The notes under the pieces are model-generated. The model was given only the letters and a program-made list of their open reading frames with translations, did not search any database and had not been told where the DNA came from. Shown in pieces: positions 1 to 64,000 of a stretch of DNA of 64,000 nucleotides (within the stretch, counting starts at the first letter, position 1; every line of letters begins with the position of its first letter). The translations under genes and the position numbers were made by a program. The stretch is from a virus, in IMG/VR virus record IMGVR_UViG_3300044712_001034, positions 30,080-94,079 of that record; one strand, given 5' to 3'.

Positions 1-587
1 CCAGACCACTTAGCAAGCTTGTTGATTGGAACGATTTCATTGTCTGCAATCTCAATTCGTGATTGTTCAATATTAATACCACCTGTTCCAAAGCGTCCTT
101 TGTTAGCAATATTTGTTTTTTCAGATATTGGTTTTCTCGCCATAATGATAGGCTCAAAAGCAGGTTTAAGGTTAGTACCCCAACCATCACCAAGATCGTG
201 AGACTTAGGAAATCCTTGTCCATATAACCATCCTATTGTATCTCTAATTTCAAATCCAGCATCTTCAATAGCTACTGTGATTCTGTGAAATGTTCTTGTT
301 CCACCAAAAGCTAATAGATAAGCTCCGGGCTTCATAACTCTAAATACTTCAGCCCAAAATATAGGGTCTTTTTCTATTCCAGTTCCATCCCATTCTTGCC
401 CCAAAAATCCTTTAGATAATCTCTGGTATCTACCATCTTTTCCTTCTTTTGCAGGAGCAGAATCTTTATCTCCAAATCGTTTAGTAATAGAAGTTAGTCC
501 ATAAGGAGGATCTGTTACACAAGAAGAAAAATAGTTATTTTCAAATGTTTTTAGAACTTCCCTACTATCTCCGTTTATTAGTCTCAT
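1..587 (-). CDS. DNA N6-adenine/N4-cytosine methyltransferase (runs off window, not in ORF track)
   Basis: Manual translation from ATG at 587: MRLINGDSREVLKTFENNYFSSCVTDPPYG...WAEVFRVMKPGAYLLAFGGTRTFHR; DPPY catalytic motif. Confidence 0.9.
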   Translation of the reverse strand, partial: MRLINGDSREVLKTFENNYFSSCVTDPPYGLTSITKRFGDKDSAPAKEGKDGRYQRLSKGFLGQEWDGTGIEKDPIFWAEVFRVMKPGAYLLAFGGTRTFHRITVAIEDAGFEIRDTIGWLYGQGFPKSHDLGDGWGTNLKPAFEPIIMARKPISEKTNIANKGRFGTGGINIEQSRIEIADNEIVPINKLAKWS

Positions 588-982
588 TAAAATTTTCCTT
601 TTTCTCCAACCTTAAATCTATCAGAATCTATAAGTTCTTTGCGAAGATCATATACAAGTTTTTCTGCTTCTTCTCTTGACTTGGCTATTACATGAGCACT
701 TAGAACTGCGGGTTGCATACTTCCGGGAACAACATTCCAAAAACTATAAAAACCTGGTTCTGGAAGATAAGTATAAAACAACGACAAAGAGTCAGTTTTA
801 CCTACTCCAAAATCAAAACCAATTCTACCTTCATCTACATAGTGCTTATTAACATCTATTTCAAATTCCTCTAAAATCATACCAAACATATTGGCATATT
901 TTTCAGCATACTCTTTTTCAGAAAACACTGAGTCAATCATGGATTCATAACCACCAGTAGAAACTATGTATATATTAGCCAT
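587..982 (-). CDS. hypothetical protein
   Basis: 131-aa ORF, stop overlaps next start (TAATG). Confidence 0.7.
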   Translation of the reverse strand: MANIYIVSTGGYESMIDSVFSEKEYAEKYANMFGMILEEFEIDVNKHYVDEGRIGFDFGVGKTDSLSLFYTYLPEPGFYSFWNVVPGSMQPAVLSAHVIAKSREEAEKLVYDLRKELIDSDRFKVGEKGKF

Positions 983-1151
983 TTGACATTCCTTTTCGTT
1001 TATTGTCCTGTTCTTCTATTTCTTCTTTAGTTTTATCTCTAGAAGTTTCACCTAAAACTTTGTGACATTTATCACATATTTCTCTATAATATATTTTGAA
1101 TGTTCCAAAATCTATTTCATGAGTTGTAGTTCTTTCGTGCTGACATTCCAT
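975..1151 (-). CDS. small putative Zn-binding protein (58 aa)
   Basis: Manual translation MECQHERTT...EICDKCHKV; CxH...CxxC; overlaps neighbours. Confidence 0.6.
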   Translation of the reverse strand: MECQHERTTTHEIDFGTFKIYYREICDKCHKVLGETSRDKTKEEIEEQDNKRKGMSNG

Positions 1152-1375
1152 TACTGTGTTCCTTCGATAAATGGTTCCGAACCTCCGGGCGGAGATTGTT
1201 GGGGTAAATTTCCACTATCAAATACTCCGGGAGGAACACAACAATTCTGTCCCTGCGGATTTACTTTTGGTAATGGATTTGGTAATCCACCACTATTGCC
1301 TAGAAACAAAAAGGCAACAAAAGCAACTAACGCAATAAGTAAAACTACAATAATAACTGGTTTTGCCTGTTTCAT
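1151..1375 (-). CDS. small membrane-anchored Pro/Gly-rich protein
   Basis: Start reassigned to MKQAKP (SD AAGGAG); N-terminal hydrophobic helix; longer ORF start overlaps tRNA-Gln. Confidence 0.65.
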   Translation of the reverse strand: MKQAKPVIIVVLLIALVAFVAFLFLGNSGGLPNPLPKVNPQGQNCCVPPGVFDSGNLPQQSPPGGSEPFIEGTQ

Positions 1376-1399
1376 TAAAACTCCTTTTCTAAAGATTAG

Positions 1400-1472
1400 C
1401 GGAGGCGTACAGAATCGAACTGCAATTTCCTGATCCAGAGTCAAGCGTCTTTGTCCGTTAGACCACGCCCCT
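1400..1472 (-). tRNA. tRNA-Gln(CTG)
   Basis: Cloverleaf; CTTGA-CT CTG GA-TCAGG; T loop TTCGATT. Confidence 0.9.
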
Positions 1473-1476
1473 ATAG

Positions 1477-1547
1477 CAGTAAGGTAGAGACTTGAACTCT
1501 AATCAACCATTTTGGAGACGGTTATTCTACCATTGAACTACCTCACT
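1477..1547 (-). tRNA. tRNA-Trp(CCA)
   Basis: ACCGT-CT CCA AA-ATGGT; T loop TTCAAGT. Confidence 0.9.
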
Positions 1548-1552
1548 ATTTA

Positions 1553-1624
1553 TGGACACATAGGGAGTCGAACCCTAAACTTCTGATTGCAAAACAGATG
1601 TGTTCCCGCTAGCACCATGCGCCC
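1553..1624 (-). tRNA. tRNA-Ala(TGC)
   Basis: TCTGT-TT TGC AA-TCAGA; G3:U70 in acceptor stem. Confidence 0.9.
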
Positions 1625-1629
1625 TTATT

Positions 1630-1713
1630 GCATACCCGGCACAGCGGAGTGTTTACGTTGCTTCGGTTTCTTTTAATTACGTTTTCCGTCAACAACCGTC
1701 CTTGATAGTACGC
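1630..1713 (-). ncRNA. candidate structured RNA A in tRNA array
   Basis: Closing stem GCGTACT/GGTATGC, inner stems GTTGTT/AGCAAC and CGG/CCG; flanked directly by tRNAs. Confidence 0.45.
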
Positions 1714-1716
1714 CAG

Positions 1717-1788
1717 TGGAGAAAGAAAGAATTGCACTTTCATTACTCGCGTATCAGACGAGTTTCCTATCTGTTGAAAGATTTCTCC
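1717..1788 (-). tRNA. tRNA-Ile(GAT), atypical T loop
   Basis: CTCGT-CT GAT AC-GCGAG; acceptor GGAGAAA/TTTCTCC; T loop TGCAATT. Confidence 0.8.
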
Positions 1789-1791
1789 AAG

Positions 1792-1864
1792 TGATCCTAA
1801 GTAGATTCGAACTACCAACCTCCGGTATGTAACGCCGATGCTCTGACCGTTGAGCTATAGGATC
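1792..1864 (-). tRNA. tRNA-Val(TAC)
   Basis: TCGGC-GT TAC AT-ACCGG; T loop TTCGAAT. Confidence 0.85.
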
Positions 1865-1868
1865 TTAG

Positions 1869-1940
1869 TGTGATTGAATGATTTTGAAACATTGACCTTC
1901 TCATTTTCAGTGAGACGCTCTACCTCTGAGCTACAACCAC
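1869..1940 (-). tRNA. tRNA-Phe(GAA)
   Basis: TCTCA-CT GAA AA-TGAGA; D arm GCTC/GAGC. Confidence 0.85.
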
Positions 1941-1944
1941 TTAG

Positions 1945-2018
1945 CCGGGGAAGCAGGATTTGAACCTGTGATCACTCGCTCCCAAAGCGAGGGTGTTACC
2001 AAACTGCACTATTCCCCG
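1945..2018 (-). tRNA. tRNA-Pro(TGG)
   Basis: CTCGC-TT TGG GA-GCGAG; acceptor CGGGGAA/TTCCCCG. Confidence 0.9.
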
Positions 2019-2021
2019 TAA

Positions 2022-2138
2022 CCGTCTGTAATCAGGCCGCTCTATTACGTAATGTTCATCCAATACAGGACAGGTCAAATGCAATCTGCTGAACCTTACG
2101 TTACGTCTTAGTGTCGATAGCCCTCATTGTACAGACGG
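2022..2138 (-). ncRNA. candidate structured rod-like RNA B in tRNA array
   Basis: 9-bp closing stem CCGTCTGTA/TACAGACGG, central bubble, inner helix ACGTAA-G-GTTCA/TGAAC-A-TTACGT. Confidence 0.6.
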
Positions 2139-2141
2139 AGG

Positions 2142-2214
2142 CGATCTTAAGGGGACTCGAACCCCTAACCTATTCATCGACAGTGAATTGCTCTAGCCAT
2201 TGAGCTATAAGACC
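2142..2214 (-). tRNA. tRNA-Asp(GTC)
   Basis: ATTCA-CT GTC GA-TGAAT; G73. Confidence 0.9.
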
Positions 2215-2218
2215 AAGG

Positions 2219-2290
2219 CTCCCCGACCAGGAATCGAACCTAGACCTAGTGGTTAACAGCCACTCGTCCTGCCAATTAGACCATCGGAAA
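2219..2290 (-). tRNA. tRNA-Asn(GTT)
   Basis: AGTGG-CT GTT AA-CCACT. Confidence 0.9.
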
Positions 2291-2294
2291 ACAA

Positions 2295-2366
2295 GGTGAC
2301 AAATGAGATTTGAACTCATAACATTCTTATCCACAATAAGACGTTCTACCATTGAACTATTGCCAC
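2295..2366 (-). tRNA. tRNA-His(GTG)
   Basis: TCTTA-TT GTG GA-TAAGA; C73. Confidence 0.9.
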
Positions 2367-2368
2367 AG

Positions 2369-2435
2369 TTGCGGGGGTGGAAGTCGAATCCACGTTAATA
2401 GGTTATGAGCCTAGGGGTTTCCGAAACTCCCCGCA
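2369..2435 (-). tRNA. tRNA-Met(CAT), initiator-like, minimal D arm
   Basis: Acceptor TGCGGGG/CCCCGCA; TAGG-CT CAT AA-CCTA; D arm GTTT-CGG-AAAC. Confidence 0.75.
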
Positions 2436-2556
2436 GTATTTTAATGTAATTCATAATAAGTTAGTAAGATAATTCCAGCAATTAGTAATACTGCTATAAT
2501 AACGATTACTATTACTTTTAATAAACCTTTTAGAATATCCATATTATTCTCCTTAG

Positions 2557-2627
2557 TCCCCGATGATTGAATTGAACAATCTCTAGCGCCTTATAAGAGC
2601 GATTTGCTTCCGTTACAACAATCGGGG
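2557..2627 (-). tRNA. tRNA-Ile(TAT)
   Basis: Acceptor CCCCGAT/ATCGGGG, A73; TCGCT-CT TAT AA-GGCGC; T arm GATTG-TTCAATT-CAATC. Confidence 0.8.
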
Positions 2628-2632
2628 TTAGG

Positions 2633-2705
2633 TGCTCCTAGTGGAATTCGAATCCACATCTTAGGATTGAGAGTCCTAAATACTAGTCCGTTATACGATA
2701 GGAGC
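2633..2705 (-). tRNA. tRNA-Glu(CTC)
   Basis: TAGGA-CT CTC AA-TCCTA. Confidence 0.9.
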
Positions 2706-2720
2706 TTATTCAATTGTTAT

Positions 2721-2969
2721 TTACCCCCGTTTACAAAGTTCAAAATATTTATTCCAGAATAGAGTCCTTGTCTCTCTATCAAAAGGCTGAATAGCCCTAG
2801 TGAAAGCAAGTTTTCTACCTTCAGCTTTTACAAACTGATCCACCTTTGAACAAACTGACTGACCTAGCCACCCACCATTATCTGTATGAATGTAGCAATC
2901 TACAACCCTACGATGTTTACCATCTTCACTATACTTGAAACTTACTTCGTAATCATTTACCTTAAACAT
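2721..2969 (-). CDS. hypothetical phage protein
   Basis: Start reassigned to MFKVND (SD AGGAG); CSxxDQFxKxxGRKLAFxRA motif seen in small phage proteins. Confidence 0.65.
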   Translation of the reverse strand: MFKVNDYEVSFKYSEDGKHRRVVDCYIHTDNGGWLGQSVCSKVDQFVKAEGRKLAFTRAIQPFDRETRTLFWNKYFELCKRG

Positions 2970-3108
2970 TCTGCATCTCCTGTGATCTAGTTTCTCCGCA
3001 ATTTGCACACTTTTCTACTCGTAACCATCCTATTACTTTACCCTCATAATTCTGAACAGGCTCTACATGAGAGTAAACCCACAAATGAACACACTCTTTT
3101 TCATCCAT
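2962..3108 (-). CDS. small putative Zn-binding protein (48 aa)
   Basis: Manual translation MDEKECVHLW...EKCANCGE; SD AAGGAG. Confidence 0.6.
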   Translation of the reverse strand: MDEKECVHLWVYSHVEPVQNYEGKVIGWLRVEKCANCGETRSQEMQNV

Positions 3109-3136
3109 ACCAACTCCTTTATAGTTTAGAATAAGG

Positions 3137-3210
3137 CGCACCGGATAGGACTTGAACCTACAACCGTTAGCTTAGAAGGCTACTGCTCTGTCCTGTTGAG
3201 CTACTGGTGC
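3137..3210 (-). tRNA. tRNA-Arg(TCT)
   Basis: GTAGC-CT TCT AA-GCTAA; T loop TTCAAGT. Confidence 0.9.
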
Positions 3211-3245
3211 ATGTGAGAGCTTGTCTCTCTCACTTTCTTACATAT

Positions 3246-3273
3246 ATTATACTCATTATTTTGAGTTTGTCAA
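3246..3273 (-). promoter_or_regulatory. sigma70-type promoter for tRNA array
   Basis: TTGACA-N16-TATAAT just upstream of tRNA-Arg. Confidence 0.85.
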
Positions 3274-3286
3274 GTACCAATTTTGA

Positions 3287-3499
3287 CTAAGTTGGGTCTT
3301 CGAATGTAAACTGACAGATAAGCCTTAGTAAAGCGTGTAAATTATCCCGCTTGAACGTTGGTAATGGTACTGAGTTATACAAGTCAGTAGGCCACGACTT
3401 GTGACAATAGTAAAACACGTACTCTCCATTTAGAAATGCAATATTAAAATCATAACCATGTGCCACAAACTCGTTTAAAACATCTTCTAGCTCTGTCAT
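3287..3499 (-). CDS. hypothetical protein
   Basis: 70-aa ORF in operon context. Confidence 0.6.
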   Translation of the reverse strand: MTELEDVLNEFVAHGYDFNIAFLNGEYVFYYCHKSWPTDLYNSVPLPTFKRDNLHALLRLICQFTFEDPT

Positions 3500-3663
3500 A
3501 TTTCTAAACTCGCTTCCTTCTCTTCCCTTCTACGCTTGATAGCTTCAGCACGCTTCTTCTTCTCTTCTTCAAGAAGGAATACTGAACGCCCATCCACCTG
3601 ATGCCCAGTTCTCCTGCGGTTGATCTTTCTATCTCTACGCAACGCTTTATAAATACTAGGCAT
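3496..3663 (-). CDS. small basic protein (55 aa)
   Basis: Manual translation MPSIYKALRRDRKINRRRTG...EEKKKRAEAIKRRREEK; overlaps both neighbours. Confidence 0.6.
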   Translation of the reverse strand: MPSIYKALRRDRKINRRRTGHQVDGRSVFLLEEEKKKRAEAIKRRREEKEASLEI

Positions 3664-4049
3664 TAAATTTTCTCCATATTCCAGTAAGGAGCTTCATTTG
3701 TAGTGTAATAAATTTTTTTTACACCGAACTTTTTTAGTTCAGCTAAACAATATTCACAAGGTCTGGACATCTTTATATTACCTTTTTTATCTTCTCTATA
3801 AATGTACATTGTAGTCTTATCTAAGTAGTCTTTACCAGAAGTAGCTAACGCACAAACTTCTGCATGAGTAGTATCAAATCTTGTTATGAATTTTTTGTTA
3901 GGAGCTTTAGTCTTATTAAACCCAACTGAAATGGGCTTATCTTTTCTAAGAAGAACTGCTCCTACTTTTATTCTGTGTTCCGAATATTTACTTGTATTTT
4001 TTGCTAATTTAAACCACCGCAAATGCGGGTCAGAATCTATATTCATCAT
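3663..4049 (-). CDS. cytidine/deoxycytidylate deaminase family protein
   Basis: HAE and PCEYC zinc motifs, VGAV strand. Confidence 0.85.
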   Translation of the reverse strand: MMNIDSDPHLRWFKLAKNTSKYSEHRIKVGAVLLRKDKPISVGFNKTKAPNKKFITRFDTTHAEVCALATSGKDYLDKTTMYIYREDKKGNIKMSRPCEYCLAELKKFGVKKIYYTTNEAPYWNMEKI

Positions 4050-4302
4050 AATAGGGAACTACCTTTGTATTATCCAGTGCGTTTTTTAAACTATTGTAAA
4101 GCTTTTTATACTTTTCATCGTTGTATAGTATATCATTATCAATTTGAAATTTAATACCTGATCTACCAGTATGATCTGCTATTATTATATTAACAGTCAT
4201 ATTTCCATTCAAATCCTGGTAAGTTTGCACTTCTTCAACGAGACTGGTATAGCTGTAAATAAGTTCAAATAATTGATTTAAACCTACAGACCTTGAGTTC
4301 AT
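4030..4302 (-). CDS. hypothetical protein
   Basis: 90-aa ORF with SD GAGGG. Confidence 0.6.
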   Translation of the reverse strand: MNSRSVGLNQLFELIYSYTSLVEEVQTYQDLNGNMTVNIIIADHTGRSGIKFQIDNDILYNDEKYKKLYNSLKNALDNTKVVPYYDEYRF

Positions 4303-4448
4303 TCACCCTCTATGGAAAAATACTTGGTACATTCATACCAGTTACAATAAAGAATAAGATATGAAGTATATCAAAACCTAGCACTACTAAAAAGATACCT
4401 AGTGCAAGCTTTAATACATTTTTTATTAGATATTTAGCAAAACCCATT

Positions 4449-4652
4449 TTACTTCCTTCCGAATTTAGTTAGTCCTGCTTTAATTAGTTCATTAAAGCTA
4501 TCTTTATCTAGAGATACAAAGAACTCTTTGCTAAGCTCCGAATTTTTTATAACTAACATTATATTCTTCGGAGCTTCTTCATCCTCTTTTACAATAAGAT
4601 TAGTATGACAAAGCTTTGAACCGCAATTGCAAGCTATGGTTGTTTGCTTCAT
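4449..4652 (-). CDS. hypothetical protein with CxCxxxxC motif
   Basis: 67-aa ORF. Confidence 0.6.
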   Translation of the reverse strand: MKQTTIACNCGSKLCHTNLIVKEDEEAPKNIMLVIKNSELSKEFFVSLDKDSFNELIKAGLTKFGRK

Positions 4653-4828
4653 ATAACACTACCTACCATTCTAAATATCTCGTCTGTTATAGATTTATCT
4701 GTTTCTCTTTCTAATCCAGTAGGAGATATTTTATAAACCACTTTGCATAAACTACAATATCTATATGCTCTGCTATATAACCAAATGTACTTTAGACAAC
4801 CATTACAATGCTCACACTTATTCATAAA

Positions 4829-5152
4829 CTATCCGCGAGTTTTTCTATACTCGTTCATATTATTAGTGGTGTCATATGCCATCATAGAAACTACAGCACC
4901 TATTCCAACACGCACTACATAAAGTAATACTCCCTGCCAGTTCATCCCTAATACTGGATCTGCACTAGGAAAGCCAATTGCTACTAAAGCAAAAGGAGCT
5001 AAAGCATTTAATACTGGTAGCATAATTGCGTAAAAAGCAAAAGGAAAATCATAATTTGGGTTTTTTATTACCCACTTTCTCCAAACCATTTTCACAACTT
5101 GCAAAACTGCCGCAGATAAAGCACCAGAAGTCAACGTAATTGAATTATCCAT
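4829..5152 (-). CDS. three-helix membrane protein (holin-like size)
   Basis: Start MDNSIT after SD GGAGG; three hydrophobic segments. Confidence 0.6.
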   Translation of the reverse strand: MDNSITLTSGALSAAVLQVVKMVWRKWVIKNPNYDFPFAFYAIMLPVLNALAPFALVAIGFPSADPVLGMNWQGVLLYVVRVGIGAVVSMMAYDTTNNMNEYRKTRG

Positions 5153-5153
5153 C

Positions 5154-5720
5154 CTATCCTCCAAATAAATTCTTTTTATAAGTCTCTTCAAAAAGCACAT
5201 CTAGCTGTTTGTACAGACTAGCATAAACATCTGTGTTATTAATCACATAGTCAAACTTGTAGTAATCTAACTCTGTTTCACTAACCTCTTCATATTCCTT
5301 TGTTCCTTTTAGAATTTCCCTATTTGGGGCTTCTATTCTAACTGTATAAACTTGATAAAGAGGATTATCTTTTATATATTCAACCTCGTTATTAAACCTA
5401 CAATCATCTACAAAAACAAAGTCAAATGGATATAGTGTTCTGCTAGGAAGATCTTTATCAATTAGATTACTAACCCAAATATAAGGATAATAATTTCTAG
5501 CAGTTTGACCTATACCTTGAAGAAGTGCTCTACCTTTTAGATCTTTATTCCCATCCCAATTGAAGCACTCCCTAGCTACCCTCTTTAATGAGCTAGCAAA
5601 TGAACCTATTACTACAGATCGCTCTAAGTCATAAGCCTTGTTATACAAATACCTAGCGGAGGTTGTCTTTCCTACTCCTGCGTGTCCAGACAATAATACA
5701 CATATACTCTTGTTCATCAT
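5154..5720 (-). CDS. deoxynucleoside monophosphate kinase
   Basis: P-loop GHAGVGKT, FASSLK, RALLQxxG, DDCRFNNE, SE motif. Confidence 0.85.
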   Translation of the reverse strand: MMNKSICVLLSGHAGVGKTTSARYLYNKAYDLERSVVIGSFASSLKRVARECFNWDGNKDLKGRALLQGIGQTARNYYPYIWVSNLIDKDLPSRTLYPFDFVFVDDCRFNNEVEYIKDNPLYQVYTVRIEAPNREILKGTKEYEEVSETELDYYKFDYVINNTDVYASLYKQLDVLFEETYKKNLFGG

Positions 5721-5929
5721 TCTGTTATCTCCGATAAAATCCCTTCTATAACTTTTTTAGAAATAAAATTATTCATAATCAAAAATTTAATCAAGAAAGA
5801 TAAAGTAGGAATTTCAATGACTATAACATTGTGCGATGATACAAAGAACTCAGGAGAACCTAATTGTTTTATGATTAGGGTATCTCTGTTGGGGAGTTTT
5901 GTAACTGTTAGCCTTGTCCTTTCTTCCAT
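5717..5929 (-). CDS. hypothetical protein
   Basis: 70-aa ORF, coupled. Confidence 0.6.
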   Translation of the reverse strand: MEERTRLTVTKLPNRDTLIIKQLGSPEFFVSSHNVIVIEIPTLSFLIKFLIMNNFISKKVIEGILSEITE

Positions 5930-5940
5930 ATCTATATTCC

Positions 5941-6687
5941 TTATACAGATTTTCTTGTAAATCTAGCAAATGGTGATAGCTTATTATGAAGCTTTTCTAA
6001 AATCTCTACATCACCTACGTTATGTGCTAAAACTTCAGATAAAGCCTCTGAATCTCCATATTTAGCTCGATTCCAAGTTGATTTATCTAGTGGAGTTTTA
6101 CCCGGAATATTCAAGTAATAGCAAACATTCTCTAATCTCTTACTAGACAAACTAGCCAGTTTGGATTTACAAAGATAGTAAAGATCGAAGTGATACAAGT
6201 CTGGAAAAGACTTAGTATAAACTTCTCCATTAGATCTTTCTACCTGCTCACTAGTATATCCAGGAAACCATAAATCATAGTGTAACGCTTTAGCCCTTAG
6301 AAACGTTAGATCAAATATAGTTCCATAGTATGTAACGATTATAGCATACTTTTTCATTTCGTCAATGCAAGATTGAACAAGTCTTTTATCAGGGGAGGAT
6401 GAATTTTCAAACAACTCCTTTTTAGTAATTGTATCAAAGTATACTGGTCCATCTTTTTCTTTAATGCACCAAGATAACATTGTAGCAAAATCTGATTTTA
6501 GACCATCACTTTCTATGTCTAAATATCCGATACGCAAATCTTCAAATTGATACCAAGGCTTGCCATATTCTTCTTCAATCTTTCTTGCTTTATCCTCATT
6601 TACATTACCAGACGCAAAACAAGCTGGATGAGTTTCTATAGAATGACGATGACTACAAGTTAGATTTTCAATTAATTTTTTTAGCAT
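5941..6687 (-). CDS. DnaQ/RNase H-like 3'-5' exonuclease (YprB-like)
   Basis: ExoI LDIES, ExoII YYGTIFD, ExoIII HNVGDV. Confidence 0.8.
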   Translation of the reverse strand: MLKKLIENLTCSHRHSIETHPACFASGNVNEDKARKIEEEYGKPWYQFEDLRIGYLDIESDGLKSDFATMLSWCIKEKDGPVYFDTITKKELFENSSSPDKRLVQSCIDEMKKYAIIVTYYGTIFDLTFLRAKALHYDLWFPGYTSEQVERSNGEVYTKSFPDLYHFDLYYLCKSKLASLSSKRLENVCYYLNIPGKTPLDKSTWNRAKYGDSEALSEVLAHNVGDVEILEKLHNKLSPFARFTRKSV

Positions 6688-7109
6688 TTATTTTCCTCAT
6701 AATATGGTTTTTTCATAAGCTTATGCCTAAACTTGGATAGCATGTATCTCTCTAATTTTCTAACCTGTTCGGGAGATAAGTTATGCTTTTGTTTCATATA
6801 ATTTAAATATCCAGCATCAGTAAATATCCCACCTAGACTTGCACCTAACTTAGAGCATAAGTTTATAAAAGCGTAATCAAAAAACTGATCTGTTTTATAT
6901 TTATTGTTTGGAACCGAAACTCCTAATAAATCCTCTAACGATAAATATTTATTAAGGACAATTAGATCTACAGATGTAAGTGAGTTTGCATTGTATAACC
7001 TTTTGATCGCTTGCTCTAAAGTAAGCAAATCAATATACTCATTTGAATCTATATTTCCCTGTTCCTTAATTTCATAACTATGTATTAGTAGATCACCTAC
7101 GTACCACAT
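6681..7109 (-). CDS. hypothetical protein
   Basis: 142-aa ORF with SD AAGGAG. Confidence 0.6.
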   Translation of the reverse strand: MWYVGDLLIHSYEIKEQGNIDSNEYIDLLTLEQAIKRLYNANSLTSVDLIVLNKYLSLEDLLGVSVPNNKYKTDQFFDYAFINLCSKLGASLGGIFTDAGYLNYMKQKHNLSPEQVRKLERYMLSKFRHKLMKKPYYEENKC

Positions 7110-7121
7110 ATAAATTCTCCT

Positions 7122-7823
7122 TTATAGATCCCTATTACAGATTCCTATGAAATTACATCTATAACATGAACCATTAAAGTAACCTTCTCTGTAATAGGTA
7201 TCTGCTTTGATATGTGCTACTAGTTTAGGAATAATACTGTTATATAAGGTATCTATGTATGTTTGATTTGGATAATAAGTATTTAGTTCTCCTTTTGCTA
7301 AGTTTACTTGATAAACTGCATTTGGATAATGTCCGAACACTTTTTTATACATTGTGTAATAAATAATGTATTGTATATCGTTACTGATATTCTTTTTTGT
7401 TTGTCCTGTTTTCCAATCAATAACAATACCATCATCCTTGAAAATATAATCTATCTTTCCAGCTAAAGAAACATCGTCACTCAACTTCTCATTGAACCAG
7501 TACTCTTTATAGTCATGCTCTTTGAATACTGGTGGCCTACCTCTTTCTTGCTCAAAAGCTGAAGGAAACCAATGTATAAAATTACTTAGACTGTTATCTA
7601 ATCTTTCAACTAGAAGATGGTCAAAGTCATGATCTCTAATCAAACCTGCTCTTGTTTCTTTGTAATCACTTCCATCGTAATGCAGTTCTATTATTTTATG
7701 AACTGCTGTACCTACTGCACCTTCGGGAGTGACAATACTTTCTTCTGGAAAGTTTTTGTAGTAATAAAACATCTTACTACATTTTATAAAATTATTAATT
7801 GATGTAGCTGATAGTCTAATCAT
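7122..7823 (-). CDS. PD-(D/E)XK (Cas4/RecB-like) nuclease
   Basis: LSATS..C, GTAVH, GKID, IDWKTG, QxxxY, C-terminal CxxC..C. Confidence 0.88.
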   Translation of the reverse strand: MIRLSATSINNFIKCSKMFYYYKNFPEESIVTPEGAVGTAVHKIIELHYDGSDYKETRAGLIRDHDFDHLLVERLDNSLSNFIHWFPSAFEQERGRPPVFKEHDYKEYWFNEKLSDDVSLAGKIDYIFKDDGIVIDWKTGQTKKNISNDIQYIIYYTMYKKVFGHYPNAVYQVNLAKGELNTYYPNQTYIDTLYNSIIPKLVAHIKADTYYREGYFNGSCYRCNFIGICNRDL

Positions 7824-8185
7824 TACAAACTTGTTGACCTTTGGTTAGCAGAATTTGTTCTATAAAGATCTACCTGCATTTTCATAATATCAAATAGATT
7901 TTGTTGAAAAGCAATCTCAGCTTTTGCGTTTTCAAAGGCTTTCCTCAAAGGAACTAGCTCACCTTCCAAACCTGTGTATTCATAAGCTGATTTCACAAAA
8001 GTAGCTGATGGTGGATTACCTTTAGTAAAGTATTTCTGATCTGTAGATGTTATCTGATAGATTTCACTTTCTCGTTGTTTAATTTGAGAATCAAGTTCGT
8101 TGCGTACAATCATCTGATCCCTGATAGCATTAGCTACCTTTACCATATCTTCAAAATCCGGAATCACAATGCTAACTTCGCTCAT
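7823..8185 (-). CDS. helical protein, possibly UvsY-like recombination mediator
   Basis: 120-aa all-helical pattern in recombination module; inference only. Confidence 0.35.
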   Translation of the reverse strand: MSEVSIVIPDFEDMVKVANAIRDQMIVRNELDSQIKQRESEIYQITSTDQKYFTKGNPPSATFVKSAYEYTGLEGELVPLRKAFENAKAEIAFQQNLFDIMKMQVDLYRTNSANQRSTSL

Positions 8186-8600
8186 AATATTCTTCTATCC
8201 TTTCTTCTATTTTATCTAGTGCTTGGTTTAGGTTATACATAAGGTTATACACCTTTTCATCACTAACTTTATCTAACGTTTTTGCCATTGATACACAAGC
8301 GTATTTATTGTATCGGCTACGTTTATAAATATCTCTAAAGTTTACATCTAAGTCTACTACTAGTCCAGAGAATTGAAAGAACTCCATCAATGTACTTACT
8401 ATGTAATCTGTATCCAGTTCTAAAGCGTTTGCAATATAATCTATTGATCTACCTTGGCAACATAGATGTAGAATATCATAGGTCGCAATATAATCTAAAA
8501 CTATTGGATCAATATTTAATACGTGCTTATAGTACTGTTTTACTATCTCCCAATTACCCGTTTCGTTTTGACTCTTGTATTGCGATAAATAATTTATCAT
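8172..8600 (-). CDS. putative helix-turn-helix protein
   Basis: QGRSIDYIANALELDTDYIVSTL HTH-like segment. Confidence 0.5.
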   Translation of the reverse strand: MINYLSQYKSQNETGNWEIVKQYYKHVLNIDPIVLDYIATYDILHLCCQGRSIDYIANALELDTDYIVSTLMEFFQFSGLVVDLDVNFRDIYKRSRYNKYACVSMAKTLDKVSDEKVYNLMYNLNQALDKIEERIEEYYERS

Positions 8601-9018
8601 AATCTGCCTTCAATTCAATATACTCATTAATGAGTTCTATAAAATAGTTTAGATCAAGAACTGCAAAATGCTTTACTCCACTTCTTGCTCCTGTAAACTT
8701 TCCAAATAAAATTGGAATATGATTTATAACTTCTGCTTCAGCTTTGATTTTATCTAGCCACTCTTTTTTAAGGGTAAATTGTTTTACTTCTTTATTTGAA
8801 GAACTATTGTATCCCGCCTTGCACTCGCCTTTAAACTTTTTATAAAAGCCTTCTATCTCTCCTTTTACATCTCCTGTAAGTAAAGGCTCATTCAAAGAAG
8901 TTCCTATAGCGCCACTTCCGGCAATCCTTTTCCAACTAGATTCTTCTATCTTTTTATTTAATATTTCTACTAGGTCGTGCTCCCAATTTGAGCCAACCTG
9001 CTTCGCTTTATTTACCAT
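8554..9018 (-). CDS. Holliday junction resolvase (Hjc-like)
   Basis: KQVGSNWE, GSGA, GD, ECK motifs; start reassigned to MVNKAK. Confidence 0.75.
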   Translation of the reverse strand: MVNKAKQVGSNWEHDLVEILNKKIEESSWKRIAGSGAIGTSLNEPLLTGDVKGEIEGFYKKFKGECKAGYNSSSNKEVKQFTLKKEWLDKIKAEAEVINHIPILFGKFTGARSGVKHFAVLDLNYFIELINEYIELKADYDKLFIAIQESKRNG

Positions 9019-9025
9019 GTGTCTC

Positions 9026-10330
9026 CTATTTCGGTGAAATTGATAATGTCTCAGAATTAAACAAATTGAAGATACTTCCGGTTGGTCCATTTCGTTGCTT
9101 ACGTAAAATGAATTCTAACTCGCCTTTACTTGTAGTGTTCGGATTATAATAATCATCTCTATATAAAAAGATTACTGTATCTGCATCTTCTTCAATATTA
9201 CCTGATTGTCTTAAATCTGATAGTACTGGTCGTTTATCTTCTCTCAACTCTACTGAACGATTTAGCTGTGAGTAAACTACGCTTGTAATGCCCAAATCAT
9301 TAGCTAGTAGCTTAGCCATACGAGTAAACCTACCAATTTCTGCGGTCTGATCTGCGTTTCTTTCTGATGCTAACTGTACGTAATCAAAGAATGTTACTCT
9401 TACATTCCTTAGCTTGTGATACTTTCTAACAGTAGCACCGTAATAAACATCATTTGTATCAAAGTTAGTATCAATATAAATTGGTAAACCTTTGAGATAC
9501 TTGATTGTTTCTGTTACTTTATTTAACTGCACTTGTGATAAAGATCCCAACCTAATATCTGCTAGAGGAACTCCGGATTTCATAGCTACCATACGTTCCA
9601 CTAAAGATGTTCTGTTCATTTCCAACGAGAATATCTGTACAGATTGTCCTGTTTCATGAGATTTTATATATTCAGCTACACCTAAAGCAGAATTACACAT
9701 CTGTGCAGTTTTACCCATTGAGGGTCTACCAGCTACAATAAACAAATCCCCTTCGTTATATCCACCAGTAATAGAATCTAAAGAACTAAATCCAGTAGTT
9801 ATTCCCCGTAATCCGGGATTTTCAATCCTATAAACTAAGCTGTTCCACATATCTGTGGTAGCTGTAAGCATATCTACAATCTGTTCTCCACCAGAAGTAT
9901 CTTCTAATCTATCAATATTATTTTTCAGGTCGGAGATTAAACTATTTACATCTTGTCCGGAATTTAGTTGAGTACTAATTCCACTAGCTAATTGGAGAAT
10001 TGATTTAGTTTTGTAACTCTCTCTTAGCTGTCTAGCGTACTCTTTGATATTATCTTTTGATATGGCGAGTGATCTAATATAATTTAGATATTCTACTCCA
10101 CCAACTTCGTTTAGTTTGCTCTTATTAGAAAGAGTGGCTAAAACTAAGTTATACTCTGGAATCGAATTAGAGCTAATTATATCTGCAATAACAGAATAGA
10201 TTTGCTGATGTGAAGAGGTACTAAACATAAAAGGTTTAATATCTGGAACATTGTAAACCATATCTGGATTATTTAGAATTACATTTAGTACAGCGATCTC
10301 AGCATCTTGATTAGAAATACTATTCATCAA
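9026..10330 (-). CDS. dnaB: replicative DNA helicase
   Basis: GRPSMGKT, FSLEM, DYVQL, SQLNR, LRQSGNIEEDAD, KQRNGPTG. Confidence 0.97.
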   Translation of the reverse strand: MMNSISNQDAEIAVLNVILNNPDMVYNVPDIKPFMFSTSSHQQIYSVIADIISSNSIPEYNLVLATLSNKSKLNEVGGVEYLNYIRSLAISKDNIKEYARQLRESYKTKSILQLASGISTQLNSGQDVNSLISDLKNNIDRLEDTSGGEQIVDMLTATTDMWNSLVYRIENPGLRGITTGFSSLDSITGGYNEGDLFIVAGRPSMGKTAQMCNSALGVAEYIKSHETGQSVQIFSLEMNRTSLVERMVAMKSGVPLADIRLGSLSQVQLNKVTETIKYLKGLPIYIDTNFDTNDVYYGATVRKYHKLRNVRVTFFDYVQLASERNADQTAEIGRFTRMAKLLANDLGITSVVYSQLNRSVELREDKRPVLSDLRQSGNIEEDADTVIFLYRDDYYNPNTTSKGELEFILRKQRNGPTGSIFNLFNSETLSISPK

Positions 10331-10685
10331 AGGGACTCCTTATCCTTAGCTTGGTGTTCTTAGTTTTTTCTATCTTTTCTTCATGTTCTTTTATTAGATT
10401 GGATAAGTTTGTTATAGGAGTTACTTCCTTTTCCAAACTCTTTTTACACATATAATTCAAAAGACCATACGTATTTGTATGGTCTAAATCTCTATTACCG
10501 GCTAAATCTAATATTGCATTGAATACTCTAAGTCTCCCATACATTCTAATAAGCTTTGCCAACATTTTTACATAGTTCATTGTAAATTGTATTTCAAAAG
10601 CTTCACAATAAAACTTACCTAATAAATATGCTGGATTAGTTTCATCTTGTAAACGACCATAATAATGCTTTACAATCTCTTCCAT
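10320..10685 (-). CDS. putative DnaD/DnaB_2-like helicase loader
   Basis: YGRLRVFNAI...YGLLNYMC helical pattern; directly upstream of dnaB. Confidence 0.4.
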   Translation of the reverse strand: MEEIVKHYYGRLQDETNPAYLLGKFYCEAFEIQFTMNYVKMLAKLIRMYGRLRVFNAILDLAGNRDLDHTNTYGLLNYMCKKSLEKEVTPITNLSNLIKEHEEKIEKTKNTKLRIRSPFDE

Positions 10686-10697
10686 ATATTCTCCTAA

Positions 10698-10795
10698 TTG
10701 AACGTCTAGGATTCGAACCTAGTTTTCCGGAGGTCTTCCCGGTACGATATAGCCCTGACGCGCCTTTGTGAGTGTCCCCACCACACCGCCGTTCA
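10698..10795 (-). ncRNA. tRNA-like RNA without a recognisable anticodon arm
   Basis: Acceptor TGAACG/CGTTCA, D-like arm GTGT-GGTGGGG-ACAC, perfect T arm CTAGG-TTCGAAT-CCTAG. Confidence 0.7.
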
Positions 10796-10802
10796 TAACT
10801 TA

Positions 10803-11573
10803 CTATGCTTCAAACATATTTGTCATTTGATTTAGAACTTCTGGTGAAGCGTCTTGGGTCTTCATTTCCTTGCGTGATGCAAAGATGTCACGAATAGAAG
10901 TACCCCGAAGAACGTCACGAATTTCTTCAGCATTTAGAGTAATGATCGCTCGGTTTAGATCGTAAAGATCATCCTCATTTACGGTAATAGGATCGTTGCG
11001 ATCTGGTCTAGCACCTACAACTGGTTTGGCTTTTGGTGCGGTAATCAGAACAGAAAGATCGAAGTTATTAATCCCTAAAGGAGTTTCAGTATTTTCATCT
11101 ACGATTGTATTAGCGTAGAAGTTTACCTGATCGAAGAATTCTTTTCCTTTGGACATAACCTTTACTTTATTTAGTGGTGCTGACTGAACAGTTGTAATAA
11201 CTGCGTTACACTTGGCACAAGAAGGTGGAAACACACCGTTGTATTTCTTAACTTCATTACCGCAGTTTGGACATACCTTTACAGTTGTTCGATCAAGAAC
11301 ATTGACATAGGCTAGCTGTCTGCGTGGAATAAAACCAACAATCTGATTAGTCTGTGCTTTTGGATTTTCCATGCGAAGTTTTAGATTGTTCTGACAAACA
11401 GGACAATCATCACCCAAGCACTTGAAAGTAATCATATGAGTGAAATGGGTATTGAACATTACTGGTGTTTCGCTAATGATCCGGATAAAGTGCTCACCCT
11501 GAGAGAAGTTTACAAACTCAGTTTTCTTGAAATTAGTATTAAATTGTTTAGTGGTAAATTCAGCGAATGACAT
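10803..11573 (-). CDS. single-stranded DNA-binding protein (gp32-like) with Zn ribbon insert
   Basis: IRII, H..C...CPVC, YVNVLDR, extra CxxC..CxxC; replication context. Confidence 0.65.
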   Translation of the reverse strand: MSFAEFTTKQFNTNFKKTEFVNFSQGEHFIRIISETPVMFNTHFTHMITFKCLGDDCPVCQNNLKLRMENPKAQTNQIVGFIPRRQLAYVNVLDRTTVKVCPNCGNEVKKYNGVFPPSCAKCNAVITTVQSAPLNKVKVMSKGKEFFDQVNFYANTIVDENTETPLGINNFDLSVLITAPKAKPVVGARPDRNDPITVNEDDLYDLNRAIITLNAEEIRDVLRGTSIRDIFASRKEMKTQDASPEVLNQMTNMFEA

Positions 11574-11574
11574 A

Positions 11575-11868
11575 TTATTCTCCTTTGATTGAATTGATAA
11601 GCTGTTTTAATTCATCCATTGTGTTAGCATATTCTGTAGTAAGAAAAGACTCTCGTTCATGCTCTAACATTGGAGTGTGCTGTTTTAGTAGCATATTATA
11701 CTTTGTATAAGCAAGGTCAACACCTACCAGTTGTAAATAACGAATAAGACCAACTGCGTCCATATTCATAGCTATTTCTTCGGGAACTTCATTTATGAAA
11801 TCCAGAAAACGGATACTCTTGTAATCCCCTAAGCTATAAACACGCTCAATACCTAAATTTCTATTCAT
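11575..11868 (-). CDS. hypothetical protein
   Basis: 97-aa ORF, coupled. Confidence 0.6.
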   Translation of the reverse strand: MNRNLGIERVYSLGDYKSIRFLDFINEVPEEIAMNMDAVGLIRYLQLVGVDLAYTKYNMLLKQHTPMLEHERESFLTTEYANTMDELKQLINSIKGE

Positions 11869-12874
11869 CTACATCTCCTTCCTCTATAATCTCTTTGTCG
11901 TACTTTACGTGTATATTATAAACCCGTTCTTTCAATTTGTCAAGTAGCAATTTATCGTTTTCTAATGTTTCCATAGTTTCAACCATGCCCTTACCTAACA
12001 CTTGATCGTCCAGTTTATAATATGGCCCACCCCTTCTAATGACACCCAAGAATTCTGCATAGCTAACTGTATCTCTAAGTGTATCAACACCAACACCAAA
12101 AATAATGGGGATCATAAATGATCTAAATGGTGGAGCTACTTTATTTTTCTTGATAGTAAACTTAGTCATAATACCTATAACAGATTCACCAGCTTTAATC
12201 TCTTGAGCCTTTGATAAAGAAATAATCACGCTAGCATAATGCTTTAAAGCATGTCCTCCCGGATTAGAAAATGATTTTACGTAGCTACCAATATTATCTC
12301 TAACCTGATTAATAAACACTACTGCGGTTTTATTTTCCCTAACTCGATAAGCATTACGTCTGAAGAATTTAGCTAAATCTCTAGGAATGATTGCCATGTT
12401 CGCATCTTCAAACTTTTTATCTTGCTCTTCTGTAGGAGATAGTGCGGCGATAGAATCTAAAATTATTAATCCCTCGCCAGATAAAATCCCCGCTTCAATG
12501 ATATTGAAAGCTTCATCAGAATTTCTAGGTTTGGCTAATTTTAATCTTCCTTCTTTTGTTACCTTCTCGCCAGCTAAATCCTCCATGTAATCTAAAGGAG
12601 CTTGGTTTTCTACATCAATATAAGTAACATTCAAACCTTTCAGAAGTGCTTGCTTACAGATAGACATAGCTATTGATGTTTTACCAGAAGATTCTGCACC
12701 ATCAATCAGGGTAAATCTACCTCTAGGAACTCCACCAACTCCAATACTAGCGTCTAAACTTAGTGATCCAGTAGAAATAGAATCTATCTTTTCTTCTTCG
12801 GATACGAAGATTTTATCATAATCATCTCCATACATATCCTGCATTCTATCTAAAAATGTTTTTACTTTTGCCAT
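11861..12874 (-). CDS. recA: RecA/UvsX recombinase
   Basis: STGSLSLD, GAESSGKT, DSIAAL, FINQVR, GGHALK, KNKVAPPFR. Confidence 0.97.
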   Translation of the reverse strand: MAKVKTFLDRMQDMYGDDYDKIFVSEEEKIDSISTGSLSLDASIGVGGVPRGRFTLIDGAESSGKTSIAMSICKQALLKGLNVTYIDVENQAPLDYMEDLAGEKVTKEGRLKLAKPRNSDEAFNIIEAGILSGEGLIILDSIAALSPTEEQDKKFEDANMAIIPRDLAKFFRRNAYRVRENKTAVVFINQVRDNIGSYVKSFSNPGGHALKHYASVIISLSKAQEIKAGESVIGIMTKFTIKKNKVAPPFRSFMIPIIFGVGVDTLRDTVSYAEFLGVIRRGGPYYKLDDQVLGKGMVETMETLENDKLLLDKLKERVYNIHVKYDKEIIEEGDVDE

Positions 12875-13053
12875 TAGACTCCTTTTCTAAAGTCTTTGCT
12901 ATGTTCATAAAATATGTTTCCAAGGGAAACAATACAATTCAGTTCCGTATCTCTAGGGTCATCTGATAGTATGATAATTTCTCCATTCTTTTCTATACGG
13001 AATGGAACAGAGTGCTTAGCCCTTTTATTAATTACTGTAATATACTTTTCCAT
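12874..13053 (-). CDS. hypothetical protein
   Basis: Start reassigned to MEKYIT, 1 nt after polA stop. Confidence 0.55.
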   Translation of the reverse strand: MEKYITVINKRAKHSVPFRIEKNGEIIILSDDPRDTELNCIVSLGNIFYEHSKDFRKGV

Positions 13054-13054
13054 T

Positions 13055-14953
13055 TTAGTGTTCCCAAACCTTTCCCATCTTACCATCTACAACAGCAGGA
13101 ACTACTCCTTTCAAATATTTCTCTTCTGTTTCAATCATAATCTTTTCAATAAACGCTTTCGCTTGTTCAGCTACTTCATCAGAAACTTCACAAACAATTT
13201 CATCATATACCTGAATAAGAATTTTTAGATCTTCTCCGAATGGATTTTCATAATAAATCCGACAAAGAGATTCTTTGATAATGTCTCCACCAGAACCTTG
13301 AATCATATGATTGAAACCTTCACGCAATACTGATGCTCTATATTTTTCTTCTTCATACTTTCCACCGGGAAAGAAAGTTTTCATTTCAAAGAAACGCTTT
13401 CTACCACCCATTGTAGCGGAGAAGCCATATTTGAAAATCATACTTTCTGCCAGTTTCATACTGGCTTTAATCTCTGGATATGCGTCTTCAAAGAACGCTT
13501 TCAAAAGAACCTTACCTTCCTCCATTGGAATACCAAAGTTCTTATACAAACCATATTCGGTAGATCCATAACCAACTGCAAAGTTTAGAGTTTTACCTTT
13601 TGACCTTTGATCTTTAGTTACTTGATCTAAAGGTATCTTATACAAGTTGCTAGCAGTAGCTAAGTGTAAATCAATACTTTTGTTGAACGCTTCGATCATT
13701 CCCTTTACATTAGCGAGTACAGCAAGTAATCGAAGCTCTTCTTGACTAAAATCTACTGCAATTAGCTTGTGCCCCTCTCTAGCAATAAACGCACTTCTAT
13801 AGACAGACTCTCTTGGTATGTTACAGAGATTTGTTCCAGACGAACTGAATCTCCCGGATTGAGCTCCAAGTTGATTGAACTCCGTATGGATTCTCCCAGT
13901 AGCCGGATGAATAGCTGAGATAAAATTGTCACCAAAGGAAGATAGCTTCTTTTGATTCTCTCGATAATCAATAATCTTTTTAATGATTTCATATTTAGTT
14001 ATGTACTTGTTAATAATCTTTTCGTTAGTAGATTCTATGGGAATTCCATAAACATCTTTTAGAATGATTAGCATTTGGTCGGGAGAGTTTAGATTCAAAT
14101 GCTCTTTGATAAATGTCTTTATGTACTCTGCATCTGTGATTTCTTCTAAAGCTTTACGTTCTCCTTTTTTCTTTACGCCTAGTTTTAGAAAGTCTACAAC
14201 TTCTAGTGCGTTATTGAAGTCTTTTGTTCTCTCAATAATCTTTACTAGAAACTCATTAACTAGCTCTTCTCCGAGTTGTTTTACTTTTATACCAGATTCT
14301 CCACCAAGACTTGACCAAGCTTCTTTGTCTAAAAGAACACCAGTATGTTCCATGTCTGCTACAACTGGAAGTAACATCATTTCTAATGCACAAGTTTTTA
14401 CTTGCTTCTGCTCTTTCAGCTTTTCAAGTTGTTTATCTTTAATAGCTTTTAGATATTCTACATCTTGTGACGCATAAATTAGATGTTGTTCTGTAATAAC
14501 TAAATCCTCTTGCTTGAAGAAGTCTTCTCGAATTGATTTATCCAAAGTAACATTACAATACTTTTCTACCAGAGTAGCTAGAGAGAAGTATCTATCTTTT
14601 CCAGTTACTAATCCATTCGTAATAAGGATTTGGGCAAGCATGGTATCAAATACATTGGTGAATAACTCACCATAATTTGAGTACACCATACGCATATCAA
14701 ATTTGAGATTGAACCCAACGACTAGTTTATCGGAGTCTTTGATTACACTAACAATATATTTAGAGTACTTATCTCCTAGCTTTCTAGTATCAAAAACAAA
14801 AGTAGTATCCCCTACTTTTGCTTGCATCAAAATAATTTTATCAACAAAGAAATCCAATCCGGTAGCTTCTACATCAAAAAATACTTCGTCTGCTTTTTGT
14901 ATTGCAGATACGAAGTTTCCTAATTGATTGAATTCTGTGACATAATTGTACAT
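13055..14953 (-). CDS. polA: family A DNA polymerase with 3'-5' exonuclease
   Basis: DVEATG, FNLKFD, YASQD, DFSQEELR, KTLNFAVGYG, QVYDE. Confidence 0.96.
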   Translation of the reverse strand: MYNYVTEFNQLGNFVSAIQKADEVFFDVEATGLDFFVDKIILMQAKVGDTTFVFDTRKLGDKYSKYIVSVIKDSDKLVVGFNLKFDMRMVYSNYGELFTNVFDTMLAQILITNGLVTGKDRYFSLATLVEKYCNVTLDKSIREDFFKQEDLVITEQHLIYASQDVEYLKAIKDKQLEKLKEQKQVKTCALEMMLLPVVADMEHTGVLLDKEAWSSLGGESGIKVKQLGEELVNEFLVKIIERTKDFNNALEVVDFLKLGVKKKGERKALEEITDAEYIKTFIKEHLNLNSPDQMLIILKDVYGIPIESTNEKIINKYITKYEIIKKIIDYRENQKKLSSFGDNFISAIHPATGRIHTEFNQLGAQSGRFSSSGTNLCNIPRESVYRSAFIAREGHKLIAVDFSQEELRLLAVLANVKGMIEAFNKSIDLHLATASNLYKIPLDQVTKDQRSKGKTLNFAVGYGSTEYGLYKNFGIPMEEGKVLLKAFFEDAYPEIKASMKLAESMIFKYGFSATMGGRKRFFEMKTFFPGGKYEEEKYRASVLREGFNHMIQGSGGDIIKESLCRIYYENPFGEDLKILIQVYDEIVCEVSDEVAEQAKAFIEKIMIETEEKYLKGVVPAVVDGKMGKVWEH

Positions 14954-15201
14954 TACTCTCCCTTTTCTGGTTCGAACTCTTCAGCGATATATACAAGATA
15001 AACTTTATTTTCAGAAACGTCTCTTACAAATCTCATTGAGCTTCTGATATTTTTTGTTCCACAAACGTTTTCTAGATCCTCAACATCAAAGAATAGTTTA
15101 CCTCCACCTCTCTTCTCGTACAAAGCTAGATAATTAATAAGATGTGGAAGGCTTTCTTTATACTGCTCTTCGCTTGCAAAACCAAGATCTTCTAGTTCCA
15201 T
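14953..15201 (-). CDS. hypothetical protein
   Basis: 82-aa ORF, coupled. Confidence 0.6.
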   Translation of the reverse strand: MELEDLGFASEEQYKESLPHLINYLALYEKRGGGKLFFDVEDLENVCGTKNIRSSMRFVRDVSENKVYLVYIAEEFEPEKGE

Positions 15202-15443
15202 ATATCATTCTCCTGTTTATTTTCTCGTTCTAATAAATCACAAAACTTGGCGTAAGTGTATTTGTATCTACCTTCGCCATTTTCAACCCCATCACAATAA
15301 TCGTTCATAGCTTCTTCGTAAGCTTCTACCTGATCTACCATCCCAATAAATATACCAATCATGCTATCAATGAAACCCGTATAGTTTTCTTTTGATAATG
15401 CTAATTGCTGAATAAGAATATTTGTTGCTTCTTTACGATCCAT
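15192..15443 (-). CDS. hypothetical protein
   Basis: 83-aa ORF with SD AGGAG. Confidence 0.6.
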   Translation of the reverse strand: MDRKEATNILIQQLALSKENYTGFIDSMIGIFIGMVDQVEAYEEAMNDYCDGVENGEGRYKYTYAKFCDLLERENKQENDIWN

Positions 15444-15451
15444 ATTTTCTC

Positions 15452-15844
15452 CTAATGACCTAGAATTGCTACAATCTTAGCTCTTGGAACCCAAGTTAGT
15501 TTTACGTTACTTACGGCGTTTAATAGTTTTACTGCTCTGTGTCTTCGTTCTATAAGGTTGCTTGCCTCACATGCCCATCCACCATTCACTTGATTTACTA
15601 CTAATTTAGAATCTGCATAGATTTGTACAGGCTCTTCTCCCCTACCATCTTTGAAATAGATGCTGTTCAAGTACTCTAGGAGAGTTATCAAGGTTTCGTA
15701 TTCCGCTTCGTTACTAGTTTGGCAACCTTCAAAGTCATATGTCTCTAGTTTCTCCTGTTTACCGTTCTTGTAAATAGCAAAGCTTCCGTAAGCATCACTT
15801 CTTGTTTTGTTATTACAACCTCCATCGCTATAACAGACTAACAT
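15452..15844 (-). CDS. rnhA: ribonuclease HI family protein
   Basis: YSDGG, TSNEAEY, DSKLVVNQVNG, WVPR. Confidence 0.9.
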   Translation of the reverse strand: MLVCYSDGGCNNKTRSDAYGSFAIYKNGKQEKLETYDFEGCQTSNEAEYETLITLLEYLNSIYFKDGRGEEPVQIYADSKLVVNQVNGGWACEASNLIERRHRAVKLLNAVSNVKLTWVPRAKIVAILGH

Positions 15845-15847
15845 ATT

Positions 15848-16135
15848 CTACCACACTTCGTAAGTTGTGTAAAGGAGAATTGTTTCTTCTCCATCAATCA
15901 GGCCAATCTCATATTTGGTTACTTTATGAACACTTATATTTTTAATCTTATCGCTGTTAGATAATTCATCTAGAGTATTTATAAACTTCAAATCATAATC
16001 CATCAGCGGTAAATCATAAAGTAATGTAGCATAAATAGATTTCAATTTTGATACCATATGTCTGATACCAAAAATTGCTTCGATCTTGTGTAATTTATCT
16101 TCGTCAGATAACAATAATTTTACTTTTTCTATCAT
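15848..16135 (-). CDS. hypothetical protein
   Basis: 95-aa ORF. Confidence 0.55.
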   Translation of the reverse strand: MIEKVKLLLSDEDKLHKIEAIFGIRHMVSKLKSIYATLLYDLPLMDYDLKFINTLDELSNSDKIKNISVHKVTKYEIGLIDGEETILLYTTYEVW

Positions 16136-16153
16136 TTATGATATAATCCCTAA

Positions 16154-16984
16154 TTACATAACAGTTTCGAATTTAGGTTTTGAGCGTTCTTTTTCAATCT
16201 GGATTGGATCATCCATCTTATCTGAATAGATCATATAATCACCTTCCATGTATCTCGGATTACGCTCAATCCAATTATTTACAATACTGCTTAGATGATT
16301 TAGTCCTTTAGAAATCGCATTAATAAAATATGCGGCTTCTTTTCGTCTAGCTAGATTTTTATTTTCTGGATTTTGAATACTTGTTAGATACTTAAAACAC
16401 GTTTCTATTACTGTAAATGCTTCTGATAATTGCTTAGCTGTATCTGATTCTTTATTTGTAGATACTTGCCAAGAGTCTTCAGAACCATCTGCACTAACAG
16501 AACGTGTAAATGTTTCAAATTCATCATCTAGTTTTTTAGGGTTGCGATTGATTAAAGTAGTTTCGTAATTACTACGCTCAATCTCTTCATACTCACCTTC
16601 AAGAACTTCAATCTCTTCGTAGCCATTAGCTAACTGACGGGTGGGTACTGGGTTCTTTTCTGGCTTAGGCTCTTCAAGATATTTCAATACTTCTCGTAAA
16701 GAAGTTACACCTTCCAAATGCGCAACGCGTTGCGCATTTTCTGATAGCCTCATATAATTTTGAGCCATACGAATTCTAAAATCACAATTGTTTGCTACCC
16801 AAGGAAGAAACTCTCCGTGTCCCAAACTCTTCTTTACTTCAACAAGAATGTTACCAATTTCGATTGCGTACTGCACCATGTTCTGTGCACTTCGTACAAT
16901 CTCGCCCTGCAACTCGTTTACTCTCGTTGCCCTTGCTTTGTTCACCAACTCAATGTCATTCTGTTCAACTACTTCAATTTGCAT
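16154..16984 (-). CDS. DUF3102-domain protein
   Basis: AIEIGNILVEVK..LGHGEFLPWV...AQNYMRL; start reassigned to MQIEVV (SD AGGAG). Confidence 0.75.
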   Translation of the reverse strand: MQIEVVEQNDIELVNKARATRVNELQGEIVRSAQNMVQYAIEIGNILVEVKKSLGHGEFLPWVANNCDFRIRMAQNYMRLSENAQRVAHLEGVTSLREVLKYLEEPKPEKNPVPTRQLANGYEEIEVLEGEYEEIERSNYETTLINRNPKKLDDEFETFTRSVSADGSEDSWQVSTNKESDTAKQLSEAFTVIETCFKYLTSIQNPENKNLARRKEAAYFINAISKGLNHLSSIVNNWIERNPRYMEGDYMIYSDKMDDPIQIEKERSKPKFETVM

Positions 16985-17015
16985 TTTGTTACTCCTGTTT
17001 GGTTTGTTAGACATT

Positions 17016-17043
17016 ATTATACTCACTTAGTTACGATTGTCAA
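17016..17043 (-). promoter_or_regulatory. sigma70-type promoter
   Basis: TTGACA-N16-TATAAT; flanks match the tRNA promoter. Confidence 0.85.
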
Positions 17044-17156
17044 GTACCAATTTTTATGAGTTTTGCTCTTCTTCAAAGATCTTTACATGTTTATTTATCA
17101 ACAACCTTTTACTGATTATTTTTTATATGTTCCTCATCAAGACCAATTATCCTAAT

Positions 17157-17184
17157 ATTATACACGCTTTTTTAAATTTGTCAA
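17157..17184 (-). promoter_or_regulatory. sigma70-type promoter
   Basis: TTGACA-N16-TATAAT. Confidence 0.8.
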
Positions 17185-17216
17185 GGGGTATGTTCGTGTA
17201 CGTATTCATAAACAAC

Positions 17217-17244
17217 ATTATATACAAAACTTTTAAAAAGTCAA
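17217..17244 (-). promoter_or_regulatory. sigma70-type promoter
   Basis: TTGACT-N16-TATAAT. Confidence 0.75.
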
Positions 17245-17303
17245 GTAGCACTCTAGTACACAACAGCAGACCCTACACAGGTCAAAGACCTACATATAGG
17301 TAC

Positions 17304-17331
17304 TTGACAAATGTGAAATATGGTGTATAAT
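17304..17331 (+). promoter_or_regulatory. sigma70-type promoter (rightward)
   Basis: TTGACA-N16-TATAAT. Confidence 0.85.
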
Positions 17332-17358
17332 GTATACATAACACTAAAGGAGATTGAA

Positions 17359-17622
17359 ATGAGGAGTAGAAAAGTTATAGACGAGGATTTTGAACAGATG
17401 TGTGATTGCTTTGAATCTTTAACTAAAACACCAAGAAAAGATAAAATAATGCGTAATATGGTAGACTACTTTGGGTATGATAGAGTAAGAGCAGTTATAG
17501 TGCACTTCATTGAAAATGATTTCTTTTCAGAGGAAAATACACGCAGAGCAAAAATTCTAGAAAGCTACAAACCTTATAACTTATTGTATTGGTGGTGTAA
17601 AAACTACAAGGAGGATAAATGA
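17359..17622 (+). CDS. small helical protein resembling 10320-10685 (DnaD-like?)
   Basis: FGYDRVRAVI...YNLLYWWCK; start MRSRK after SD AAGGAG. Confidence 0.5.
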   Translation: MRSRKVIDEDFEQMCDCFESLTKTPRKDKIMRNMVDYFGYDRVRAVIVHFIENDFFSEENTRRAKILESYKPYNLLYWWCKNYKEDK

Positions 17623-17858
17623 ATTGGACACAGATTTTAGTAATATTTAATTGTGACAACGGATACAAGTGCTCGTGTTGTAACACAAGTTGGGAAGAAA
17701 GTGAAGTTTATAATACAGATCAATCTATTGATGAATTCATTAGTGAACTTAAGATAGACACTAGAAAAACTTATTATGATAATAGTAAATGGGGAAGATT
17801 TGAAATACTAAAAGCATATGTTATTGACTACGAGGTAAATTTAGATGAAATTGTATAA
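17619..17858 (+). CDS. hypothetical protein with CSCC motif
   Basis: 79-aa ORF, SD AGGAGG. Confidence 0.6.
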   Translation: MNWTQILVIFNCDNGYKCSCCNTSWEESEVYNTDQSIDEFISELKIDTRKTYYDNSKWGRFEILKAYVIDYEVNLDEIV

Positions 17859-18090
17859 GTTCTATAAAGATGATTGCGTACCATGTAAGATGTTATCTAA
17901 GATGTTGTTAGATACTAGATTTCCAGCAGGAATAGATTACATAGAAGTAGATGTAAAGAATATAGATAACTTCGATTTATTACAAGAGTACTCTATTACT
18001 AGCGTACCAGTTTTAGCTTTTGAAAATGGAAATAAGTTAATTGGAATGAAATCTAAAAAGGAAATTGAGGAATTTTTAAACAATGCTTAA
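17845..18090 (+). CDS. thioredoxin/glutaredoxin-like protein
   Basis: CVPC active site, SVP cis-Pro motif. Confidence 0.85.
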   Translation: MKLYKFYKDDCVPCKMLSKMLLDTRFPAGIDYIEVDVKNIDNFDLLQEYSITSVPVLAFENGNKLIGMKSKKEIEEFLNNA

Positions 18091-19075
18091 TGTTTTATCA
18101 TTATTTGATGGTATGTCTTGTGGACAACTTGCATTAGATAAAGCCGAGATAAAGTACAACAATTATTTTTCATCAGAAATAGATAAATACTCTATTAAAG
18201 TAGCACAAAAGAATTACCCTAATACGATACAATTAGGAGATATTAATAATTGGAAATCTTGGAAGCTTCCTAAGATAGATTTACTTATGGGAGGATCGCC
18301 TTGTCAAGGATTTTCTTTTGCTGGAAAGAAGTTAAACTTTGAAGATCCAAGAAGTAAGTTGTTCTTTACTTTTGTAGAAATTCTAAAAGAACTAAAGCCA
18401 AAATACTTTCTTTTAGAAAATGTAAAAATGAAAAAAGAATGGCAAGATATTATTACAGAATACTTAGGAGTTGAGCCTACTCTAATTAATTCAGCATTAG
18501 TTTCAGCACAAAATAGAGAACGTTTGTATTGGACAAACATTCCTAATATTACTCAACCAGAAGATAGAAAAGTACTACTAAAAGATATTGTAATGTTTAA
18601 TGATTACCCTGTAGTAATTCATAATATTTACGGAGGGTTCAAAGAAGATTTTGTAAGAGTTTTTGAAAATAAATCACCAACCATAAGAACATCAGCAGGT
18701 GGTGGTCATATACCCTCTTTTGTAAAACATACTCTTTCAAGCAAAGAAATTTCTTACATGAATAGAGAAGTAAAAGATGGTAGAACTCATTGGGATTTTT
18801 CACATCATTCATCAATAGATAAAGATAAATCTAGTGCTGTTGTAGCTAACTTCTTTAAAGGTGTGCCATACAATGTTCTAAAGGATTGGGATTGTATAAG
18901 AAAATTTCATCCGATAGAATGTGAAAGATTACAAACAGTTCCAGATAATTATACTGAAGGAGTAAGTGATACACAGCGTTATAAGATGTTAGGAAATGGT
19001 TGGACAGTTGATGTTATTGCACATATATTAAATTTTATGGAGATTGAAGATGGCATTATTACAGAAGAATGGTAA
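18083..19075 (+). CDS. dcm: DNA cytosine-5 methyltransferase
   Basis: SLFDG, GGSPCQG, ENV, QNRER, LGNGW. Confidence 0.93.
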   Translation: MLNVLSLFDGMSCGQLALDKAEIKYNNYFSSEIDKYSIKVAQKNYPNTIQLGDINNWKSWKLPKIDLLMGGSPCQGFSFAGKKLNFEDPRSKLFFTFVEILKELKPKYFLLENVKMKKEWQDIITEYLGVEPTLINSALVSAQNRERLYWTNIPNITQPEDRKVLLKDIVMFNDYPVVIHNIYGGFKEDFVRVFENKSPTIRTSAGGGHIPSFVKHTLSSKEISYMNREVKDGRTHWDFSHHSSIDKDKSSAVVANFFKGVPYNVLKDWDCIRKFHPIECERLQTVPDNYTEGVSDTQRYKMLGNGWTVDVIAHILNFMEIEDGIITEEW

Positions 19076-19301
19076 ATTTCGTTGTCTGTTCTGTGATTTT
19101 ACTCACGGAAATAATACACACGTATACTCTCATATGAGTGAAGCTCATGATTATATGCTAGTACCTTTTACTAGAGAACAATTAGTAAAGTTACAGCAGT
19201 TTATTATGACAAAGAATGATAGTTTAATTACGCCAGATATTTATGAAATTATAAAATTATACGCTAAATATAAGATAAAATCTATTTCTGACATAGAATA
19301 A
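19050..19301 (+). CDS. C2H2 zinc-finger-like protein
   Basis: FRCLFC-x12-HMSEAH. Confidence 0.6.
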   Translation: MALLQKNGKFRCLFCDFTHGNNTHVYSHMSEAHDYMLVPFTREQLVKLQQFIMTKNDSLITPDIYEIIKLYAKYKIKSISDIE

Positions 19302-19312
19302 TTGTTATTAAC

Positions 19313-19340
19313 TTGTCTTTATTAGATTTTATGTTATAAT
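19313..19340 (+). promoter_or_regulatory. promoter for packaging/glycosylation operon
   Basis: TTGTCT-N16-TATAAT with TGn extended -10. Confidence 0.65.
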
Positions 19341-19363
19341 TAAATAATGAAAGGATATAATTT

Positions 19364-20059
19364 ATGGAACCAGAAAACAAAAGACATGCACCAAGCAGAA
19401 ATAAATTACGTTCTCTAAAACAATATAGAGAAATGCCAGAAGAAGAATTTAGTGAAGCATACTCTCAATTAGTTTTTGGAGCGAGTAGAGATAGTGTTAT
19501 TAGAGAAAAGTATGATCGTTTGATGAAACAATTTGAAGAAGAATATGATCTATCGGAGATGTTACCAAATGATAGAGTTATTCTAAAAAATCTAATCAAT
19601 GCTATGTTGCAACTAGAAGATTATGAAGCACAGCTAATGCTAGTTTCTAAAGAAGGGTTTAACAATAATAACATTGTTATTGTTAGAGAATTGAACAATG
19701 TTTGTAAAGCTCTTCGTAATGATATTTCTGAAATGCAAGATGATCTAGGTATTACTAGGAAAAGTAGAAAGAACGATAAAGAAGCTTCTGTACTAAATAC
19801 TATCGAGGATCTAAAAAAGAAAGCACAACAGTTTTATCAACAGAAGATGCAGTACATTATTTGTGAAAATTGCGGAACTCTTTTAGCAACTGTTTGGTGG
19901 ATGAAACCAGAAGATGTAAAATCTAAAATAGTAGTTCATTGTACTAGAATTCTAGACGATGATAAACAATGTAATTTCACTAAAGCTTATACAGCTAAGG
20001 AAATTTTAGAAATGGGCGGTAGTAATAGAAAAGAATTATTACCAGAAAGCGTGAGGTAA
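19364..20059 (+). CDS. probable terminase small subunit with C-terminal Zn ribbon
   Basis: Helical core ending DDLGITRKSR, CxxC..C..C; first gene of operon leading to terL; inference. Confidence 0.45.
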   Translation: MEPENKRHAPSRNKLRSLKQYREMPEEEFSEAYSQLVFGASRDSVIREKYDRLMKQFEEEYDLSEMLPNDRVILKNLINAMLQLEDYEAQLMLVSKEGFNNNNIVIVRELNNVCKALRNDISEMQDDLGITRKSRKNDKEASVLNTIEDLKKKAQQFYQQKMQYIICENCGTLLATVWWMKPEDVKSKIVVHCTRILDDDKQCNFTKAYTAKEILEMGGSNRKELLPESVR

Positions 20060-20061
20060 AC

Positions 20062-20259
20062 ATGAAACTATGGGTAGTAGGTAGAGTATTAGATATGGAT
20101 TATTGGGAATTCATCGGAGTTTTTGATGATGAACAGCTTGCTGTAAACGCATGTTTTGACACCCTATGCTTTGTTGGGCCTTGTATTTTAAACGAAAATG
20201 TAGGAAGGGAAACTATCGAATGGCCTGATAGCTATTACCCAAGAAAGGATAACTTATGA
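20062..20259 (+). CDS. hypothetical protein
   Basis: 65-aa ORF, SD GAGG. Confidence 0.6.
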   Translation: MKLWVVGRVLDMDYWEFIGVFDDEQLAVNACFDTLCFVGPCILNENVGRETIEWPDSYYPRKDNL

Positions 20260-20987
20260 TTACGTTTAGTCAGTTAGGAAAATTTGGCAGATTCGGAAAT
20301 CAACTTTGGCAAATAGCTAGCACTATAGGTATAGCTATTAAAAATAATCAAGACTTTGGATTCTCGGAGTGGGAATATCAAAAATACTTTGAACATTCTT
20401 TACCCTTATATAATCAAAAGAAACCAACTAGAAGAGTACCAGAGTTATCTTCTGGATATGTTGATACCACCCTAAAAGATTTTGTAGATCATGATTTACA
20501 AGGTTATTTTCAAAGCTATAAATACTTTGAACATTGTAAAGATTTAATAGAATATTTTTTTGAACCAATAATCGAAACAAATGATCACGGTCTAGATCAA
20601 ATAGCAATTCATGTTAGAAGAACTGATTATTTGTCTCTTGGTCATATTCATCCTAATCTTACAATGGATTATTATAATAAGGCTATGAAATTATTTCCCG
20701 GAAAAGAATTCAAGATATTCTCTGATGACATTGAGTGGTGTAAACAAAACTTTGATAATGATACTTGTACATTCGTTATTGAAAATCCACAGAATGATCC
20801 AGTATTAGATTTCTTTTATATGTCAAAACACGCAGGATTTATTATTGCTAATAGTTCGTTCTCTTGGTGGGCCGCTTGGTTAGCTAAAGATAAACCAGTG
20901 GTGTCTCCTAACGTTTGGGCCTATAATGAACCTAGAGAAACGATAGAAGATCGTATTCCTCCTGGGTGGGAAAGGATTTCAATATGA
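20256..20987 (+). CDS. GT11 alpha-1,2-fucosyltransferase-like
   Basis: GRFGNQ, GYFQS, HVRRTDY, FSDD, NSSFSWW. Confidence 0.92.
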   Translation: MITFSQLGKFGRFGNQLWQIASTIGIAIKNNQDFGFSEWEYQKYFEHSLPLYNQKKPTRRVPELSSGYVDTTLKDFVDHDLQGYFQSYKYFEHCKDLIEYFFEPIIETNDHGLDQIAIHVRRTDYLSLGHIHPNLTMDYYNKAMKLFPGKEFKIFSDDIEWCKQNFDNDTCTFVIENPQNDPVLDFFYMSKHAGFIIANSSFSWWAAWLAKDKPVVSPNVWAYNEPRETIEDRIPPGWERISI

Positions 20988-21568
20988 GAATAAATGAACG
21001 GGGCTATTGGGAAGGTAAAGAAGGTTTACCTCACGGGGTAGATCTTGGGTTAGCAAAAGAGTTAGCTAGATTTTTTTCAAAGAATAACGCAGATTTAGTA
21101 TTTGATTTAGGATGCGGAAATGGATTTTATACGCATTATCTAAATAATTACGGTGGTATGTTGTGTGAAGGTTATGACGGTAATCCGTTTACCAAAGAAT
21201 TAGCTGGTGATAATTGTTATGTAGCTGATTTATCTGTTCCGCAAGAGTTTGGAAAAGCTAATTGGGTTATGTCATTAGAAGTAGCAGAACATATTCCAGA
21301 AGAATTTGAAGATGTTTTCATTGATAATCTTCATAGACATAATACAGAGGGTATTGTTATCAGTTGGTCTATTCCTACTTTCGGTGGGGATGGGCATGTA
21401 AATCCAAAAGAAAATTCTTATGTGATTGATAAGTTTACCAAGCTAGGTTATAAGTATGATGAAGATTCTACAATAACACTTAGATACAGTTGTGCTGGTT
21501 ATCCTAATCCCTGCTGGTGGTTTGGCTTTACTATCTTTGTTTTTAGAAAGGATAAAAATGCCATTTAG
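20984..21568 (+). CDS. class I SAM-dependent methyltransferase
   Basis: DLGCGNG, SLEVAEH, GHVN. Confidence 0.88.
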   Translation: MRINERGYWEGKEGLPHGVDLGLAKELARFFSKNNADLVFDLGCGNGFYTHYLNNYGGMLCEGYDGNPFTKELAGDNCYVADLSVPQEFGKANWVMSLEVAEHIPEEFEDVFIDNLHRHNTEGIVISWSIPTFGGDGHVNPKENSYVIDKFTKLGYKYDEDSTITLRYSCAGYPNPCWWFGFTIFVFRKDKNAI

Positions 21569-22067
21569 CAAATTTGATTTATATAAAAATAATTACTTTG
21601 TAGAAACTGGTAGTTATTATGGTAATGGAATTCAGTCAGCTATAGATGCTGGATTTAGAAATGTAATCTCTATAGAGATTACAGATAAGTATTTTAGACA
21701 TTGTGTAAATAGATTTAGAAATAATAAAAATGTAACCTTAGTCTTCGGAGACTCAGCAGAGAAGCTTTCTGAAGTTATAAGCAATATAAAAGAGCAAATA
21801 ACATTTTATCTAGACGGTCATTGGGATTTAGACGAGGACGAGACTAGAGGTATTTTTGATTTCCCAATCTATAAAGAACTAGAAATTATAGCAACCCATC
21901 CAGTAAAAACACATACTATAATAATAGATGATGTTAGATTATTTAAAGCTTTGTGGAATGTTTCAGAAGATATTATTGTTAATAAATTGTTAGAAATAAA
22001 TCCACAATATGTAATAGAATATGCAGATGGTTACACAGACAAAGATGTACTTATAGCACACATATGA
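21558..22067 (+). CDS. SAM-dependent methyltransferase-like protein
   Basis: FVETGSYYG, SIE, GDS, FYLDGH, IIIDD. Confidence 0.75.
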   Translation: MPFSKFDLYKNNYFVETGSYYGNGIQSAIDAGFRNVISIEITDKYFRHCVNRFRNNKNVTLVFGDSAEKLSEVISNIKEQITFYLDGHWDLDEDETRGIFDFPIYKELEIIATHPVKTHTIIIDDVRLFKALWNVSEDIIVNKLLEINPQYVIEYADGYTDKDVLIAHI

Positions 22068-22720
22068 AAACATACTTTACTTGTTATGCTGATGAAAACT
22101 ACGAGAACCAGCAAGAAGAAATACTAAAAGAGTGTAACGAGTTTGATTATAAAGTTCCATATAAAAAGCAATTTCTAATTGATAGTGGTTTTTACGAATA
22201 TCAAAAACACTCTCTAACTTCTTTAAAGAATGGTGGGTGCGTTTGGAAACCATACATAATTTTAGATTTATTTCTTAAAATAGATCCGGGAGATTTGCTA
22301 GTTTATTTTGATTGTGGAGATAAGATATTACCAGGCTACCTATCTTTTATAAAAAGTAGAATTAGACAGGATACTTTTTTTATTACAAGCAATTTTGTAA
22401 ATAGATACTGGACAAAAACTTTCTGTTTCAAGTATATGGAGTGCAACGAAGACAAGTATAAAGATACGCTACAATTAGATGCTGGACAGATTGGATTTAT
22501 AAAATCTCCCTTTACTGAAAGCTTATTACAGGAGTGGAATAACTACTGCTCGAACTATCTAGTGCTGTTAGATGATCCGTTAGGAGAACGAGACGATCAT
22601 GTTATAAGGCACAGCAGAGATCAGAGTATTCTTACGAACCTGCAAGTAAAGTATAATATACCAGCATCTTCTATCAACGAAGTAGAGCGTAAGTATACCA
22701 TTCATAATTACAGAGGATAG
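22064..22720 (+). CDS. putative GT-A fold glycosyltransferase
   Basis: WKPYII, YFDCG, HSRDQS motifs; cluster context. Confidence 0.6.
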   Translation: MKTYFTCYADENYENQQEEILKECNEFDYKVPYKKQFLIDSGFYEYQKHSLTSLKNGGCVWKPYIILDLFLKIDPGDLLVYFDCGDKILPGYLSFIKSRIRQDTFFITSNFVNRYWTKTFCFKYMECNEDKYKDTLQLDAGQIGFIKSPFTESLLQEWNNYCSNYLVLLDDPLGERDDHVIRHSRDQSILTNLQVKYNIPASSINEVERKYTIHNYRG

Positions 22721-22721
22721 G

Positions 22722-23471
22722 ATGATCTATTTAATTACAGGAACAGATGAAAAGTACTACCCAAAAATTTATCCATATCTAGAAACTATTAATAAGTATT
22801 CTGCTTTTAAAAATATTCTATTATGTGTTGGATTTAGCAAAGATTCGGAATTTGATAATATAACTTATAAATCAATTCCTAAAGATTCTCTTACTGATAT
22901 TACAACTAATCCGTGCGTCCAAGCAGGAGAGTTCCTACCTTACGTCTCCTTTAATGATGACGATATAATTATATTTACAGACGGAGACATTAGATTACAG
23001 CGAGCTTTTACAAACGAAGAACTAAATAAAGTTTCTAATGTAAAGCATGATGAAGTTTTGATAGGACCAAATGCTACCCATTCAAACAACACTTTACTGA
23101 ATGAAGCTAATGGTCTAAATAGATATTGTAGCGACGAGTATTTAAATTCTCTATTTAGTGAGTACGGGATAAACAAAAACTCAGCTACGCTTAATGTTGG
23201 TGTAATAATTTGTACTACAAAAACTTATAAAAGAATTTATGAGCTTACCTATGAGATATATAATAAATATCCAAAAGTAACAGATCATATGGCGAGGCAA
23301 CAATGGTATATAAACTGTGCTATATATTCTTTTTGTAATGTTAGTTTATTACCATTTAGTTTTCACTCTCACCCACACAACGGATCACAACCTGATATGT
23401 CATTTGAAGCTGACCACACAATGTATGTAAATGGCGAAAGAGTATTATTTAGGCACAAGTACTATGTTTAA
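22722..23471 (+). CDS. putative GT-A fold glycosyltransferase
   Basis: IIFTDGD (DxD), LNVGV, QQW; cluster context. Confidence 0.6.
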   Translation: MIYLITGTDEKYYPKIYPYLETINKYSAFKNILLCVGFSKDSEFDNITYKSIPKDSLTDITTNPCVQAGEFLPYVSFNDDDIIIFTDGDIRLQRAFTNEELNKVSNVKHDEVLIGPNATHSNNTLLNEANGLNRYCSDEYLNSLFSEYGINKNSATLNVGVIICTTKTYKRIYELTYEIYNKYPKVTDHMARQQWYINCAIYSFCNVSLLPFSFHSHPHNGSQPDMSFEADHTMYVNGERVLFRHKYYV

Positions 23472-24063
23472 TATTAATGATACAAACGGAGATAGTAAGC
23501 TTTTAGCTCATATTCAATACACATTACTAGATAAGTTTCCAAATGAGCAATTATATGGGGTGGAGTTCGGAGTTGCTTTTGGTGGTGGTATAGAACAAAT
23601 ATGTTCTATATGGAAAGATAAAGGATTTGTATTAGGTTATGATACCTTTACTAATCATCCCGGATTTTTAGCAAAGGATGAAAACTCTCCTGAAGCTACA
23701 GCTATGGATGGGTGGTATCAGAAGCTAGGAAAAGATAAGTTATCAAAAAAATATATACAAAGTGAGTTGGAAAAATCATTTAGCAATTTTGAACTAATCG
23801 AAGGACTAGTAAACAATAAAACTAAAAAGAGAGATTACAAGTATCACTATGTTTTATTGGACTTTGATTTAGCAGAGTCAATGCAGTACGCTTATGATCT
23901 TATTAAAGATAATTTGCATCCCGGTGGTTTTATTTGTGTTCACGATATTATTCCAGATACGCATATGCCAATGCTAAACTCCTGGTGGTTTAACGCTATA
24001 TTACCAAAAGAAAACTATAAGCTATATAGATATGGAAAACACTTGGGGGTTTATCATGTATGA
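23464..24063 (+). CDS. TylF/MycF-like sugar O-methyltransferase
   Basis: VEFGVAFGG, GYDTF, LDFD, PGGFICVHD. Confidence 0.75.
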   Translation: MFNINDTNGDSKLLAHIQYTLLDKFPNEQLYGVEFGVAFGGGIEQICSIWKDKGFVLGYDTFTNHPGFLAKDENSPEATAMDGWYQKLGKDKLSKKYIQSELEKSFSNFELIEGLVNNKTKKRDYKYHYVLLDFDLAESMQYAYDLIKDNLHPGGFICVHDIIPDTHMPMLNSWWFNAILPKENYKLYRYGKHLGVYHV

Positions 24064-25099
24064 TTATTTAATAGTAGGTGCTGGAATAACCGGATCTGTG
24101 ATAGCCCATGAAATGCACAAGCTAGGTAAAAAAGTACTAGTTATAGATTCTAGAGATCATGTTGGCGGTAATTGCTTTTCTAAAGATATAAATGGTGTTC
24201 ATGTAAATCTGTATGGTGGTCATTTCTTTCATACGAATAGCAAAAGTATCTACGATTATGTAAATAATATCTGCCCTTTTACTCCTTATTATCATAGAGT
24301 TAAAGTAAATTACAAAGATAACATATACTCTTTCCCTATAAATATGCTGACATTTTTTCAGCTTTGGGGAACCATTACACCGGAACAAGCTAAAGCAAAA
24401 ATAGAAAGTGTAAAGCTAAATATAGTTCCAACTAACTTCGAAGAAAAGGTTTTATCTATGGTTGGAGAAGAAGTATATTATAAGTTTTTCTATGGATATA
24501 CAAAGAAGCATTGGGGAGTAGAACCTAAAGAGTTATCCGCAAAATTGATTAGTAGAATTCCTATTAGATTTACTTATGATGATAGATACTCTAGCGACCT
24601 TTATCAAGGAATGCCTGAGCAAGGATATGATTACTTTTTTAATAAGCTATTAGATGGGATAGAAGTTAAACTTGATACACAGTATAACTATGAAACTATA
24701 GCTAGTAAAACTATTTATACCGGATCTATAGATCAGTATTATAAATATATTTATGGTACGCTTCCATACAGAAGTGTGTATCACACATACTCCGATGAAG
24801 ATACGGGAGCAGCTACTATAAACTACACTAGTGAAGATATTAAGTACACAAGGCAAATAACTTATAACTATTTTTATCCGCAAAATAGAGCAGAAAAAGT
24901 AACTGCTACAGAGTTTGCATCAGATTACGGACCTCCCTACTATCCAATAGATACAGAAAAAAGTAAAAGTCTTTATAATAAATATAAAGAAATAAAAAAT
25001 GATTCTGTAATTTTTGCTGGAAGATTGGGAACTTACGCTTACCTAGATATGGATAAAGCATTAGCTAGTGCATTAAAGATTGTAAAGGATGAATTATGA
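24056..25099 (+). CDS. glf: UDP-galactopyranose mutase
   Basis: IVGAGITG, HVGGNC, YGGHFFHT, YTKKHWG, PYYP, GRLGTYAYLDMD. Confidence 0.95.
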   Translation: MYDYLIVGAGITGSVIAHEMHKLGKKVLVIDSRDHVGGNCFSKDINGVHVNLYGGHFFHTNSKSIYDYVNNICPFTPYYHRVKVNYKDNIYSFPINMLTFFQLWGTITPEQAKAKIESVKLNIVPTNFEEKVLSMVGEEVYYKFFYGYTKKHWGVEPKELSAKLISRIPIRFTYDDRYSSDLYQGMPEQGYDYFFNKLLDGIEVKLDTQYNYETIASKTIYTGSIDQYYKYIYGTLPYRSVYHTYSDEDTGAATINYTSEDIKYTRQITYNYFYPQNRAEKVTATEFASDYGPPYYPIDTEKSKSLYNKYKEIKNDSVIFAGRLGTYAYLDMDKALASALKIVKDEL

Positions 25100-26025
25100 T
25101 TATTTCGCAAACCCCATTAAGGGTGTCTATTATAGGTGGGGGAACTGATTTACCAGAATGGTTTGAGCATAATGAAGGTTGTGTTGTTGGATCATCAATA
25201 GATAAATATATTTATGTAATAGTAAATAATAGATTTGATGATAAGATTTCTGTTGGTTATTCTAAGCAAGAAACTGTAGATTCTGTAGAAGAAATTCAAC
25301 ACGATTTAGTTAGAGAAGCTGCGAAAGCTACAGGAATGACCAAAGGATTTGAAGTAAAAACTATGGCTGATGTTCCTTCACAAGGCTCTGGTTTAGGATC
25401 TTCTAGTGCTGTTTTAGTTGGGTTACTAAATGCTTTTTATCATTATCAGAATAATCCGAAAGAACACTCTCACTTAGCTTATCAAGCATTTTATATAGAG
25501 AGGTATGTTTTAGGTAGAAATGCTGGAATGCAGGATCATATGTTCTCTTCTTTTGGTGGACAGCTTAGACTATCGTTTTCTAACGATCTTCCTTATCACG
25601 AACCTGTAAAACTTTCAGACGATAACTTGTTTTTGCATTACACAGGTATAACTAGAAATGCTAATGATATTCTAAAAGAGCAAGCTTCTAGTATAGAAGG
25701 AAAAGAAGAGTTATATAAAAAGCTAACCAAATTAGCTAAAGAGTTTAATCAAGAACATATTTGTGATGTTCTTGGAAATGGTTGGGCAATAAAGAAACAA
25801 CTAGCTGATGGTATTTCAAATACAGAAATAGAAAATATGATAAGCATCGCTGAATCAAGTGGAGCTATGGCATATAAAATTTTAGGTGCTGGTGGGGGAG
25901 GATTTCTTTTATCTTATGTTCCAAAGGATCTACAAGACCTATTCTTAGATAAGATGAAAGATTATAAACAACTCCCGTTTAGGTTTACAAATTATGGGAC
26001 AAGGATTATTTACAATGGGATATAA
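25096..26025 (+). CDS. hddA: D-glycero-alpha-D-manno-heptose-7-phosphate kinase (GHMP)
   Basis: TPLRVSIIGGGTD, GSGLGSS, GMQD, GAGGGGF. Confidence 0.88.
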   Translation: MIISQTPLRVSIIGGGTDLPEWFEHNEGCVVGSSIDKYIYVIVNNRFDDKISVGYSKQETVDSVEEIQHDLVREAAKATGMTKGFEVKTMADVPSQGSGLGSSSAVLVGLLNAFYHYQNNPKEHSHLAYQAFYIERYVLGRNAGMQDHMFSSFGGQLRLSFSNDLPYHEPVKLSDDNLFLHYTGITRNANDILKEQASSIEGKEELYKKLTKLAKEFNQEHICDVLGNGWAIKKQLADGISNTEIENMISIAESSGAMAYKILGAGGGGFLLSYVPKDLQDLFLDKMKDYKQLPFRFTNYGTRIIYNGI

Positions 26026-26503
26026 TATTGCGTTTGATATTGACAATGTAGCTACTATGATAGCTAATTGCAGAGGTATAGTTTATACCTGTGGAAATGG
26101 TGGAAGCTCTTCAGCAGCATCACATTTTACGCAGGATTTAATAAAAGCTTGTGGAATAAAATCTATCTGTATTACAGATAACGTTCCTTTTATTACTGCT
26201 ACTGCAAATGATGATAGTTATGATAATATCTTCAGAAATTTTATGGAGTTGTTTTGGACAGCGCAAGATCTACTAGTTCTTATTAGTGGTAGTGGTAATA
26301 GTGTAAATTTACTAAAAGTTACTGAAGCTATGCGAGGTAAAGTAAAGACTATAGCTATTGTTGGTTTTGATGGGGGAGAATTAAAAAACATGGTTGATTA
26401 TGTTATTCATGTTCCAATCTCAGATATGAGGAAAGCAGAAGACAAACATATTCAGGTTTTACATGAGATTATTGATAGGATTGGAGATGAACCCATTCGA
26501 TAA
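26015..26503 (+). CDS. gmhA: sedoheptulose-7-phosphate isomerase (SIS)
   Basis: CGNGGS...ASHF, TATAND, ISGSGNS, GFDGG, EDKH. Confidence 0.9.
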   Translation: MGYNIAFDIDNVATMIANCRGIVYTCGNGGSSSAASHFTQDLIKACGIKSICITDNVPFITATANDDSYDNIFRNFMELFWTAQDLLVLISGSGNSVNLLKVTEAMRGKVKTIAIVGFDGGELKNMVDYVIHVPISDMRKAEDKHIQVLHEIIDRIGDEPIR

Positions 26504-27689
26504 ATTTTCAAAGATATTTTGCATCAATTTAGATAGGCGTGTAGATCGTTGGGAACAAGCTCAAAAAGAATTTGAAAAAGCTGGAATACTAGATAAAGTC
26601 GAAAGATTTTCAGCATACAACCTTCCTTATGCTACAGCTAGAGGGAACCACCTAAGTCACGCCGCTTGTATAAAAAAAGCCAAAGAAAATAATTGCGAAA
26701 ATGTTTTGATATTTGAAGATGATGTTGAGTGGCTAAATGATCCGCTAATTTTGAAAAGGGTGGATTTACCTACTGATTGGGATCTTTTTTACCTTGGAAT
26801 AAATATGGATAGATATAGTGCAACGCAAGTTAATTACCATCTAGCCAAGATAAATGGTGGGTATTCTACACACGCTTATGCAATCAATAAAACATTATTT
26901 GATACTCTTATAGAACTAAATGAGGATACGAAGACCGTTCATAATGATGTTAGAATGGCTTATGAAATAATTCCAAATTATAATTGCTATGTATCTGTAC
27001 CATTACTGGCGGGACAAAGAGATTCTTACTCGGATATTCAAGGAAGAAGAATGGATTCTAATCAAGTGTTTTTAGAGAGGTTCGATCAACACCTTACAAG
27101 AAAGAAATTTAAAGTTGCTGAGCCTACATTTTGTACATTTGTAACCCCGACAATAGGTCGTAAAACATTACCAAGAACTGTGCAATCTTTTATAAATCAA
27201 ACAGATTGGAGTTGGAAAGCTATTGTTATGTTTGATGGTAGAGATATAAACTATGAGTGTGATAATGACCACGTTCTAATAACTAAATGTGAGCAACAAA
27301 ACTCTGCTGGACTAACAAGAAATGAAGCTATGAAGTTAGTAACTACTGATTGGATAGCATTTTGTGATGATGATGATTGGCTAGCTGAAGATTATTTAGT
27401 AACACTAAGACAATATGTAGAAAATAATGATGTAGTTATCTTTACTTATCGTGATGTCAAGACAGGTAATACTCAACCTCCTGTTTATATAAATGACATA
27501 ATTAGTTGTAATGTTGGAATTAGCTTTGCTGTAAGAACGGATTTTGTTATAAAGAATAATATACAATTTCCAAAGGGCGCAATTGAGGATTTTGCATTTC
27601 TCGATGCTTGTAGAAATGCAGGAGCAAGATATGTTCTCACTCACCAAATTAAATATTTAGTGGGTGGGATCGGAGGTAATCAATTATGA
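26487..27689 (+). CDS. GT25-GT2 fusion glycosyltransferase
   Basis: N-half INLDRRVDR, LSH, FEDD, THAY; C-half TPTIGR, RNEA, FCDDDD. Confidence 0.85.
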   Translation: MNPFDKFSKIFCINLDRRVDRWEQAQKEFEKAGILDKVERFSAYNLPYATARGNHLSHAACIKKAKENNCENVLIFEDDVEWLNDPLILKRVDLPTDWDLFYLGINMDRYSATQVNYHLAKINGGYSTHAYAINKTLFDTLIELNEDTKTVHNDVRMAYEIIPNYNCYVSVPLLAGQRDSYSDIQGRRMDSNQVFLERFDQHLTRKKFKVAEPTFCTFVTPTIGRKTLPRTVQSFINQTDWSWKAIVMFDGRDINYECDNDHVLITKCEQQNSAGLTRNEAMKLVTTDWIAFCDDDDWLAEDYLVTLRQYVENNDVVIFTYRDVKTGNTQPPVYINDIISCNVGISFAVRTDFVIKNNIQFPKGAIEDFAFLDACRNAGARYVLTHQIKYLVGGIGGNQL

Positions 27690-28336
27690 CAATAACACTC
27701 TGCATCCCCACGCTTTCTCGATACGATCTTTTGAAGAGATGCTTAGAGTCTGCTGAAGCCGGTATTATAAAACCAGACAGATATTTAGTAATAGACAATG
27801 GTGGAAGTTTAGATTTAAAATTACCAAAATTAGAAGTTGTAAAATTTGGTTATAACTTAGGTGTGGCTAAAAGCTGGAATTACTTTATTAATTATACGGA
27901 AGAAGTAAGAGTTATTTGTAATGATGATATTTTCTTTCATCCAGAAACACTAAGAAATCTTTTAGCAGAGTATGAAGGAAATCAAATAACTTGTACTAGG
28001 GATTTAGAAGCTAGCTCCTTTTCTTTATTTACTATTGGAGATGAGTTAGTAAATACTGTTGGATTATTTGATGAATCCATTTCTCCTGGTTATGCTTACT
28101 TTGAAGATAATGACTATGCTTATAGAATGGAGCTTCTAGGTTATCAAATCCACAGAGTACATAACTGCTCTTGTGGTCATTTTGGAAGCGCTACCCTAAA
28201 GAACTATTCTTCTAGAGAAATGGAAGATCATCATAATAAATTTAGAATTGCACAAAATAATTATCAAAAAAAGTGGGGTGGATTACCTGGAAAGGAAGAA
28301 TATAAAACACCTTACAACGGAGTAAATAATGAGTAA
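27686..28336 (+). CDS. GT2 glycosyltransferase
   Basis: IDNG, NLGVAKSWN, NDD, GLFDE, FEDNDY. Confidence 0.88.
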   Translation: MTITLCIPTLSRYDLLKRCLESAEAGIIKPDRYLVIDNGGSLDLKLPKLEVVKFGYNLGVAKSWNYFINYTEEVRVICNDDIFFHPETLRNLLAEYEGNQITCTRDLEASSFSLFTIGDELVNTVGLFDESISPGYAYFEDNDYAYRMELLGYQIHRVHNCSCGHFGSATLKNYSSREMEDHHNKFRIAQNNYQKKWGGLPGKEEYKTPYNGVNNE

Positions 28337-28613
28337 ACAATTAAGTGGACAGACTACAGTAACTACTGCTGGAACTGCTGTAGTTTTAGGTACTGGCGTT
28401 ATTAATGACGCACTAATCGTAAAAGCTTTTGCAACTAATAGTGGACTAATCTATGTTGGAAACGATGGAGTTAACGATGTAACTAGTACAAACGGATTCG
28501 TATTATCAGCAGGTAATGAAGTTAGATTTGAATTAGTTGGCAGACTCGAAGACATTTATGTTGATTCTTCAGTCAATGGACAAAAAGTAAGCTGGATAGT
28601 TCTTAACGTATAA
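28329..28613 (+). CDS. small beta-rich protein, possibly virion-associated
   Basis: 94 aa, Thr/Gly/Val rich, NSGLIYVG, GFVLSAG. Confidence 0.55.
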   Translation: MSKQLSGQTTVTTAGTAVVLGTGVINDALIVKAFATNSGLIYVGNDGVNDVTSTNGFVLSAGNEVRFELVGRLEDIYVDSSVNGQKVSWIVLNV

Positions 28614-28622
28614 AGGAGACTT

Positions 28623-29675
28623 ATGACTAAATATCTTGATACCTGGACCAGAGATGCTAAGGTTGGTAAGCTAAACCTAATTGATCGCTATAATCTATGG
28701 CGAATGAAAGAAGAGCCTACCCTAATTGGTACTCTTGATCCAACGACTTTAGCCAGACAAATTGATATTTCACATTGGCAAGGTGATGTTGATATTGCCA
28801 AGATGAAAGCAGAAGGAGACATTTCAATGGTGTTTCCAAAAGCTTCGGATGGCAAACAAGTACAAGCTGGTGATCCAACTTATGCTAATAACTATGTTGA
28901 TGATTGGCTTTATCGTAATGTGCAGAAATGCTACGATGCTAAAATAGCTTGTGGACCCTACCATTATGTACAACCATTTTTTCCAGATTACACTCTAGAA
29001 GGTATTGTAGCTTGGAACATGAAAACTCTTCACGCAGCTTTAGACCCACTAACTCCAAAGAAAAGCTATCATGCAATTGTTCTTGATGTTGAAGAAGCTA
29101 CTGGTACAGAACCAAATCGAAGTGATGTTGTACTAAAGATGATGGAAGCTATTGCGGCTGATCCAAAGATGTCGCAAGTTCCTGTAATTGTTTATTCCTC
29201 AATGAGTATGTACAACTCTTATTATCCAAAACTTAGGGACCAGTTGTCTTTCCCCGGAGCTAATAAAAACTTATGGATGGCTCAATGGGTTTACAATACT
29301 GTAACTAATACAACTTGGGCTAATGTTGTTTCTACTATTATGCCTTCTATTAGTATGAAAGTTCTTACTCCCGGTTTTGCAACTTGGAAGTTTCTACAAT
29401 GGAGTTCTTCACTAATTCTTCCCGGTGGAAGTGGGAGAACTGATGTTAATTTCTACAATGGAACTAAAGCAGCCTTATATTCTTGGCTAGGATTTGATCC
29501 CGGTACTGTAGTTCCACCTCCCCCACCCCCACCAGCTACAGATCTAACAGCTAGAGTAGTAGCACTAGAAACTAAAGTAGCGGAACAGGAAACAAAACTC
29601 ACCGCACTAACAACTAAGGTAGACGCAGGACATACACACTCTGTTACTATCCCAGTTGTAACTACATCTAAGTAA
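28623..29675 (+). CDS. GH25 muramidase (endolysin)
   Basis: IDISHWQG, KASDG, YHY, LDVE, LWMAQW, QWS, DVN; Pro linker plus coiled-coil tail. Confidence 0.9.
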   Translation: MTKYLDTWTRDAKVGKLNLIDRYNLWRMKEEPTLIGTLDPTTLARQIDISHWQGDVDIAKMKAEGDISMVFPKASDGKQVQAGDPTYANNYVDDWLYRNVQKCYDAKIACGPYHYVQPFFPDYTLEGIVAWNMKTLHAALDPLTPKKSYHAIVLDVEEATGTEPNRSDVVLKMMEAIAADPKMSQVPVIVYSSMSMYNSYYPKLRDQLSFPGANKNLWMAQWVYNTVTNTTWANVVSTIMPSISMKVLTPGFATWKFLQWSSSLILPGGSGRTDVNFYNGTKAALYSWLGFDPGTVVPPPPPPPATDLTARVVALETKVAEQETKLTALTTKVDAGHTHSVTIPVVTTSK

Positions 29676-29681
29676 TAAATA

Positions 29682-29705
29682 TGGGAGGGATTAAAATCCC
29701 TCCCA
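29682..29705. other. perfect hairpin upstream of terL SD
   Basis: TGGGAGGGATT-AA-AATCCCTCCCA, no U-tract on plus strand. Confidence 0.7.
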
Positions 29706-29715
29706 AAGGATACTC

Positions 29716-31272
29716 ATGGCAATCATAGAAAAAATATATGGACCAGAGGATTTAGCATTATACGAAATACTAAGAAATCCCTGTCTTTGCACAGAGTTTA
29801 TAGAAAACTTTGATAAACAAAAATACGAAGAAGAGTTCGAACTTACTTGGTATCAGAAAGAATTGATGGGAGATTTTAATTCTTATGTGTCAGTTGTAGC
29901 TGGTCGTAGTGCTGGTAAAACTGTATCTTTAGTTTCTATAATTCGCTGGATTTTAGTATATAATGTTTTCCCCTCCGATTATATTATTTATTTAGTACCA
30001 TCTAAAGTACATCTTGAACCTGTGTGGTCCGGATTAATAAGAACATTTAGATCTAATACTTTTCTAAAACATTTTATACAACCTAATGCAGGTATCAATA
30101 GTAGTGATTTTAAGATTACATTATTGAACCAAGCAGTATTAATGTGCCGTATCGCAGGTCAAACTGGTACTGGTGTTTCTGTTATTGGTTTGCACACACC
30201 ATTCTTTATTGTTGATGAAAGCGGTTATCAACCTTGGGGATCTTGGATAGAACTACAACCTACAGTAAATACATTTACTTCCGGGTTTAGACTTATGGTT
30301 TCTGGCGTTCCAGATGGTAGACGAGAGAACTCAGTTTGTTATCATTGTGATAGAGAGAACTCTAACTATTCTAAACATAGAATTAGTTCTGATATGAACC
30401 CCAGGTTAGCAGAAGCAGATAAGCAGAGAGCTATAGAACAGTATGGGGGAGAAGATAGTGATGACTTTACCCACTTGTGGAAAGCTCAACATGGTAAGCC
30501 TGTATTTGCTTTGTTTGATAGAACTTCGTTTAGTATTGGATCGGACCCAGTTTATAAACTAATTCTAAATGGTTTACAACTAGAAGACAATCTAAATGAA
30601 ATTGTTTCTAGAATTACAGTCTTCCCGCCAATCCCAAATAAGAGTGATAAAGTAATACTTGGAGTGGACTTAGGTTATACAGAACCAACAGCTATTATAA
30701 TTCTATATTTAGAAAATTCTGGAAGGCTTAGATTTCACGGAAGAATTAGATTAGATAAAGTTTCTTATCCAGTTCAGAAAAGCTTCATAGATGCTTTGGA
30801 TACCAAATACAATCCTATTATTATTGGAGTTGATGCTGGTGGAGTAGGCAAACCAGTAGTTATGGACCTTTTGGAGCATCAAGACTTCATGCACAAAAAC
30901 TATTCAAAAAGAGTAGTTCCAATAGATTTCTCTACTTCACTTGTTATAGGTATAGATGGTAATGGCGAAGAAATTAAATCTAAGACAAAACCATTTGCTA
31001 CTTCAGTTTTACAGGATTATGCTAATAATCATAAGCTAGTATTCTCCCATACAGACTTAGAATTAGTTACAGAACTAGAAAGAATGACTTATACTAAAAC
31101 TCCTACGGGAGATATTGTGTATAGAACTGTTACTAATAAGGGTGGAAAAAGAGGTGAAGACCACTTTACTTCTGCTTTACTTTGTGCTGTATTAGCTTAT
31201 TATTTGAAAAATGATTTTATGACTTATAAATCTCAAAAGAAAACGCTGGCTAGTCCAGGTTGGTTTGGATAA
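29716..31272 (+). CDS. terL: terminase large subunit
   Basis: Walker A GRSAGKT, Walker B FIVDE, nuclease GVDLG, DH. Confidence 0.9.
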   Translation: MAIIEKIYGPEDLALYEILRNPCLCTEFIENFDKQKYEEEFELTWYQKELMGDFNSYVSVVAGRSAGKTVSLVSIIRWILVYNVFPSDYIIYLVPSKVHLEPVWSGLIRTFRSNTFLKHFIQPNAGINSSDFKITLLNQAVLMCRIAGQTGTGVSVIGLHTPFFIVDESGYQPWGSWIELQPTVNTFTSGFRLMVSGVPDGRRENSVCYHCDRENSNYSKHRISSDMNPRLAEADKQRAIEQYGGEDSDDFTHLWKAQHGKPVFALFDRTSFSIGSDPVYKLILNGLQLEDNLNEIVSRITVFPPIPNKSDKVILGVDLGYTEPTAIIILYLENSGRLRFHGRIRLDKVSYPVQKSFIDALDTKYNPIIIGVDAGGVGKPVVMDLLEHQDFMHKNYSKRVVPIDFSTSLVIGIDGNGEEIKSKTKPFATSVLQDYANNHKLVFSHTDLELVTELERMTYTKTPTGDIVYRTVTNKGGKRGEDHFTSALLCAVLAYYLKNDFMTYKSQKKTLASPGWFG

Positions 31273-31277
31273 AAAAT

Positions 31278-32843
31278 ATGGAAATTACCGTACAAGACGC
31301 AACAAAAGAAGATCTAATAGCTTCGGAACAATTTAATAAACTAGCTTCCGCATCTATTAATACGTTAGGAGGTTCTACGAGTTCTAATCCCTGGACAGCT
31401 TCAGATGTTGATAAATTAGAACTCAATACGGACGACTATCATAAGATAGTTAAAGCGTGCAGATTCTTCTACAAAAAAGACCCTCTGGTTTCCTCTACAA
31501 TAAATAAACTTGTAGAGGTAGGTATTAATAGACTTATGTTTAGTAAGAATGGTCTTACTGAAAATGAATATAAAATCTTTTTAGGTCTTAGGGAAAAGTT
31601 AGAAGAGTTTGCGGAGAGCATGGCTTTAGAGTATTTAATTTCTGGATTAGTAGTTCCAGAAATCCAATTCGGGAGATTAAATAAAGAACAAATTAAAAAT
31701 CTAGGTATCTATGGGCTAAAGAAATATGATAGTCTAATGTTACCTGCTACTATGTATATCAGAGATCCAGCTACTATAGAAATAAAAGTAAATCCATTTT
31801 CTGATAGTCCTAGTTACTTTTTACTTGTTCCTCCTGAAGTTGTTGACTTCATTCTAAATGAGGGAAGATATGGTGATGGTACTTATGATAGAGTTGCTTA
31901 TCAAAAGCTACTAGCATTATATCCTGAGTTTGTTTTAGCGATAAAGCAAGGGGTCAGAAAATTCCTCATTGAGAAAGATACCGATCTTATTATAAGACGC
32001 AAAGTTCAAACAGATGGTCCTACGCCAACTCCTTATCTATCCGCAGCTTTGGAATCTTTAAAGCATAAACGTAACTTACGTAGAATGGATTATGCTATTG
32101 CCTCTAGAGTAATTGGAGCTATTCAATTATTCAAGCTAGGTGATAAAGATTTCCCAGTAACAGAAGATGATAAGGATGCTCAGTTTGGAGCGATCAAGGA
32201 TCAGATGCTTTGGCGAGATTATTCTGGAAAAGATATAGAAAGAATTTTCCAATTGTTTGCTAACCATACTTTACAAATCGAATGGGTTGTTCCAGATACA
32301 CAAGCCATGCTAGATGAACAGAAGTATATTAGCGTAAACCAAGATATTATTTATGCTTTAGGATTTCCAAGAATTCTAATTACAGGCGAGTCCGAAAAGA
32401 CAGGAACATCAGATCCACAGTACGCTATGATGTCGCCAGCTAAAACAATGGAAAACTTTAGACGAAAGATTATTAAAGTTATTCAATCCATAGTTAGAAG
32501 AGTTGCTGAAGAAAATAGCATAAAAAGTGTTCCAGAAGTAAAGTTTAAACCACTCACACTATTCGATCATGCTACACTTCTAAAGAGCTTAGCCGATCTT
32601 TATGGTGGTGCTAATATTTCTAGATCTACTTATGCTGAAGAATTAGGATACGATTGGAATGATGAAACTGAACAAAGAAAGATTGAAAAAGATAAGCTCG
32701 AATCTCTTGGGTTGGATGAGTTTGCTCCTAAACCCTTTAGTAATCAGCCCGGTCAGGGTCCAGCAGGAAGTGGTAAAACAACCACGGAAAAGAAGCCATC
32801 TGATGTAAATAACACCAGTAACAATAAAAATGGGTCTAATTAG
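31278..32843 (+). CDS. portal protein
   Basis: About 520 aa directly after terL; portal-like layout with low-complexity C-terminus. Confidence 0.8.
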   Translation: MEITVQDATKEDLIASEQFNKLASASINTLGGSTSSNPWTASDVDKLELNTDDYHKIVKACRFFYKKDPLVSSTINKLVEVGINRLMFSKNGLTENEYKIFLGLREKLEEFAESMALEYLISGLVVPEIQFGRLNKEQIKNLGIYGLKKYDSLMLPATMYIRDPATIEIKVNPFSDSPSYFLLVPPEVVDFILNEGRYGDGTYDRVAYQKLLALYPEFVLAIKQGVRKFLIEKDTDLIIRRKVQTDGPTPTPYLSAALESLKHKRNLRRMDYAIASRVIGAIQLFKLGDKDFPVTEDDKDAQFGAIKDQMLWRDYSGKDIERIFQLFANHTLQIEWVVPDTQAMLDEQKYISVNQDIIYALGFPRILITGESEKTGTSDPQYAMMSPAKTMENFRRKIIKVIQSIVRRVAEENSIKSVPEVKFKPLTLFDHATLLKSLADLYGGANISRSTYAEELGYDWNDETEQRKIEKDKLESLGLDEFAPKPFSNQPGQGPAGSGKTTTEKKPSDVNNTSNNKNGSN

Positions 32844-32854
32844 TGGTTATATCA

Positions 32855-32897
32855 ATGTCAAAATATAAAAATATGTTATACTATAAGTATAGTATAA
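32855..32897 (+). promoter_or_regulatory. head-operon promoter with overlapping palindrome
   Basis: ATGTCA-N16-TATACT with TGn; TTATACTATA-AG-TATAGTATAA at 32876-32897. Confidence 0.55.
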
Positions 32898-32918
32898 TAA
32901 ATATATTAATGAGGAATT

Positions 32919-33866
32919 ATGGAACAAAACTTTGAAATAAAGGAATTTCAATTTATTGATGGCGAGGAAGATGAAGCTTTTGCTTCTATAACTCTAAATC
33001 CTACATTTCGTTGGTGCAAATTTATTTTAACAGACGACCAACCAAATGTAAATAAAGAAAGAATTCCACTAGAAGAATTTGATAACCTAATCAAAAGCGG
33101 AGTTAATGCTCCGATTAAAATGGCTGCCAAAGAAATAAAACCCGGTCATGCTGAATCTTTTCCACTAGGAGTTATTACTGCTCTAACGAAAGAAAACAAC
33201 TATATAAAAGGTTTAGCTGCACTATGGTCTAGAGAGCGTCCCGAAGATGTTCAGATGATTAAAGAACTTTATGATAAAGGAACCCCACTTAATTTATCAT
33301 GGGAAGTGCTTTACGCATCCAAAGATGAAGAACCAGATGGTGTAATTGCTTTACGTGATACTGCTCTGCGTGCAACTACATTCGTTGGTATGCCAGCGTA
33401 TGCTGGTAGGACTCCTATTCTAGCCGTAGCTTCTGCCGAAAATGATATGGAGGAAAATAAGTTGGATGAACTTGAAACCCTAAAAGCAAAGGTAGCTGAG
33501 CTAGAACTTGCACTCTCCGCTAAAGATACTGAGATTGAACAGCTAAAATCAGAAAATCAGTCTCTTGCTTCTTTCAAAGAAGAGGTTGAATTAGCAAAAG
33601 AAAAGGAAAGCAAATTCGCAGCTATCAAAGCAAAATTCGTTGATTCTGGTTTAGTCAGAAGTGATGAATATTTTGATACTAATAAAGAAAGACTTCTAGC
33701 ACTTGATGATGGATCACTAGATTTTATGATCCAAGATCTAATTAGTTTTTCTGCTGAATTAGCAACTGCATCAGAAAAGAAATCTGATGCTCTACCTATT
33801 ATAAACAAAACTAGTACTTCCGTTGATCCTAAAGAACTCGGAAGACGACTTCGCAATAGTAAATAA
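32919..33866 (+). CDS. prohead protease/scaffold protein
   Basis: H..., LSWE, PAY protease-like motifs; C-terminal acidic coiled coil; between portal and capsid. Confidence 0.75.
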   Translation: MEQNFEIKEFQFIDGEEDEAFASITLNPTFRWCKFILTDDQPNVNKERIPLEEFDNLIKSGVNAPIKMAAKEIKPGHAESFPLGVITALTKENNYIKGLAALWSRERPEDVQMIKELYDKGTPLNLSWEVLYASKDEEPDGVIALRDTALRATTFVGMPAYAGRTPILAVASAENDMEENKLDELETLKAKVAELELALSAKDTEIEQLKSENQSLASFKEEVELAKEKESKFAAIKAKFVDSGLVRSDEYFDTNKERLLALDDGSLDFMIQDLISFSAELATASEKKSDALPIINKTSTSVDPKELGRRLRNSK

Positions 33867-33883
33867 TTGAGGATAAAATAACA

Positions 33884-34459
33884 ATGGAAATTAATAAAGT
33901 TATTGGTGATATTTTAGGTGTTGTGGTAAATGAAGATATGGCTGAAGGCCGAATGGTCTGCCTAACTTCTCACACCTTTAATCACGACTTTGGTTCACAA
34001 ACCGACCTTCCAGCAGTAAAGCTACCTACCACAGCAGATGAAGCTAAGCGTGCTCGCTTTATCGTTACTTGGGCAGTAGATAATCGCCAACCCCCATACT
34101 ATGTTCCAATGCCAGCTTACTCTTGGTCGCTAAGACGGGGTGGATTTGGTACAGCAGCTAATGTTCCATTTTCTGCTACAGTATGGCTAACCTATCCTGG
34201 TTATCAGAGTGGTGTTACAATCCCATCCGGTACTTCAGCTTTAGCTTTTGGTGCTGGAACTTATACAGTACAGTCTGGTCAGTATTTATACAATGCAGCT
34301 ATGCAGACCCCAGGTTGTGCACTTTCAGTTAGCATTTCTGGAACTGATAAAGGCAAATTACAATATCAGGCTACTTGGGATTCAGATGTAGTTGTTGGTA
34401 CTGTTGTTGAATTCAACACCTCTACCTATGATATGACTTTCACTACTCGTGAGTTCTAA
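33884..34459 (+). CDS. capsid decoration/cement protein
   Basis: Beta-rich 191 aa immediately before major capsid gene. Confidence 0.6.
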   Translation: MEINKVIGDILGVVVNEDMAEGRMVCLTSHTFNHDFGSQTDLPAVKLPTTADEAKRARFIVTWAVDNRQPPYYVPMPAYSWSLRRGGFGTAANVPFSATVWLTYPGYQSGVTIPSGTSALAFGAGTYTVQSGQYLYNAAMQTPGCALSVSISGTDKGKLQYQATWDSDVVVGTVVEFNTSTYDMTFTTREF

Positions 34460-34487
34460 TATTAAATAACGGAGAATTACAAATTCA

Positions 34488-36235
34488 ATGGACAATGAAT
34501 TAAAGCAATATTTAGAATCAGCAGCTTCTCTAATGAAAGAACAAAAGGAACGAGAAGCCTTTGCTGAAATGATGGTAGAGTATATTGATCCCGGTCATCT
34601 TACTACAGATTTTATTGGGCTATTACTCAATACTAGAAGTATGAAACCCGGTGACGCCCTAAACTAAAACTGGGGCTTAGACAAAAAATTGTCTAAGAAA
34701 ATTCTACTAAAAACGGGGAAACTCCTGAAAAGGACAATCCCGTGCCAACTCGTTATGAGAGGTGTAGAGACTATGGATAAAAAAGAAGAAGTAAAATATA
34801 TAGTTGCTTTTACTTATGGAGATGGGTATATAGGTTATCATGGAACCGAGTGCAGGTTCGAAGCTAATAACATAATAGATAACCTAGATTATATAAATTG
34901 GCGTAAATCAATATTAGAAAACTTTACAAAAGTTACTACTTATGAAATAAATGATAAACGCCAAAATAGAAAAACAATAGTAAAAACTGTAACTAGAACA
35001 AATCCAATATATACTAAAGTACATTCTAGAATGTACTTATTAGGAAAAAAAGTAATAGATCCGCATTATCTAACGCTTTTAGATTGGGAAACGTTAGCTA
35101 TTTGGTATATGGATGATGGAAATCTTAGATTAGTAAAACAAGACTACAAAGACAGCCATTATGAATACGCAGTACCAAATATAGCTACAAACTGTTTTAG
35201 TTATGGAGATAATCTCCTAATAAAAGAAGCTATAAAAGAAAAACTTGGAATAGAGTTCAATATAAATAAACATTCTATAAACTCTAATGGGGAGCAAACT
35301 TATATTTTGTCTCTTCAAAGAAAAAGTTTTCCAAAGTTCTTGGATGGTATATATAATTATATATTTCCAAGTTTCCAATATAAAATAAATCCGTATGTAG
35401 AACTCGTAACAGGTAATGCTGACGATGATGAGATAGTCCGAACTTCTGCGAAATCAGAAGAAGCCACACAGAAATGATGTGGATACAACAAATTTGAGTC
35501 AAGAAAGTTCGAAAGGGCATTCGTGCTCATACTTTTGTTCCTGGCGCTATCCCTCTAACTAGCGAGATTACAGTATCGGAAAGAATGAACTACATTCTTG
35601 ACGGTGCTATCGTATCTGTTACCGCTAATGATTGGGAACTTCAGGCAGGTGAGATTGGTACTGTTCAGAGCATTAAGAGTGAGATGCAAGCTGTTCTTCG
35701 TGATTATTTCATGAACAAAGTTTTCACCGCCCTAACTACAATCTGGACCGCTACAAATACTCCCGATAATTTTACCAACGTTGGTACTTCAGTAACTAAA
35801 ACCGCTCTAGACGATATGATTGAAACTATCAATCAGACCACACCAGGAGCCAAGGCTATTGTTGGTACTCGTGCGGCTTTACAGCCAATCATGGCTTTCA
35901 TCGGTTGGGATACCTATTCTTCAACTGACGGTATGCTTCAGAATATTTCTGACGAACTACGCCGAACTGGTTGGGTTGGTCAATATCTAGGCGTTCCACT
36001 AGTTGTAGTAAGACAGGATTATGATAGCCCCGATACTTATAACAAGCTAGTTCCAGAAGATAAAATTCTCGTTATTGGCGAAAATGTTGGTGAGTTTGTT
36101 ACTTTCGGTAATGCCATTCCTAGCGAATGGACCGATCAACGCCCCGTTCCTCCACAATGGACATTCAGATTATATCAGCAATTTGGTATGATTATTGATA
36201 ATGCCCAGGGAATCGGCGTTCTCAAAGTTGCATAA
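34488..36235 (+). CDS. major capsid protein, spliced: join(34488..34660,35497..36235), 303 aa
   Basis: Exon 1 MDNELK...KPGDAL joins in frame to VKKVRKGIRAHTF...MNYILD; HK97-like motifs GQYLGVPLV, GIGVLKV; strong terminator follows. Confidence 0.88.
34661..35496 (+). mobile_element. group I intron in major capsid gene
   Basis: P1 GCCCU/GGGGC with U.G at splice site; P2; ACGGG/AAUCCCGU; R GUAGAGACUA; S GAGAUAGUCC; terminal G 35496. Confidence 0.92.
34773..35477 (+). CDS. intron-encoded LAGLIDADG homing endonuclease
   Basis: Two motifs IVAFTYGDGYI and LAIWYMDDG; ATNCFS; FQYKI. Confidence 0.92.
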   Translation: MDKKEEVKYIVAFTYGDGYIGYHGTECRFEANNIIDNLDYINWRKSILENFTKVTTYEINDKRQNRKTIVKTVTRTNPIYTKVHSRMYLLGKKVIDPHYLTLLDWETLAIWYMDDGNLRLVKQDYKDSHYEYAVPNIATNCFSYGDNLLIKEAIKEKLGIEFNINKHSINSNGEQTYILSLQRKSFPKFLDGIYNYIFPSFQYKINPYVELVTGNADDDEIVRTSAKSEEATQK

Positions 36236-36249
36236 TTTGTTTTAGTAAT

Positions 36250-36290
36250 AAAGGAGATGGAAGTTAAAATCTCCATCTCCTTTTATTTTT
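36250..36290 (+). terminator. Rho-independent terminator after capsid gene
   Basis: AAAGGAGATGGA/TCCATCTCCTTT stem plus T-tract. Confidence 0.85.
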
Positions 36291-36316
36291 AATTTGAAAG
36301 GATAATAAATTAAGGT

Positions 36317-36814
36317 ATGAATAAGCAATTTGATCCGGGTGTTTTCTCTGCTATGCAAACTGGTAATCCTATCGGTACATATCAGAAAACCGTAATCTCT
36401 AAGGTAAACGTTCAGATTTTAAATCCATTTACAGGCGAACCTAATGGATCTCTTCTTACTGGAAAACCTGGGGAAGATGAATCTATCTATAGATCTTGGT
36501 CTGACGCTGAAGATGTTTTCTTCACTAGACAGAACAGACGTTTATTTAAAGAAGGTCTAATCATTAGAATTGAATCAAAGAAAGATGAACCAGAGGCAGA
36601 TGTTCCACTAGAACAGTCGTCCGATGAAGAAGTTCTAAAAATTATTAATAGCAGATTTAATGCTGTACAAAATATTCTTCAGAAAACAGATTCAGAGGCT
36701 TTTGTAAATAGACTTCTAGAGGCTGCTAGACGAGAAGAAAAATCTGAGCGATTTGTAAAAGCTATTGAAACTAGACTAGCTGAGCTACAATTCACTCAAC
36801 TAAAACAGGAATAA
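36317..36814 (+). CDS. hypothetical head-associated protein
   Basis: 165 aa after capsid gene. Confidence 0.6.
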   Translation: MNKQFDPGVFSAMQTGNPIGTYQKTVISKVNVQILNPFTGEPNGSLLTGKPGEDESIYRSWSDAEDVFFTRQNRRLFKEGLIIRIESKKDEPEADVPLEQSSDEEVLKIINSRFNAVQNILQKTDSEAFVNRLLEAARREEKSERFVKAIETRLAELQFTQLKQE

Positions 36815-36817
36815 TAA

Positions 36818-37327
36818 ATGGCAACAATAGCACTAGATTATTTAATACAAGAAGTAAGAGTAAATATCGGAGACTTTATTGCTCCTTACAGATATATTGA
36901 TGCTTGGATTTTAGCTGCCTTAAATCTAGCTGCTAAAAAGTTTCAAAGATACAATAAGTCTAAATACCTAATAAATGCAGATGGAGAGCTATACAGGAAT
37001 ACAGATAGTTATTTACAATTTTCAACAGAAGAATCTGTAGAAGGTATTATAGAGAAAAAAGACGAAGCTGTTATTATACTAATGGCATCAATAATAATGT
37101 TGGAAGGCAGCTTAGAAAATTCAGCTTATTCTACTTCTAGCTGGAAAGATAATGAAATATCTTTTAGTAATATAGAAGGTGGAAGAATGAAAGACAGTAA
37201 TCTAAAACGTCTCATTGACGAACTAGATAAACTAGTCTTATCCCCCACAAGAAGATTAGCTGTAACAGATAAACAATCTCTACCAGGATACAAGAATAAC
37301 GAATACGAGTCTAAAGGCGAGTTATAA
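36818..37327 (+). CDS. head-tail adaptor-like protein
   Basis: VRVNIGD..Y.D N-terminal motif; position. Confidence 0.6.
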   Translation: MATIALDYLIQEVRVNIGDFIAPYRYIDAWILAALNLAAKKFQRYNKSKYLINADGELYRNTDSYLQFSTEESVEGIIEKKDEAVIILMASIIMLEGSLENSAYSTSSWKDNEISFSNIEGGRMKDSNLKRLIDELDKLVLSPTRRLAVTDKQSLPGYKNNEYESKGEL

Positions 37328-37344
37328 AGAAAGGATAAAGGAAT

Positions 37345-38514
37345 ATGAAAAGGATAAAATTATTAGTTTGGGCTGACCAAGTTGTTGAAACTGGGTTTGC
37401 TAGAGTAGCACACTCTATTGTAAAGTACTTACCTAGAAATTATGATGTAGTTGCAATAGGTGTAAATTACTATGGTGATCCACATAACTATCCATATAAG
37501 ATCTATCCCGCTTCAACAAACGGGGATATATATGGAATAAAAAGAGTGGAAGACATTGTAAAGCACGAGCAACCAGATGTTATATTTATTATAAACGATG
37601 CTTGGATACAACAGCCTATGCTAGATAAGCTAAAGGAGATTTATAAAGATAAAGAGCTTCCTAGAATAGTTACTTATACTCCCGTTGATGCTGCTGAACA
37701 TGACAGCGATTGGTACAAACCTTTTGATGTTGTATCAGTTCCAGTAGCTTATACAGAATTTGGTAAGCGGGAAATGATAAAGGCAAGCCCACAATTAGAG
37801 GATAGAATAAAAATTGTTCCTCATGGTATAGATCAAAAAGTTTTCTTTAAAGTTTCTAGACCTAAAGAAGATCTAAAAAGAATGATCTATCCAGATAAAG
37901 ATGAATTTATTAATAGCTTTATAGTCCTTTCTGCTAGTCGTAATCAACCTCGTAAACGATTAGATATTGCTATGGAAGGTTTTAAAATGTTTGCAGAAAA
38001 TAAACCTGCAAATGTTAAAATTTATATGCATTGTGGAGTAGTTGATTCTGCAATTAATATTCCAAAGATGGCACAAAGATTAGCTATTGGTGGAAGATTG
38101 TTACTCACAAGTTTAACTACTGGCGTTCAAAGAATTCCAGCAGAAAGATTAAATCTAATTTATAATGCTACAGATGTAGGAATTAATACTGGTGTAGGAG
38201 AGGGTTTTAGCCTAACAAATATTGAGCACGCTATTACTGGTGCTCCACAGGTTGTTGCAGATCATAGTGCTTTACAAGAGCTTTACTATGATTGTGGCTT
38301 GCTTATCCCAACAAAGATGAACTACACCCTAGATAATATTATGACTGTGGGGAAATTAGTAAGACCAGAAGACGTAGCAGAAAAACTAGAATTACTCTAC
38401 AACAACAAAGATTTATATAATACTTTAGCTGAACAAGGTCTAAAGAAGTTCTCTTCACCAGAATATTCTTGGCAAGAGATTTCTAAAACTTGGGCAGAAA
38501 TTTTTGAGGGATAA
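37345..38514 (+). CDS. GT4 (GT-B) glycosyltransferase in neck module
   Basis: TGFARV, PHGID, RNQPRKR, YNATD, GEGFSLTNIE (Ex7E). Confidence 0.9.
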   Translation: MKRIKLLVWADQVVETGFARVAHSIVKYLPRNYDVVAIGVNYYGDPHNYPYKIYPASTNGDIYGIKRVEDIVKHEQPDVIFIINDAWIQQPMLDKLKEIYKDKELPRIVTYTPVDAAEHDSDWYKPFDVVSVPVAYTEFGKREMIKASPQLEDRIKIVPHGIDQKVFFKVSRPKEDLKRMIYPDKDEFINSFIVLSASRNQPRKRLDIAMEGFKMFAENKPANVKIYMHCGVVDSAINIPKMAQRLAIGGRLLLTSLTTGVQRIPAERLNLIYNATDVGINTGVGEGFSLTNIEHAITGAPQVVADHSALQELYYDCGLLIPTKMNYTLDNIMTVGKLVRPEDVAEKLELLYNNKDLYNTLAEQGLKKFSSPEYSWQEISKTWAEIFEG

Positions 38515-38517
38515 TAA

Positions 38518-38946
38518 ATGATTATTACATTCCCTGAAACTCGTGAAGTTATAGATGCTATTAGATCAGGTATTGGCAGGGAAGTAATTTTCTACGAACA
38601 GCATAAAACTACTTGTTCTGCTTGTAGCATAGATCCTATAACTGATACATCTACAAACTCCTTCTGTATCGTTTGTAGTGGAGAAGGGTATATTTATACT
38701 ATGTCAGGTACTACAATGCTAGCACATATTACCCACGCACAAGATGAAGTTCTAAATTGGCAAACTGGTGGTAAGCTAGTAGATGGAGATTGTAGAATAC
38801 AAATCAACTATACTTTAGCCAATCTAAACTTAGTAAAGAATACTAACTATGTTTGGGTTGATAATGAAAATTATGACGTAAGGAAAATAATTTTACGAGG
38901 GGTTAAGGAGCTAAATCGAATACTCGTAGACCTAATCCGTAAGTAA
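38518..38946 (+). CDS. head closure/stopper-like protein
   Basis: CxxC..CxxCxGxG plus beta-barrel-like C-half; position. Confidence 0.55.
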   Translation: MIITFPETREVIDAIRSGIGREVIFYEQHKTTCSACSIDPITDTSTNSFCIVCSGEGYIYTMSGTTMLAHITHAQDEVLNWQTGGKLVDGDCRIQINYTLANLNLVKNTNYVWVDNENYDVRKIILRGVKELNRILVDLIRK

Positions 38947-38960
38947 GGAAAGGATATAAA

Positions 38961-39191
38961 ATGGAAGAATTCAAAATAATTCAAAGGGTCGAAACAATTG
39001 ACCTTATTGATTTTATTAATAGAAAAAAGAAACTACACCAAAGACTTTTACTAAGTGAGTTAGAAAACATTCTTGATACTGGTTCTGATGATTATAAACT
39101 AATTAGAAAAATTGTATTGGACCATACCAATGAGTTTTCTCGTTCTGTAGTAAGAACAATTTTTGGAGATGATTTCGAGGGTTCTAAGTAA
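38961..39191 (+). CDS. hypothetical protein
   Basis: 76 aa, SD GAAAGGA. Confidence 0.65.
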   Translation: MEEFKIIQRVETIDLIDFINRKKKLHQRLLLSELENILDTGSDDYKLIRKIVLDHTNEFSRSVVRTIFGDDFEGSK

Positions 39192-40312
39192 TGAATCGTC
39201 AAGAGTATATAGAAGAAATTAATAGGCAAATACGCTATTTGAAAAATAAAGAAAAAGCTCTTCTATATATTCAAGAAAAGAAAGAAGAGCTAGTTAGGGC
39301 GGTAGAAAAAGCAGAGGCAGCACTAGATACAGTAAACCAACCAAAAGAAGTTGCTATGAATTCTGTTATGCAACAGGCACAACAAATTCTTATTCGTAAT
39401 GGAATGAATGCCATAAAAGGAACAGAATTTGATTTTGGTGGTAAAGAAGGAATATACTTTGATAGAGATTTCATGGATGCTCTAAGAGATCCTAGAGCTA
39501 TTATTATTGAGTATAAACCTGATAGTAATACAGTAAATGTTAAAATAGATATGGATGAAGTCGCTGGAAACTTAGCGTTATATGCTGTTGCTGTATCGGA
39601 CGCAAGAGAATCTAATAACGTAAAAGGAACAGCAGATCCAGCACTACTATCTCTGTTTTGGCGAGAAAAATATTACAGAGTAGCCAGAGAGTTTACAGCA
39701 ATTCCACCCCCGAAAAGACACGGGCATCTTACAGATAAAACTAAAAAGAAAAAGAAACCAAGAGAATATGACTTAGAAAAGTATAGAGCTAAGTATTGGA
39801 AAACAATTAGAGATAGACAAAGTTCTTTTACTGGCGCTAAAGCTCCTTGGTGGTCGATTCTAAATTATGGTGTAGCCTCTCCTAAAGTTAGGGGAGTTAT
39901 GAAGGGTGAAGGAACTCCTTACCCTATGACCAGAGCTACTTATTTTGTTGAGCACTCGATAAGAGAAATAAAAGCTCTTTTTAATGAAACTTATACAAGC
40001 TCTGCTACGCAATTGAATGAGCTACGTGCCCAAAGGAAAGATGCACTAAAAGGTTTAGAATATTTAGCTTCCGTAGAACAAAGACTAAGAGTAATGCCTA
40101 AAGATATTTCTGATAGGCCGAATGAAGAACTAGTGGTAGATATGATAAAAGCACAGCTTGGCAGCCGCTTACAGAACGCTTCACTAGAAAGAATTCAATT
40201 ACTGGCAAGTCAACTTCTTGCGAATACAGCTCCTACAAGAGCCAGGGTAGGGCAGCCCGGTAAAAATGTGGAGATCAGAATTAAAGATATACAAAGACGT
40301 TTAAATAGATAA
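39191..40312 (+). CDS. basic neck/tail-completion-like protein
   Basis: 373 aa, APWWSILNYG motif; position before tail terminator. Confidence 0.45.
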   Translation: MNRQEYIEEINRQIRYLKNKEKALLYIQEKKEELVRAVEKAEAALDTVNQPKEVAMNSVMQQAQQILIRNGMNAIKGTEFDFGGKEGIYFDRDFMDALRDPRAIIIEYKPDSNTVNVKIDMDEVAGNLALYAVAVSDARESNNVKGTADPALLSLFWREKYYRVAREFTAIPPPKRHGHLTDKTKKKKKPREYDLEKYRAKYWKTIRDRQSSFTGAKAPWWSILNYGVASPKVRGVMKGEGTPYPMTRATYFVEHSIREIKALFNETYTSSATQLNELRAQRKDALKGLEYLASVEQRLRVMPKDISDRPNEELVVDMIKAQLGSRLQNASLERIQLLASQLLANTAPTRARVGQPGKNVEIRIKDIQRRLNR

Positions 40313-40326
40313 AGGAGGGTATCAAC

Positions 40327-40779
40327 ATATATCCAGAAAGATTAGAAGACTTATCAGTCGTTTATTGGCTGAAAGATAAATTTAGTTCATACAATTTCGT
40401 CACGATAGTTGATGCTTTTCCAGAAGATGATCTAGTCTTACCAACTATTTCGGTGGAGTGGGACACCATCACGGGTCTTCAAGGAGAACTTGGAAACAGA
40501 AAAACCGTAAAAGAAAGAGTTTGGTATATTGATGTCTTTGCGAAAAACAAAGCACAAAGAGACGAATTTGCATATAAAATCTATAATGATTTAGATGATG
40601 GCATCGTAATTTACAATTATAACGAAGGATTTCCAGAGCAGGGAGCCTCGCCAAGTAAATTAGGTAGCCTAATAGCGATAGAAAGAAAAATTCAAAACGT
40701 AAAGATTCTACCAGAATTGGTAGACGAGCTTTATTATCGAGCAGTTATTATTTTCACAACTGTAACCGATAAATTTTAG
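40327..40779 (+). CDS. tail terminator-like protein, apparent ATA start
   Basis: Frame open from 40309; SD AAGGAGG 8 nt before ATA; LPTISV, WYIDVFA..RD motifs. Confidence 0.65.
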   Translation: MYPERLEDLSVVYWLKDKFSSYNFVTIVDAFPEDDLVLPTISVEWDTITGLQGELGNRKTVKERVWYIDVFAKNKAQRDEFAYKIYNDLDDGIVIYNYNEGFPEQGASPSKLGSLIAIERKIQNVKILPELVDELYYRAVIIFTTVTDKF

Positions 40780-40798
40780 GAGATAATAAAGATACAAA

Positions 40799-41998
40799 AT
40801 GGCAAAGCGATTAAGCATTCCCTCGAAAGAGTTACAATTAGTCATTGTTGGTCCTAAAGATTATTTCAAAGCTTCAAGAGTTCAGAGATTATCTATTAAC
40901 ACAGATGTTCCTAGCACAACCATTGATGAGATTGGTTCAGCCTCTCACGCTGGTGAAGCGAAAGACCAAGCTAGTGTTACACTTACTTTCTCAGCTTTTG
41001 ATGTTAGTACAAAGATCTTTTCGGTACTAACTGGGACAAGCCTAACAGACGCTTATCCTGCCGCTGGTGTTGACATTGGCGAGTTTGGCGAAATTGATGC
41101 TATTATTTATACAAAGAGTGATAGTGTATCTGACTATTCAAAATCTATTCATGGTAAACGTCTTGCAGTTAGAGACTTCTCCTACAGCTATTCAGTTGAT
41201 GGTGAAGCTACTGAAGATTATACCTGCGTAGGTAGCGAAAAGCGTTTATTTGCATACGATGTTGTTGTAGACAAGTTTACTACAGGTACTACATCATTTA
41301 CTCTTACCCAAACCCCCATTCAGCTAAAGAACGGTAATAACGCTTTATCCGTTATTCTTGATGGTGGGTATCTAACCGAAGTTACTGGTGTTCCTGCTAC
41401 TGGTCAATATAGACTAGTTGGTACTACACTTACTACTGGTGATTCCAGAACTTCACAAGTTTTAGTTGTTTATCACGCTAATCCAGCAGGAACTAACTGG
41501 TCAGATGTTAGTGATCCAGTTCTTCCAGCAGCTATTCGTGGTAGAGACGTAAAAATCCAGCTAGCAGCCAACTCTATTTCCAGAGTCCAGAATGTTACTA
41601 TCAATGGTAGCATGAACTCCACAGCAGTTAGAGAACTTGGTAGCAGAGGTGTTGTAGGTTATCAAACTCAGGTTCCAACAATTGAAGGAACTATTACAGT
41701 ACTAGATACTGATACTGAGCTAGTAAACTTATTCACTAATGGTACTACATCTACTTCTGGTGTTGTTGAATGGGCGCCTGGTGAAGGTTGTACCACAAGC
41801 GGTATTTCTCTCTCCATTCAGCTATTAGATCCCTGTGACGAATCTTCCCCCTACACCGTTCTAAAAGAGATTTATCTTGATGACATCGTTGTAGTTGGTG
41901 ATGCAACTTCTGTTAATGTTAACGGCGACGTTCAACTTAGCATGAACTGGAAATCACAAACAGCACACTTAGTTGTTTACAGCGGAGCTAAACCATAG
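40799..41998 (+). CDS. major tail tube protein
   Basis: 399 aa, two tube-like beta domains (DEIG / RELG); precedes chaperones and tape measure. Confidence 0.75.
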   Translation: MAKRLSIPSKELQLVIVGPKDYFKASRVQRLSINTDVPSTTIDEIGSASHAGEAKDQASVTLTFSAFDVSTKIFSVLTGTSLTDAYPAAGVDIGEFGEIDAIIYTKSDSVSDYSKSIHGKRLAVRDFSYSYSVDGEATEDYTCVGSEKRLFAYDVVVDKFTTGTTSFTLTQTPIQLKNGNNALSVILDGGYLTEVTGVPATGQYRLVGTTLTTGDSRTSQVLVVYHANPAGTNWSDVSDPVLPAAIRGRDVKIQLAANSISRVQNVTINGSMNSTAVRELGSRGVVGYQTQVPTIEGTITVLDTDTELVNLFTNGTTSTSGVVEWAPGEGCTTSGISLSIQLLDPCDESSPYTVLKEIYLDDIVVVGDATSVNVNGDVQLSMNWKSQTAHLVVYSGAKP

Positions 41999-42018
41999 TT
42001 TATTTATAGGGTGTAAGC

Positions 42019-42345
42019 GTGCACAATAGTGATGCGGAAATGTTCATAAGAAGTAATTACGCAGAGTTTCTTACTCTGCAAGCGGTAGAAAGAATAGAAG
42101 CTATAGTTACTCAGATACAGGAGAAACAAAATCAAATGGCAATTCAATTTGATAATTTAGTAAGAGAAGTTTCAGAAATGGCTACTGTCGTAGACTCAGC
42201 CATAGTTCTTATCCAAAATCTAAGAGACGAGTTAATTCAAATCCAGCAACAAATGGTTGATCCAGAACTTCTTCAACCCCTAGTAGATTCATTAGACGCA
42301 AAAGGAACAGAATTAGCTGCCGCAGTTGCTAGCACTCCCGAATAA
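42019..42345 (+). CDS. small coiled-coil protein
   Basis: TVVDSAIVLIQ...LAAAVASTP; start uncertain. Confidence 0.6.
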   Translation: MHNSDAEMFIRSNYAEFLTLQAVERIEAIVTQIQEKQNQMAIQFDNLVREVSEMATVVDSAIVLIQNLRDELIQIQQQMVDPELLQPLVDSLDAKGTELAAAVASTPE

Positions 42346-42393
42346 TAAAACTTAATAGTATTGGGCTTTGAATAAAGGATTGTTGTAAAATGG

Positions 42394-42435
42394 TACGCCG
42401 AGAATCATAAAACAATTCTCGGCGTATTTAATTTA
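42394..42435 (+). terminator. hairpin/terminator before tail chaperone
   Basis: TACGCCGAGAAT/ATTCTCGGCGTA stem then TTTAATTT. Confidence 0.65.
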
Positions 42436-42455
42436 AATTGAAAGGAAAAAAGGAT

Positions 42456-43187
42456 ATGCTTCCAGAGAAAAATGACGTTGATGTTTCCCGCTTATTTCAT
42501 TGGGGAAGTAAGTTTGCTATCTTTGATAGCTACGGAAAAGAAATAGAAAATATTTATATTAGATTAGTTGGTGACGCAGAGATTAATCGTTCAAGAGTTT
42601 TCGCAATTAGAAAAAGCGCAGATTTACGAAAGCTATTAAAGACTGAAGATACAGACGAGAGGATCGCTTTCGTTTCTTCTATCTATGATTTGGACGATAA
42701 AAGTGACGTTATAAACTACATTCTTCTTTTATCAACCAAGAAGTTTACACAAGATGTTATGCGAGATGTAGATCTTCCTATGCCAAAGGAACCTAAATCA
42801 ACAGCAGACTTGGAGGATTTTGAAGAGTATCAGAAAGCGGTAGATAACTATTCCGAAAGAAGAATGCAGAGGATTAATGATGAAGTTCTAAAACTAATAG
42901 AGAGCTATAGATTAGAACTACTAGAAAAACCAATAGAACAACTAAAGAAACTATACGAAAGAAATATGATTGATGAACTTTGTGAAAAAGAAATGGTTAC
43001 AAAGTTTAGAGATATGTGTGTTTACTTTGGTTGTTATAAAGATGATAAATTTAAAGAAAGGTATTTCACGAACTTTGATGAGTTTGATAATCTTCCTAGC
43101 GAGATTAAAGAACAACTTATCAATTATTACGGTTCGTTAGAAATTAATGTGGAAGAACTAAAAAAATTGCTAGAAGCAACGCAGTAG
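42456..43187 (+). CDS. tail assembly chaperone (gpG-like)
   Basis: Position; ends at slippery site A AAA AAA. Confidence 0.75.
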   Translation: MLPEKNDVDVSRLFHWGSKFAIFDSYGKEIENIYIRLVGDAEINRSRVFAIRKSADLRKLLKTEDTDERIAFVSSIYDLDDKSDVINYILLLSTKKFTQDVMRDVDLPMPKEPKSTADLEDFEEYQKAVDNYSERRMQRINDEVLKLIESYRLELLEKPIEQLKKLYERNMIDELCEKEMVTKFRDMCVYFGCYKDDKFKERYFTNFDEFDNLPSEIKEQLINYYGSLEINVEELKKLLEATQ

Positions 43188-43459
43188 TATCAATGTGGGA
43201 AATGGCAAAGGCGTTGCGAGAACCTCTTGACACTAATATCAAACAGTTGCCAGATATTCCCTACACAATTTCCTTTGTAATAAGAAAAAGATCCCAAGTA
43301 GATAATTTTAATGAGCTTCCTAAAGAAAAGCGTCCACCAGATAAAATGATTTGGGATAGTCCACCGGAAGATATTGAAAGCTGGTTGGATAGAATATTCA
43401 AAGGAAAAGAACAGTTAAACTCAGAGATTGTATTCTCCGACTCAGAGATAGAAGGATGA
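43160..43459 (+). CDS. tail assembly chaperone gpT-like part, reached by -1 frameshift
   Basis: -1 frame IARSNAVVS runs into the 43193..43459 ORF. Confidence 0.8.
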   Translation, partial: KKIARSNAVVSMWEMAKALREPLDTNIKQLPDIPYTISFVIRKRSQVDNFNELPKEKRPPDKMIWDSPPEDIESWLDRIFKGKEQLNSEIVFSDSEIEG

Positions 43460-46400
43460 ACAATAACGAACAATTAATCGAACAAATTAAAATAATTATT
43501 GAGGGATTGACTAAAGAGCAAGCTAAGCTAAATCAAAGCTCTGATGCCTATAAAGACATTAGTAATGCTGTGCTTGCTTTTAGCAATTCTTTAACGATAC
43601 TCAATGGTCAGATAGCTTTATCTGATAAGCAGTTATCTAACTTTGCTTCTAAAATGCAAGCCGTTCTATCCGGGCAAAAGACAAGATTTACAGCCCTTGG
43701 GGTCGAGGCAAGAACAAGTAAATTAGCCCCAATTATAAAGGGGTCTGCTTTAGAGTATGCTTCTAGACTTACTGCGAAGGATTTACAATTACAAACTGCT
43801 ACAGTAAAGTCTTCTCCAACTCAGGATGACAAGCTAGCCGAAAAAGCGGAGAAATCTGCCGCTAGATTAGACATAGCTACAAATAGAATGCAGACAGCGT
43901 TGAACAAATTCAATACTGTCCAAAAAAGATATTTAGAAGCTTTAGATAAACTAAAAGGATTAGAAGGTAGAGCAGGTGTATTAGGAACACCTGAACAAAA
44001 ATCTCCCGATGTTATCAAGGGGATTACCTTTGATATTGATAGTGTAAAAGATAATCCAACTAAACTAACAGTATTAACTTCTGAAATTAGAAAAGAAACT
44101 GCTAGTTTAAATGATGCTACTCTTGAAGCAGAAAGAGCTATTAGAGATTTTGAAAAGCGTATCTCTAATGCCGATAAAAGCAGACCTAAGATAGATTCTG
44201 CTGAAAAAGCTAATGCAGATACAATTAGTAAAATATCTGCTCTTAAAAAGGAGATGGAGGATTTAGGAGATGCCAGGTCTGCTCAATGGATGGAGCAGAA
44301 TATGGGAAACAGACCAGTAAGAACTCCCGGAATGGGAGATTCTGATTGGCTAAGGTTAATTCAAGAAGACACTAAAAGGTTAGAAGCTTTCTATCAAGCT
44401 CAACTAAAGATAGTAGAAGAATATAAAGCTAAGATAAAAGCTGCTGCAAGTCAAGCTAGTCAAGGAGCTACAGGTACTTTTAGTGGAACTGGAACTACCG
44501 TTAAAGAGGGAGATGTTCCACAAGGTAAAACAACAGTAGATAAGAAAGCAGAAAAATTAAAGAAAGCTACAGAATCTTTAAACGAAGCGATTGATAAAAA
44601 CTTAGAAGTACAGAAAAAGTACCAAAAAGTTATTCAAATGCTTTATGATTTGGATATGAAATATGGGCCAAGATCAGAGGGAAAGCCTTCACCCTATCCT
44701 GCTCCAACTCCTATAGAAACGCCGGAAATGCTAAAAGCTGGCGTAAACTTTAGCGACGCAGAAAGCATTAAACAAAGAGCCGAGCAAGTAAAAAAAGGTG
44801 GTGCAGCTTATAAAACTGCTACTAATGATGCTATTAGAAACATTAGAGAGTTTCAGCAAAAACTACAAGAACTTGATAAACTCAAGGCTATGCAGAACAT
44901 CGGGAGTTACATTCCCGGAGGTGCTGGCGCTGCAAGAATATTAGATGAAAAAGCTGCCAAACTAGATCCTAACTTTACAAGAGATAAGATCAAGAGTGTT
45001 AGCACAGAACCATCTTCTAATATTACAAAAGTTAGATATGAGTATCAAGCCGCTGAAGGCGTAATAAAATCTACTACCTTTACAGTAGATAAGTTTGGTA
45101 GAGTTCTTGTAGATACTCAAAGAAGATTTAGAGGGTTCTTTGAGAATGTTGGTAGAGATATATTAGAAGCTCTAAAGTGGTCTATTGCTATCGCCGCTGT
45201 TTATGGCCCTCTAAACGCACTAAATCAATTAGTAGACATAGCGATAAAGAACCAATCAGCATTAGCAGACGTAGCTATCGCATTAGGTAATGCTACGCAA
45301 TCAACGGGAGAAATCTTCCAAGCTACTGCTGATATTGCTGCTCAAACTGGTGAGGAACTATCTGGCGTTGTTGAAGCATACAACCTAGCTTATAAGGCTA
45401 CTGGTAGTATGGAAGATGCAACTACTAGATTTGCTGTAGCAAACAAGCTACTAACTGATGCAATTGTATTATCTAAGTTATCCACTCTAGACCAAGCAGA
45501 ATCAATTGATGTACTTACTGCTGCTCTCAGACAAACAAATACGCCATTAGATCAAGGAACTACTTTACTTGATAAGTGGGTAGCTGTTACTAAGGTAGCT
45601 GGTGTTGATCTTACTACACTAGCTTTAGGCTTCTCCGTCTTAGGTGAGGCCGCTGATGCAGTTGGTTTATCAATGGAAGAACTTAATGCAGTAATCGCTA
45701 TTATTGCAGAAGGTTCAGCACAGTCGGGTAAAGAAATTGCAAATAGAGCTAGAGCTTTAGTGGCGGGTTTCCAATCAGACGGTGCAAGACAAGAAATGGC
45801 TAAGCTAGGTATTTCCTTTATTGATGGTGAAGGAAAAGCTAGAAGTTTCTTAGATATTATGAAAGAGATTTCAGCCCTAAGCAAGACAGGGGTTATTAAT
45901 CCAGATCAGCTTAGTAAGCTAACTTTAGCTATTGGTGGTGGATCTAGAGGATCAGCTACAGCCATTAGCTTTATTGAGAACTTAGGTAAAATAGACAAGC
46001 TCGTAGCTGCTCAAAATAACTCACAAGGAGCTGCTGCTCAGGCTTTAGGAAAGAAACTAAATACAGTAGAAACTGCTACAACTCGTTTAGGTAATGCTTT
46101 TCAAGAGCTAGCCCAAGCTTTAGGAGATAAAGGTGGGATTCTTGATGCCTTTAAAGTTGGTGTTGATTTAGTAACATTACTTACTAAATCTATTGCAGAC
46201 TTAGCAGATGTAGCAGGTAGAGCAGGTCCAGCATTAATAGGAACATTAGGTGCTGCTACTCTATTCTCTAGGCGACCGGATTTATTAAATGGTGGGGCGG
46301 GTTATCAGGTAGGCCAGATGGGAGGCATAAACGCTTCCGTAAACGCTTTCGGACAACGCACCGGAGCTTCTTTATATAACACATTTAATAAAAACAAGGC

Positions 46401-48780
46401 TAATCCTGCTGGAACACTTGCCGCTATGGAATTTGGTGGCAAGTTTGCACAAAACGCTGCCGCAGGTGGTTTAGCCATTCTTGGTTCGGCCGCTCCAAAC
46501 TTCCTTGCTGGAAGAAATAGTCAGGGCATTGGTAACATTGTCGGCGGGATTATGGGTGGTTTACTTGGTTCCGCTGGTGGTCCAATGGGTACTGCAATTG
46601 GAGCATCTATCGGCTCAGCTATCCTAGAGGGTATGGTAAACTCTGCTGAAGATTATAAGATTAGATTATCAGATGCTTTAGCTCCTAGCCCAATTCCAGA
46701 ACCTCCAAAACCAGGTAAAGATAACGCTCCTGATGTAACAAAAGATGAAAAATTAAAAGCTCTTCTAGAAGATTTAGTAGGGTCTAAAACTGGACTAAAA
46801 GGTTTAGACGAATTCTTCAACTCACAGAATAAAAACTTTGAAAACTTTATCGGCAAACTAAAATACGGTAGTGGTTTTGCTCCTTCGGGCTTTTCTGATA
46901 CACAGGCTCTATTAGAGCAAGTCAAGCGTATAGAAGAGGCTGGTGGAAGATTTCAAGGCCAGAGGTTTGTACCTCTAACAGAAGAAGAAAAGAAAAAGCT
47001 AGAAGAACTTAGAAAGATGTTAGCTGCGGAAACAAAGCTAATAGAAGATAGAAATAAGAAATATACTAAGACAACTCCTATTGAAGATCAGCAAATTAGC
47101 GATGCTATTGATGCTAGATCAAAAGAATTAGAATCTAAATTTGGTAAAGGTCTAATAGGGGCTGCTGCTTATAATAGAGGTAAAGAAGCTTTAGGTGGAT
47201 TTAGTGCTACTGCTCCACAATTTATGAATGTTTTAAGTGGCGTAGAAGGTTTTGATAAACAAACTTTCTTAAAGCAGTATAGCAATATTACTGCACAAGG
47301 TAACACAGCAGATTTAGAAAACCTAAATCAAATGAAGCAGATTATTATTGATGCTAATACTGCTATGGATTCTGGATCATTATCTACAGAAGATTATGCA
47401 GAAAAGCAAAAGTTAGCTACACAAACTTCGCTTGATTTATACGAAGCTGTAACAAAACTCTATAATCAATATGCTGCACAAGCTACTTTACTTCCAACAT
47501 TAGAATTCCCAACAGCTAAGCTAACCTCTGGAACAACTGAGGAAGACTTTAAAAAGATAGCCGTAGGATTTTCAGACCAGGCACTAAAAGATCAAGTAGA
47601 TGCGAAAGCTATTACAGATGAAACTGCACAAGCAATCAAAGATAGTTATCAAGATGTTATTGTAACTATTGGAGATACTGTATACACTTTTGAAGGTACT
47701 ACTACAGATGCAATTAATAAGGCCTTCGAAAGGCTGGTCGCAGAAGGAAAAGCTTTACAAGAGTCTGCTAAAGGCATAGATTTTCAAACTTTTGATATGT
47801 CGCAAGAACAACTACTATCTGTTGCTAATGGTCCACAATATGATGCCCTTCTAAAGAAGTTACAATCATTTGGATACCAACCTCAACTAGAAGATAACAT
47901 TGCTATCACTACAAAAGATCAAAAGATAACGCCCCTTTACCAAAAGGATTTTAAAGTACTACAGTATCTATTACAACAGATTCTAAAGACTGAAGAAAAG
48001 CAGTTAGATGGTATGTTCAACTTACCTGAAGGATCTTCGTTTTGGGTTCCTGCTCAAGCAGCACAAATGTCTAGAGACACAGCTAATGCACAAGGAGCTT
48101 TAGATGCTACACAGTTTAATGGTGGAGTTAGTAACTTCGACCAAGCTGTTGTAAAGTTTGGTAATTGGGTAGAGCAAATGAAAGGATTTAGACAAGGCGA
48201 ACAACAAAGCTTTTGGCCTACTAAATTTGAGGATCAAATGAAGTTATTTAGACAAGGAGAGCAACAGTCTAACATTAATTTACCAAAGACTCTCGCTCAA
48301 ATAGGTAAATTAAATCTACCTATTTACGGTCCTTTTGAAAATAAACTAAATAAAGAACCAGTACCGTTTGGTGGGCAAATTCCTCAACAGTATTTAGCTG
48401 CTTATAACGCACAATACGCTGCAAAGCCTACTACTCAGTCACAGCAACCTACAGGACTAGAGGCACTAACTCAAAGCATCCTAACGTTTTTTAAGAGTTT
48501 AGGATTGTCTTCTATGACTCCAAAACCAACAGGTTTAGGTGTTACAGATGTTCCAACATTACCTAGCGCCCAACCTTCACAAACAAATCTACAAGATATT
48601 GGAGCAATAATAGCTAATGGTGTTTCTAATCTAACTACTAGACTAAATCTAACCATAGATAGCAGAACAGTAGTACAAGTAGATGGTAGACAATTAGCCG
48701 CTGTTGTAAAACAATATCTAAAGAGCGATCTATTAAACTTTGCTGGTGGAACTGGAAATAGATCAGTTTCAGTAATCTAG
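43456..48780 (+). CDS. tail tape measure protein
   Basis: 1774 aa, Ala/Gly-rich helical, TP901-like core, C-terminal VDGRQLA. Confidence 0.92.
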   Translation: MNNNEQLIEQIKIIIEGLTKEQAKLNQSSDAYKDISNAVLAFSNSLTILNGQIALSDKQLSNFASKMQAVLSGQKTRFTALGVEARTSKLAPIIKGSALEYASRLTAKDLQLQTATVKSSPTQDDKLAEKAEKSAARLDIATNRMQTALNKFNTVQKRYLEALDKLKGLEGRAGVLGTPEQKSPDVIKGITFDIDSVKDNPTKLTVLTSEIRKETASLNDATLEAERAIRDFEKRISNADKSRPKIDSAEKANADTISKISALKKEMEDLGDARSAQWMEQNMGNRPVRTPGMGDSDWLRLIQEDTKRLEAFYQAQLKIVEEYKAKIKAAASQASQGATGTFSGTGTTVKEGDVPQGKTTVDKKAEKLKKATESLNEAIDKNLEVQKKYQKVIQMLYDLDMKYGPRSEGKPSPYPAPTPIETPEMLKAGVNFSDAESIKQRAEQVKKGGAAYKTATNDAIRNIREFQQKLQELDKLKAMQNIGSYIPGGAGAARILDEKAAKLDPNFTRDKIKSVSTEPSSNITKVRYEYQAAEGVIKSTTFTVDKFGRVLVDTQRRFRGFFENVGRDILEALKWSIAIAAVYGPLNALNQLVDIAIKNQSALADVAIALGNATQSTGEIFQATADIAAQTGEELSGVVEAYNLAYKATGSMEDATTRFAVANKLLTDAIVLSKLSTLDQAESIDVLTAALRQTNTPLDQGTTLLDKWVAVTKVAGVDLTTLALGFSVLGEAADAVGLSMEELNAVIAIIAEGSAQSGKEIANRARALVAGFQSDGARQEMAKLGISFIDGEGKARSFLDIMKEISALSKTGVINPDQLSKLTLAIGGGSRGSATAISFIENLGKIDKLVAAQNNSQGAAAQALGKKLNTVETATTRLGNAFQELAQALGDKGGILDAFKVGVDLVTLLTKSIADLADVAGRAGPALIGTLGAATLFSRRPDLLNGGAGYQVGQMGGINASVNAFGQRTGASLYNTFNKNKANPAGTLAAMEFGGKFAQNAAAGGLAILGSAAPNFLAGRNSQGIGNIVGGIMGGLLGSAGGPMGTAIGASIGSAILEGMVNSAEDYKIRLSDALAPSPIPEPPKPGKDNAPDVTKDEKLKALLEDLVGSKTGLKGLDEFFNSQNKNFENFIGKLKYGSGFAPSGFSDTQALLEQVKRIEEAGGRFQGQRFVPLTEEEKKKLEELRKMLAAETKLIEDRNKKYTKTTPIEDQQISDAIDARSKELESKFGKGLIGAAAYNRGKEALGGFSATAPQFMNVLSGVEGFDKQTFLKQYSNITAQGNTADLENLNQMKQIIIDANTAMDSGSLSTEDYAEKQKLATQTSLDLYEAVTKLYNQYAAQATLLPTLEFPTAKLTSGTTEEDFKKIAVGFSDQALKDQVDAKAITDETAQAIKDSYQDVIVTIGDTVYTFEGTTTDAINKAFERLVAEGKALQESAKGIDFQTFDMSQEQLLSVANGPQYDALLKKLQSFGYQPQLEDNIAITTKDQKITPLYQKDFKVLQYLLQQILKTEEKQLDGMFNLPEGSSFWVPAQAAQMSRDTANAQGALDATQFNGGVSNFDQAVVKFGNWVEQMKGFRQGEQQSFWPTKFEDQMKLFRQGEQQSNINLPKTLAQIGKLNLPIYGPFENKLNKEPVPFGGQIPQQYLAAYNAQYAAKPTTQSQQPTGLEALTQSILTFFKSLGLSSMTPKPTGLGVTDVPTLPSAQPSQTNLQDIGAIIANGVSNLTTRLNLTIDSRTVVQVDGRQLAAVVKQYLKSDLLNFAGGTGNRSVSVI

Positions 48781-48792
48781 GAGAAAACAAAC

Positions 48793-49167
48793 ATGGCATG
48801 GACGTTTAATGGCACAAGAATATATGTGCAATCTTTAGAAGCTTCCACCAAACAAATAATTGCAAGACTTAATCCTTTATATTCTGGCCCCCTAGCTGGA
48901 ACGGCTATTCAAATTTTTGGTTGGGACGAGGAAATTATTAAAGTTCAAGCTAAAGTTGTTGGTTGGACAAATCTAAATGCTATATTAGGATTAATAGACA
49001 ATAAAACTAAGTACACGCTAGTGGGGCCAAGCTATTCAAAAGCTTGTTACCCCTCTAGTATGTCTTATAAAATGGACGAAACTTATTACCAGACTTTAGA
49101 TACAAGCCAAGACTGTGAAACTCCCGTATTCACTTTATCAATGGAGCTTTATTATGATAGTGTATAA
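48793..49167 (+). CDS. distal tail/tube-initiator-like protein
   Basis: 124 aa after tape measure. Confidence 0.5.
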   Translation: MAWTFNGTRIYVQSLEASTKQIIARLNPLYSGPLAGTAIQIFGWDEEIIKVQAKVVGWTNLNAILGLIDNKTKYTLVGPSYSKACYPSSMSYKMDETYYQTLDTSQDCETPVFTLSMELYYDSV

Positions 49168-50209
49168 CGGCTACTGTGTGGTTACGGGAGTTCCAAACGT
49201 CGTCTCAGTAAGCATATCTGCTAATCACGGATCTGCTTGTGCTACAGCTACTATTACTGGAACTTCTACTACTCTTATTTTGGGTGATTTAATCACGATA
49301 GATTTAGGATATGAGAATGACCACGGAATAGCTTTTACAGGTTATGTAAAACAAATAGAAAGATCAGTAGGTGCTGGTACTTATACTATTACTGCTTACG
49401 ATTATATGATTAGGGCACAAGATTATTTTATTGCTTCTGCAAATCCTAAGACACCAATGACCTACAAAAATATTTCTGCTGAGGAATTGGTTAGGCAAGT
49501 TATGGCTACCGCCGGATTAAATTCTTTTGAGTACACAGCCTCTCACTTTACTTTCGGTATAAATAATTCCTTTGAAGTTAATCTAGTATCTGCTTATGAT
49601 TACAGTAGAATGATCGGAGATTTAATTACTTGGTCAATTTGGGCAGATCCAGATGACGGAACAATAAATTTTAAAAATAGAAAGCCTTATGTTATGGATG
49701 GAAACTCAGGACAAGTCGGAGATGTAGCAGATGTAGTATCTTATATACTAGATTATGAACAAATCTTAGATTGGTCAGTAGAGATTAATGAAAGGGATCT
49801 AAGAAATAGAGTTGTTGTTTATGGTAGAGATGGTGTTTACGCCGCTAGAAGAGCGTCTGGATTTGCTTTTGGTATGGCTTACTACAAAACCTCGGTTTTA
49901 TCATCTCCTGGATTAGTTGATGATGCTCAGATGGCAGATGATATTGCTGTTTATAATCTTAGATTATTAAACAGATTATATTATAATATCAGCATGACTA
50001 TAGTTGGAGCACATTATATACAATGTAGAAGAGTTATGGAGTTTCCAACAGCAGACGCACCAGCCGATATATCTAATTTTATAGGTAATTGGTACGTTTA
50101 TGGCGTGGATCATAATTTTGACGTTGTGGGAGGATACACTACGAATCTAAATTTAAGAGCTACTGCGGTAGAAATGCCTAACGGTGATAATGGTTATGAT
50201 GAAACATAG
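49154..50209 (+). CDS. baseplate hub-like protein
   Basis: IDLGY..FTGYV, NRVVVYG, WYVYGVDH..GYTT hub pattern. Confidence 0.7.
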   Translation: MIVYNGYCVVTGVPNVVSVSISANHGSACATATITGTSTTLILGDLITIDLGYENDHGIAFTGYVKQIERSVGAGTYTITAYDYMIRAQDYFIASANPKTPMTYKNISAEELVRQVMATAGLNSFEYTASHFTFGINNSFEVNLVSAYDYSRMIGDLITWSIWADPDDGTINFKNRKPYVMDGNSGQVGDVADVVSYILDYEQILDWSVEINERDLRNRVVVYGRDGVYAARRASGFAFGMAYYKTSVLSSPGLVDDAQMADDIAVYNLRLLNRLYYNISMTIVGAHYIQCRRVMEFPTADAPADISNFIGNWYVYGVDHNFDVVGGYTTNLNLRATAVEMPNGDNGYDET

Positions 50210-50219
50210 GAGATAAGAA

Positions 50220-53200
50220 GTGGGTCTAAATGTTAGTACTTATGTAAAACTTTATAAAAAGAAAGTCATTTCAGATTTATATTGGGACGATCTTGATGGT
50301 ATTGTATCAATGGATTGGAGTAAATCTTTATGCACCAGCACAGGAGTAATGAGATTCACTTTAGGGGGTAATTATTTAGGAGCAGGATATTCGTATCTAT
50401 ATAATTTAATTAAATTAGAAGGTGCGGGAATATTTTATGTTCACTCCTACGTAACAGAGCCTACTAAAAATACTATTACATTTTATTGTCAAGACGCTTC
50501 AATTTTCTTACAGAATTATTTTATCTCCGAAAGTTATATTACAGAGGCTCCCACATATTCAGGTTATTGGATTAAAAAGTTTTTAACCGAAGCTGGTGTT
50601 GCTTATGTTATGGAAACTAATGATAATGGTTCATTAGTTTCCAACAACACCTCTTTAGGTATGTGTTCTGCTATGGATGCTATTATGCCTCTTTTACAGC
50701 AGAACGGTTGGTATATGTACTTTGACGAGACTAACGTAGCCCATGTGGGAGTATTAAAAAATCCCTCTATTGCTCCTAGCTCAGAGTGGGGCGGTAACAC
50801 CATAGTAGAGCTTAATTATCTTACTCATGATCGAATGTTTAGAAACAGAGCAGTAGTATGGGGAACAGGAGATACAAAAACCGGCGGTTACGTTTTTGCT
50901 AATGTAGACAGAACTGGAAACTATCCTAATGAAACTTGGAAACAAGACCAAAGAACAGTAGTAATATCTAACTCTAATATTAAGTCTGCTTCTGAAGCGA
51001 GTAAAATTGCAAACAGAGCTTTGGATGAGTTTGAGAAATTAAACTATGAAGCCACCGTAGAAACAGTAGATGGCATTACAGATAACTTGGGTCAGATGGT
51101 TTTAGTAAGTATACCAGAAAAAGGTATATCTATTAAACAAATGGTTACTACTGTTGGTCAGTCTATGTCCAACACTGGATATGTGGGACAAATGGTTCTA
51201 GGAGAGAGGTGTCCAAGACTGTTCGCATATTATAACTTTAATGGTTATGTATATGTAGGAACTGCTGGTTCTGGTATTTGGAGAAAGCCTTTACAGTACT
51301 GGCACACTTGGGAAAACTTTTCTACAGGGCTTACCGATCTAAATATTGTTGACCTAGCTATACAAGATGATACCTTTGCTGCTGTTAGTCAAGATGGTAC
51401 TTTATTTACTCGCTTTCCTGGCGATTCTGCGTGGCAACCTTTTTACCCTTATTTATCTGATGACTACGCTGTCCCAGGTGCGGGTGACTTATATCCAGTA
51501 ACATCGGGTAGAGCCGTAGCTTGTGATACCGATAAAATAAACGGTCATGTTATTGCTGCTTACACTTTAGCTGGAACTTCTCCTGCAAGAAGCTGGATAT
51601 ATGATATTGCAAGAAGCGGTGTTTACACTAAAACACAATTTGTAGATACAGATGGATCAGCAGATTACACAGTAGTAGACGTTGGATCTACTGGGTCTAC
51701 TCTAGTAGTTTCAGCAGTAGAAAATGTTTCTGGTATGGTAGTTTTGTGGAATGGACATTCTTTAGATACCTCTCCTAACTATTACACTTATAATAACACT
51801 TTGTCTGGATTGGCTACTGGATTTTCAGGGCTTTGGCAGTACGATGATCCTGGGATTACAAATGACGGCTACCCTGCATTTTATCGTAGAGCAGTTTATG
51901 GGGATGGTAAATACATTTATCCAGGGATAGAAAGCGACACATCAAACTCTTCTGTTATTGGTATTTATACAGGATCAGGAGAAAAAATTACTGGTGGGTT
52001 AGCTAAGAACTCAGAAATACAAAGCATGGTCCCAGTAGGAAATAAAACAATTGCTACTGTTTATTGGGATGATGCTGCAAATAAAAATATATTCTATTCT
52101 TACAATGCGGATCTAAATAAAGAAACTACAGTAGAACTTGGTACACAAGAATCCTTTATTGGAGCTATAGCAGTTTCTATTAGTGGTCTTCCAGATTTCT
52201 ACGCTCTGGCTATGTCAGAGCTTGGAGAGCATTTATCAATGTATAAGTGGAGCGTAGAGACTGATAATGTTCATAGCATAGATTCAGCTTATCCTCCATC
52301 GACAATTCTAAACGGAACCTTTGATTCACTATCTTGGAATCCAGCAGCAGCTTTAGCATTTACAGAAGGATATATTGTTGGTTATGTAGATGTGTGGTAC
52401 ATGAACGCTTATATCGGTGGAGAATATGTTGGGATGATTTCTATTCCCGGAATTGTATTCTACAACACCGACACAGGATCACTAGTGATTAGAGTTATAG
52501 AATCCTGCATTGACGCTTCTAATACGCACGCATCTCTAATAGCTTTGGGGGCATCAGGAGGTAATGCTTATGTTACAGTTTATGGAGCTAACTATGAGCA
52601 GAGGGTATATAAAGTAAGTCCTGGTGGTTCATTTAGCTTAACGTACTGGGGCGGCGATATGGATATTGGCTTTATAGCTAATAACGACTCCATCTTTACT
52701 GTAGAGGATGCTAACGGGATACTTAATATTGTAAACTGCGAAACTGGGGGAGTATCAAAGAGATTATTTAGAGATTACCAAGATGTGCTATTTGCTAGAC
52801 AAATAAGCGCAGAAGGTAACGCTCTAATGTATGACAAGACGGATGGAAATGTTTATTCGTTCGCTGTTACTTCTGGTGTTTCTGTATCTGGTACTACAGC
52901 TTCGGGATTAGGGGAGTTTACACTTGACACTAACCTTCACCCATATGAAGATTTAGGATACCAGTTCTCTAACGATGATAGTATTTGTGCTTTAGTCTTT
53001 GATGCTCTGTACTTGAACTTAGTTTCTTACAAAGACTACCCAGTTATAGGCAGAAAGCAAAAATCTAAAGAAGCCATCTATATTCCAGCTAGCGGTAGAG
53101 ATATGCCAGTTGATTACACAAGATATGTGCATGATGAAGCTGCTGTCTTTCAAATGGCTATGAGTGGTGTGTTTATTCAAGCGTTTGATACGATACACCC

Positions 53201-53792
53201 ATATAATATAGAAGTATCTTTACGATCCCCAGTAACCGTTTATAACACTATTACTTATAGTGGTATTGTATTCTCTGGTACACAAACAGGTGTAAATCAA
53301 GGAGAGCTTTATGTTTCTCCTGCGGGATCGCCTAGAACATATTCGGAGATTTTATTGAACTCCTTACACAGTAGTATTACTGATGTAAGAACCTACAAAA
53401 CTTTATATAGTGGTGAGGATGGGGAGTATTATGGTAGGTTTGTTTTACTGCCTCAGATAAGCACACAATTTGTAGGACCAGACACTTATACAGAGCTTGT
53501 TCAAGTAGATGTTACTGAACTTACTGGGGGAACTGGAATAGTGTTTGCTAGCGGAACATTAGTAGGCGGGGGAACTTCAGTTATTGCTACTTTCCCCGGA
53601 TATGCTAATCATATAGAAACAACTAACAATTTGGACTATCCTTATATGTTTGTAAATGTTATTACAGATTCAGGAAGGTTCTATCAGAAAGATGGTTACA
53701 GTTCTGGTGAATCTGAAACCATATTCGAAGATAGAACAAATAATTTACCTAACGCGCCCATTACCATCATCCGTTGTGATGATGCCTTATAA
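50220..53792 (+). CDS. second hub-like tail protein with beta-propeller-like extension
   Basis: NRAVVWG hub motif; YVGTAGSGIWR..WENFSTGL propeller-like repeats. Confidence 0.65.
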   Translation: MGLNVSTYVKLYKKKVISDLYWDDLDGIVSMDWSKSLCTSTGVMRFTLGGNYLGAGYSYLYNLIKLEGAGIFYVHSYVTEPTKNTITFYCQDASIFLQNYFISESYITEAPTYSGYWIKKFLTEAGVAYVMETNDNGSLVSNNTSLGMCSAMDAIMPLLQQNGWYMYFDETNVAHVGVLKNPSIAPSSEWGGNTIVELNYLTHDRMFRNRAVVWGTGDTKTGGYVFANVDRTGNYPNETWKQDQRTVVISNSNIKSASEASKIANRALDEFEKLNYEATVETVDGITDNLGQMVLVSIPEKGISIKQMVTTVGQSMSNTGYVGQMVLGERCPRLFAYYNFNGYVYVGTAGSGIWRKPLQYWHTWENFSTGLTDLNIVDLAIQDDTFAAVSQDGTLFTRFPGDSAWQPFYPYLSDDYAVPGAGDLYPVTSGRAVACDTDKINGHVIAAYTLAGTSPARSWIYDIARSGVYTKTQFVDTDGSADYTVVDVGSTGSTLVVSAVENVSGMVVLWNGHSLDTSPNYYTYNNTLSGLATGFSGLWQYDDPGITNDGYPAFYRRAVYGDGKYIYPGIESDTSNSSVIGIYTGSGEKITGGLAKNSEIQSMVPVGNKTIATVYWDDAANKNIFYSYNADLNKETTVELGTQESFIGAIAVSISGLPDFYALAMSELGEHLSMYKWSVETDNVHSIDSAYPPSTILNGTFDSLSWNPAAALAFTEGYIVGYVDVWYMNAYIGGEYVGMISIPGIVFYNTDTGSLVIRVIESCIDASNTHASLIALGASGGNAYVTVYGANYEQRVYKVSPGGSFSLTYWGGDMDIGFIANNDSIFTVEDANGILNIVNCETGGVSKRLFRDYQDVLFARQISAEGNALMYDKTDGNVYSFAVTSGVSVSGTTASGLGEFTLDTNLHPYEDLGYQFSNDDSICALVFDALYLNLVSYKDYPVIGRKQKSKEAIYIPASGRDMPVDYTRYVHDEAAVFQMAMSGVFIQAFDTIHPYNIEVSLRSPVTVYNTITYSGIVFSGTQTGVNQGELYVSPAGSPRTYSEILLNSLHSSITDVRTYKTLYSGEDGEYYGRFVLLPQISTQFVGPDTYTELVQVDVTELTGGTGIVFASGTLVGGGTSVIATFPGYANHIETTNNLDYPYMFVNVITDSGRFYQKDGYSSGESETIFEDRTNNLPNAPITIIRCDDAL

Positions 53793-53803
53793 GGAGAAAT
53801 TCA

Positions 53804-54937
53804 ATGGCTTATTACGATTACGAGAGAACTTGGCTAGCTTACTTTGAAAACTTTAAATCACAGATGTTGGCTAGACCTTTATACTTGGGTGGTGTATCTG
53901 GTTCGGGAGGTGGTGGAGGTGGCCCAATAGGGGGTTTTATTGGGCAACTTCCCCAAACAAAAGTATCTTATGATACCGATGAGTTTGCACTAATAACCAC
54001 ACCAGAATCTTCTAGCATCCTAGATAACCTAAATCATATTCGTTATAGACTAAGCGGATTAGAAAATGCTACAGCAGATACAGCATCTAATACAGTAGGA
54101 AAGATTGTACGATGGGATGCTGGAACTTCAACAGAGGTTATCTATTCCGGAACTAATGCAGGATTGGTTACTGCTGTAGCTGATTTAGGGATAATGGATA
54201 TTCTTTATCTTCCACCACTAAAGTTTACAGCTAACATTACCTTACCAGATAGCACTACACTAATCGGTACTACAACTTATGGTGCATCTGAAGATGGTTG
54301 GGGAGGCAGTACAGAAATAAACAACAGTACCGCAGATCCAACGATTACTTTAGGTTATTGGTGTACGTTAGACAACCTTACTGTATTTGCTACAACAGAT
54401 AGTGCTGTAAGTGGTGCGGTTTGTATTGATACTGTAGGAAACGATGTATTTATTAAAAACACTAGAGCAAGTGCTTATAACTATAATGAAACTGGTGATG
54501 CAGTAGCAGTTACTAATATATATGGTGGGGGAGAAGTAATGATAGAAGGTGGGCAGTTTGTAGCTAATGCTGCTTACATTCCTAAAGCCCCCTTTGATTA
54601 TACTCCTTGGGGATACTGGACATCTAAAAATGAATATGGTGAGTATGGAATACAATCTCCTAGTGCTAAGCTAGGCATGGGAGATAACTACGTAGAAGTA
54701 AACGCTAACGGTGTTCTAAAACTATATGGTGATGCACAAACTTCTATACAGTATAAAACAAACAATGTTTCCAATCCACCCACAGATGCAGAACTGGATA
54801 CAGTTTATGGAGTACCTTCTACGCATCCTGCGGGATTTACTTCTTTACTAAATGATAATGGCGGGGGTACTGACGTGTACCTAGTAACAACAGATAGCGT
54901 TAATTGGTACTACACCACTCTAACAAAAGCAACATAG
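53804..54937 (+). CDS. tail spike/fibre protein with beta-helix-like region
   Basis: DNLNHIRYRL, ITLP..TLIG, TLDNLTV repeats. Confidence 0.55.
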   Translation: MAYYDYERTWLAYFENFKSQMLARPLYLGGVSGSGGGGGGPIGGFIGQLPQTKVSYDTDEFALITTPESSSILDNLNHIRYRLSGLENATADTASNTVGKIVRWDAGTSTEVIYSGTNAGLVTAVADLGIMDILYLPPLKFTANITLPDSTTLIGTTTYGASEDGWGGSTEINNSTADPTITLGYWCTLDNLTVFATTDSAVSGAVCIDTVGNDVFIKNTRASAYNYNETGDAVAVTNIYGGGEVMIEGGQFVANAAYIPKAPFDYTPWGYWTSKNEYGEYGIQSPSAKLGMGDNYVEVNANGVLKLYGDAQTSIQYKTNNVSNPPTDAELDTVYGVPSTHPAGFTSLLNDNGGGTDVYLVTTDSVNWYYTTLTKAT

Positions 54938-54949
54938 GAATAGATAATT

Positions 54950-55297
54950 ATGGCGTATAACTTACCAACACACATTAAAGGAGATACCTTTGACGGAGTA
55001 GAGTTTACTCTAGTTCTGAATAGCGCTCCTGTTGATTTAACTAATGCTGTTATAGATATGGACGTTAGAAAAAAGGTAAATCCAAAATCTAGCAGCTTGC
55101 TAAGAATATCTTCCACTACGGGAGGTATAGAAATAGGTACACCTGCTACTAGCGGTATCTTTAGCATAGTGCCTCAAATAGTAGATATTGCCGCTGGCGA
55201 ATATGTTTATGATATTCAGATAGCTTTTCCAGATGGAGAAGTAAAAACATACATAGCTGGTGATTGGACAATAACACAGGATATTACTCATGGATAA
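54950..55297 (+). CDS. BppU N-terminal-like baseplate protein
   Basis: KGDTF..PVDLT..YVYDIQ..TYIAG. Confidence 0.7.
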   Translation: MAYNLPTHIKGDTFDGVEFTLVLNSAPVDLTNAVIDMDVRKKVNPKSSSLLRISSTTGGIEIGTPATSGIFSIVPQIVDIAAGEYVYDIQIAFPDGEVKTYIAGDWTITQDITHG

Positions 55298-58200
55298 TAT
55301 TACAATCAATATAACTGAAACTCCAACTGAAGTTACTATTACCTCTACTGGTTCCAGGGGGCCACAAGGCCTTCCTGGTACTGATGGGCGAGAAGTAGAG
55401 CTTCAATTAGGAGCTACTTATGTCCAATGGAGATATGCAGGAGAATCTACTTGGAACGATCTAATCGCAGTAGCAGACTTAGTTGGTCCCCAAGGACCAG
55501 TAGGCGTAAGCGGTTTACAGGGTATTCAAGGTATCCAAGGTCTTCCCGGTGATGATGGTAGAGAAATAGTATTAGATGCTAACGCTACTCATATTGTCTG
55601 GCAATATTCAGGTGATGTATCTTGGACTAATCTAGTTGCTTTAGCTGATCTAAAAGGAGAGCAAGGCGATATAGGTCTAACTGGCCCCCAAGGACCAATA
55701 GGGCCTAGTGGCGTAGCTGGAACTCCTGGAACAAATGGAGTAGCAGGAGCAGATGGTAGAGAAGTAGAATTACAAAAATCTGCTACACATGTTCAATGGA
55801 AATATGATACAGACGTTGTTTGGACAGATTTAGTAGCTTTAGCTGATCTACAGGGCGCACAAGGTCTAACAGGTCCAGAGGGTCCACAAGGACCAGCAGG
55901 ACCAAGCGGAATTGGTATTCAAGGTCCAATGGGACCAGAAGGTCCAGTAGGTGCTAGTGGTTTACAAGGGCTACCAGGAACTAATGGTGCTGACGGTAGA
56001 GAAGTTGAACTACAGAATAATGGAACAGTAATCCAATGGAAGTATGATACTGATGTATCTTGGACAGACTTAGTTGCTATTAGTGGTCTAAAAGGCGACA
56101 AGGGTGATACTGGTTCTGCCGGAGCTACTGGCGCTACGGGTCCACAAGGTCCAGTTGGGGCGAGTGGTTTACAAGGAGTTGCCGGACTAGACGGAAGCTC
56201 AGTCTTAAATGGAACTGATGTTCCTCACTTAGCTGATGGTGATGCTGGCGACTTTTACATAAACACCACAACGCATGTTATTTATGGCCCTAAAGTAACA
56301 AGTAGTGGATCTGCTTCGGTTATTACTATACAACCTGACGAGGCTTCTGGATACGATACATATATCAACTCTAATGGTGGTAATTTAAACTTTGGAACAA
56401 ATGTCGCTTTGCTTGTTGGCGGTGATGCAACTTTAGCCAATAGGCCAAAAAGAGCATTAATAAAAGTTAGTTTATCCGGCGTTCCAACAAATATAGATGT
56501 GCTTAGCGCACAACTTTCGGTATATTGTACAGCAGAAAACGACACTAGTGACCAAACCTTAAACATAAATAAAGCTTTAATAGAGTGGTTTGAGGGAGAT
56601 CAGTCACAAGGTCTTAGCTTAGGTGGAAGCTCTTTCTATTATAGAGTGTATAATACTATTGGTTGGACAGACGGGGTAGATGGAGGAAAGCCAGGAACAG
56701 ATTATACTGCGGCTGCTACATCTTCTGTAGTAGTTAGTGGAATTAATACTTGGTATACCTTTGATGTAACTACCGATGTTCAATCTATTCTAGATGGGTC
56801 AAGCCCTAATTATGGTTGGTTTGTAATTGGTGAAAACGAAAACACAGTCGGAACTGTAAAAACATTTGCTAGCTCTAACTACGCTACAGCTACTTATAGA
56901 CCAAAGCTAGTAATAACCTATAATGCTGCTGCCTCTTGGGGAGATGGTGTGTCTCTTGTAGGGCCAACTGGCGCTACAGGTCCGGCAGGAACAAATGGTT
57001 TACCTGGATCAGGTATTGCTACTGGTGGAACAGCGGGACAGTTCTTAGTAAAGAAAAGCACTACTAACTATGATACAGAGTGGATTACTACTAATGAAGA
57101 TGGTTATGGTTTCGTATCTAGATCAGAGACTACAATCGCTTTTGATGGAACTAATACCTTTACATTAGCTGATGCTGGCTCTGGTTGGAGTTATTACAGA
57201 GCAGGAAGAAAGTATTCTATCTCTGGCAATAAAACAGCGGTATTATCTGCTACTCCACCCGCAGCTAAGGGTATGTACTATATTTACATAGATTCTACAG
57301 ATGGTACTTTATCTGTAGGTACAAGTCCCTGGACACTTGATTTAGGCGACACGAAAGTTCCTGTAGCTACTATAGCTTGGGATAATGCACTAACTCCTAA
57401 ATATTGGTTACACGATGAAAGACACTCTTCAGCGTATCCAAGACGAGTTCATTGGCACGAGCATATTCTAGAGGGCACTCAGCTAAAAAGCGGTGGTGTA
57501 GTCGCTGGTTATACTGTAGCCGGTTCTACTGACGCAGAAAACACCTTTGGAGTTACAGAGACAAAAATCGTAGACGAAGATATTGAAATAACTATCTCAG
57601 GTCTTTCTGATCCAAACGGAACTGATTCTGTGTACAACCTTATGTACCGCACAGCAACTACTACTTGGGTATGGGAAACTTCTCCAATGCCTTATCGTTA
57701 TACTGCGGCAGGTTATATTCAGTATGACAATAATGGTACGATGACTGAAGGGCAAACTGGTAGGTATTATAACTCTTACCTTTGCTATACCAACAATGCC
57801 GGAGGTAATGGTTTTACTATTATTCATGGTAGAGGTTCGTTTACTTCTTTGGCTTTAGCCCAAGCAGAAACTCCAACGTTCTCTATGGTAGGGGTTCCTT
57901 TAGACGAATACATTATTGCTTATCAGTTTACTTGGTTTACTAACGCTTCTTACACTACAAAAGGTAAATGTAGATTAGCGGCTACTCCTGTTGAAGTTAA
58001 TACTTCTAGAGTTTCTAGCACAATTGCTACTCCTTTACTATCGCATAATACACTAGCGGGTATACAAGGTGGTACAGCTAATGAGTACTTCCACCTTACA
58101 GCTACTCAGCTATCCGGGATTGTTCCCTCTGGCGGTTATCAAGGCCAAAGATTAGCTAAGTTATCTGATGCTGATTATGACTTTGTTTGGCTACCCCAAG

Positions 58201-59072
58201 ACGCTTTCCCAATTATTTACTTTAGAAACTTACCTGATGTAGATGTTGCAGGTAGAGCAGATGGAGATACCATCATTTACAGCACAGCGGATCAAAGATG
58301 GCACGCACAAGCTCCCGCTACTACAACAACATCTTCTGGTACTAATGCAGGTACAGTTTATACTTATGATATATCTTCACAGATAGCAACTTCGGTTAGT
58401 GGTCACTATACAACTACTTCACAAATAGTAGCAGATCATAACCAAGTATTCTGGAATGGTTTACTACAAGAGCCAACAGCAATTACTGTTGATGGTAATG
58501 GTTATGGGTTTACTTGTGTAGGCTTTGTTCCAGCATCGGGAGACAAATTAGTAGTAGTAACTGCTCTTAGTGGTACTACACATACCCATAACTACGTAGC
58601 TAATCCTATGACTGTTACTGGGGATATGATTATAGCCACTACAAGTGGAGCAGCTACTAGATTACCAGTAGGTGTTTCAGGTCAAGTTCTAAAAACTATT
58701 GATGGTGTTCCCACTTGGTCTAATAACTATTCACAAGCTATCTTTACTGTAGTCGGTACTTTAGTAGTTGCCTCTGGTGCAATTCGCTTATACAACGCTA
58801 CTGGTTCAGCTAAGACAATTTCAAAAGTGTTTCTTAGTGTTTCAACTGCTCCTACTGGGGCTACTATTATTGCTGATATAAACAAGAACGGTACTACAAT
58901 CTTCACTTCACAAGCTAATCGACCAACTATTGCAGTTTCCGGGTTTACTGGAAGTACTACTACAATAAATGTTCCTACTTGGGATGCAGATGAATACCTT
59001 ACTTTAGACGTAGATCAAATTGGCTCCACAATAGCTGGTGCTAATCTCACAGCCCACGTTGTGTATTCATAG
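55290..59072 (+). CDS. collagen-like tail fibre with DNRLRE-like domain
   Basis: Gly-X-Y runs separated by four GRE(V/I)xL..W.Y..W..L modules; DTYI..RALIK..FDVT..NYGW..RPKL. Confidence 0.85.
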   Translation: MDNITINITETPTEVTITSTGSRGPQGLPGTDGREVELQLGATYVQWRYAGESTWNDLIAVADLVGPQGPVGVSGLQGIQGIQGLPGDDGREIVLDANATHIVWQYSGDVSWTNLVALADLKGEQGDIGLTGPQGPIGPSGVAGTPGTNGVAGADGREVELQKSATHVQWKYDTDVVWTDLVALADLQGAQGLTGPEGPQGPAGPSGIGIQGPMGPEGPVGASGLQGLPGTNGADGREVELQNNGTVIQWKYDTDVSWTDLVAISGLKGDKGDTGSAGATGATGPQGPVGASGLQGVAGLDGSSVLNGTDVPHLADGDAGDFYINTTTHVIYGPKVTSSGSASVITIQPDEASGYDTYINSNGGNLNFGTNVALLVGGDATLANRPKRALIKVSLSGVPTNIDVLSAQLSVYCTAENDTSDQTLNINKALIEWFEGDQSQGLSLGGSSFYYRVYNTIGWTDGVDGGKPGTDYTAAATSSVVVSGINTWYTFDVTTDVQSILDGSSPNYGWFVIGENENTVGTVKTFASSNYATATYRPKLVITYNAAASWGDGVSLVGPTGATGPAGTNGLPGSGIATGGTAGQFLVKKSTTNYDTEWITTNEDGYGFVSRSETTIAFDGTNTFTLADAGSGWSYYRAGRKYSISGNKTAVLSATPPAAKGMYYIYIDSTDGTLSVGTSPWTLDLGDTKVPVATIAWDNALTPKYWLHDERHSSAYPRRVHWHEHILEGTQLKSGGVVAGYTVAGSTDAENTFGVTETKIVDEDIEITISGLSDPNGTDSVYNLMYRTATTTWVWETSPMPYRYTAAGYIQYDNNGTMTEGQTGRYYNSYLCYTNNAGGNGFTIIHGRGSFTSLALAQAETPTFSMVGVPLDEYIIAYQFTWFTNASYTTKGKCRLAATPVEVNTSRVSSTIATPLLSHNTLAGIQGGTANEYFHLTATQLSGIVPSGGYQGQRLAKLSDADYDFVWLPQDAFPIIYFRNLPDVDVAGRADGDTIIYSTADQRWHAQAPATTTTSSGTNAGTVYTYDISSQIATSVSGHYTTTSQIVADHNQVFWNGLLQEPTAITVDGNGYGFTCVGFVPASGDKLVVVTALSGTTHTHNYVANPMTVTGDMIIATTSGAATRLPVGVSGQVLKTIDGVPTWSNNYSQAIFTVVGTLVVASGAIRLYNATGSAKTISKVFLSVSTAPTGATIIADINKNGTTIFTSQANRPTIAVSGFTGSTTTINVPTWDADEYLTLDVDQIGSTIAGANLTAHVVYS

Positions 59073-59083
59073 GAGGAACTAAC

Positions 59084-60067
59084 ATGGCAAGAGTATTTAC
59101 AGAAGGTTTTGAGATTGGAGATACTTTGTTTTGGAACGCTTCAGCCGATGGGGGAGGTATAATCTCTACAAACCCTAGGTCGGGGACTTATGCGACAGAA
59201 ACAAACTCTGCAACCGGAGCCACAAAAACATTTACTGGCCTGTCTGAGCTTTACTTAAGGTTTGGATGGAGAGCCACATCTACAGATAATACGTCATATA
59301 GATTTCGTTTTCGTAACTCTACTACTTCGCTGGTTCAAATCAGAGTTACTGGTGGAGGGCTTGCGGCTTACGTAGGAACTACATTAGTAGCCACAGGAGG
59401 TATTACCACACTTCAAGCAAATACTTGGTATCTCTTTGAGTTTCATATTAAGATAGCAGATAGTGGTGGGCGCATTGAAGCTAAAATAGATGGAATACTG
59501 GACATTGACTACACCGGAGATACCAAACCGGGAACAGCAACTACAGTAGATAATATTTACTTAGTAGATTCTTCAACTGGTGCTGTAGATGATCTGGCTA
59601 TGAATGATACTACCGGAGCAACAGATAACTCCTGGTGTGGGGATGGTCGTGTAATTGCACTAACTCCAAATGCAAATGGAGATTCTTCTCAGTTTGTAGG
59701 TTCTGACGGAAATAGCACAGATAACTATTTACTGGTAGACGAAACTCCATCAGACGGGGATACAACATATGTAGCCACTTCAGGAGTAGGTTATGTAGAT
59801 ATGTATAACCTATCTGATACTGGGCTGACTTCAAAGACCATTCTCAGAGTTTGGCCCGAAGCTAGGGCAAGAGAAGCGGTTGCGGCAAGTGGTACATTCC
59901 AACTTGGGGTTAAAACTGGTGGAACAGAATATTGGTCTAGCACACAAACTTTACTAACTTCCTACGCTAGATTCTTAGGAACTGTTCATACTACCAATCC
60001 TCAAACAGGAGTAGCTTGGACAATAGCAGATTTAGATGCAATACAGGCGGGTGTAAAGGTGGTGTAG
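59084..60067 (+). CDS. lectin/concanavalin-like virion protein
   Basis: FTEGFE, NTWYLFEFHI, beta-sandwich pattern. Confidence 0.55.
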   Translation: MARVFTEGFEIGDTLFWNASADGGGIISTNPRSGTYATETNSATGATKTFTGLSELYLRFGWRATSTDNTSYRFRFRNSTTSLVQIRVTGGGLAAYVGTTLVATGGITTLQANTWYLFEFHIKIADSGGRIEAKIDGILDIDYTGDTKPGTATTVDNIYLVDSSTGAVDDLAMNDTTGATDNSWCGDGRVIALTPNANGDSSQFVGSDGNSTDNYLLVDETPSDGDTTYVATSGVGYVDMYNLSDTGLTSKTILRVWPEARAREAVAASGTFQLGVKTGGTEYWSSTQTLLTSYARFLGTVHTTNPQTGVAWTIADLDAIQAGVKVV

Positions 60068-60068
60068 T

Positions 60069-60230
60069 ATGGCTACTAATATTAGAGTCTCTGCTGAAAA
60101 GCTAATAGTAGAGTATGTAGCTACTTACAATGATAGGTTTGTTTCTGCGGTTAAACTGATGGTGGAATACAATGACGTAGTTCCACCAATAACGGTAGAA
60201 TATGGACCACCTTTACAGGTTATGAACTAA
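60069..60230 (+). CDS. small protein with VEY repeats (53 aa)
   Basis: Manual translation MATNIRVSAEKLIVEY...VSAVKLMVEY...ITVEY. Confidence 0.6.
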   Translation: MATNIRVSAEKLIVEYVATYNDRFVSAVKLMVEYNDVVPPITVEYGPPLQVMN

Positions 60231-60493
60231 TGAAGCCCATAACATTTTACTTTTTAGTAGCCCAACTTCTAGATTTATGCACGACAGGAGTTGGGCTACT
60301 CCTAGGGCTTTGGGAAACAAATCCAGTAGGAATAAACCTCAATACTATTATAAGCAAGCTGTTAGTTATTTTACTAGGCGTAATAATATTCTCTAGATTA
60401 AAAATGCCCAAGCTAGCCTGGATAATAGTAATAATATCAGCCATTCCCGTATTATGGAATTTATTAGTAATTACTTGTGAATTACTAGTCTAA
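60230..60493 (+). CDS. DUF5658-like membrane protein
   Basis: LLDLCTT..GL..G.WETNP; three hydrophobic segments. Confidence 0.6.
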   Translation: MKPITFYFLVAQLLDLCTTGVGLLLGLWETNPVGINLNTIISKLLVILLGVIIFSRLKMPKLAWIIVIISAIPVLWNLLVITCELLV

Positions 60494-60501
60494 GGAGAAC
60501 T

Positions 60502-61236
60502 ATGGCAACAAAAATATCATTAGCAACAAATACAAAACCAGACGGTAGCGAGGGACAAGCGTTATTAGTTTACAATGGTGCTCCTGCTTGGAGTTCTTCT
60601 CTAATTACCGGATGGACTACACTCGCTGGAACATACGCTTATGTTAGTGCAAGTACATTTACTATAGTAGGTGATTACACTACTGTATTTACTACTGGTG
60701 TTAAACTAATGCTCAATAATACAACTACTAAGTACTTCTATGTACTTAGTTCTACTTATTCTGCACCTAACACTACAGTAACCGTAACTGGGGGTAGTGA
60801 TTATTCTCTCGCTAATCTAGCGGTTACAGCAGTAAATATAAGTCATCTAACTGCCCCCTCTGGTTTTCCAGATTGGTTCAACTATGCTCCCGCTTTAGCT
60901 GGCTGGTCTTCTGCCCCTGCTACTGCGGTATACAAGTTTAGAATAGATGGTAGAAAGGTAATGGTAGTTGTAAAACAAGCTGGTGCAGCTACTAGCGATC
61001 AGTTGTATCTAATTATTCCCGCCCCAGTAACAGCAGCTACAGTTACTAGCGCTACTTGGGGAGCTTGTTGTTGGGCTGCTACAGATAGTGGAACAGCAGT
61101 AACAGCACCAGCTAGGGCATACATAGGATCAGCAGGTACAAATATAACCTGCACAAAAGATCTTACCGGAGTAACAAATAGCTGGACAGCTTCGGGAACA
61201 AAATTAGTAAACTTCCAATTAGAGTATGAAATATAA
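60502..61236 (+). CDS. tail fibre-related protein
   Basis: YVSASTFT..GD.T..F..G, PSGFPDWF, C-terminal YEI. Confidence 0.65.
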   Translation: MATKISLATNTKPDGSEGQALLVYNGAPAWSSSLITGWTTLAGTYAYVSASTFTIVGDYTTVFTTGVKLMLNNTTTKYFYVLSSTYSAPNTTVTVTGGSDYSLANLAVTAVNISHLTAPSGFPDWFNYAPALAGWSSAPATAVYKFRIDGRKVMVVVKQAGAATSDQLYLIIPAPVTAATVTSATWGACCWAATDSGTAVTAPARAYIGSAGTNITCTKDLTGVTNSWTASGTKLVNFQLEYEI

Positions 61237-61829
61237 TGAAACTAACCGGATTGGAAGTACCTATATTAATCTTCGCAGTATTCTCTTTTATCCTGCTTAC
61301 TTATAAGAGTATAAAGAAAAGAGACATTAGTATTTTTGGTGCAGCTATACCAAGATTGTTTGTCGCCCTTATGATGGGACTAGAAATATATTCCGGATTA
61401 ACACAACCTTTCTTAGTAAGAACTGCACTAATCCTATTACTTCTAAGTGATACTATAACTGGTATGTTACATTATATAGTAGAGAAGCAGATGAACAAAA
61501 CCTACGGAACTGTTATTAGTTCGCTAAGACAAAAACTAAGTGCAGCTTTAGATGGTTCTTTCTCACCTTTCTTCACTATAGATACTACTGGGAGAATAGA
61601 ATACTTGAATGACAGTCTTGCTAATTTAGTAGGACTAGATAAAGAGTATCTAATCGGAAACAATCTTCTAAAGCTATTAGAAATAACTAATACAGTAGAA
61701 GAACTAAAAAAGAATGGAATAGTAGAGTGTAACATCAAAACAAAAGATGGTTATAGAAAAGCTAAGATTATCGGCAAGGAGACACAGAACGGACACATAA
61801 CTATAACTGGTAGTATCTACTTTCTATAG
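61236..61829 (+). CDS. membrane protein with C-terminal PAS domain
   Basis: Three hydrophobic helices then FFTIDTTGRIEYLNDSLANLVGLDKEYLIGNN PAS signature. Confidence 0.75.
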   Translation: MKLTGLEVPILIFAVFSFILLTYKSIKKRDISIFGAAIPRLFVALMMGLEIYSGLTQPFLVRTALILLLLSDTITGMLHYIVEKQMNKTYGTVISSLRQKLSAALDGSFSPFFTIDTTGRIEYLNDSLANLVGLDKEYLIGNNLLKLLEITNTVEELKKNGIVECNIKTKDGYRKAKIIGKETQNGHITITGSIYFL

Positions 61830-61841
61830 TAGGGGGAATAC

Positions 61842-62288
61842 ATGAATTTACAAGACATTGAGCCTAGCATAATAATAGCACTATTCTCCCTGTTAGGTAC
61901 TATAGTTATGGCTTTACTACAACTACGAAAAGACAAGGCAGAAATAAAACGCGCTGCTCAACAACTAGAAATAGAAAATAGTAAAGCAGGAATAGATGCC
62001 GTAGAAAGTATCGCAGATATAGTATTGAAAATGCACAAGCAAGAAATAGATACTTTGAGAGCAATCGCAGAAGATCTAAAATCTAGAAATAAGTATCTAG
62101 AGGAAGAACTAACTAATTGCCAAGTGCAACTAAAAGAAAGAAATAAGATGATAGATGAAATAGAACAAGACTTGCGATCTTGCGCCAAAGATAAATCTAT
62201 AGCATACAATAAGATAGAAGAGTTAATGAGAATCGTTAATTGTGAAATAGATGTAAATGGTAACATAATACCAAAAGAAGGAGGATAA
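61842..62288 (+). CDS. N-terminal TM plus coiled-coil protein (holin/antiholin-like)
   Basis: One TM helix followed by long heptad repeats. Confidence 0.55.
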   Translation: MNLQDIEPSIIIALFSLLGTIVMALLQLRKDKAEIKRAAQQLEIENSKAGIDAVESIADIVLKMHKQEIDTLRAIAEDLKSRNKYLEEELTNCQVQLKERNKMIDEIEQDLRSCAKDKSIAYNKIEELMRIVNCEIDVNGNIIPKEGG

Positions 62289-62292
62289 CAAT

Positions 62293-62796
62293 ATGCCATA
62301 TAACATGGATAAAGATTTAGGGGGAGATAGTAAAGAGAATGATACCTGGATGGAGTTGTCAAGGGGTTATAAAACATTAATAGATCCGGAATACTATGAG
62401 CAATTATCTAAATACAAATGGCATGTGCAATCATGTAAAAGTCAATTATATGCCGCTACAATTATTAATAGAAAAACAGTTTATTTACATAGACTATTAT
62501 TTAATAATCCCACAGAGCATATAGTAGATCATATAAACCACGACACTTTAGATAACAGAAAACACAATCTTAGGTTAGTTAGCAAACAACAAAATTCTTT
62601 TAATTCCAGACCTAAAAACAAGTTATATCCTAAAGGAGTTTGTTTTGATAAACAAACTGGTAAATATATAGCGCAAATAATGATAAACAGTAAAAACTAT
62701 AAATTGGGTCGCTACACTACACCAGAAGAAGCGGCTAATGTTTATGGTGCAAAAGCCCAAGAATTATTTGGTAATTATAATTATAAAGGAGATTAG
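62293..62796 (+). CDS. HNH-AP2 homing endonuclease
   Basis: YLHR, VDHINHDTLDNRKHNLR, KGV..YIAQI..LG.Y..PEEAA. Confidence 0.92.
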   Translation: MPYNMDKDLGGDSKENDTWMELSRGYKTLIDPEYYEQLSKYKWHVQSCKSQLYAATIINRKTVYLHRLLFNNPTEHIVDHINHDTLDNRKHNLRLVSKQQNSFNSRPKNKLYPKGVCFDKQTGKYIAQIMINSKNYKLGRYTTPEEAANVYGAKAQELFGNYNYKGD

Positions 62797-62798
62797 AT

Positions 62799-63029
62799 AT
62801 GCCATACAATATTGAAGGTGGTGATACACCGGAAAGCACACAATTTATGGAAGATTGTATCCAGAAAGTAATGAAAAAAGGCGCAGATAAAAGCAAAGCA
62901 GTAGCAATCTGTAAAGTAAGCTTTAGAAATATGAAGCGCAATGAAAAGAACATGAAAAAGAATCATGAGTCAAATCATAAAGAAGATCCTAAACATGAAA
63001 AGGGTAAGGAGGATAAAGAAAATGCCTAA
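62799..63029 (+). CDS. small basic protein (C..KAVAICK motif)
   Basis: 76 aa, SD AAGGAG; N-terminus duplicated on upstream HNH gene. Confidence 0.7.
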   Translation: MPYNIEGGDTPESTQFMEDCIQKVMKKGADKSKAVAICKVSFRNMKRNEKNMKKNHESNHKEDPKHEKGKEDKENA

Positions 63030-63066
63030 GAAAGGTAAGAAATCAACAAGAAAAGGTAAATGCTAA
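63022..63066 (+). CDS. 14-aa basic micropeptide MPKKGKKSTRKGKC
   Basis: SD AAGGAGGA upstream, overlaps previous stop, just before terminator. Confidence 0.4.
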   Translation: MPKKGKKSTRKGKC

Positions 63067-63079
63067 TAATATCTAATAA

Positions 63080-63112
63080 TAGCCAGTATATAACAATACT
63101 GGCTAATTTTTT
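63080..63112 (+). terminator. terminator ending late region
   Basis: TAGCCAGTAT/ATACTGGCTA stem plus TTTTTT. Confidence 0.8.
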
Positions 63113-63303
63113 ACCTATTTATATTATATACTAATTTAGTATACGTTTCTAAATTGAAAAATTTTTTACATTTAAATTTTTTGGGGTCGTTTTATTGTAA
63201 ATTATGTGAGTTACATCAAATAGGAAATATATAAGTAGCGTCTTTAGGTTATAAATAAAAACGTGTATTACACGTCTGTGAGTGACACACGGGGGCCTGG
63301 TGT

Positions 63304-63343
63304 AAAATAAATCCCCCCGGTTTTATTTTACTACCGGGGGGAT
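63304..63343 (-). terminator. terminator for leftward genes
   Basis: ATCCCCCCGGT/ACCGGGGGGAT stem with T-tract on minus strand. Confidence 0.8.
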
Positions 63344-63361
63344 AGAAAGTATTAATATTCG

Positions 63362-63559
63362 CTATTCAATTTTATACTTGACTAGATATGATGTGATTAT
63401 ATCCAATATGTAGGAAAGTTTACTTCCCACAACCCTAAAGAAAACTTTATCACTTAGGGTATACACAAAATCCACTTGATAATAATTATCCTCCCTTTCA
63501 ATAATGTAAATAACCGCAAGATCATAAACCAAGCGCGCTATTATCCTCTTATAACCCAT
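63362..63559 (-). CDS. hypothetical protein
   Basis: 65-aa ORF. Confidence 0.5.
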   Translation of the reverse strand: MGYKRIIARLVYDLAVIYIIEREDNYYQVDFVYTLSDKVFFRVVGSKLSYILDIITSYLVKYKIE

Positions 63560-63743
63560 AGATAAATGACCTTATCGTTACAATCCCAAAACTTATAACT
63601 TGACTCGCTAAATATACTGCAGCTACAATCAGGATAAATTGTAGCACGTGCTTTACTGCAAACGCTACAATTCGATACAGAAAAGGAAAACACACCCAAC
63701 AAATTACCACAATTCCCAAAAGTACTAGAATGTTTGTTATCAT
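63549..63743 (-). CDS. small two-TM membrane protein
   Basis: 64 aa, SD AGGAG. Confidence 0.6.
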   Translation of the reverse strand: MITNILVLLGIVVICWVCFPFLYRIVAFAVKHVLQFILIVAAVYLASQVISFGIVTIRSFIYGL

Positions 63744-63787
63744 TTCTTTTCTCCTATTTTCTGAAAAAATTCTTTCCTCTATTAAAA

Positions 63788-63820
63788 AGAAAATGGGAGA
63801 ATATTTCTATTCTCCCATTT
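63788..63820 (-). terminator. terminator
   Basis: AAATGGGAGAATA/TATTCTCCCATTT stem with T-tract on minus strand. Confidence 0.65.
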
Positions 63821-63827
63821 TAGGTTA

Positions 63828-64000
63828 TTACTCTAAGGAGAGTAGATCAATACTCTCCTCTTTTTCAACGGTATTGTTAGACCTATCTCCATTATTGGAT
63901 TTTCGGCCACGTTCTGGTTTAAGAACCCATGACAATGGAGATCCCTCAAAACTTGCAAGCATAGAAATAAAGTCAAACTGCACTACCTTTATTGAAATGT
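63828..64000 (-). CDS. 3' end of a CDS entering from beyond the window
   Basis: Open frame ...SWVLKPERGRK...IDLLSLE stop. Confidence 0.5.
   Translation of the reverse strand, partial: ISIKVVQFDFISMLASFEGSPLSWVLKPERGRKSNNGDRSNNTVEKEESIDLLSLE

Follow-up and report, generated by a model that had tools for sequence, protein, structure and literature searches.

The window analysed here, a 64,000-nucleotide stretch from the 94-kb genome of an uncultured phage (CheckV completeness 100%), carries eleven co-oriented genes (20256-28336, + strand) that constitute its own form of a variable glycan island whose position, immediately ahead of the large-terminase gene, is fixed. The phages that share this site form a widespread, uncultured lineage, and their genomes measure about 80-95 kb. 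Judging from gene content and position, we consider it somewhat probable that the island and a conserved glycosyltransferase of family GT4 encoded among the head-tail genes glycosylate virion proteins in the cytoplasm, which would give the phage a variable sugar coat on its own particles.

Gene content and borders of the island

All eleven genes listed in the first-pass annotation were recovered in place on the + strand, and neighbours overlap by 4-41 nt, as most do, or sit 1 nt apart. The gene types given there hold as well: a GT11, three methyltransferase-like genes (one TylF-like), two GT-A-like genes, Glf, an HddA-type kinase, GmhA, a GT25-GT2 fusion and a GT2. Every island gene is a sugar enzyme or a methyltransferase, and the translational coupling runs on to the large-terminase (TerL) and portal genes.

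The first gene (20256..20987) is a short form of GT11, the alpha-1,2-fucosyltransferase family (PF01531, 79.5 bits, 3.4e-22), that covers profile positions 93-296 and has homologues in the islands of three relatives (L088, L089 and L112). P3 (22064..22720) is a GT-A-like nucleotide-sugar transferase whose family has no Pfam model and gave no Pfam match; its nearest Atlas clusters are 85-100% viral, its structural neighbours are GT2- and GT34-type proteins, including GT2 or GT10 fusions in phages and giant viruses, and homologues occur in the islands of eight relatives. At the right end stand a two-domain GT25-GT2 fusion (26463..27689; PF01755, 30.5 bits, a short match at the N-terminus, and PF00535, 45.8 bits, at the C-terminus) and a semi-conserved GT2 (27686..28336; PF00535, 3.4e-7). 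Most relatives possessing the former have it as two separate, adjacent ORFs (L046, L056, L057, L085, L086, L088, L094 and L108-L113), and in 35 of 58 relatives TerL is preceded, at a distance of two ORFs or fewer, by a homologue of the fusion or of the right-end GT2.

Three genes resemble methyltransferases. A class I SAM-dependent methyltransferase (20966..21568) shows weak matches to the Pfam families Methyltransf_23/11, and its profile (A8) matches cyclopropane-fatty-acyl-phospholipid synthase (3.7e-6). It is followed by a tentatively FkbM-like gene with the motif VETGxxxG (21558..22067; a start at 21492 is possible, the ATG at 21558 likelier), whose best PDB profile match is a weak one to an O-methyltransferase (5e-3) and whose homologues were found in three relatives (L044, L084 and L115). 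The third (23431..24063) resembles TylF/Methyltransf_24 sugar O-methyltransferases: its match to PF13578 (1.4e-4) falls under the cut-off, and 28 of its 30 nearest named Atlas clusters carry this annotation.

The remaining enzymes act on sugar precursors. Glf, a UDP-galactopyranose mutase (24032..25099; PF03275, 164 bits, 4.7e-48; NAD_binding_8), matches TIGR00031 over its full length with 282 bits. A GHMP sugar kinase closest to HddA, the D-glycero-D-manno-heptose 7-phosphate kinase (25096..26025; NF049969, 2.6e-36), finds its best PDB matches in heptose kinases (3k85, 4n3o and 4usk; 1e-29 to 1e-26), and all twelve top PDB matches of a GmhA-type sedoheptulose-7-phosphate isomerase (25994..26503; TIGR00441, 8.6e-27) are phosphoheptose isomerases (best 7e-21); both proteins score far under the NCBIfam equivalog cut-offs. 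The phage thus shares adjacent GmhA and HddA-type genes with the GDP-D-glycero-alpha-D-manno-heptose pathway of S-layer and capsule glycans (GmhA, HddA, GmhB, HddC), whereas neither GmhB nor HddC, the heptose nucleotidyltransferase, nor any other nucleotidyltransferase was found in the genome. Of the GDP-heptose route proposed in the first-pass annotation two enzymes are therefore present and two steps missing, and its description of the cluster as self-contained was overstated. The module of the closest relative (L023) has neither GmhA nor HddA.

The left border gene, p231 (19364..20059, + strand, 231 aa), encodes a helical N-terminal part and a C-terminal zinc ribbon with four Cys residues, which are invariant across 20 sequences; a homologue precedes the island in 25 relatives. 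It had been taken for a probable terS; Pfam, PHROGs and PDB profile searches gave no terminase match, and we treat that assignment as tentative. The conserved right border consists of the large-terminase and portal genes (29716..32843, + strand; phrog_2 and phrog_2739), and TerL has more than 567 relatives. Between island and TerL lie a 94-aa ORF of unassigned function and a GH25 muramidase, the probable endolysin (28329..29675, + strand; PF01183, 3.3e-15; phrog_291, endolysin). GH25 homologues were absent from all 80 lineage loci (each a TerL gene plus at most 10 kb of flanking sequence), and among the lineage loci examined the window alone has this pair at the island site.

Variation of the island among related phages

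In 25 relatives with TerL sequences 55-81% identical, the interval from p231 to TerL is an island of 1.5-9.6 kb. The ORFs of these islands and the 13 of the window, 188 in total, group into 68 families, of which 43 have a single member, and the median pairwise Jaccard index of gene content is 0. Sugar-nucleotide and glycan enzymes dominate the Pfam tally of 150 island ORFs, which includes 11 GDP-mannose dehydratases, 13 epimerases, 9 RmlD, 9 sugar C-methyltransferases, 9 FkbM and 11 GT2 proteins, and also nucleotidyltransferases, as in the island of L062. Bacterial O-antigen and capsule loci are built similarly, with conserved flanks (here p231 and TerL) around variable sugar-nucleotide, transferase and methyltransferase genes and with sub-modules shared in mosaic fashion. 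The phage island differs in that it lacks Wzx/Wzy, an ABC transporter, a transferase for initiation and a ligase, and in lying inside the packaging/head block of a virulent-type genome, in which no tyrosine integrase was found.

Such variability would also be expected from restriction pressure on DNA or from selection on host surfaces, and surface polysaccharides as a rule have variable sugar loci. The islands of relatives also encode radical SAM and ATP-grasp enzymes, which together with the sugar C-methyltransferases resemble natural-product enzymes and would suit another kind of acceptor: a phage or host protein outside the virion, or a small molecule, either soluble or lipid, with the product serving for instance as an adhesin, a signal or an inhibitor of defence. 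The phage moreover has a separate putative peptide-ligation module, observed in the first-pass annotation. We nevertheless judge such an acceptor very unlikely: the island has no carrier, synthase or export gene, and this explanation does not account for the location of the genes in the virion-gene modules of four lineages.

The conserved GT4 gene and the P4-Glf pair

A twelfth gene beside the eleven of the island encodes a retaining GT-B glycosyltransferase of family GT4 (37345..38514, + strand; phrog_2170, 3.3e-45) among the head-tail joining genes. It is kept in 16 of the 19 relatives with enough sequence, in the order p169-GT4-p142, after p165 and following the head genes, and it is present even where the island measures only 1.5 kb (L059). 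E286 and E294 are invariant, with EX7E spacing. Its closest solved homologue in PDB profile searches, by a wide margin, is 3oy2, the B736L protein of chlorovirus NY-2A, matched over the full length (3.6e-36; next match 5e-9), and its AF2 model (pLDDT 93.2) is aligned with 3oy2 by Foldseek at a TM of 0.81 and ~18% identity in the structural alignment. The GT4 protein is our candidate for the initiating transferase.

By sequence and structure, the phage GT4 is accordingly a full-length homologue of B736L and of its PBCV-1 counterpart A546L. The capsid protein of chloroviruses is glycosylated by cytoplasmic enzymes that the viruses themselves encode (PMC9614988); as in the phage, soluble virus-encoded transferases work with sugar methyltransferases in the cytoplasm, and structural neighbours of the P3 family, fused to GT2 and GT10, occur in giant viruses. 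The chloroviruses differ in their algal hosts and in the N-linked glycans on Vp54. B736L binds GDP-mannose, and its acceptor may be something other than the capsid protein (PMC9614988), which counts against a virion acceptor in the phage and lends some weight to the non-virion acceptors considered above. Among cultured phages, the portal gene of S-CBS4 is followed by a GT4, a galactosyltransferase and a methyltransferase gene, and TJE1 has sugar-nucleotide genes, a methyltransferase and a GT4 ahead of terS. In Synechococcus phage S-EIVl the GT4 homologue adjoins a primase gene and not head genes, which counts against glycosylation of the virion.

P4 (22722..23471, + strand) is a GT-A glycosyltransferase with a retaining GT6/GT8-like fold; the best Foldseek matches of its AF2 model (pLDDT 92.8) are LgtC (GT8) and alpha3GalT/GTA/GTB (GT6). 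No Pfam domain was detected in P4 or its 41 homologues, in which TDGD, QQW, H215 and H245 never vary. In ~26 of 33 other loci P4 is followed by Glf, either immediately or no more than ~1.1 kb away, and in L023 a homologue of the TylF-like gene (55% identical) lies between the two. An unrelated second siphovirus group, related to the cultured Microcystis phage Mae-JY09, has the module order GT4-GT2-like-(MT)-P4-Glf in 29 loci, some of which are one record fetched from two collections; there the module lies directly 3' of the major capsid gene and ahead of the tail genes. Several phage lineages have such genes within their packaging and head modules. Because of its coupling to Glf, P4 is a candidate galactofuranosyltransferase.

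Acceptor of the glycan

No ORF with at least four predicted TM helices, and hence no polytopic membrane protein, was found in the whole 94-kb genome, which therefore encodes no flippase, polymerase or polyprenyl-phosphate transferase. This extends to the complete genome the first-pass statement that the enzymes are cytoplasmic and without export machinery. Alternatively, the island might modify a glycan of the infected host's envelope, for example teichoic acids, capsule, the glycans of S-layer glycoproteins or precursors of LPS core or O-antigen. The phage's soluble transferases would then use host intermediates, either cytoplasmic or bound to lipid, host transporters would export the product, and the phage could benefit by blocking superinfection or by keeping progeny from sticking to cell debris. 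GT11, GT25, GT2, GmhA/HddA and Glf are typical of LPS, capsule and S-layer glycans; the heptose route requires GmhB and a nucleotidyltransferase from the host, so that host glycan metabolism is involved anyway; and host flippases could export a lipid-linked glycan modified by the phage, which counts against a virion acceptor. We regard envelope remodelling as unlikely, given that the genome also has no ligase, that the island genes lie inside and overlap the packaging/head modules and do not form a moron bounded by a promoter and terminator of its own, and that GT4 belongs to the conserved genes of the head-tail module. The absence of a tyrosine integrase, which leaves no lysogen to gain, argues against lysogenic serotype conversion, which the first-pass annotation had likewise disfavoured; the virion acceptor that it named is retained here as the reading we lean towards.

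Glycan hypermodification of DNA is known from T-even phages, from RB69/DLP3 and from MT/5mYOX/GT clusters, and the phosphosugar isomerase of phage DNA-glycosylation pathways is of the SIS type. The present enzymes could likewise build an oligosaccharide on phage DNA bases and evade restriction. A C5 cytosine methylase gene (18083-19075) lies 1.2 kb upstream of the island, and phage DNA-glycosylation pathways include a phosphosugar isomerase and kinase and several GTs, with heptose addition possible, and in Rhizobium phage RL38J1 also Glf (PMC13326640; 10.1101/2023.12.21.572611). The latter preprint reports DNA-modification clusters close to terminase and structural genes. DNA hypermodification clusters (Pyle et al. 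2023; Lee et al. 2026, PMC13326640) share with our phage LPS/teichoic-acid-type GTs, Glf, isomerase and kinase, a nearby C5 methylase and terminase proximity. They differ in their defining acceptor-forming enzyme, a 5mYOX/TET or ThyA homologue: neither ThyA-family nor Tet/JBP (5mYOX) proteins were found in the complete genome or in ten related records (five from this lineage, one of them a 100%-complete genome bearing terminal repeats, and five from the second siphovirus group). Recovery of both GT2 domains served as positive control for the method; the Tet/JBP search had no such control of its own, and a very divergent oxygenase could escape it. A Pfam survey of 62 of the ORFs lying outside the island gave only DNA methylases, dUTPase and deaminases among the first 25 of 33 matched families. 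The enzyme set is also far larger here, and seven transferases and up to three methyltransferases of sugar-acting types point to a capped glycan that exceeds in size the mono- to trisaccharides known from DNA. Nor were the T4 alpha- and beta-glucosyltransferases among the top 50 structural matches of GT4. Altogether, we consider a DNA acceptor quite unlikely.

To our knowledge, a sugar coat built by a phage on its own particles has been demonstrated for mycobacteriophages only. According to the accounts cited here, their own transferases glycosylate capsid and tail-tube proteins (Freeman et al. 2023, via PMC11256854 and PMC12582341). As summarized there for Che8, Corndog and Myrna, the phage-encoded glycosyltransferases are cytoplasmic, no export genes are involved, and some phages have a methyltransferase, as our cluster has up to three; the outcome proposed here, a glycan coat on capsid and tail proteins, is the same. 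Searches of mycobacteriophages by tblastn with GT4 and P4 gave no match, and the proven system is therefore not homologous for these two genes. The present system differs further in its far larger cluster (11+1 genes) with sugar-nucleotide steps of its own (Glf, GmhA and HddA), in its fixed variable island beside terL and conserved GT4 in the head-tail module, and in a low-GC genome, and no C-terminal tag common to the capsid and tail-tube candidates was seen.

For the virion-glycosylating system that we favour, acceptor and sugar donors, the sequence of steps and the time of expression are inferred as follows. Late co-expression, assumed in the first-pass annotation, is suggested by gene position and by the absence of + strand terminator-like sites; the closest strong promoter-like sites, perfect sigma-70 consensus matches, lie at about position 17.3 kb. 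During infection, soluble phage enzymes would draw on host sugar precursors, Glf converting UDP-galactopyranose to UDP-galactofuranose and GmhA and the HddA-type kinase feeding sedoheptulose-7-phosphate into the heptose route, with the phosphatase and nucleotidyltransferase steps supplied by the host. GT4 would start the chain in the cytoplasm by attaching a sugar to a virion protein, the six island transferases, one with two domains (GT11, P3, P4, probably the Galf transferase, GT25-GT2 and GT2), would extend the chain, and up to three methyltransferases would cap it. The product would be an O-methylated glycan with galactofuranose, and possibly heptose, on assembled particles, and because the island is exchanged, its structure would differ among related phages.

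The phage genome and its glycan synthesis island

The 94,079-bp record represents a single virus, of which the window is the right-hand 64 kb, and is rated 100% complete by CheckV; its G+C content is about 30–41%. The genome is that of a tailed phage, encoding TerL (29716–31272, + strand), a portal protein (31260–32843, + strand), a GH25 muramidase (28623–29675) and a tape-measure-sized ORF of 1774 aa, together with 14 tRNA genes. A Pfam survey of 62 of the ORFs outside the island identified DNA polymerase A, DnaB, RecA, a class II ribonucleotide reductase, a dUTPase, a dCMP deaminase and an N6/N4 DNA methylase. The left arm of the genome and window positions 1–17000 also encode dCTP-deaminase-like and nucleoside 2-deoxyribosyltransferase-family proteins, along with the dCMP deaminase and dUTPase; the phage encodes no ThyA. 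DNA methylases of both C5 and N6/N4 type occur in the genome. Neither megablast of the cluster nor tblastn of TerL revealed a close phage relative in GenBank. Hosts taken from MAG bins (Ignavibacteriales, a Brevinema-labelled MAG and a Bathyarchaeota MAG) were mutually inconsistent, probably owing to mis-binning, and were rejected.

HMM searches confirmed the eleven-gene sugar cluster at 20256–28336 described in the first-pass annotation, and upheld most of its family calls, including GT11, GT2 and a GT25–GT2 fusion in which a short GT25 match is followed by GT2. Glf is supported by PF03275 (164 bits) and by TIGR00031 (282 bits, just below the 303.75 cut-off, with positions 1–375 of 378 covered). 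The putative HddA is a GHMP kinase; HddA-type heptose kinases are both its best-matching family (NF049969, 126 bits, below the equivalog cut-off) and its closest solved homologues, and the GmhA-type isomerase matches TIGR00441 at 94 bits, likewise below the equivalog cut-off; for both genes the top PDB matches are heptose enzymes. The three genes called methyltransferase-like fared unequally: one is a good class I enzyme and one is TylF/Methyltransf_24-like, whereas the FkbM-like one is weakly supported. Two unnamed genes, P3 (22064–22720) and P4 (22722–23471), had no useful sequence match in the PDB, so that structure-based searches were needed; both proved to be of GT-A type, as had been proposed. 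The family of P3 is rich in viral members, and its structural neighbours are GT34- and GT2-like. A further transferase of GT4 type (37345–38514), among the head–tail genes, lies beyond the cluster as first delimited and brings the phage-encoded cytoplasmic transferases to seven. The 231-aa gene at the left flank (19364–20059), previously taken for terS, shows no terminase signature in Pfam, PHROGs or PDB profile searches. The same searches gave no oxygenase match, and the gene was rejected as a hidden TET-like oxygenase; its product is helical with a zinc ribbon and, by eye, has no HxD motif.

All genes from 20062 to the portal gene lie on the + strand, with neighbours overlapping by 4–41 nt or separated by gaps of at most 40 nt. 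The island is predicted to be expressed late. No terminator-like site was found on the + strand between about 17.3 and 31.1 kb, and of the strong promoter-like elements the closest are at 17016–17331, where the sigma-70 consensus is matched perfectly. Four near-perfect copies (TTGACA, 16 nt, TATAAT) occur there, three scoring 12/12 and one 11/12, with one on the + strand and three on the - strand; they lie where the - strand replication genes diverge from the + strand block leading into the island. A palindromic hairpin (29682–29705) with a 10-bp stem including six GC pairs, TGGGAGGGAT...ATCCCTCCCA, falls within the 40 nt that separate the GH25 gene from terL; it was scored as terminator-like on the - strand only.

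Variation of the island across the lineage

TerL has more than 567 relatives at 57–81% identity, commonly on contigs of about 80–95 kb. In IMG/VR a single-sequence TerL scan was empty, but an alignment-based scan succeeded. Mapping of 80 IMG/VR loci against the proteins of the window showed a conserved backbone order: p231 (the 231-aa gene), island, TerL, portal, protease, p191 (33884–34459 in the window), capsid, p165, p169, GT4, p142, p373 and p399 (40799–41998), where the numbers are protein lengths. The variable part is the interval between p231 and TerL, which ranges from 1.5 to 9.6 kb in the 25 loci with both flanks. These intervals plus that of the window contain 188 ORFs (13 of them in the window), which fall into 68 families, 43 of them singletons, and the median pairwise Jaccard index of island family content is 0. 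In a tally by Pfam family, 150 island ORFs from 23 loci were dominated by glycan chemistry, with GDP-mannose 4,6-dehydratase, epimerases/reductases, sugar C-methyltransferases, GT2, GT11, nucleotidyltransferases, and FkbM- and TylF-type methyltransferases. The island of locus L062, for example, encodes a dehydratase, a C-methyltransferase, another methyltransferase and six unnamed proteins of about 190–320 aa. The commonest island type (L062, L074, L083 and L098) carries up to four paralogous genes of about 305–315 aa and two further ORFs of about 275–300 aa; the paralogues, which in L062 have no Pfam match, may represent unnamed transferase families.

The island of the window, at 9.65 kb including p94 and the GH25 gene, is among the largest, and from its gene content it looks mosaic. 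GT11, the class I methyltransferase, P3, GT25–GT2 and GT2 are common to the window, L088, L089 and L112. P4, the TylF-like methyltransferase and Glf are common to the window and a fragment, L023, in which the GT25–GT2 gene directly follows Glf without intervening heptose genes. That fragment was the one close relative found in a second metagenome scan, the scan with protein P0007 having found none. HddA, the adjacent GmhA–HddA pair and GH25 were seen at the island site in the window only, and GmhA alone also in L057 and L094. None of the 80 loci has GH25 at the right end of the island; the lysin of the relatives must be encoded at another place or be of another kind. GT25–GT2 is a single 408-aa ORF (26463–27689) in the window and two adjacent ORFs of about 190–225 aa in more than ten relatives (among them L046, L056, L086, L088 and L108–L113); either two genes were fused in the window or one was split in the relatives.

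Some relatives have a second variable insertion site, between p165/p169 and GT4, that holds three to six ORFs of up to 705 aa (L110, 7568–11598; L049, 11236–15663; L037, 7035–9735) lacking informative Pfam matches; ten ORFs from the p165–p169 spot had none either and gave no sign of being sugar genes. The capsid homologue is uninterrupted in relatives (300–308 aa in L037, L049, L070 and L110), while at 34488–36235 of the window an ORF remains for no more than the C-terminal 216 aa, preceded by a LAGLIDADG endonuclease ORF (34689–35477), which is consistent with the intron-split capsid gene noted at first reading. TerL homologues P0072, P0102, P0124 and P0163 are 861–906 aa long and contain LAGLIDADG or intein-splicing domains; thus, terL of this lineage is a target of inteins. 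Outside the island, an Intein_splicing match also occurs in one of the 62 ORFs surveyed.

A chlorovirus-like transferase and the P4–Glf pair

GT4 follows p165 in 16 of the 19 loci with at least 3 kb of downstream sequence, and is kept in L059 although the island there consists of two genes. Thus, GT4 behaves like a core gene and the island like an exchangeable accessory, in agreement with the idea of a constant initiating enzyme combined with a replaceable cassette. A profile of 18 GT4 sequences matched B736L of chlorovirus NY-2A (PDB 3OY2) over its full length (residues 7–388; hmmsearch, 3.6e-36), the next chain scoring 5e-9. The AF2 model of GT4 (pLDDT 93.2) also has 3OY2 as its best match (Foldseek TM 0.81), with BshA and MshA trailing by eight orders of magnitude, and T4 DNA glucosyltransferases are not among its top 50 structural matches. 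Two glutamates with EX7E spacing, E286 and E294, are invariant in the 18 sequences. The phage enzyme therefore shares full-length sequence homology, fold and the spaced glutamates with the chlorovirus B736L/A546L clade. B736L binds GDP-mannose, and viruses encoding it glycosylate their capsid protein by their own cytoplasmic enzymes, although the acceptor of B736L is unknown (PMC9614988).

The P4 model is confident (pLDDT 92.8) and structurally closest to the retaining galactosyltransferases LgtC, alpha3GalT and GTA/GTB. None of 41 P4 homologues has a Pfam domain, and P4 has no match in GenBank phages. P4 occurs in 33 viral and metagenomic loci, of which 29 (including some records fetched twice, from both collections) come from a single group of siphoviruses; the capsid protein of this group shares 45% identity with its counterpart in the cultured Microcystis phage Mae-JY09. 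In about 26 of these 33 loci, P4 is followed by Glf, either immediately or at a distance of up to about 1.1 kb. P4 represents a new GT-A family with tight coupling to Glf and is a candidate galactofuranosyltransferase. In siphovirus loci with enough flank the order is TerL, portal, MuF, scaffold, capsid, a 120-aa gene, GT4, GT2-like, (methyltransferase), P4, Glf, connector genes and tape measure; the module thus lies inside the structural operon, directly after the capsid gene. Loci L013 and L022 are parts of one 42,634-bp IMG/VR contig with GT4–GT2-like–P4 at both ends, which suggests that a genome of about 39.5 kb (CheckV, 98% complete) was assembled with terminal redundancy or as a concatemer. 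Mae-JY09 has GT4 at the same post-capsid position, S-CBS4 has GT4, a galactosyltransferase and a methyltransferase after the portal gene, and TJE1 has a nucleotidyltransferase, an epimerase, a methyltransferase and GT4 before terS. Exceptions are S-EIVl, in which the GT4 homologue adjoins a primase gene, and the Flavobacterium phage immuto, in which a multi-gene glycan cluster follows the lysis genes.

The probable acceptor of the glycan

Glycosylation of virion proteins is the best explanation of these data and, in our judgement, slightly more likely than not: sugar genes lie in the packaging and head modules of four lineages, one transferase is a conserved head-module gene, and the remaining sugar genes vary like a surface antigen locus. 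As read from sequence, virion proteins would be the acceptors, with the spliced capsid protein, p191 and p399 as candidates. In the mycobacteriophage type of system, glycan is added to the C-termini of capsid and tail-tube subunits. Our phage resembles that system in encoding cytoplasmic transferases without export machinery, but differs in that tblastn of 50,697 phage records found no mycobacteriophage homologue of GT4 or P4, the Che8 and Corndog transferases included, and the candidate capsid (ending LKVA) and tube (ending GAKP) proteins share no C-terminal acceptor tag.

That the island instead remodels an envelope glycan of the host is unlikely, even though its enzymes are of families usual in LPS and capsule synthesis and its heptose route needs host enzymes for completion. 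Contrary to the first-pass annotation, the cluster is not self-contained: of the GDP-D-glycero-alpha-D-manno-heptose pathway, GmhA and the HddA kinase are present, whereas GmhB and HddC are absent. Genome searches for the GmhB-type phosphatase and nucleotidyltransferases (TIGR01656, PF00483 and PF12804, with GT2 as positive control) gave no hits, and nucleotidyltransferases of three families are not encoded. Against remodeling of the host stands the lack of membrane machinery, integrase and moron-like organization. All eleven island genes fall in soluble families, and a hydropathy scan of all ORFs in the 94 kb found none with at least four TM helices, so that the reported absence of flippase, polymerase and lipid-carrier transferase holds genome-wide. 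Exported surface-polysaccharide and serotype-conversion loci (Wzx/Wzy, ABC and Gtr) differ in having an initiating polyprenyl-phosphate transferase, a flippase/transporter and a polymerase/ligase, and would be expected in temperate phages with an integrase; a PF00589 search of the genome for tyrosine integrases gave no hits.

Glycosylation of phage DNA bases deserves serious attention because Glf, a phosphosugar isomerase, a kinase and several glycosyltransferases may all take part in published DNA-glycosylation pathways; such pathways need a 5mYOX/TET or ThyA homologue to form the acceptor (10.1101/2023.12.21.572611; PMC13326640). As in a DNA hypermodification cluster, a C5 cytosine methylase (18083–19075; PF00145, 6e-50) lies 1.2 kb upstream of the island and its glycosyltransferases. 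However, no acceptor-base enzyme was found: Pfam searches in six frames, covering the complete genome and ten related records (five of the same lineage, one of them complete with terminal repeats, and five of the second lineage) gave no hits to the Tet/JBP or ThyA families, the ThyA controls giving hits and the Tet/JBP search having no positive control. Moreover, with so many enzymes, among them methyltransferases of sugar type, a capped oligosaccharide is a better fit than a DNA adduct, and we give this explanation only a slim chance.

The original proposal of a cytoplasmic glycan built on virion proteins thus stands in part: the comparative data and the missing export genes fit it, but the cluster is not self-contained and its heptose route is incomplete. 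New here are a lineage-wide variable island at a fixed site, a B736L-like core GT4, the P4–Glf pair with a P4 family lacking a Pfam model, and the presence of Galf and heptose genes in the island. We tentatively suggest, as a possibility still open to considerable doubt, a virion serotype locus in tailed phages of this widespread uncultured lineage, in which a conserved initiating GT4, homologous to B736L/A546L, and a horizontally exchanged terL-side island would produce a phage-specific methylated glycan coat, here with Galf and heptose.

To our knowledge, phage-particle glycosylation has been shown only for some mycobacteriophages, in which it alters antibody recognition. Parts of the module occur in the cultured phages Mae-JY09, Synechococcus S-CBS4, Tetrasphaera TJE1 and Flavobacterium immuto, where its role is directly testable. 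If the island coats virions, glycan coats would be a common feature of environmental phages, across very different hosts, and would differ between close relatives much as bacterial O-antigens do, and glycosylation in phages and in giant viruses would be connected through the initiating enzyme. Such variation would point to a particle surface under strong selection, of which grazers, host decoys, adsorption to debris or defence systems are possible agents. If the serotype-locus reading is right, virion glycosylation would not be peculiar to mycobacteriophages, and its autonomous cytoplasmic form would be an ancient trait under diversifying selection, common to phages and giant viruses.

Follow-up and report, generated by a model that had tools for sequence, protein, structure and literature searches.

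A conserved gene pair of uncultured phages, encoding a three-helix membrane protein with a PAS domain and a single-helix coiled-coil-like partner, as a candidate lysis-timing module

How long a phage infection cycle lasts is determined by holins. Usually they carry a short charged tail, and a folded cytoplasmic domain of 90 amino acids is atypical of them. Among the folds that bacteria use for signal input and protein contact, PAS is the commonest. Besides lysis inhibition of the T4 type, we are aware of almost nothing that is known on the input of the cell to the lysis clock. One system which is close to the gene pair described below is the Gp4/Gp5 pair of Ms6. A further one is the holin-like pair LysF1a/LysF1b of F1-cluster mycobacteriophages (gp34/gp35 of Girr, gp32/gp33 of NormanBulbieJr), both members of which are required for normal lysis timing (PMC13056207). 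LysF1b-like proteins comprise 92 to 150 amino acids and possess one N-terminal transmembrane domain (TMD) in N-out/C-in orientation, which is followed by basic residues and a helical tail consisting of charged residues to 30-50%, while the gene is located beside that of a multi-TMD holin-like protein (PMC13056207). In the case of T4, the holin T is regulated via the antiholins RI and RIII (PMC11413866, PMC8385771).

The window analysed in the present study is a stretch of 64,000 nt from the 94-kb genome of an uncultured phage, and all coordinates refer to positions within it. Two DNA sequencing runs of rhizosphere metagenomes may represent the source samples; no RNA data set is listed. The tape measure gene of the window (43456-48780) is followed by fibre-like genes up to position 61236, where, at the end of the tail genes as an earlier note on this DNA had stated, the pair begins:

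61236..61829, + strand: gene of a 197-amino-acid membrane protein with three transmembrane (TM) helices and a PAS domain, the 3TM-PAS protein (ORF, Pfam PAS match above cut-off, AF2 model, relatives)
61254..61394, + strand: TM1 (residues 7-28) and TM2 (residues 31-53) (AF2 helices, hydropathy, K+R counts)
61407..61556, + strand: TM3 and predicted cytoplasmic linker helix, residues 58-107 (single helix in AF2, conservation)
61563..61826, + strand: C-terminal PAS fold, residues about 110-197 (Pfam, AF2, PDB profile match, Foldseek, conservation)
61830..61841, + strand: spacer of 12 nt, which contains a second in-frame TAG as well as the Shine-Dalgarno sequence GGGGGA, 5 nt before the next ATG
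61842..62288, + strand: gene of a 148-amino-acid protein with one TM segment and a long helix, the partner (ORF, alignments, AF2, charge and heptad analysis)

The start codon of the 3TM-PAS gene overlaps the stop codon of the upstream fibre-like gene (TAATG), to which it is translationally coupled; inspection of the sequence revealed no dual start. Hydropathy analysis yields hydrophobic segments at residues 3-21, 31-49 and 60-78, in good agreement with the helices of the AF2 model (7-28, 31-53 and 58-107; pLDDT 94), so that the three TM helices recognised in the earlier note are confirmed. The “short helix” mentioned there turned out to be a 50-residue continuation of TM3, which in the model (residues 58-107) extends without any break into the linker helix and on to the PAS domain. 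The loop between TM1 and TM2 (KSIKKRD) is basic and predicted to be cytoplasmic. Averaged over 48 members of the family, the number of Lys and Arg residues amounts to 0.08 in the N-terminus, 3.1 in loop 1, 0.5 in loop 2 and 4.1 behind TM3, from which an N-out/C-in topology with a cytoplasmic PAS domain is predicted; it is due to such charge counts that both the PAS domain and the helix of the partner are placed in the cytoplasm. Within the family, R40 of TM2 is conserved to 91%, D72 of TM3 to 89% and K100 of the linker helix to 93%. Since R40 and D72 are conserved within the membrane and the Hbeta-Ibeta hairpin of the PAS domain is nearly invariant, these elements point to selected contacts.

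The partner gene starts exactly 12 nt downstream, as had been noted before, and encodes a single TM segment (residues 10-28) and a heptad-patterned helix. AF2 models residues 8-132 as one helix (pLDDT 87.5). The cytoplasmic part of the partner consists of charged residues to 39% and, between about residue 57 and residue 133, does not change its heptad phase. Most relatives, several of which comprise only 85-104 amino acids, share the motif A-L-x-L-N-K-Q-E-x-x-T-L-R (residues about 61-73 of the present protein). No Lys or Arg precedes the TM segment of the window protein while five follow it. Among 14 family members, 11 have none ahead of this segment and 13 have none or one, with three to five behind it in every case, so that an N-out/C-in topology is predicted for all 14. 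Searches of PHROGs, Pfam, NCBIfam and PADLOC with the partner gave nothing but low-complexity coiled-coil matches and no informative family. An expression of the two in-frame genes as a fusion by read-through of TAG was considered and rejected, as none of the 14 tRNAs encoded by the phage is a suppressor and, in a related locus, L002, the two genes do not share a frame.

While a word-indexed homologue search with the 3TM-PAS protein retrieved only the query itself, an exhaustive phmmer search detected about 50 full-length relatives in metagenomes, which constitute a family of proteins of ~190-230 amino acids with three TM helices and a PAS domain. In all 21 recovered loci with a full-length relative (3 viral, 17 metagenome, 1 MAG contig), the next gene encodes a protein with one TM segment and a helix. 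Such a co-occurrence had been proposed as a check in the earlier note, and it identifies the pair as obligate and conserved. A search for stand-alone 3TM homologues devoid of a PAS domain yielded none, the only match still containing it. Among GenBank phages (50,697 genomes) neither DNA nor protein matches were detected for the region, the 3TM-PAS protein, its L002 relative or the partner. The large terminase shares just 23% identity with those of a mangrove-soil phage and a Moorella phage from this collection, which does not allow the inference of a host. Prokaryote genomes (GTDB) gave a single match, namely a phage-like contig of 3.98 kb binned in a Ca. Methanofastidiosum MAG. This organism was dismissed as a host, given the shortness of the contig and the lack of a substrate for GH25 muramidases in archaeal walls. 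The profile libraries of PHROGs and NCBIfam, as far as searched, do not contain the family, and Pfam matches it through generic PAS models only. Structural look-alikes in the ESM Atlas are just generic PAS proteins and unnamed viral proteins.

Further features of the window phage are needed to judge the position of the pair:

28623..29675, + strand: GH25 muramidase gene (profile search with PF01183, 56.5 bits; Pfam; ORF map)
60230..60493, + strand: ORF of 87 amino acids with three TM segments among the fibre genes (ORF list, hydropathy, profile scans)
62293..62796, + strand: HNH-AP2 homing endonuclease gene (Pfam HNH_3 and AP2, phrog_99)
62799..63029, + strand: conserved gene of a soluble 76-amino-acid protein (phmmer against the ORFs of the loci, alignment)
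63080..63105, + strand: hairpin resembling an intrinsic terminator, with a 10-bp stem and a T-run behind it

The hairpin closes the long plus-strand late operon, as the last conserved structural-operon genes of which the pair may be regarded. The coupling to the fibre gene, the strong ribosome binding site of the second gene and the terminator make late expression of the pair plausible. The 76-amino-acid protein gene comes straight after the pair in the related loci L004 and L006; in the window phage the homing endonuclease gene, whose N-terminal part copies the 5' end of this small gene according to the alignment, is inserted in between and represents context outside the module. The GH25 muramidase is the sole recognised peptidoglycan hydrolase of the phage and contains neither a signal nor a TM segment. 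Its gene immediately precedes that of the large terminase and lies 32 kb upstream of the pair. Because of this distance, the “lysis position” which the earlier note had assigned to the pair rests on the relatives; in the closest relative of the window phage, L006, the lysin is not adjacent either. In about nine of the 12 lineages with enough flanking sequence, however, a GH25 or M23 hydrolase directly adjoins the pair (GH25 in L002, L003, L008, L017, L019, L022 and L025; M23, with or without SH3_3, in L007 and L013-15). In addition, L012 has an SH3_3 tail directly upstream of the pair, and L004 a weak GH25 match next to it (24.8 bits, under the cut-off of 27). The adjoining lysins of the relatives lack any signal or TM segment, and their cassettes contain no membrane-protein ORF besides the pair. 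To be the sole membrane genes beside a holin-dependent lysin is the usual genomic criterion for holin-type function.

These observations lead us to propose that the two proteins of this uncultured phage lineage act together as a holin-type module for lysis timing. We give this reading an even chance, either protein being a candidate for the holin or the regulator; the pair is probably an undescribed form of lysis-timing machinery. The strict pairing, the location beside lysins that belong to two unrelated kinds of enzyme, the lack of a match to any known holin family, the predicted topology, the LysF1b-like partner, the plausible late expression and the conserved putative contacts argue for such a module. 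Against it speak the absence of an adjacent lysin from the window phage and L006, the folded domain, the weak similarity of two relatives to host sensors described below, as well as the second ORF with three TM segments in the window phage (60230-60493). The latter is an alternative or additional holin candidate of this phage; it has no family match in Pfam, PHROGs or NCBIfam and no counterpart in any related locus. Known holin families from these three libraries matched none of the nine small membrane ORFs scanned in the 94-kb genome and neither protein of the pair, and for the three-helix part no kinship with any holin family was detectable in Pfam or PHROGs. As to the features common to holins, both proteins are small membrane proteins with at least one TMD (three TM segments in the first, one in the second). 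Where holins have a short, hydrophilic and highly charged cytoplasmic tail at the C-terminus, the 3TM-PAS protein has a folded domain; the tail of the partner is charged to 39%.

According to the proposed mechanism, both proteins would be made late and inserted into the cytoplasmic membrane in N-out/C-in orientation. The 3TM-PAS protein would adopt a topology resembling that of lambda S105, with the rigid extension of TM3 bearing the cytoplasmic PAS domain, while the partner would, as does LysF1b, contribute a single TM helix and, behind it on the cytoplasmic side, a long charged helix of coiled-coil-like character. The pair would control, and probably form, the membrane lesion through which the signal-less cytoplasmic lysin reaches the wall. 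The PAS domain most likely serves as a protein-protein module, a cofactor-bearing sensor being less likely. It may either dimerise the 3TM-PAS protein or dock the conserved post-TM helix of the partner on the edge of its beta-sheet, and this contact would keep the membrane helices inactive until triggering. The analysis documents the architecture, the fold, the predicted topology, the strict pairing, the neighbouring lysins of relatives and the place in the late operon; a function in lysis, a physical interaction of the pair, the task of the PAS domain and the identity of the hole-maker are what we infer.

That the C-terminal domain has a PAS fold is confirmed by sequence and structure searches. 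PF00989 matches the window protein with 28.8 bits (cut-off 22.6) and TIGR00229 with 24.2 bits (cut-off 22.9), and the PAS domains of relatives reach 30-48 bits across the whole Pfam profile. A comparison of the family profile with PDB chains retrieved the PAS domains of ARNT, BMAL1, HIF and phytochrome (E about 5e-11). The best Foldseek matches of the model are PAS domains as well (probability 1.0, TM-score 0.72-0.79 normalised by target), the closest structural neighbours including the heme-PAS domains of FixL and DosP. The PAS signature on which the earlier note was based is thus confirmed, also by structure prediction of the single protein, which the note had proposed. AF2 predicts the five-stranded sheet of a PAS domain (residues 112-116, 120-124, 162-169, 172-184 and 188-196) flanked by helices between the strands, with a short Falpha. 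The chain ends three residues behind the last strand, leaving no room for a kinase or any other output domain, again as previously noted.

The earlier note had gone one step further and proposed a sensor-gated holin/antiholin pair timing lysis to the state of the cell. In this reading, the PAS domain would be a true sensor of a small molecule, redox state or energy which gates the holes. We consider such a sensor unlikely, although the PAS fold is genuine and predicted to be cytoplasmic, a rigid single helix joins it to TM3 as in sensor kinases, N125, N185 and H187 are invariant, heme-PAS domains are among the nearest structures, about 55% of the members keep a full-length Ealpha-Falpha segment (the pocket of the L002 protein, for example, is of full length), and the energisation of the membrane is known to influence when holins trigger (PMC13056207). 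In a more specific version, the 3TM-PAS protein would be a holin or antiholin whose hole-forming helices are coupled mechanically through the rigid helix to a PAS domain reading a signal from inside the cell, be it a phage product, a metabolite, redox state or energy charge, with the partner relaying or locking this state; this version, too, appears improbable. Conservation within the PAS domain peaks in the Hbeta-Ibeta hairpin and the Abeta-Bbeta strands: G192 is invariant in addition to the three residues named above, and the C-terminal motif reads T-x-N-G-H-x-T-I-T-G-S-I. The hairpin and these strands look like a protein-contact surface. By contrast, the pocket (Ealpha-Falpha-Gbeta) is the part of highest entropy (2.8-2.9 bits versus 1.16 bits for the H-I loop and Ibeta), no position among its residues 143-171 being conserved to 70% or more in the family. 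In 22 of 48 members, the window protein included, this segment is shortened by 7-20 residues, and in one it is down to 19 residues with Falpha absent. Of the ligand contacts of cofactor-binding sensors (heme in FixL and DosP, flavin in LOV and Aer), neither the heme-ligand His on Falpha nor the LOV-type Cys motif of Ealpha is conserved; the invariant His is located in the surface hairpin loop, outside the pocket, and the sequence allows no cofactor to be inferred. Since the pocket region is the least conserved one and is often shortened, a ligand-sensing PAS domain is not supported. Of the former proposal, the lysis pair is retained on account of the obligate pairing and the adjacency to lysins in relatives, the sensor gating is not.

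A non-lytic function of the pair is doubtful as well. The 3TM-PAS protein could be a captured fragment of a host sensor, consisting of a MASE-type membrane part and the first PAS domain without output, which as a decoy would heterodimerise with a host kinase or cyclase; alternatively, the pair could act in superinfection exclusion or membrane remodelling. Membrane genes of the moron type are often found at the tail/lysis junction, and the missing lysin neighbour in the window phage and L006 would fit. The best phmmer matches outside the family are multi-PAS sensor proteins, and the relatives in L002 and L003 show weak alignments (E 2e-9 to 2e-8), over TM2-TM3 and the PAS domain, with MASE3_PAS_HK and a diguanylate cyclase of the MASE1 type. 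These alignments, which among the relatives concern only these two, are far under the NCBIfam cut-offs (33-37 bits versus 560, 42.7 versus 1135) and largely derive from the PAS part, and Pfam detects no MASE domain in the window protein or its relatives. The family was found in no cultured phage, its only match in a prokaryote genome being the phage-like contig described above, and PADLOC has no match for the 3TM-PAS protein. Strict LysF1b-like pairing and repeated adjacency to different classes of lysins would not be expected of a decoy. The third alternative, in which the partner is an Rz-type i-spanin of a diderm host with a periplasmic coiled coil and the 3TM-PAS protein the holin, takes up the N-terminal TM segment, the coiled-coil-like helix, the Rz-like size and the presence in lysis cassettes of relatives, yet it is highly improbable because the positive-inside rule predicts the opposite topology with a cytoplasmic helix in 14 of 14 members and because 15 of 15 loci lack an o-spanin lipobox ORF embedded, overlapping or up to 600 nt downstream, quite apart from the small size of several relatives and the modular neighbouring lysins with SH3_3 wall-binding domains, which are typical of phages of monoderm hosts.

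If the lysis-timing module holds true, a conserved lysis-cassette protein bearing a PAS domain, together with an obligate LysF1b-like partner, would represent a new route of lysis regulation. Should the sensor reading prove correct after all, a lineage of uncultured soil and sediment phages would possess a lysis clock with a built-in sensor. The compact two-gene system makes the coupling of a domain to the membrane in a holin testable by simple expression, and a profile of the family would allow the annotation of lysis cassettes in a set of uncultured phages.

The comparison with described systems places the pair as follows. With MASE3_PAS histidine kinases and MASE1 diguanylate cyclases the 3TM-PAS protein has in common that a continuous helix links the TM helices to a cytoplasmic PAS domain, and MASE-type membrane sensors are the likely evolutionary source of this domain. 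It differs from them in that it has no kinase, GGDEF or other output domain and only three TM helices, and in that it belongs to a phage-restricted family tied to lysins. The class I holin lambda S105 resembles it in its three TMDs and, as far as predicted here, in N-out/C-in topology and late expression, the N-terminus of the window family being very short and almost free of basic residues; S105, however, comprises 105 amino acids with a short charged C-terminal tail and has a dual-start antiholin, in contrast to the PAS domain of 90 amino acids and the separate partner gene found here.

The genes of the membrane proteins LysF1a and LysF1b, too, are neighbours within a lysis cassette and coupled to each other. 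The partner agrees with LysF1b-like proteins in every published descriptor (148 amino acids, TM segment 10-28, 0/5 Lys/Arg, helix 8-132, 39% charged). No sequence similarity was detected between them and, as this class has no sequence signature, the resemblance is one of architecture and not of homology; moreover, LysF1b-like proteins do not share a conserved motif, whereas the partner family has one. LysF1a possesses two TMDs and short tails, unlike the N-out/C-in protein with three TM helices and a folded PAS domain. The statement of the earlier note that no equivalent has been described therefore does not apply to the partner, which has its architectural analogue in LysF1b (PMC13056207); it stands for the PAS domain, of which we found no example on a lysis membrane protein in the literature on holins and lysis cassettes. 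T4 T, finally, is the known precedent of a holin equipped with a regulatory domain: this lysis membrane protein of about 200 amino acids contains a soluble, folded domain by way of which hole formation is controlled by a second small protein of the phage. T has a single TMD, and its globular domain, located in the periplasm as is RI, has a fold other than PAS. There is no homology to the present proteins; in the pair described here both soluble parts are predicted to be cytoplasmic, and the folded one is a PAS domain.

Two adjacent membrane-protein genes at the far end of the single long plus-strand block of this phage (about 17.0 kb to 63.0 kb) most likely form, at about even odds in our judgement, a two-protein holin-type lysis-timing module:

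61236-61829, plus strand: 3TM-PAS gene, ORF of 197 aa, its start lying in a TAATG overlap with the preceding fibre-like gene
61842-62288, plus strand: 1TM-helix gene, ORF of 148 aa, 12 nt after the 3TM-PAS gene

These ORFs confirm the 12-nt spacing to a single-TM coiled-coil gene described in an earlier note on this DNA. Within the spacer lie a GGGGGA ribosome-binding site and a second TAG. The latter directly follows the stop codon of the PAS gene in frame (two TAG in succession, window 61827-61832), and the partner gene is read in the same frame. This is probably incidental, since the two genes occupy different frames in the relatives.

The PAS protein contains three hydrophobic segments (residues 3-21, 31-49 and 60-78) and exceeds the curated thresholds of both PF00989 (28.8 bits vs 22.6) and TIGR00229 (24.2 bits vs 22.9). 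Its AlphaFold2 model, based on a 48-sequence alignment (mean pLDDT 94), displays helices at residues 7-28, 31-53 and 58-107 and a five-stranded PAS domain at residues 112-196. The extent of the last helix implies that TM3 runs past the membrane for about 27 further residues into the PAS domain. Hence, the three TM helices and the PAS fold which the earlier note had read from the sequence are both recovered, while its “short helix” turns out to be a long rigid connector continuing TM3. All top Foldseek matches in the PDB are PAS domains (probability 1.0; a Haloarcula HTR-like protein, a Desulfitobacterium protein, PpsR and FixL), and the family profile matches the PAS chains of ARNT, BMAL1, HIF and phytochrome with E about 5e-11. 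No second PAS domain is encoded in the genome. The model of the partner is a single helix (residues 8-132, pLDDT 87.5). Past the TM segment, 39% of its residues are charged, and a constant heptad phase is maintained between about residues 57 and 133.

While a word-indexed homologue search with the PAS protein returned the query alone, exhaustive phmmer against 1.8 billion cluster representatives yielded 370 matches, about 50 of which (183-231 aa) align end to end at 24-45% identity. Within this family N125, N185, H187 and G192 are invariant and R40 (TM2), K100, G119, E122, T183, G186, T189 and I190 nearly so; D72 (TM3) is conserved in 89%, and the C-terminus bears the signature T-x-N-G-H-x-T-I-T-G-S-I. 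Back-translated pattern scans recovered the loci of relatives from 3 viral, 17 metagenome and 1 MAG contig. In all 21 the PAS gene is directly followed, 0-20 nt downstream, by a gene whose product of 85-148 aa comprises an N-terminal TM helix plus a helical tail (three of these genes, masked by antisense ORFs, were confirmed by direct translation). The search for a conserved gene pair proposed in the earlier note thus reveals a pairing which belongs to the family and not merely to the window phage. Most partners share the motif A-L-x-L-N-K-Q-E-x-x-T-L-R shortly past the TM helix, which the divergent partners of loci L017, L019 and L025 match only loosely. Neither protein is encoded in any of 50,697 GenBank phage genomes. 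Locus L025 (LNGC01000144.1, 3984 bp), assigned by binning to a Candidatus Methanofastidiosum MAG, shows the same order as L017 and L019, namely tail-collar fibre, 3TM-PAS gene, 1TM gene and GH25 muramidase, and is almost certainly a mis-binned fragment of a bacterial phage.

Among the relatives, the following lysin-type genes flank the pair:

L002: GH25, upstream
L004: GH25-like (weak match), upstream
L003, L017, L019, L022 and L025: GH25, downstream
L008: GH25, downstream with one small ORF intervening
L007 and L013-15: M23 peptidase (in L013-15 also with SH3_3), upstream
L012: truncated ORF with SH3_3 end, upstream

After collapsing near-duplicate contigs and counting only lineages with flank enough to judge, a peptidoglycan hydrolase adjoins the pair in about 9 of 12. 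Judged by gene order, the succession of tail fibre, 3TM-PAS, 1TM-helix and lysin is the classical holin-holin-lysin arrangement, and the association of one membrane pair with enzymes of two unrelated classes is the pattern of modular lysis cassettes. None of the pair-adjacent lysins starts with a signal or TM segment, and the relatives' cassettes contain no further membrane-protein ORF of at least 35 aa. SH3_3 wall-binding modules are present in several of the neighbouring lysins, as is typical of phages infecting monoderm hosts.

The virus record comprises 94,079 bp (CheckV completeness 100%), its bases 30080-94079 constituting the window, with a GC content of 30-41%, and the region is present in two rhizosphere metagenome runs. 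Bases 1-189 of the record recur at 93891-94079 (window 63811-64000), so that the assembly closes into a circle; IMG/VR nevertheless classes this circular or terminally redundant assembly as linear. The plus-strand block runs from sugar-synthesis genes through a 94-aa protein, GH25 muramidase, large terminase, head and tape-measure genes to those of large fibre-like proteins, one of them collagen-like with 1260 aa:

1399-3210, minus strand: 14 clustered tRNA genes, with two tRNA-Ile (gat, tat) and tRNA-Arg (tct) among them; none is a suppressor
28329-28613: 94-aa beta-rich protein, just 5' of the GH25 gene
28623-29675, plus-strand block: GH25 muramidase
29716-31272, plus-strand block: large terminase
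43456-48780, plus-strand block: tape-measure protein (PhageMin_Tail)
60230-60493: 87-aa ORF with three hydrophobic segments, between fibre genes
62799-63029: window copy of a small conserved gene (76 aa), directly downstream of the HNH-AP2 endonuclease ORF
63080-63105: terminator-like hairpin closing the operon, 3' of the HNH endonuclease gene and this conserved 76-aa gene

About 21 N-terminal residues of the HNH-AP2 ORF (window 62293-63029 region), M-P-Y-N-M-D-K-D-L-G-G-D-S-K-E-N-D-T-W-M-E, copy the N-terminus of the small conserved protein 3' of the pair in L004 and L006. The ORF appears to encode a homing endonuclease whose insertion duplicated the 5' end of its target. Furthermore, L023:7919-8305 (genome 7919-8305, outside the window) encodes a lipoprotein (lipobox L-S-G-C) strongly matching Pfam Phage_VG64 (178 bits) and phrog_478, whose PHROGs label, recombination directionality factor, looks doubtful for a lipoprotein.

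Neither in the window phage nor in its nearest relative L006 (38% identity) does a lysin lie beside the pair. The “lysis position” assigned in the earlier note therefore fits the end of the tail block and the adjacent lysins of relatives, but not the phage's own GH25 lysin, which is 32 kb away. A homologue of the 94-aa protein (E 2e-31) is encoded at L021:793-1074 directly 3' of the pair, suggesting that the pair and lysin regions, now parted by early and replication regions, were once contiguous; in an ancestor they were probably adjacent. The C-terminal part of the GH25 lysin (29400-29675) shows a seven-proline run followed by a short coiled-coil-like tail, and no SH3 or other known wall-binding domain is found in this enzyme.

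A decoy of host signalling, or some other membrane function unrelated to lysis, is the main rival, and the likely origin of the module feeds it. The best non-family phmmer matches are multi-PAS sensor proteins, and in two relatives the region comprising TM2, TM3 and PAS gives a weak alignment with MASE3-PAS kinases and with a MASE1 cyclase, so that the 3TM-PAS module was probably captured from a host membrane sensor with the output stripped off. The strict pairing and the lysin adjacency in relatives, however, render this rival unlikely.

Similarly improbable appears a true sensor function of the PAS domain, as envisaged in the earlier note's sensor-gated holin/antiholin pair timing lysis to cell state. 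Column entropy across the family reaches its minima in the Hbeta-Ibeta loop plus Ibeta (1.16 bits) and in Abeta-Bbeta (1.75 bits), and peaks in the pocket segment at 2.87 bits (Ealpha-Falpha) and 2.81 bits (Gbeta). Between the G-K-N turn and the Gbeta-Hbeta turn, 26 members have 39 residues and the other 22 have 19-38 (the window protein 29), one member being too short for any Falpha. The segment which varies and shrinks here is exactly that conserved by ligand-binding PAS families, and neither an Falpha histidine nor a LOV-type cysteine motif is conserved in the family. For members with a full-length pocket sensing is more plausible. As helices and coiled coils are well known to dock on the beta-sheets of PAS domains and on the edges of these sheets, we read the domain as a module for dimerisation or partner docking that would constrain TM3 via the rigid connector, the likely ligand being the partner's conserved post-TM helix. 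Speculatively, R40 and D72, both conserved and intramembrane, may pair up as buried charges, and membrane energisation may govern how stable such a pair is. Overall, the earlier sequence observation stands with two amendments, and its interpretation in part: a holin-type function is the most likely reading, at about even odds, while sensing is doubtful.

Nine small membrane ORFs of the 94-kb genome and one from L006 were scanned, and none matches a holin family. The ORF at 60230-60493, with no family match and no counterpart in related loci, is possibly an alternative or extra holin candidate, or a moron.

Averaged over 48 family members, Lys plus Arg number 0.08 before TM1, 3.1 in loop 1, 0.5 in loop 2 and 4.1 after TM3, which by the positive-inside rule predicts an N-out/C-in protein with a cytoplasmic PAS domain. 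Class I holins such as lambda S105 share this topology. The partner's N-terminus is acidic, lacking Lys and Arg in 11 of 14 members and containing at most one in 13, and 3-5 basic residues directly follow the TM helix in all 14; accordingly, its long helix is also predicted to be cytoplasmic. An Rz-type i-spanin, a membrane-anchored coiled coil with its C-terminus out, was rejected for the partner, the predicted topology being opposite and no lipobox ORF being embedded in or 3' of the partner gene in 15 loci.

A literature search retrieved no paper tying a PAS domain to a phage lysis protein. The LysF1b class of mycobacteriophage lysis proteins, described in 2026, comprises members of 92-150 aa with one N-terminal TMD, N-out/C-in topology, basic residues past the TMD and an extended, helical cytoplasmic tail with 30-50% charged residues; their genes adjoin a multi-TMD holin-like gene, and the proteins are needed for efficient, poison-triggerable lysis (PMC13056207). 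The partner agrees with them point by point in predicted architecture; as the class has no sequence signature, this resemblance is one of architecture and not of homology. The PAS protein has its closest precedent, as far as the principle goes, in T4 holin T, on which the antiholin RI acts via the folded soluble domain of the holin (PMC11413866). That domain is periplasmic and not of the PAS type, whereas the soluble domain of the PAS protein is a PAS domain predicted to reside in the cytoplasm.
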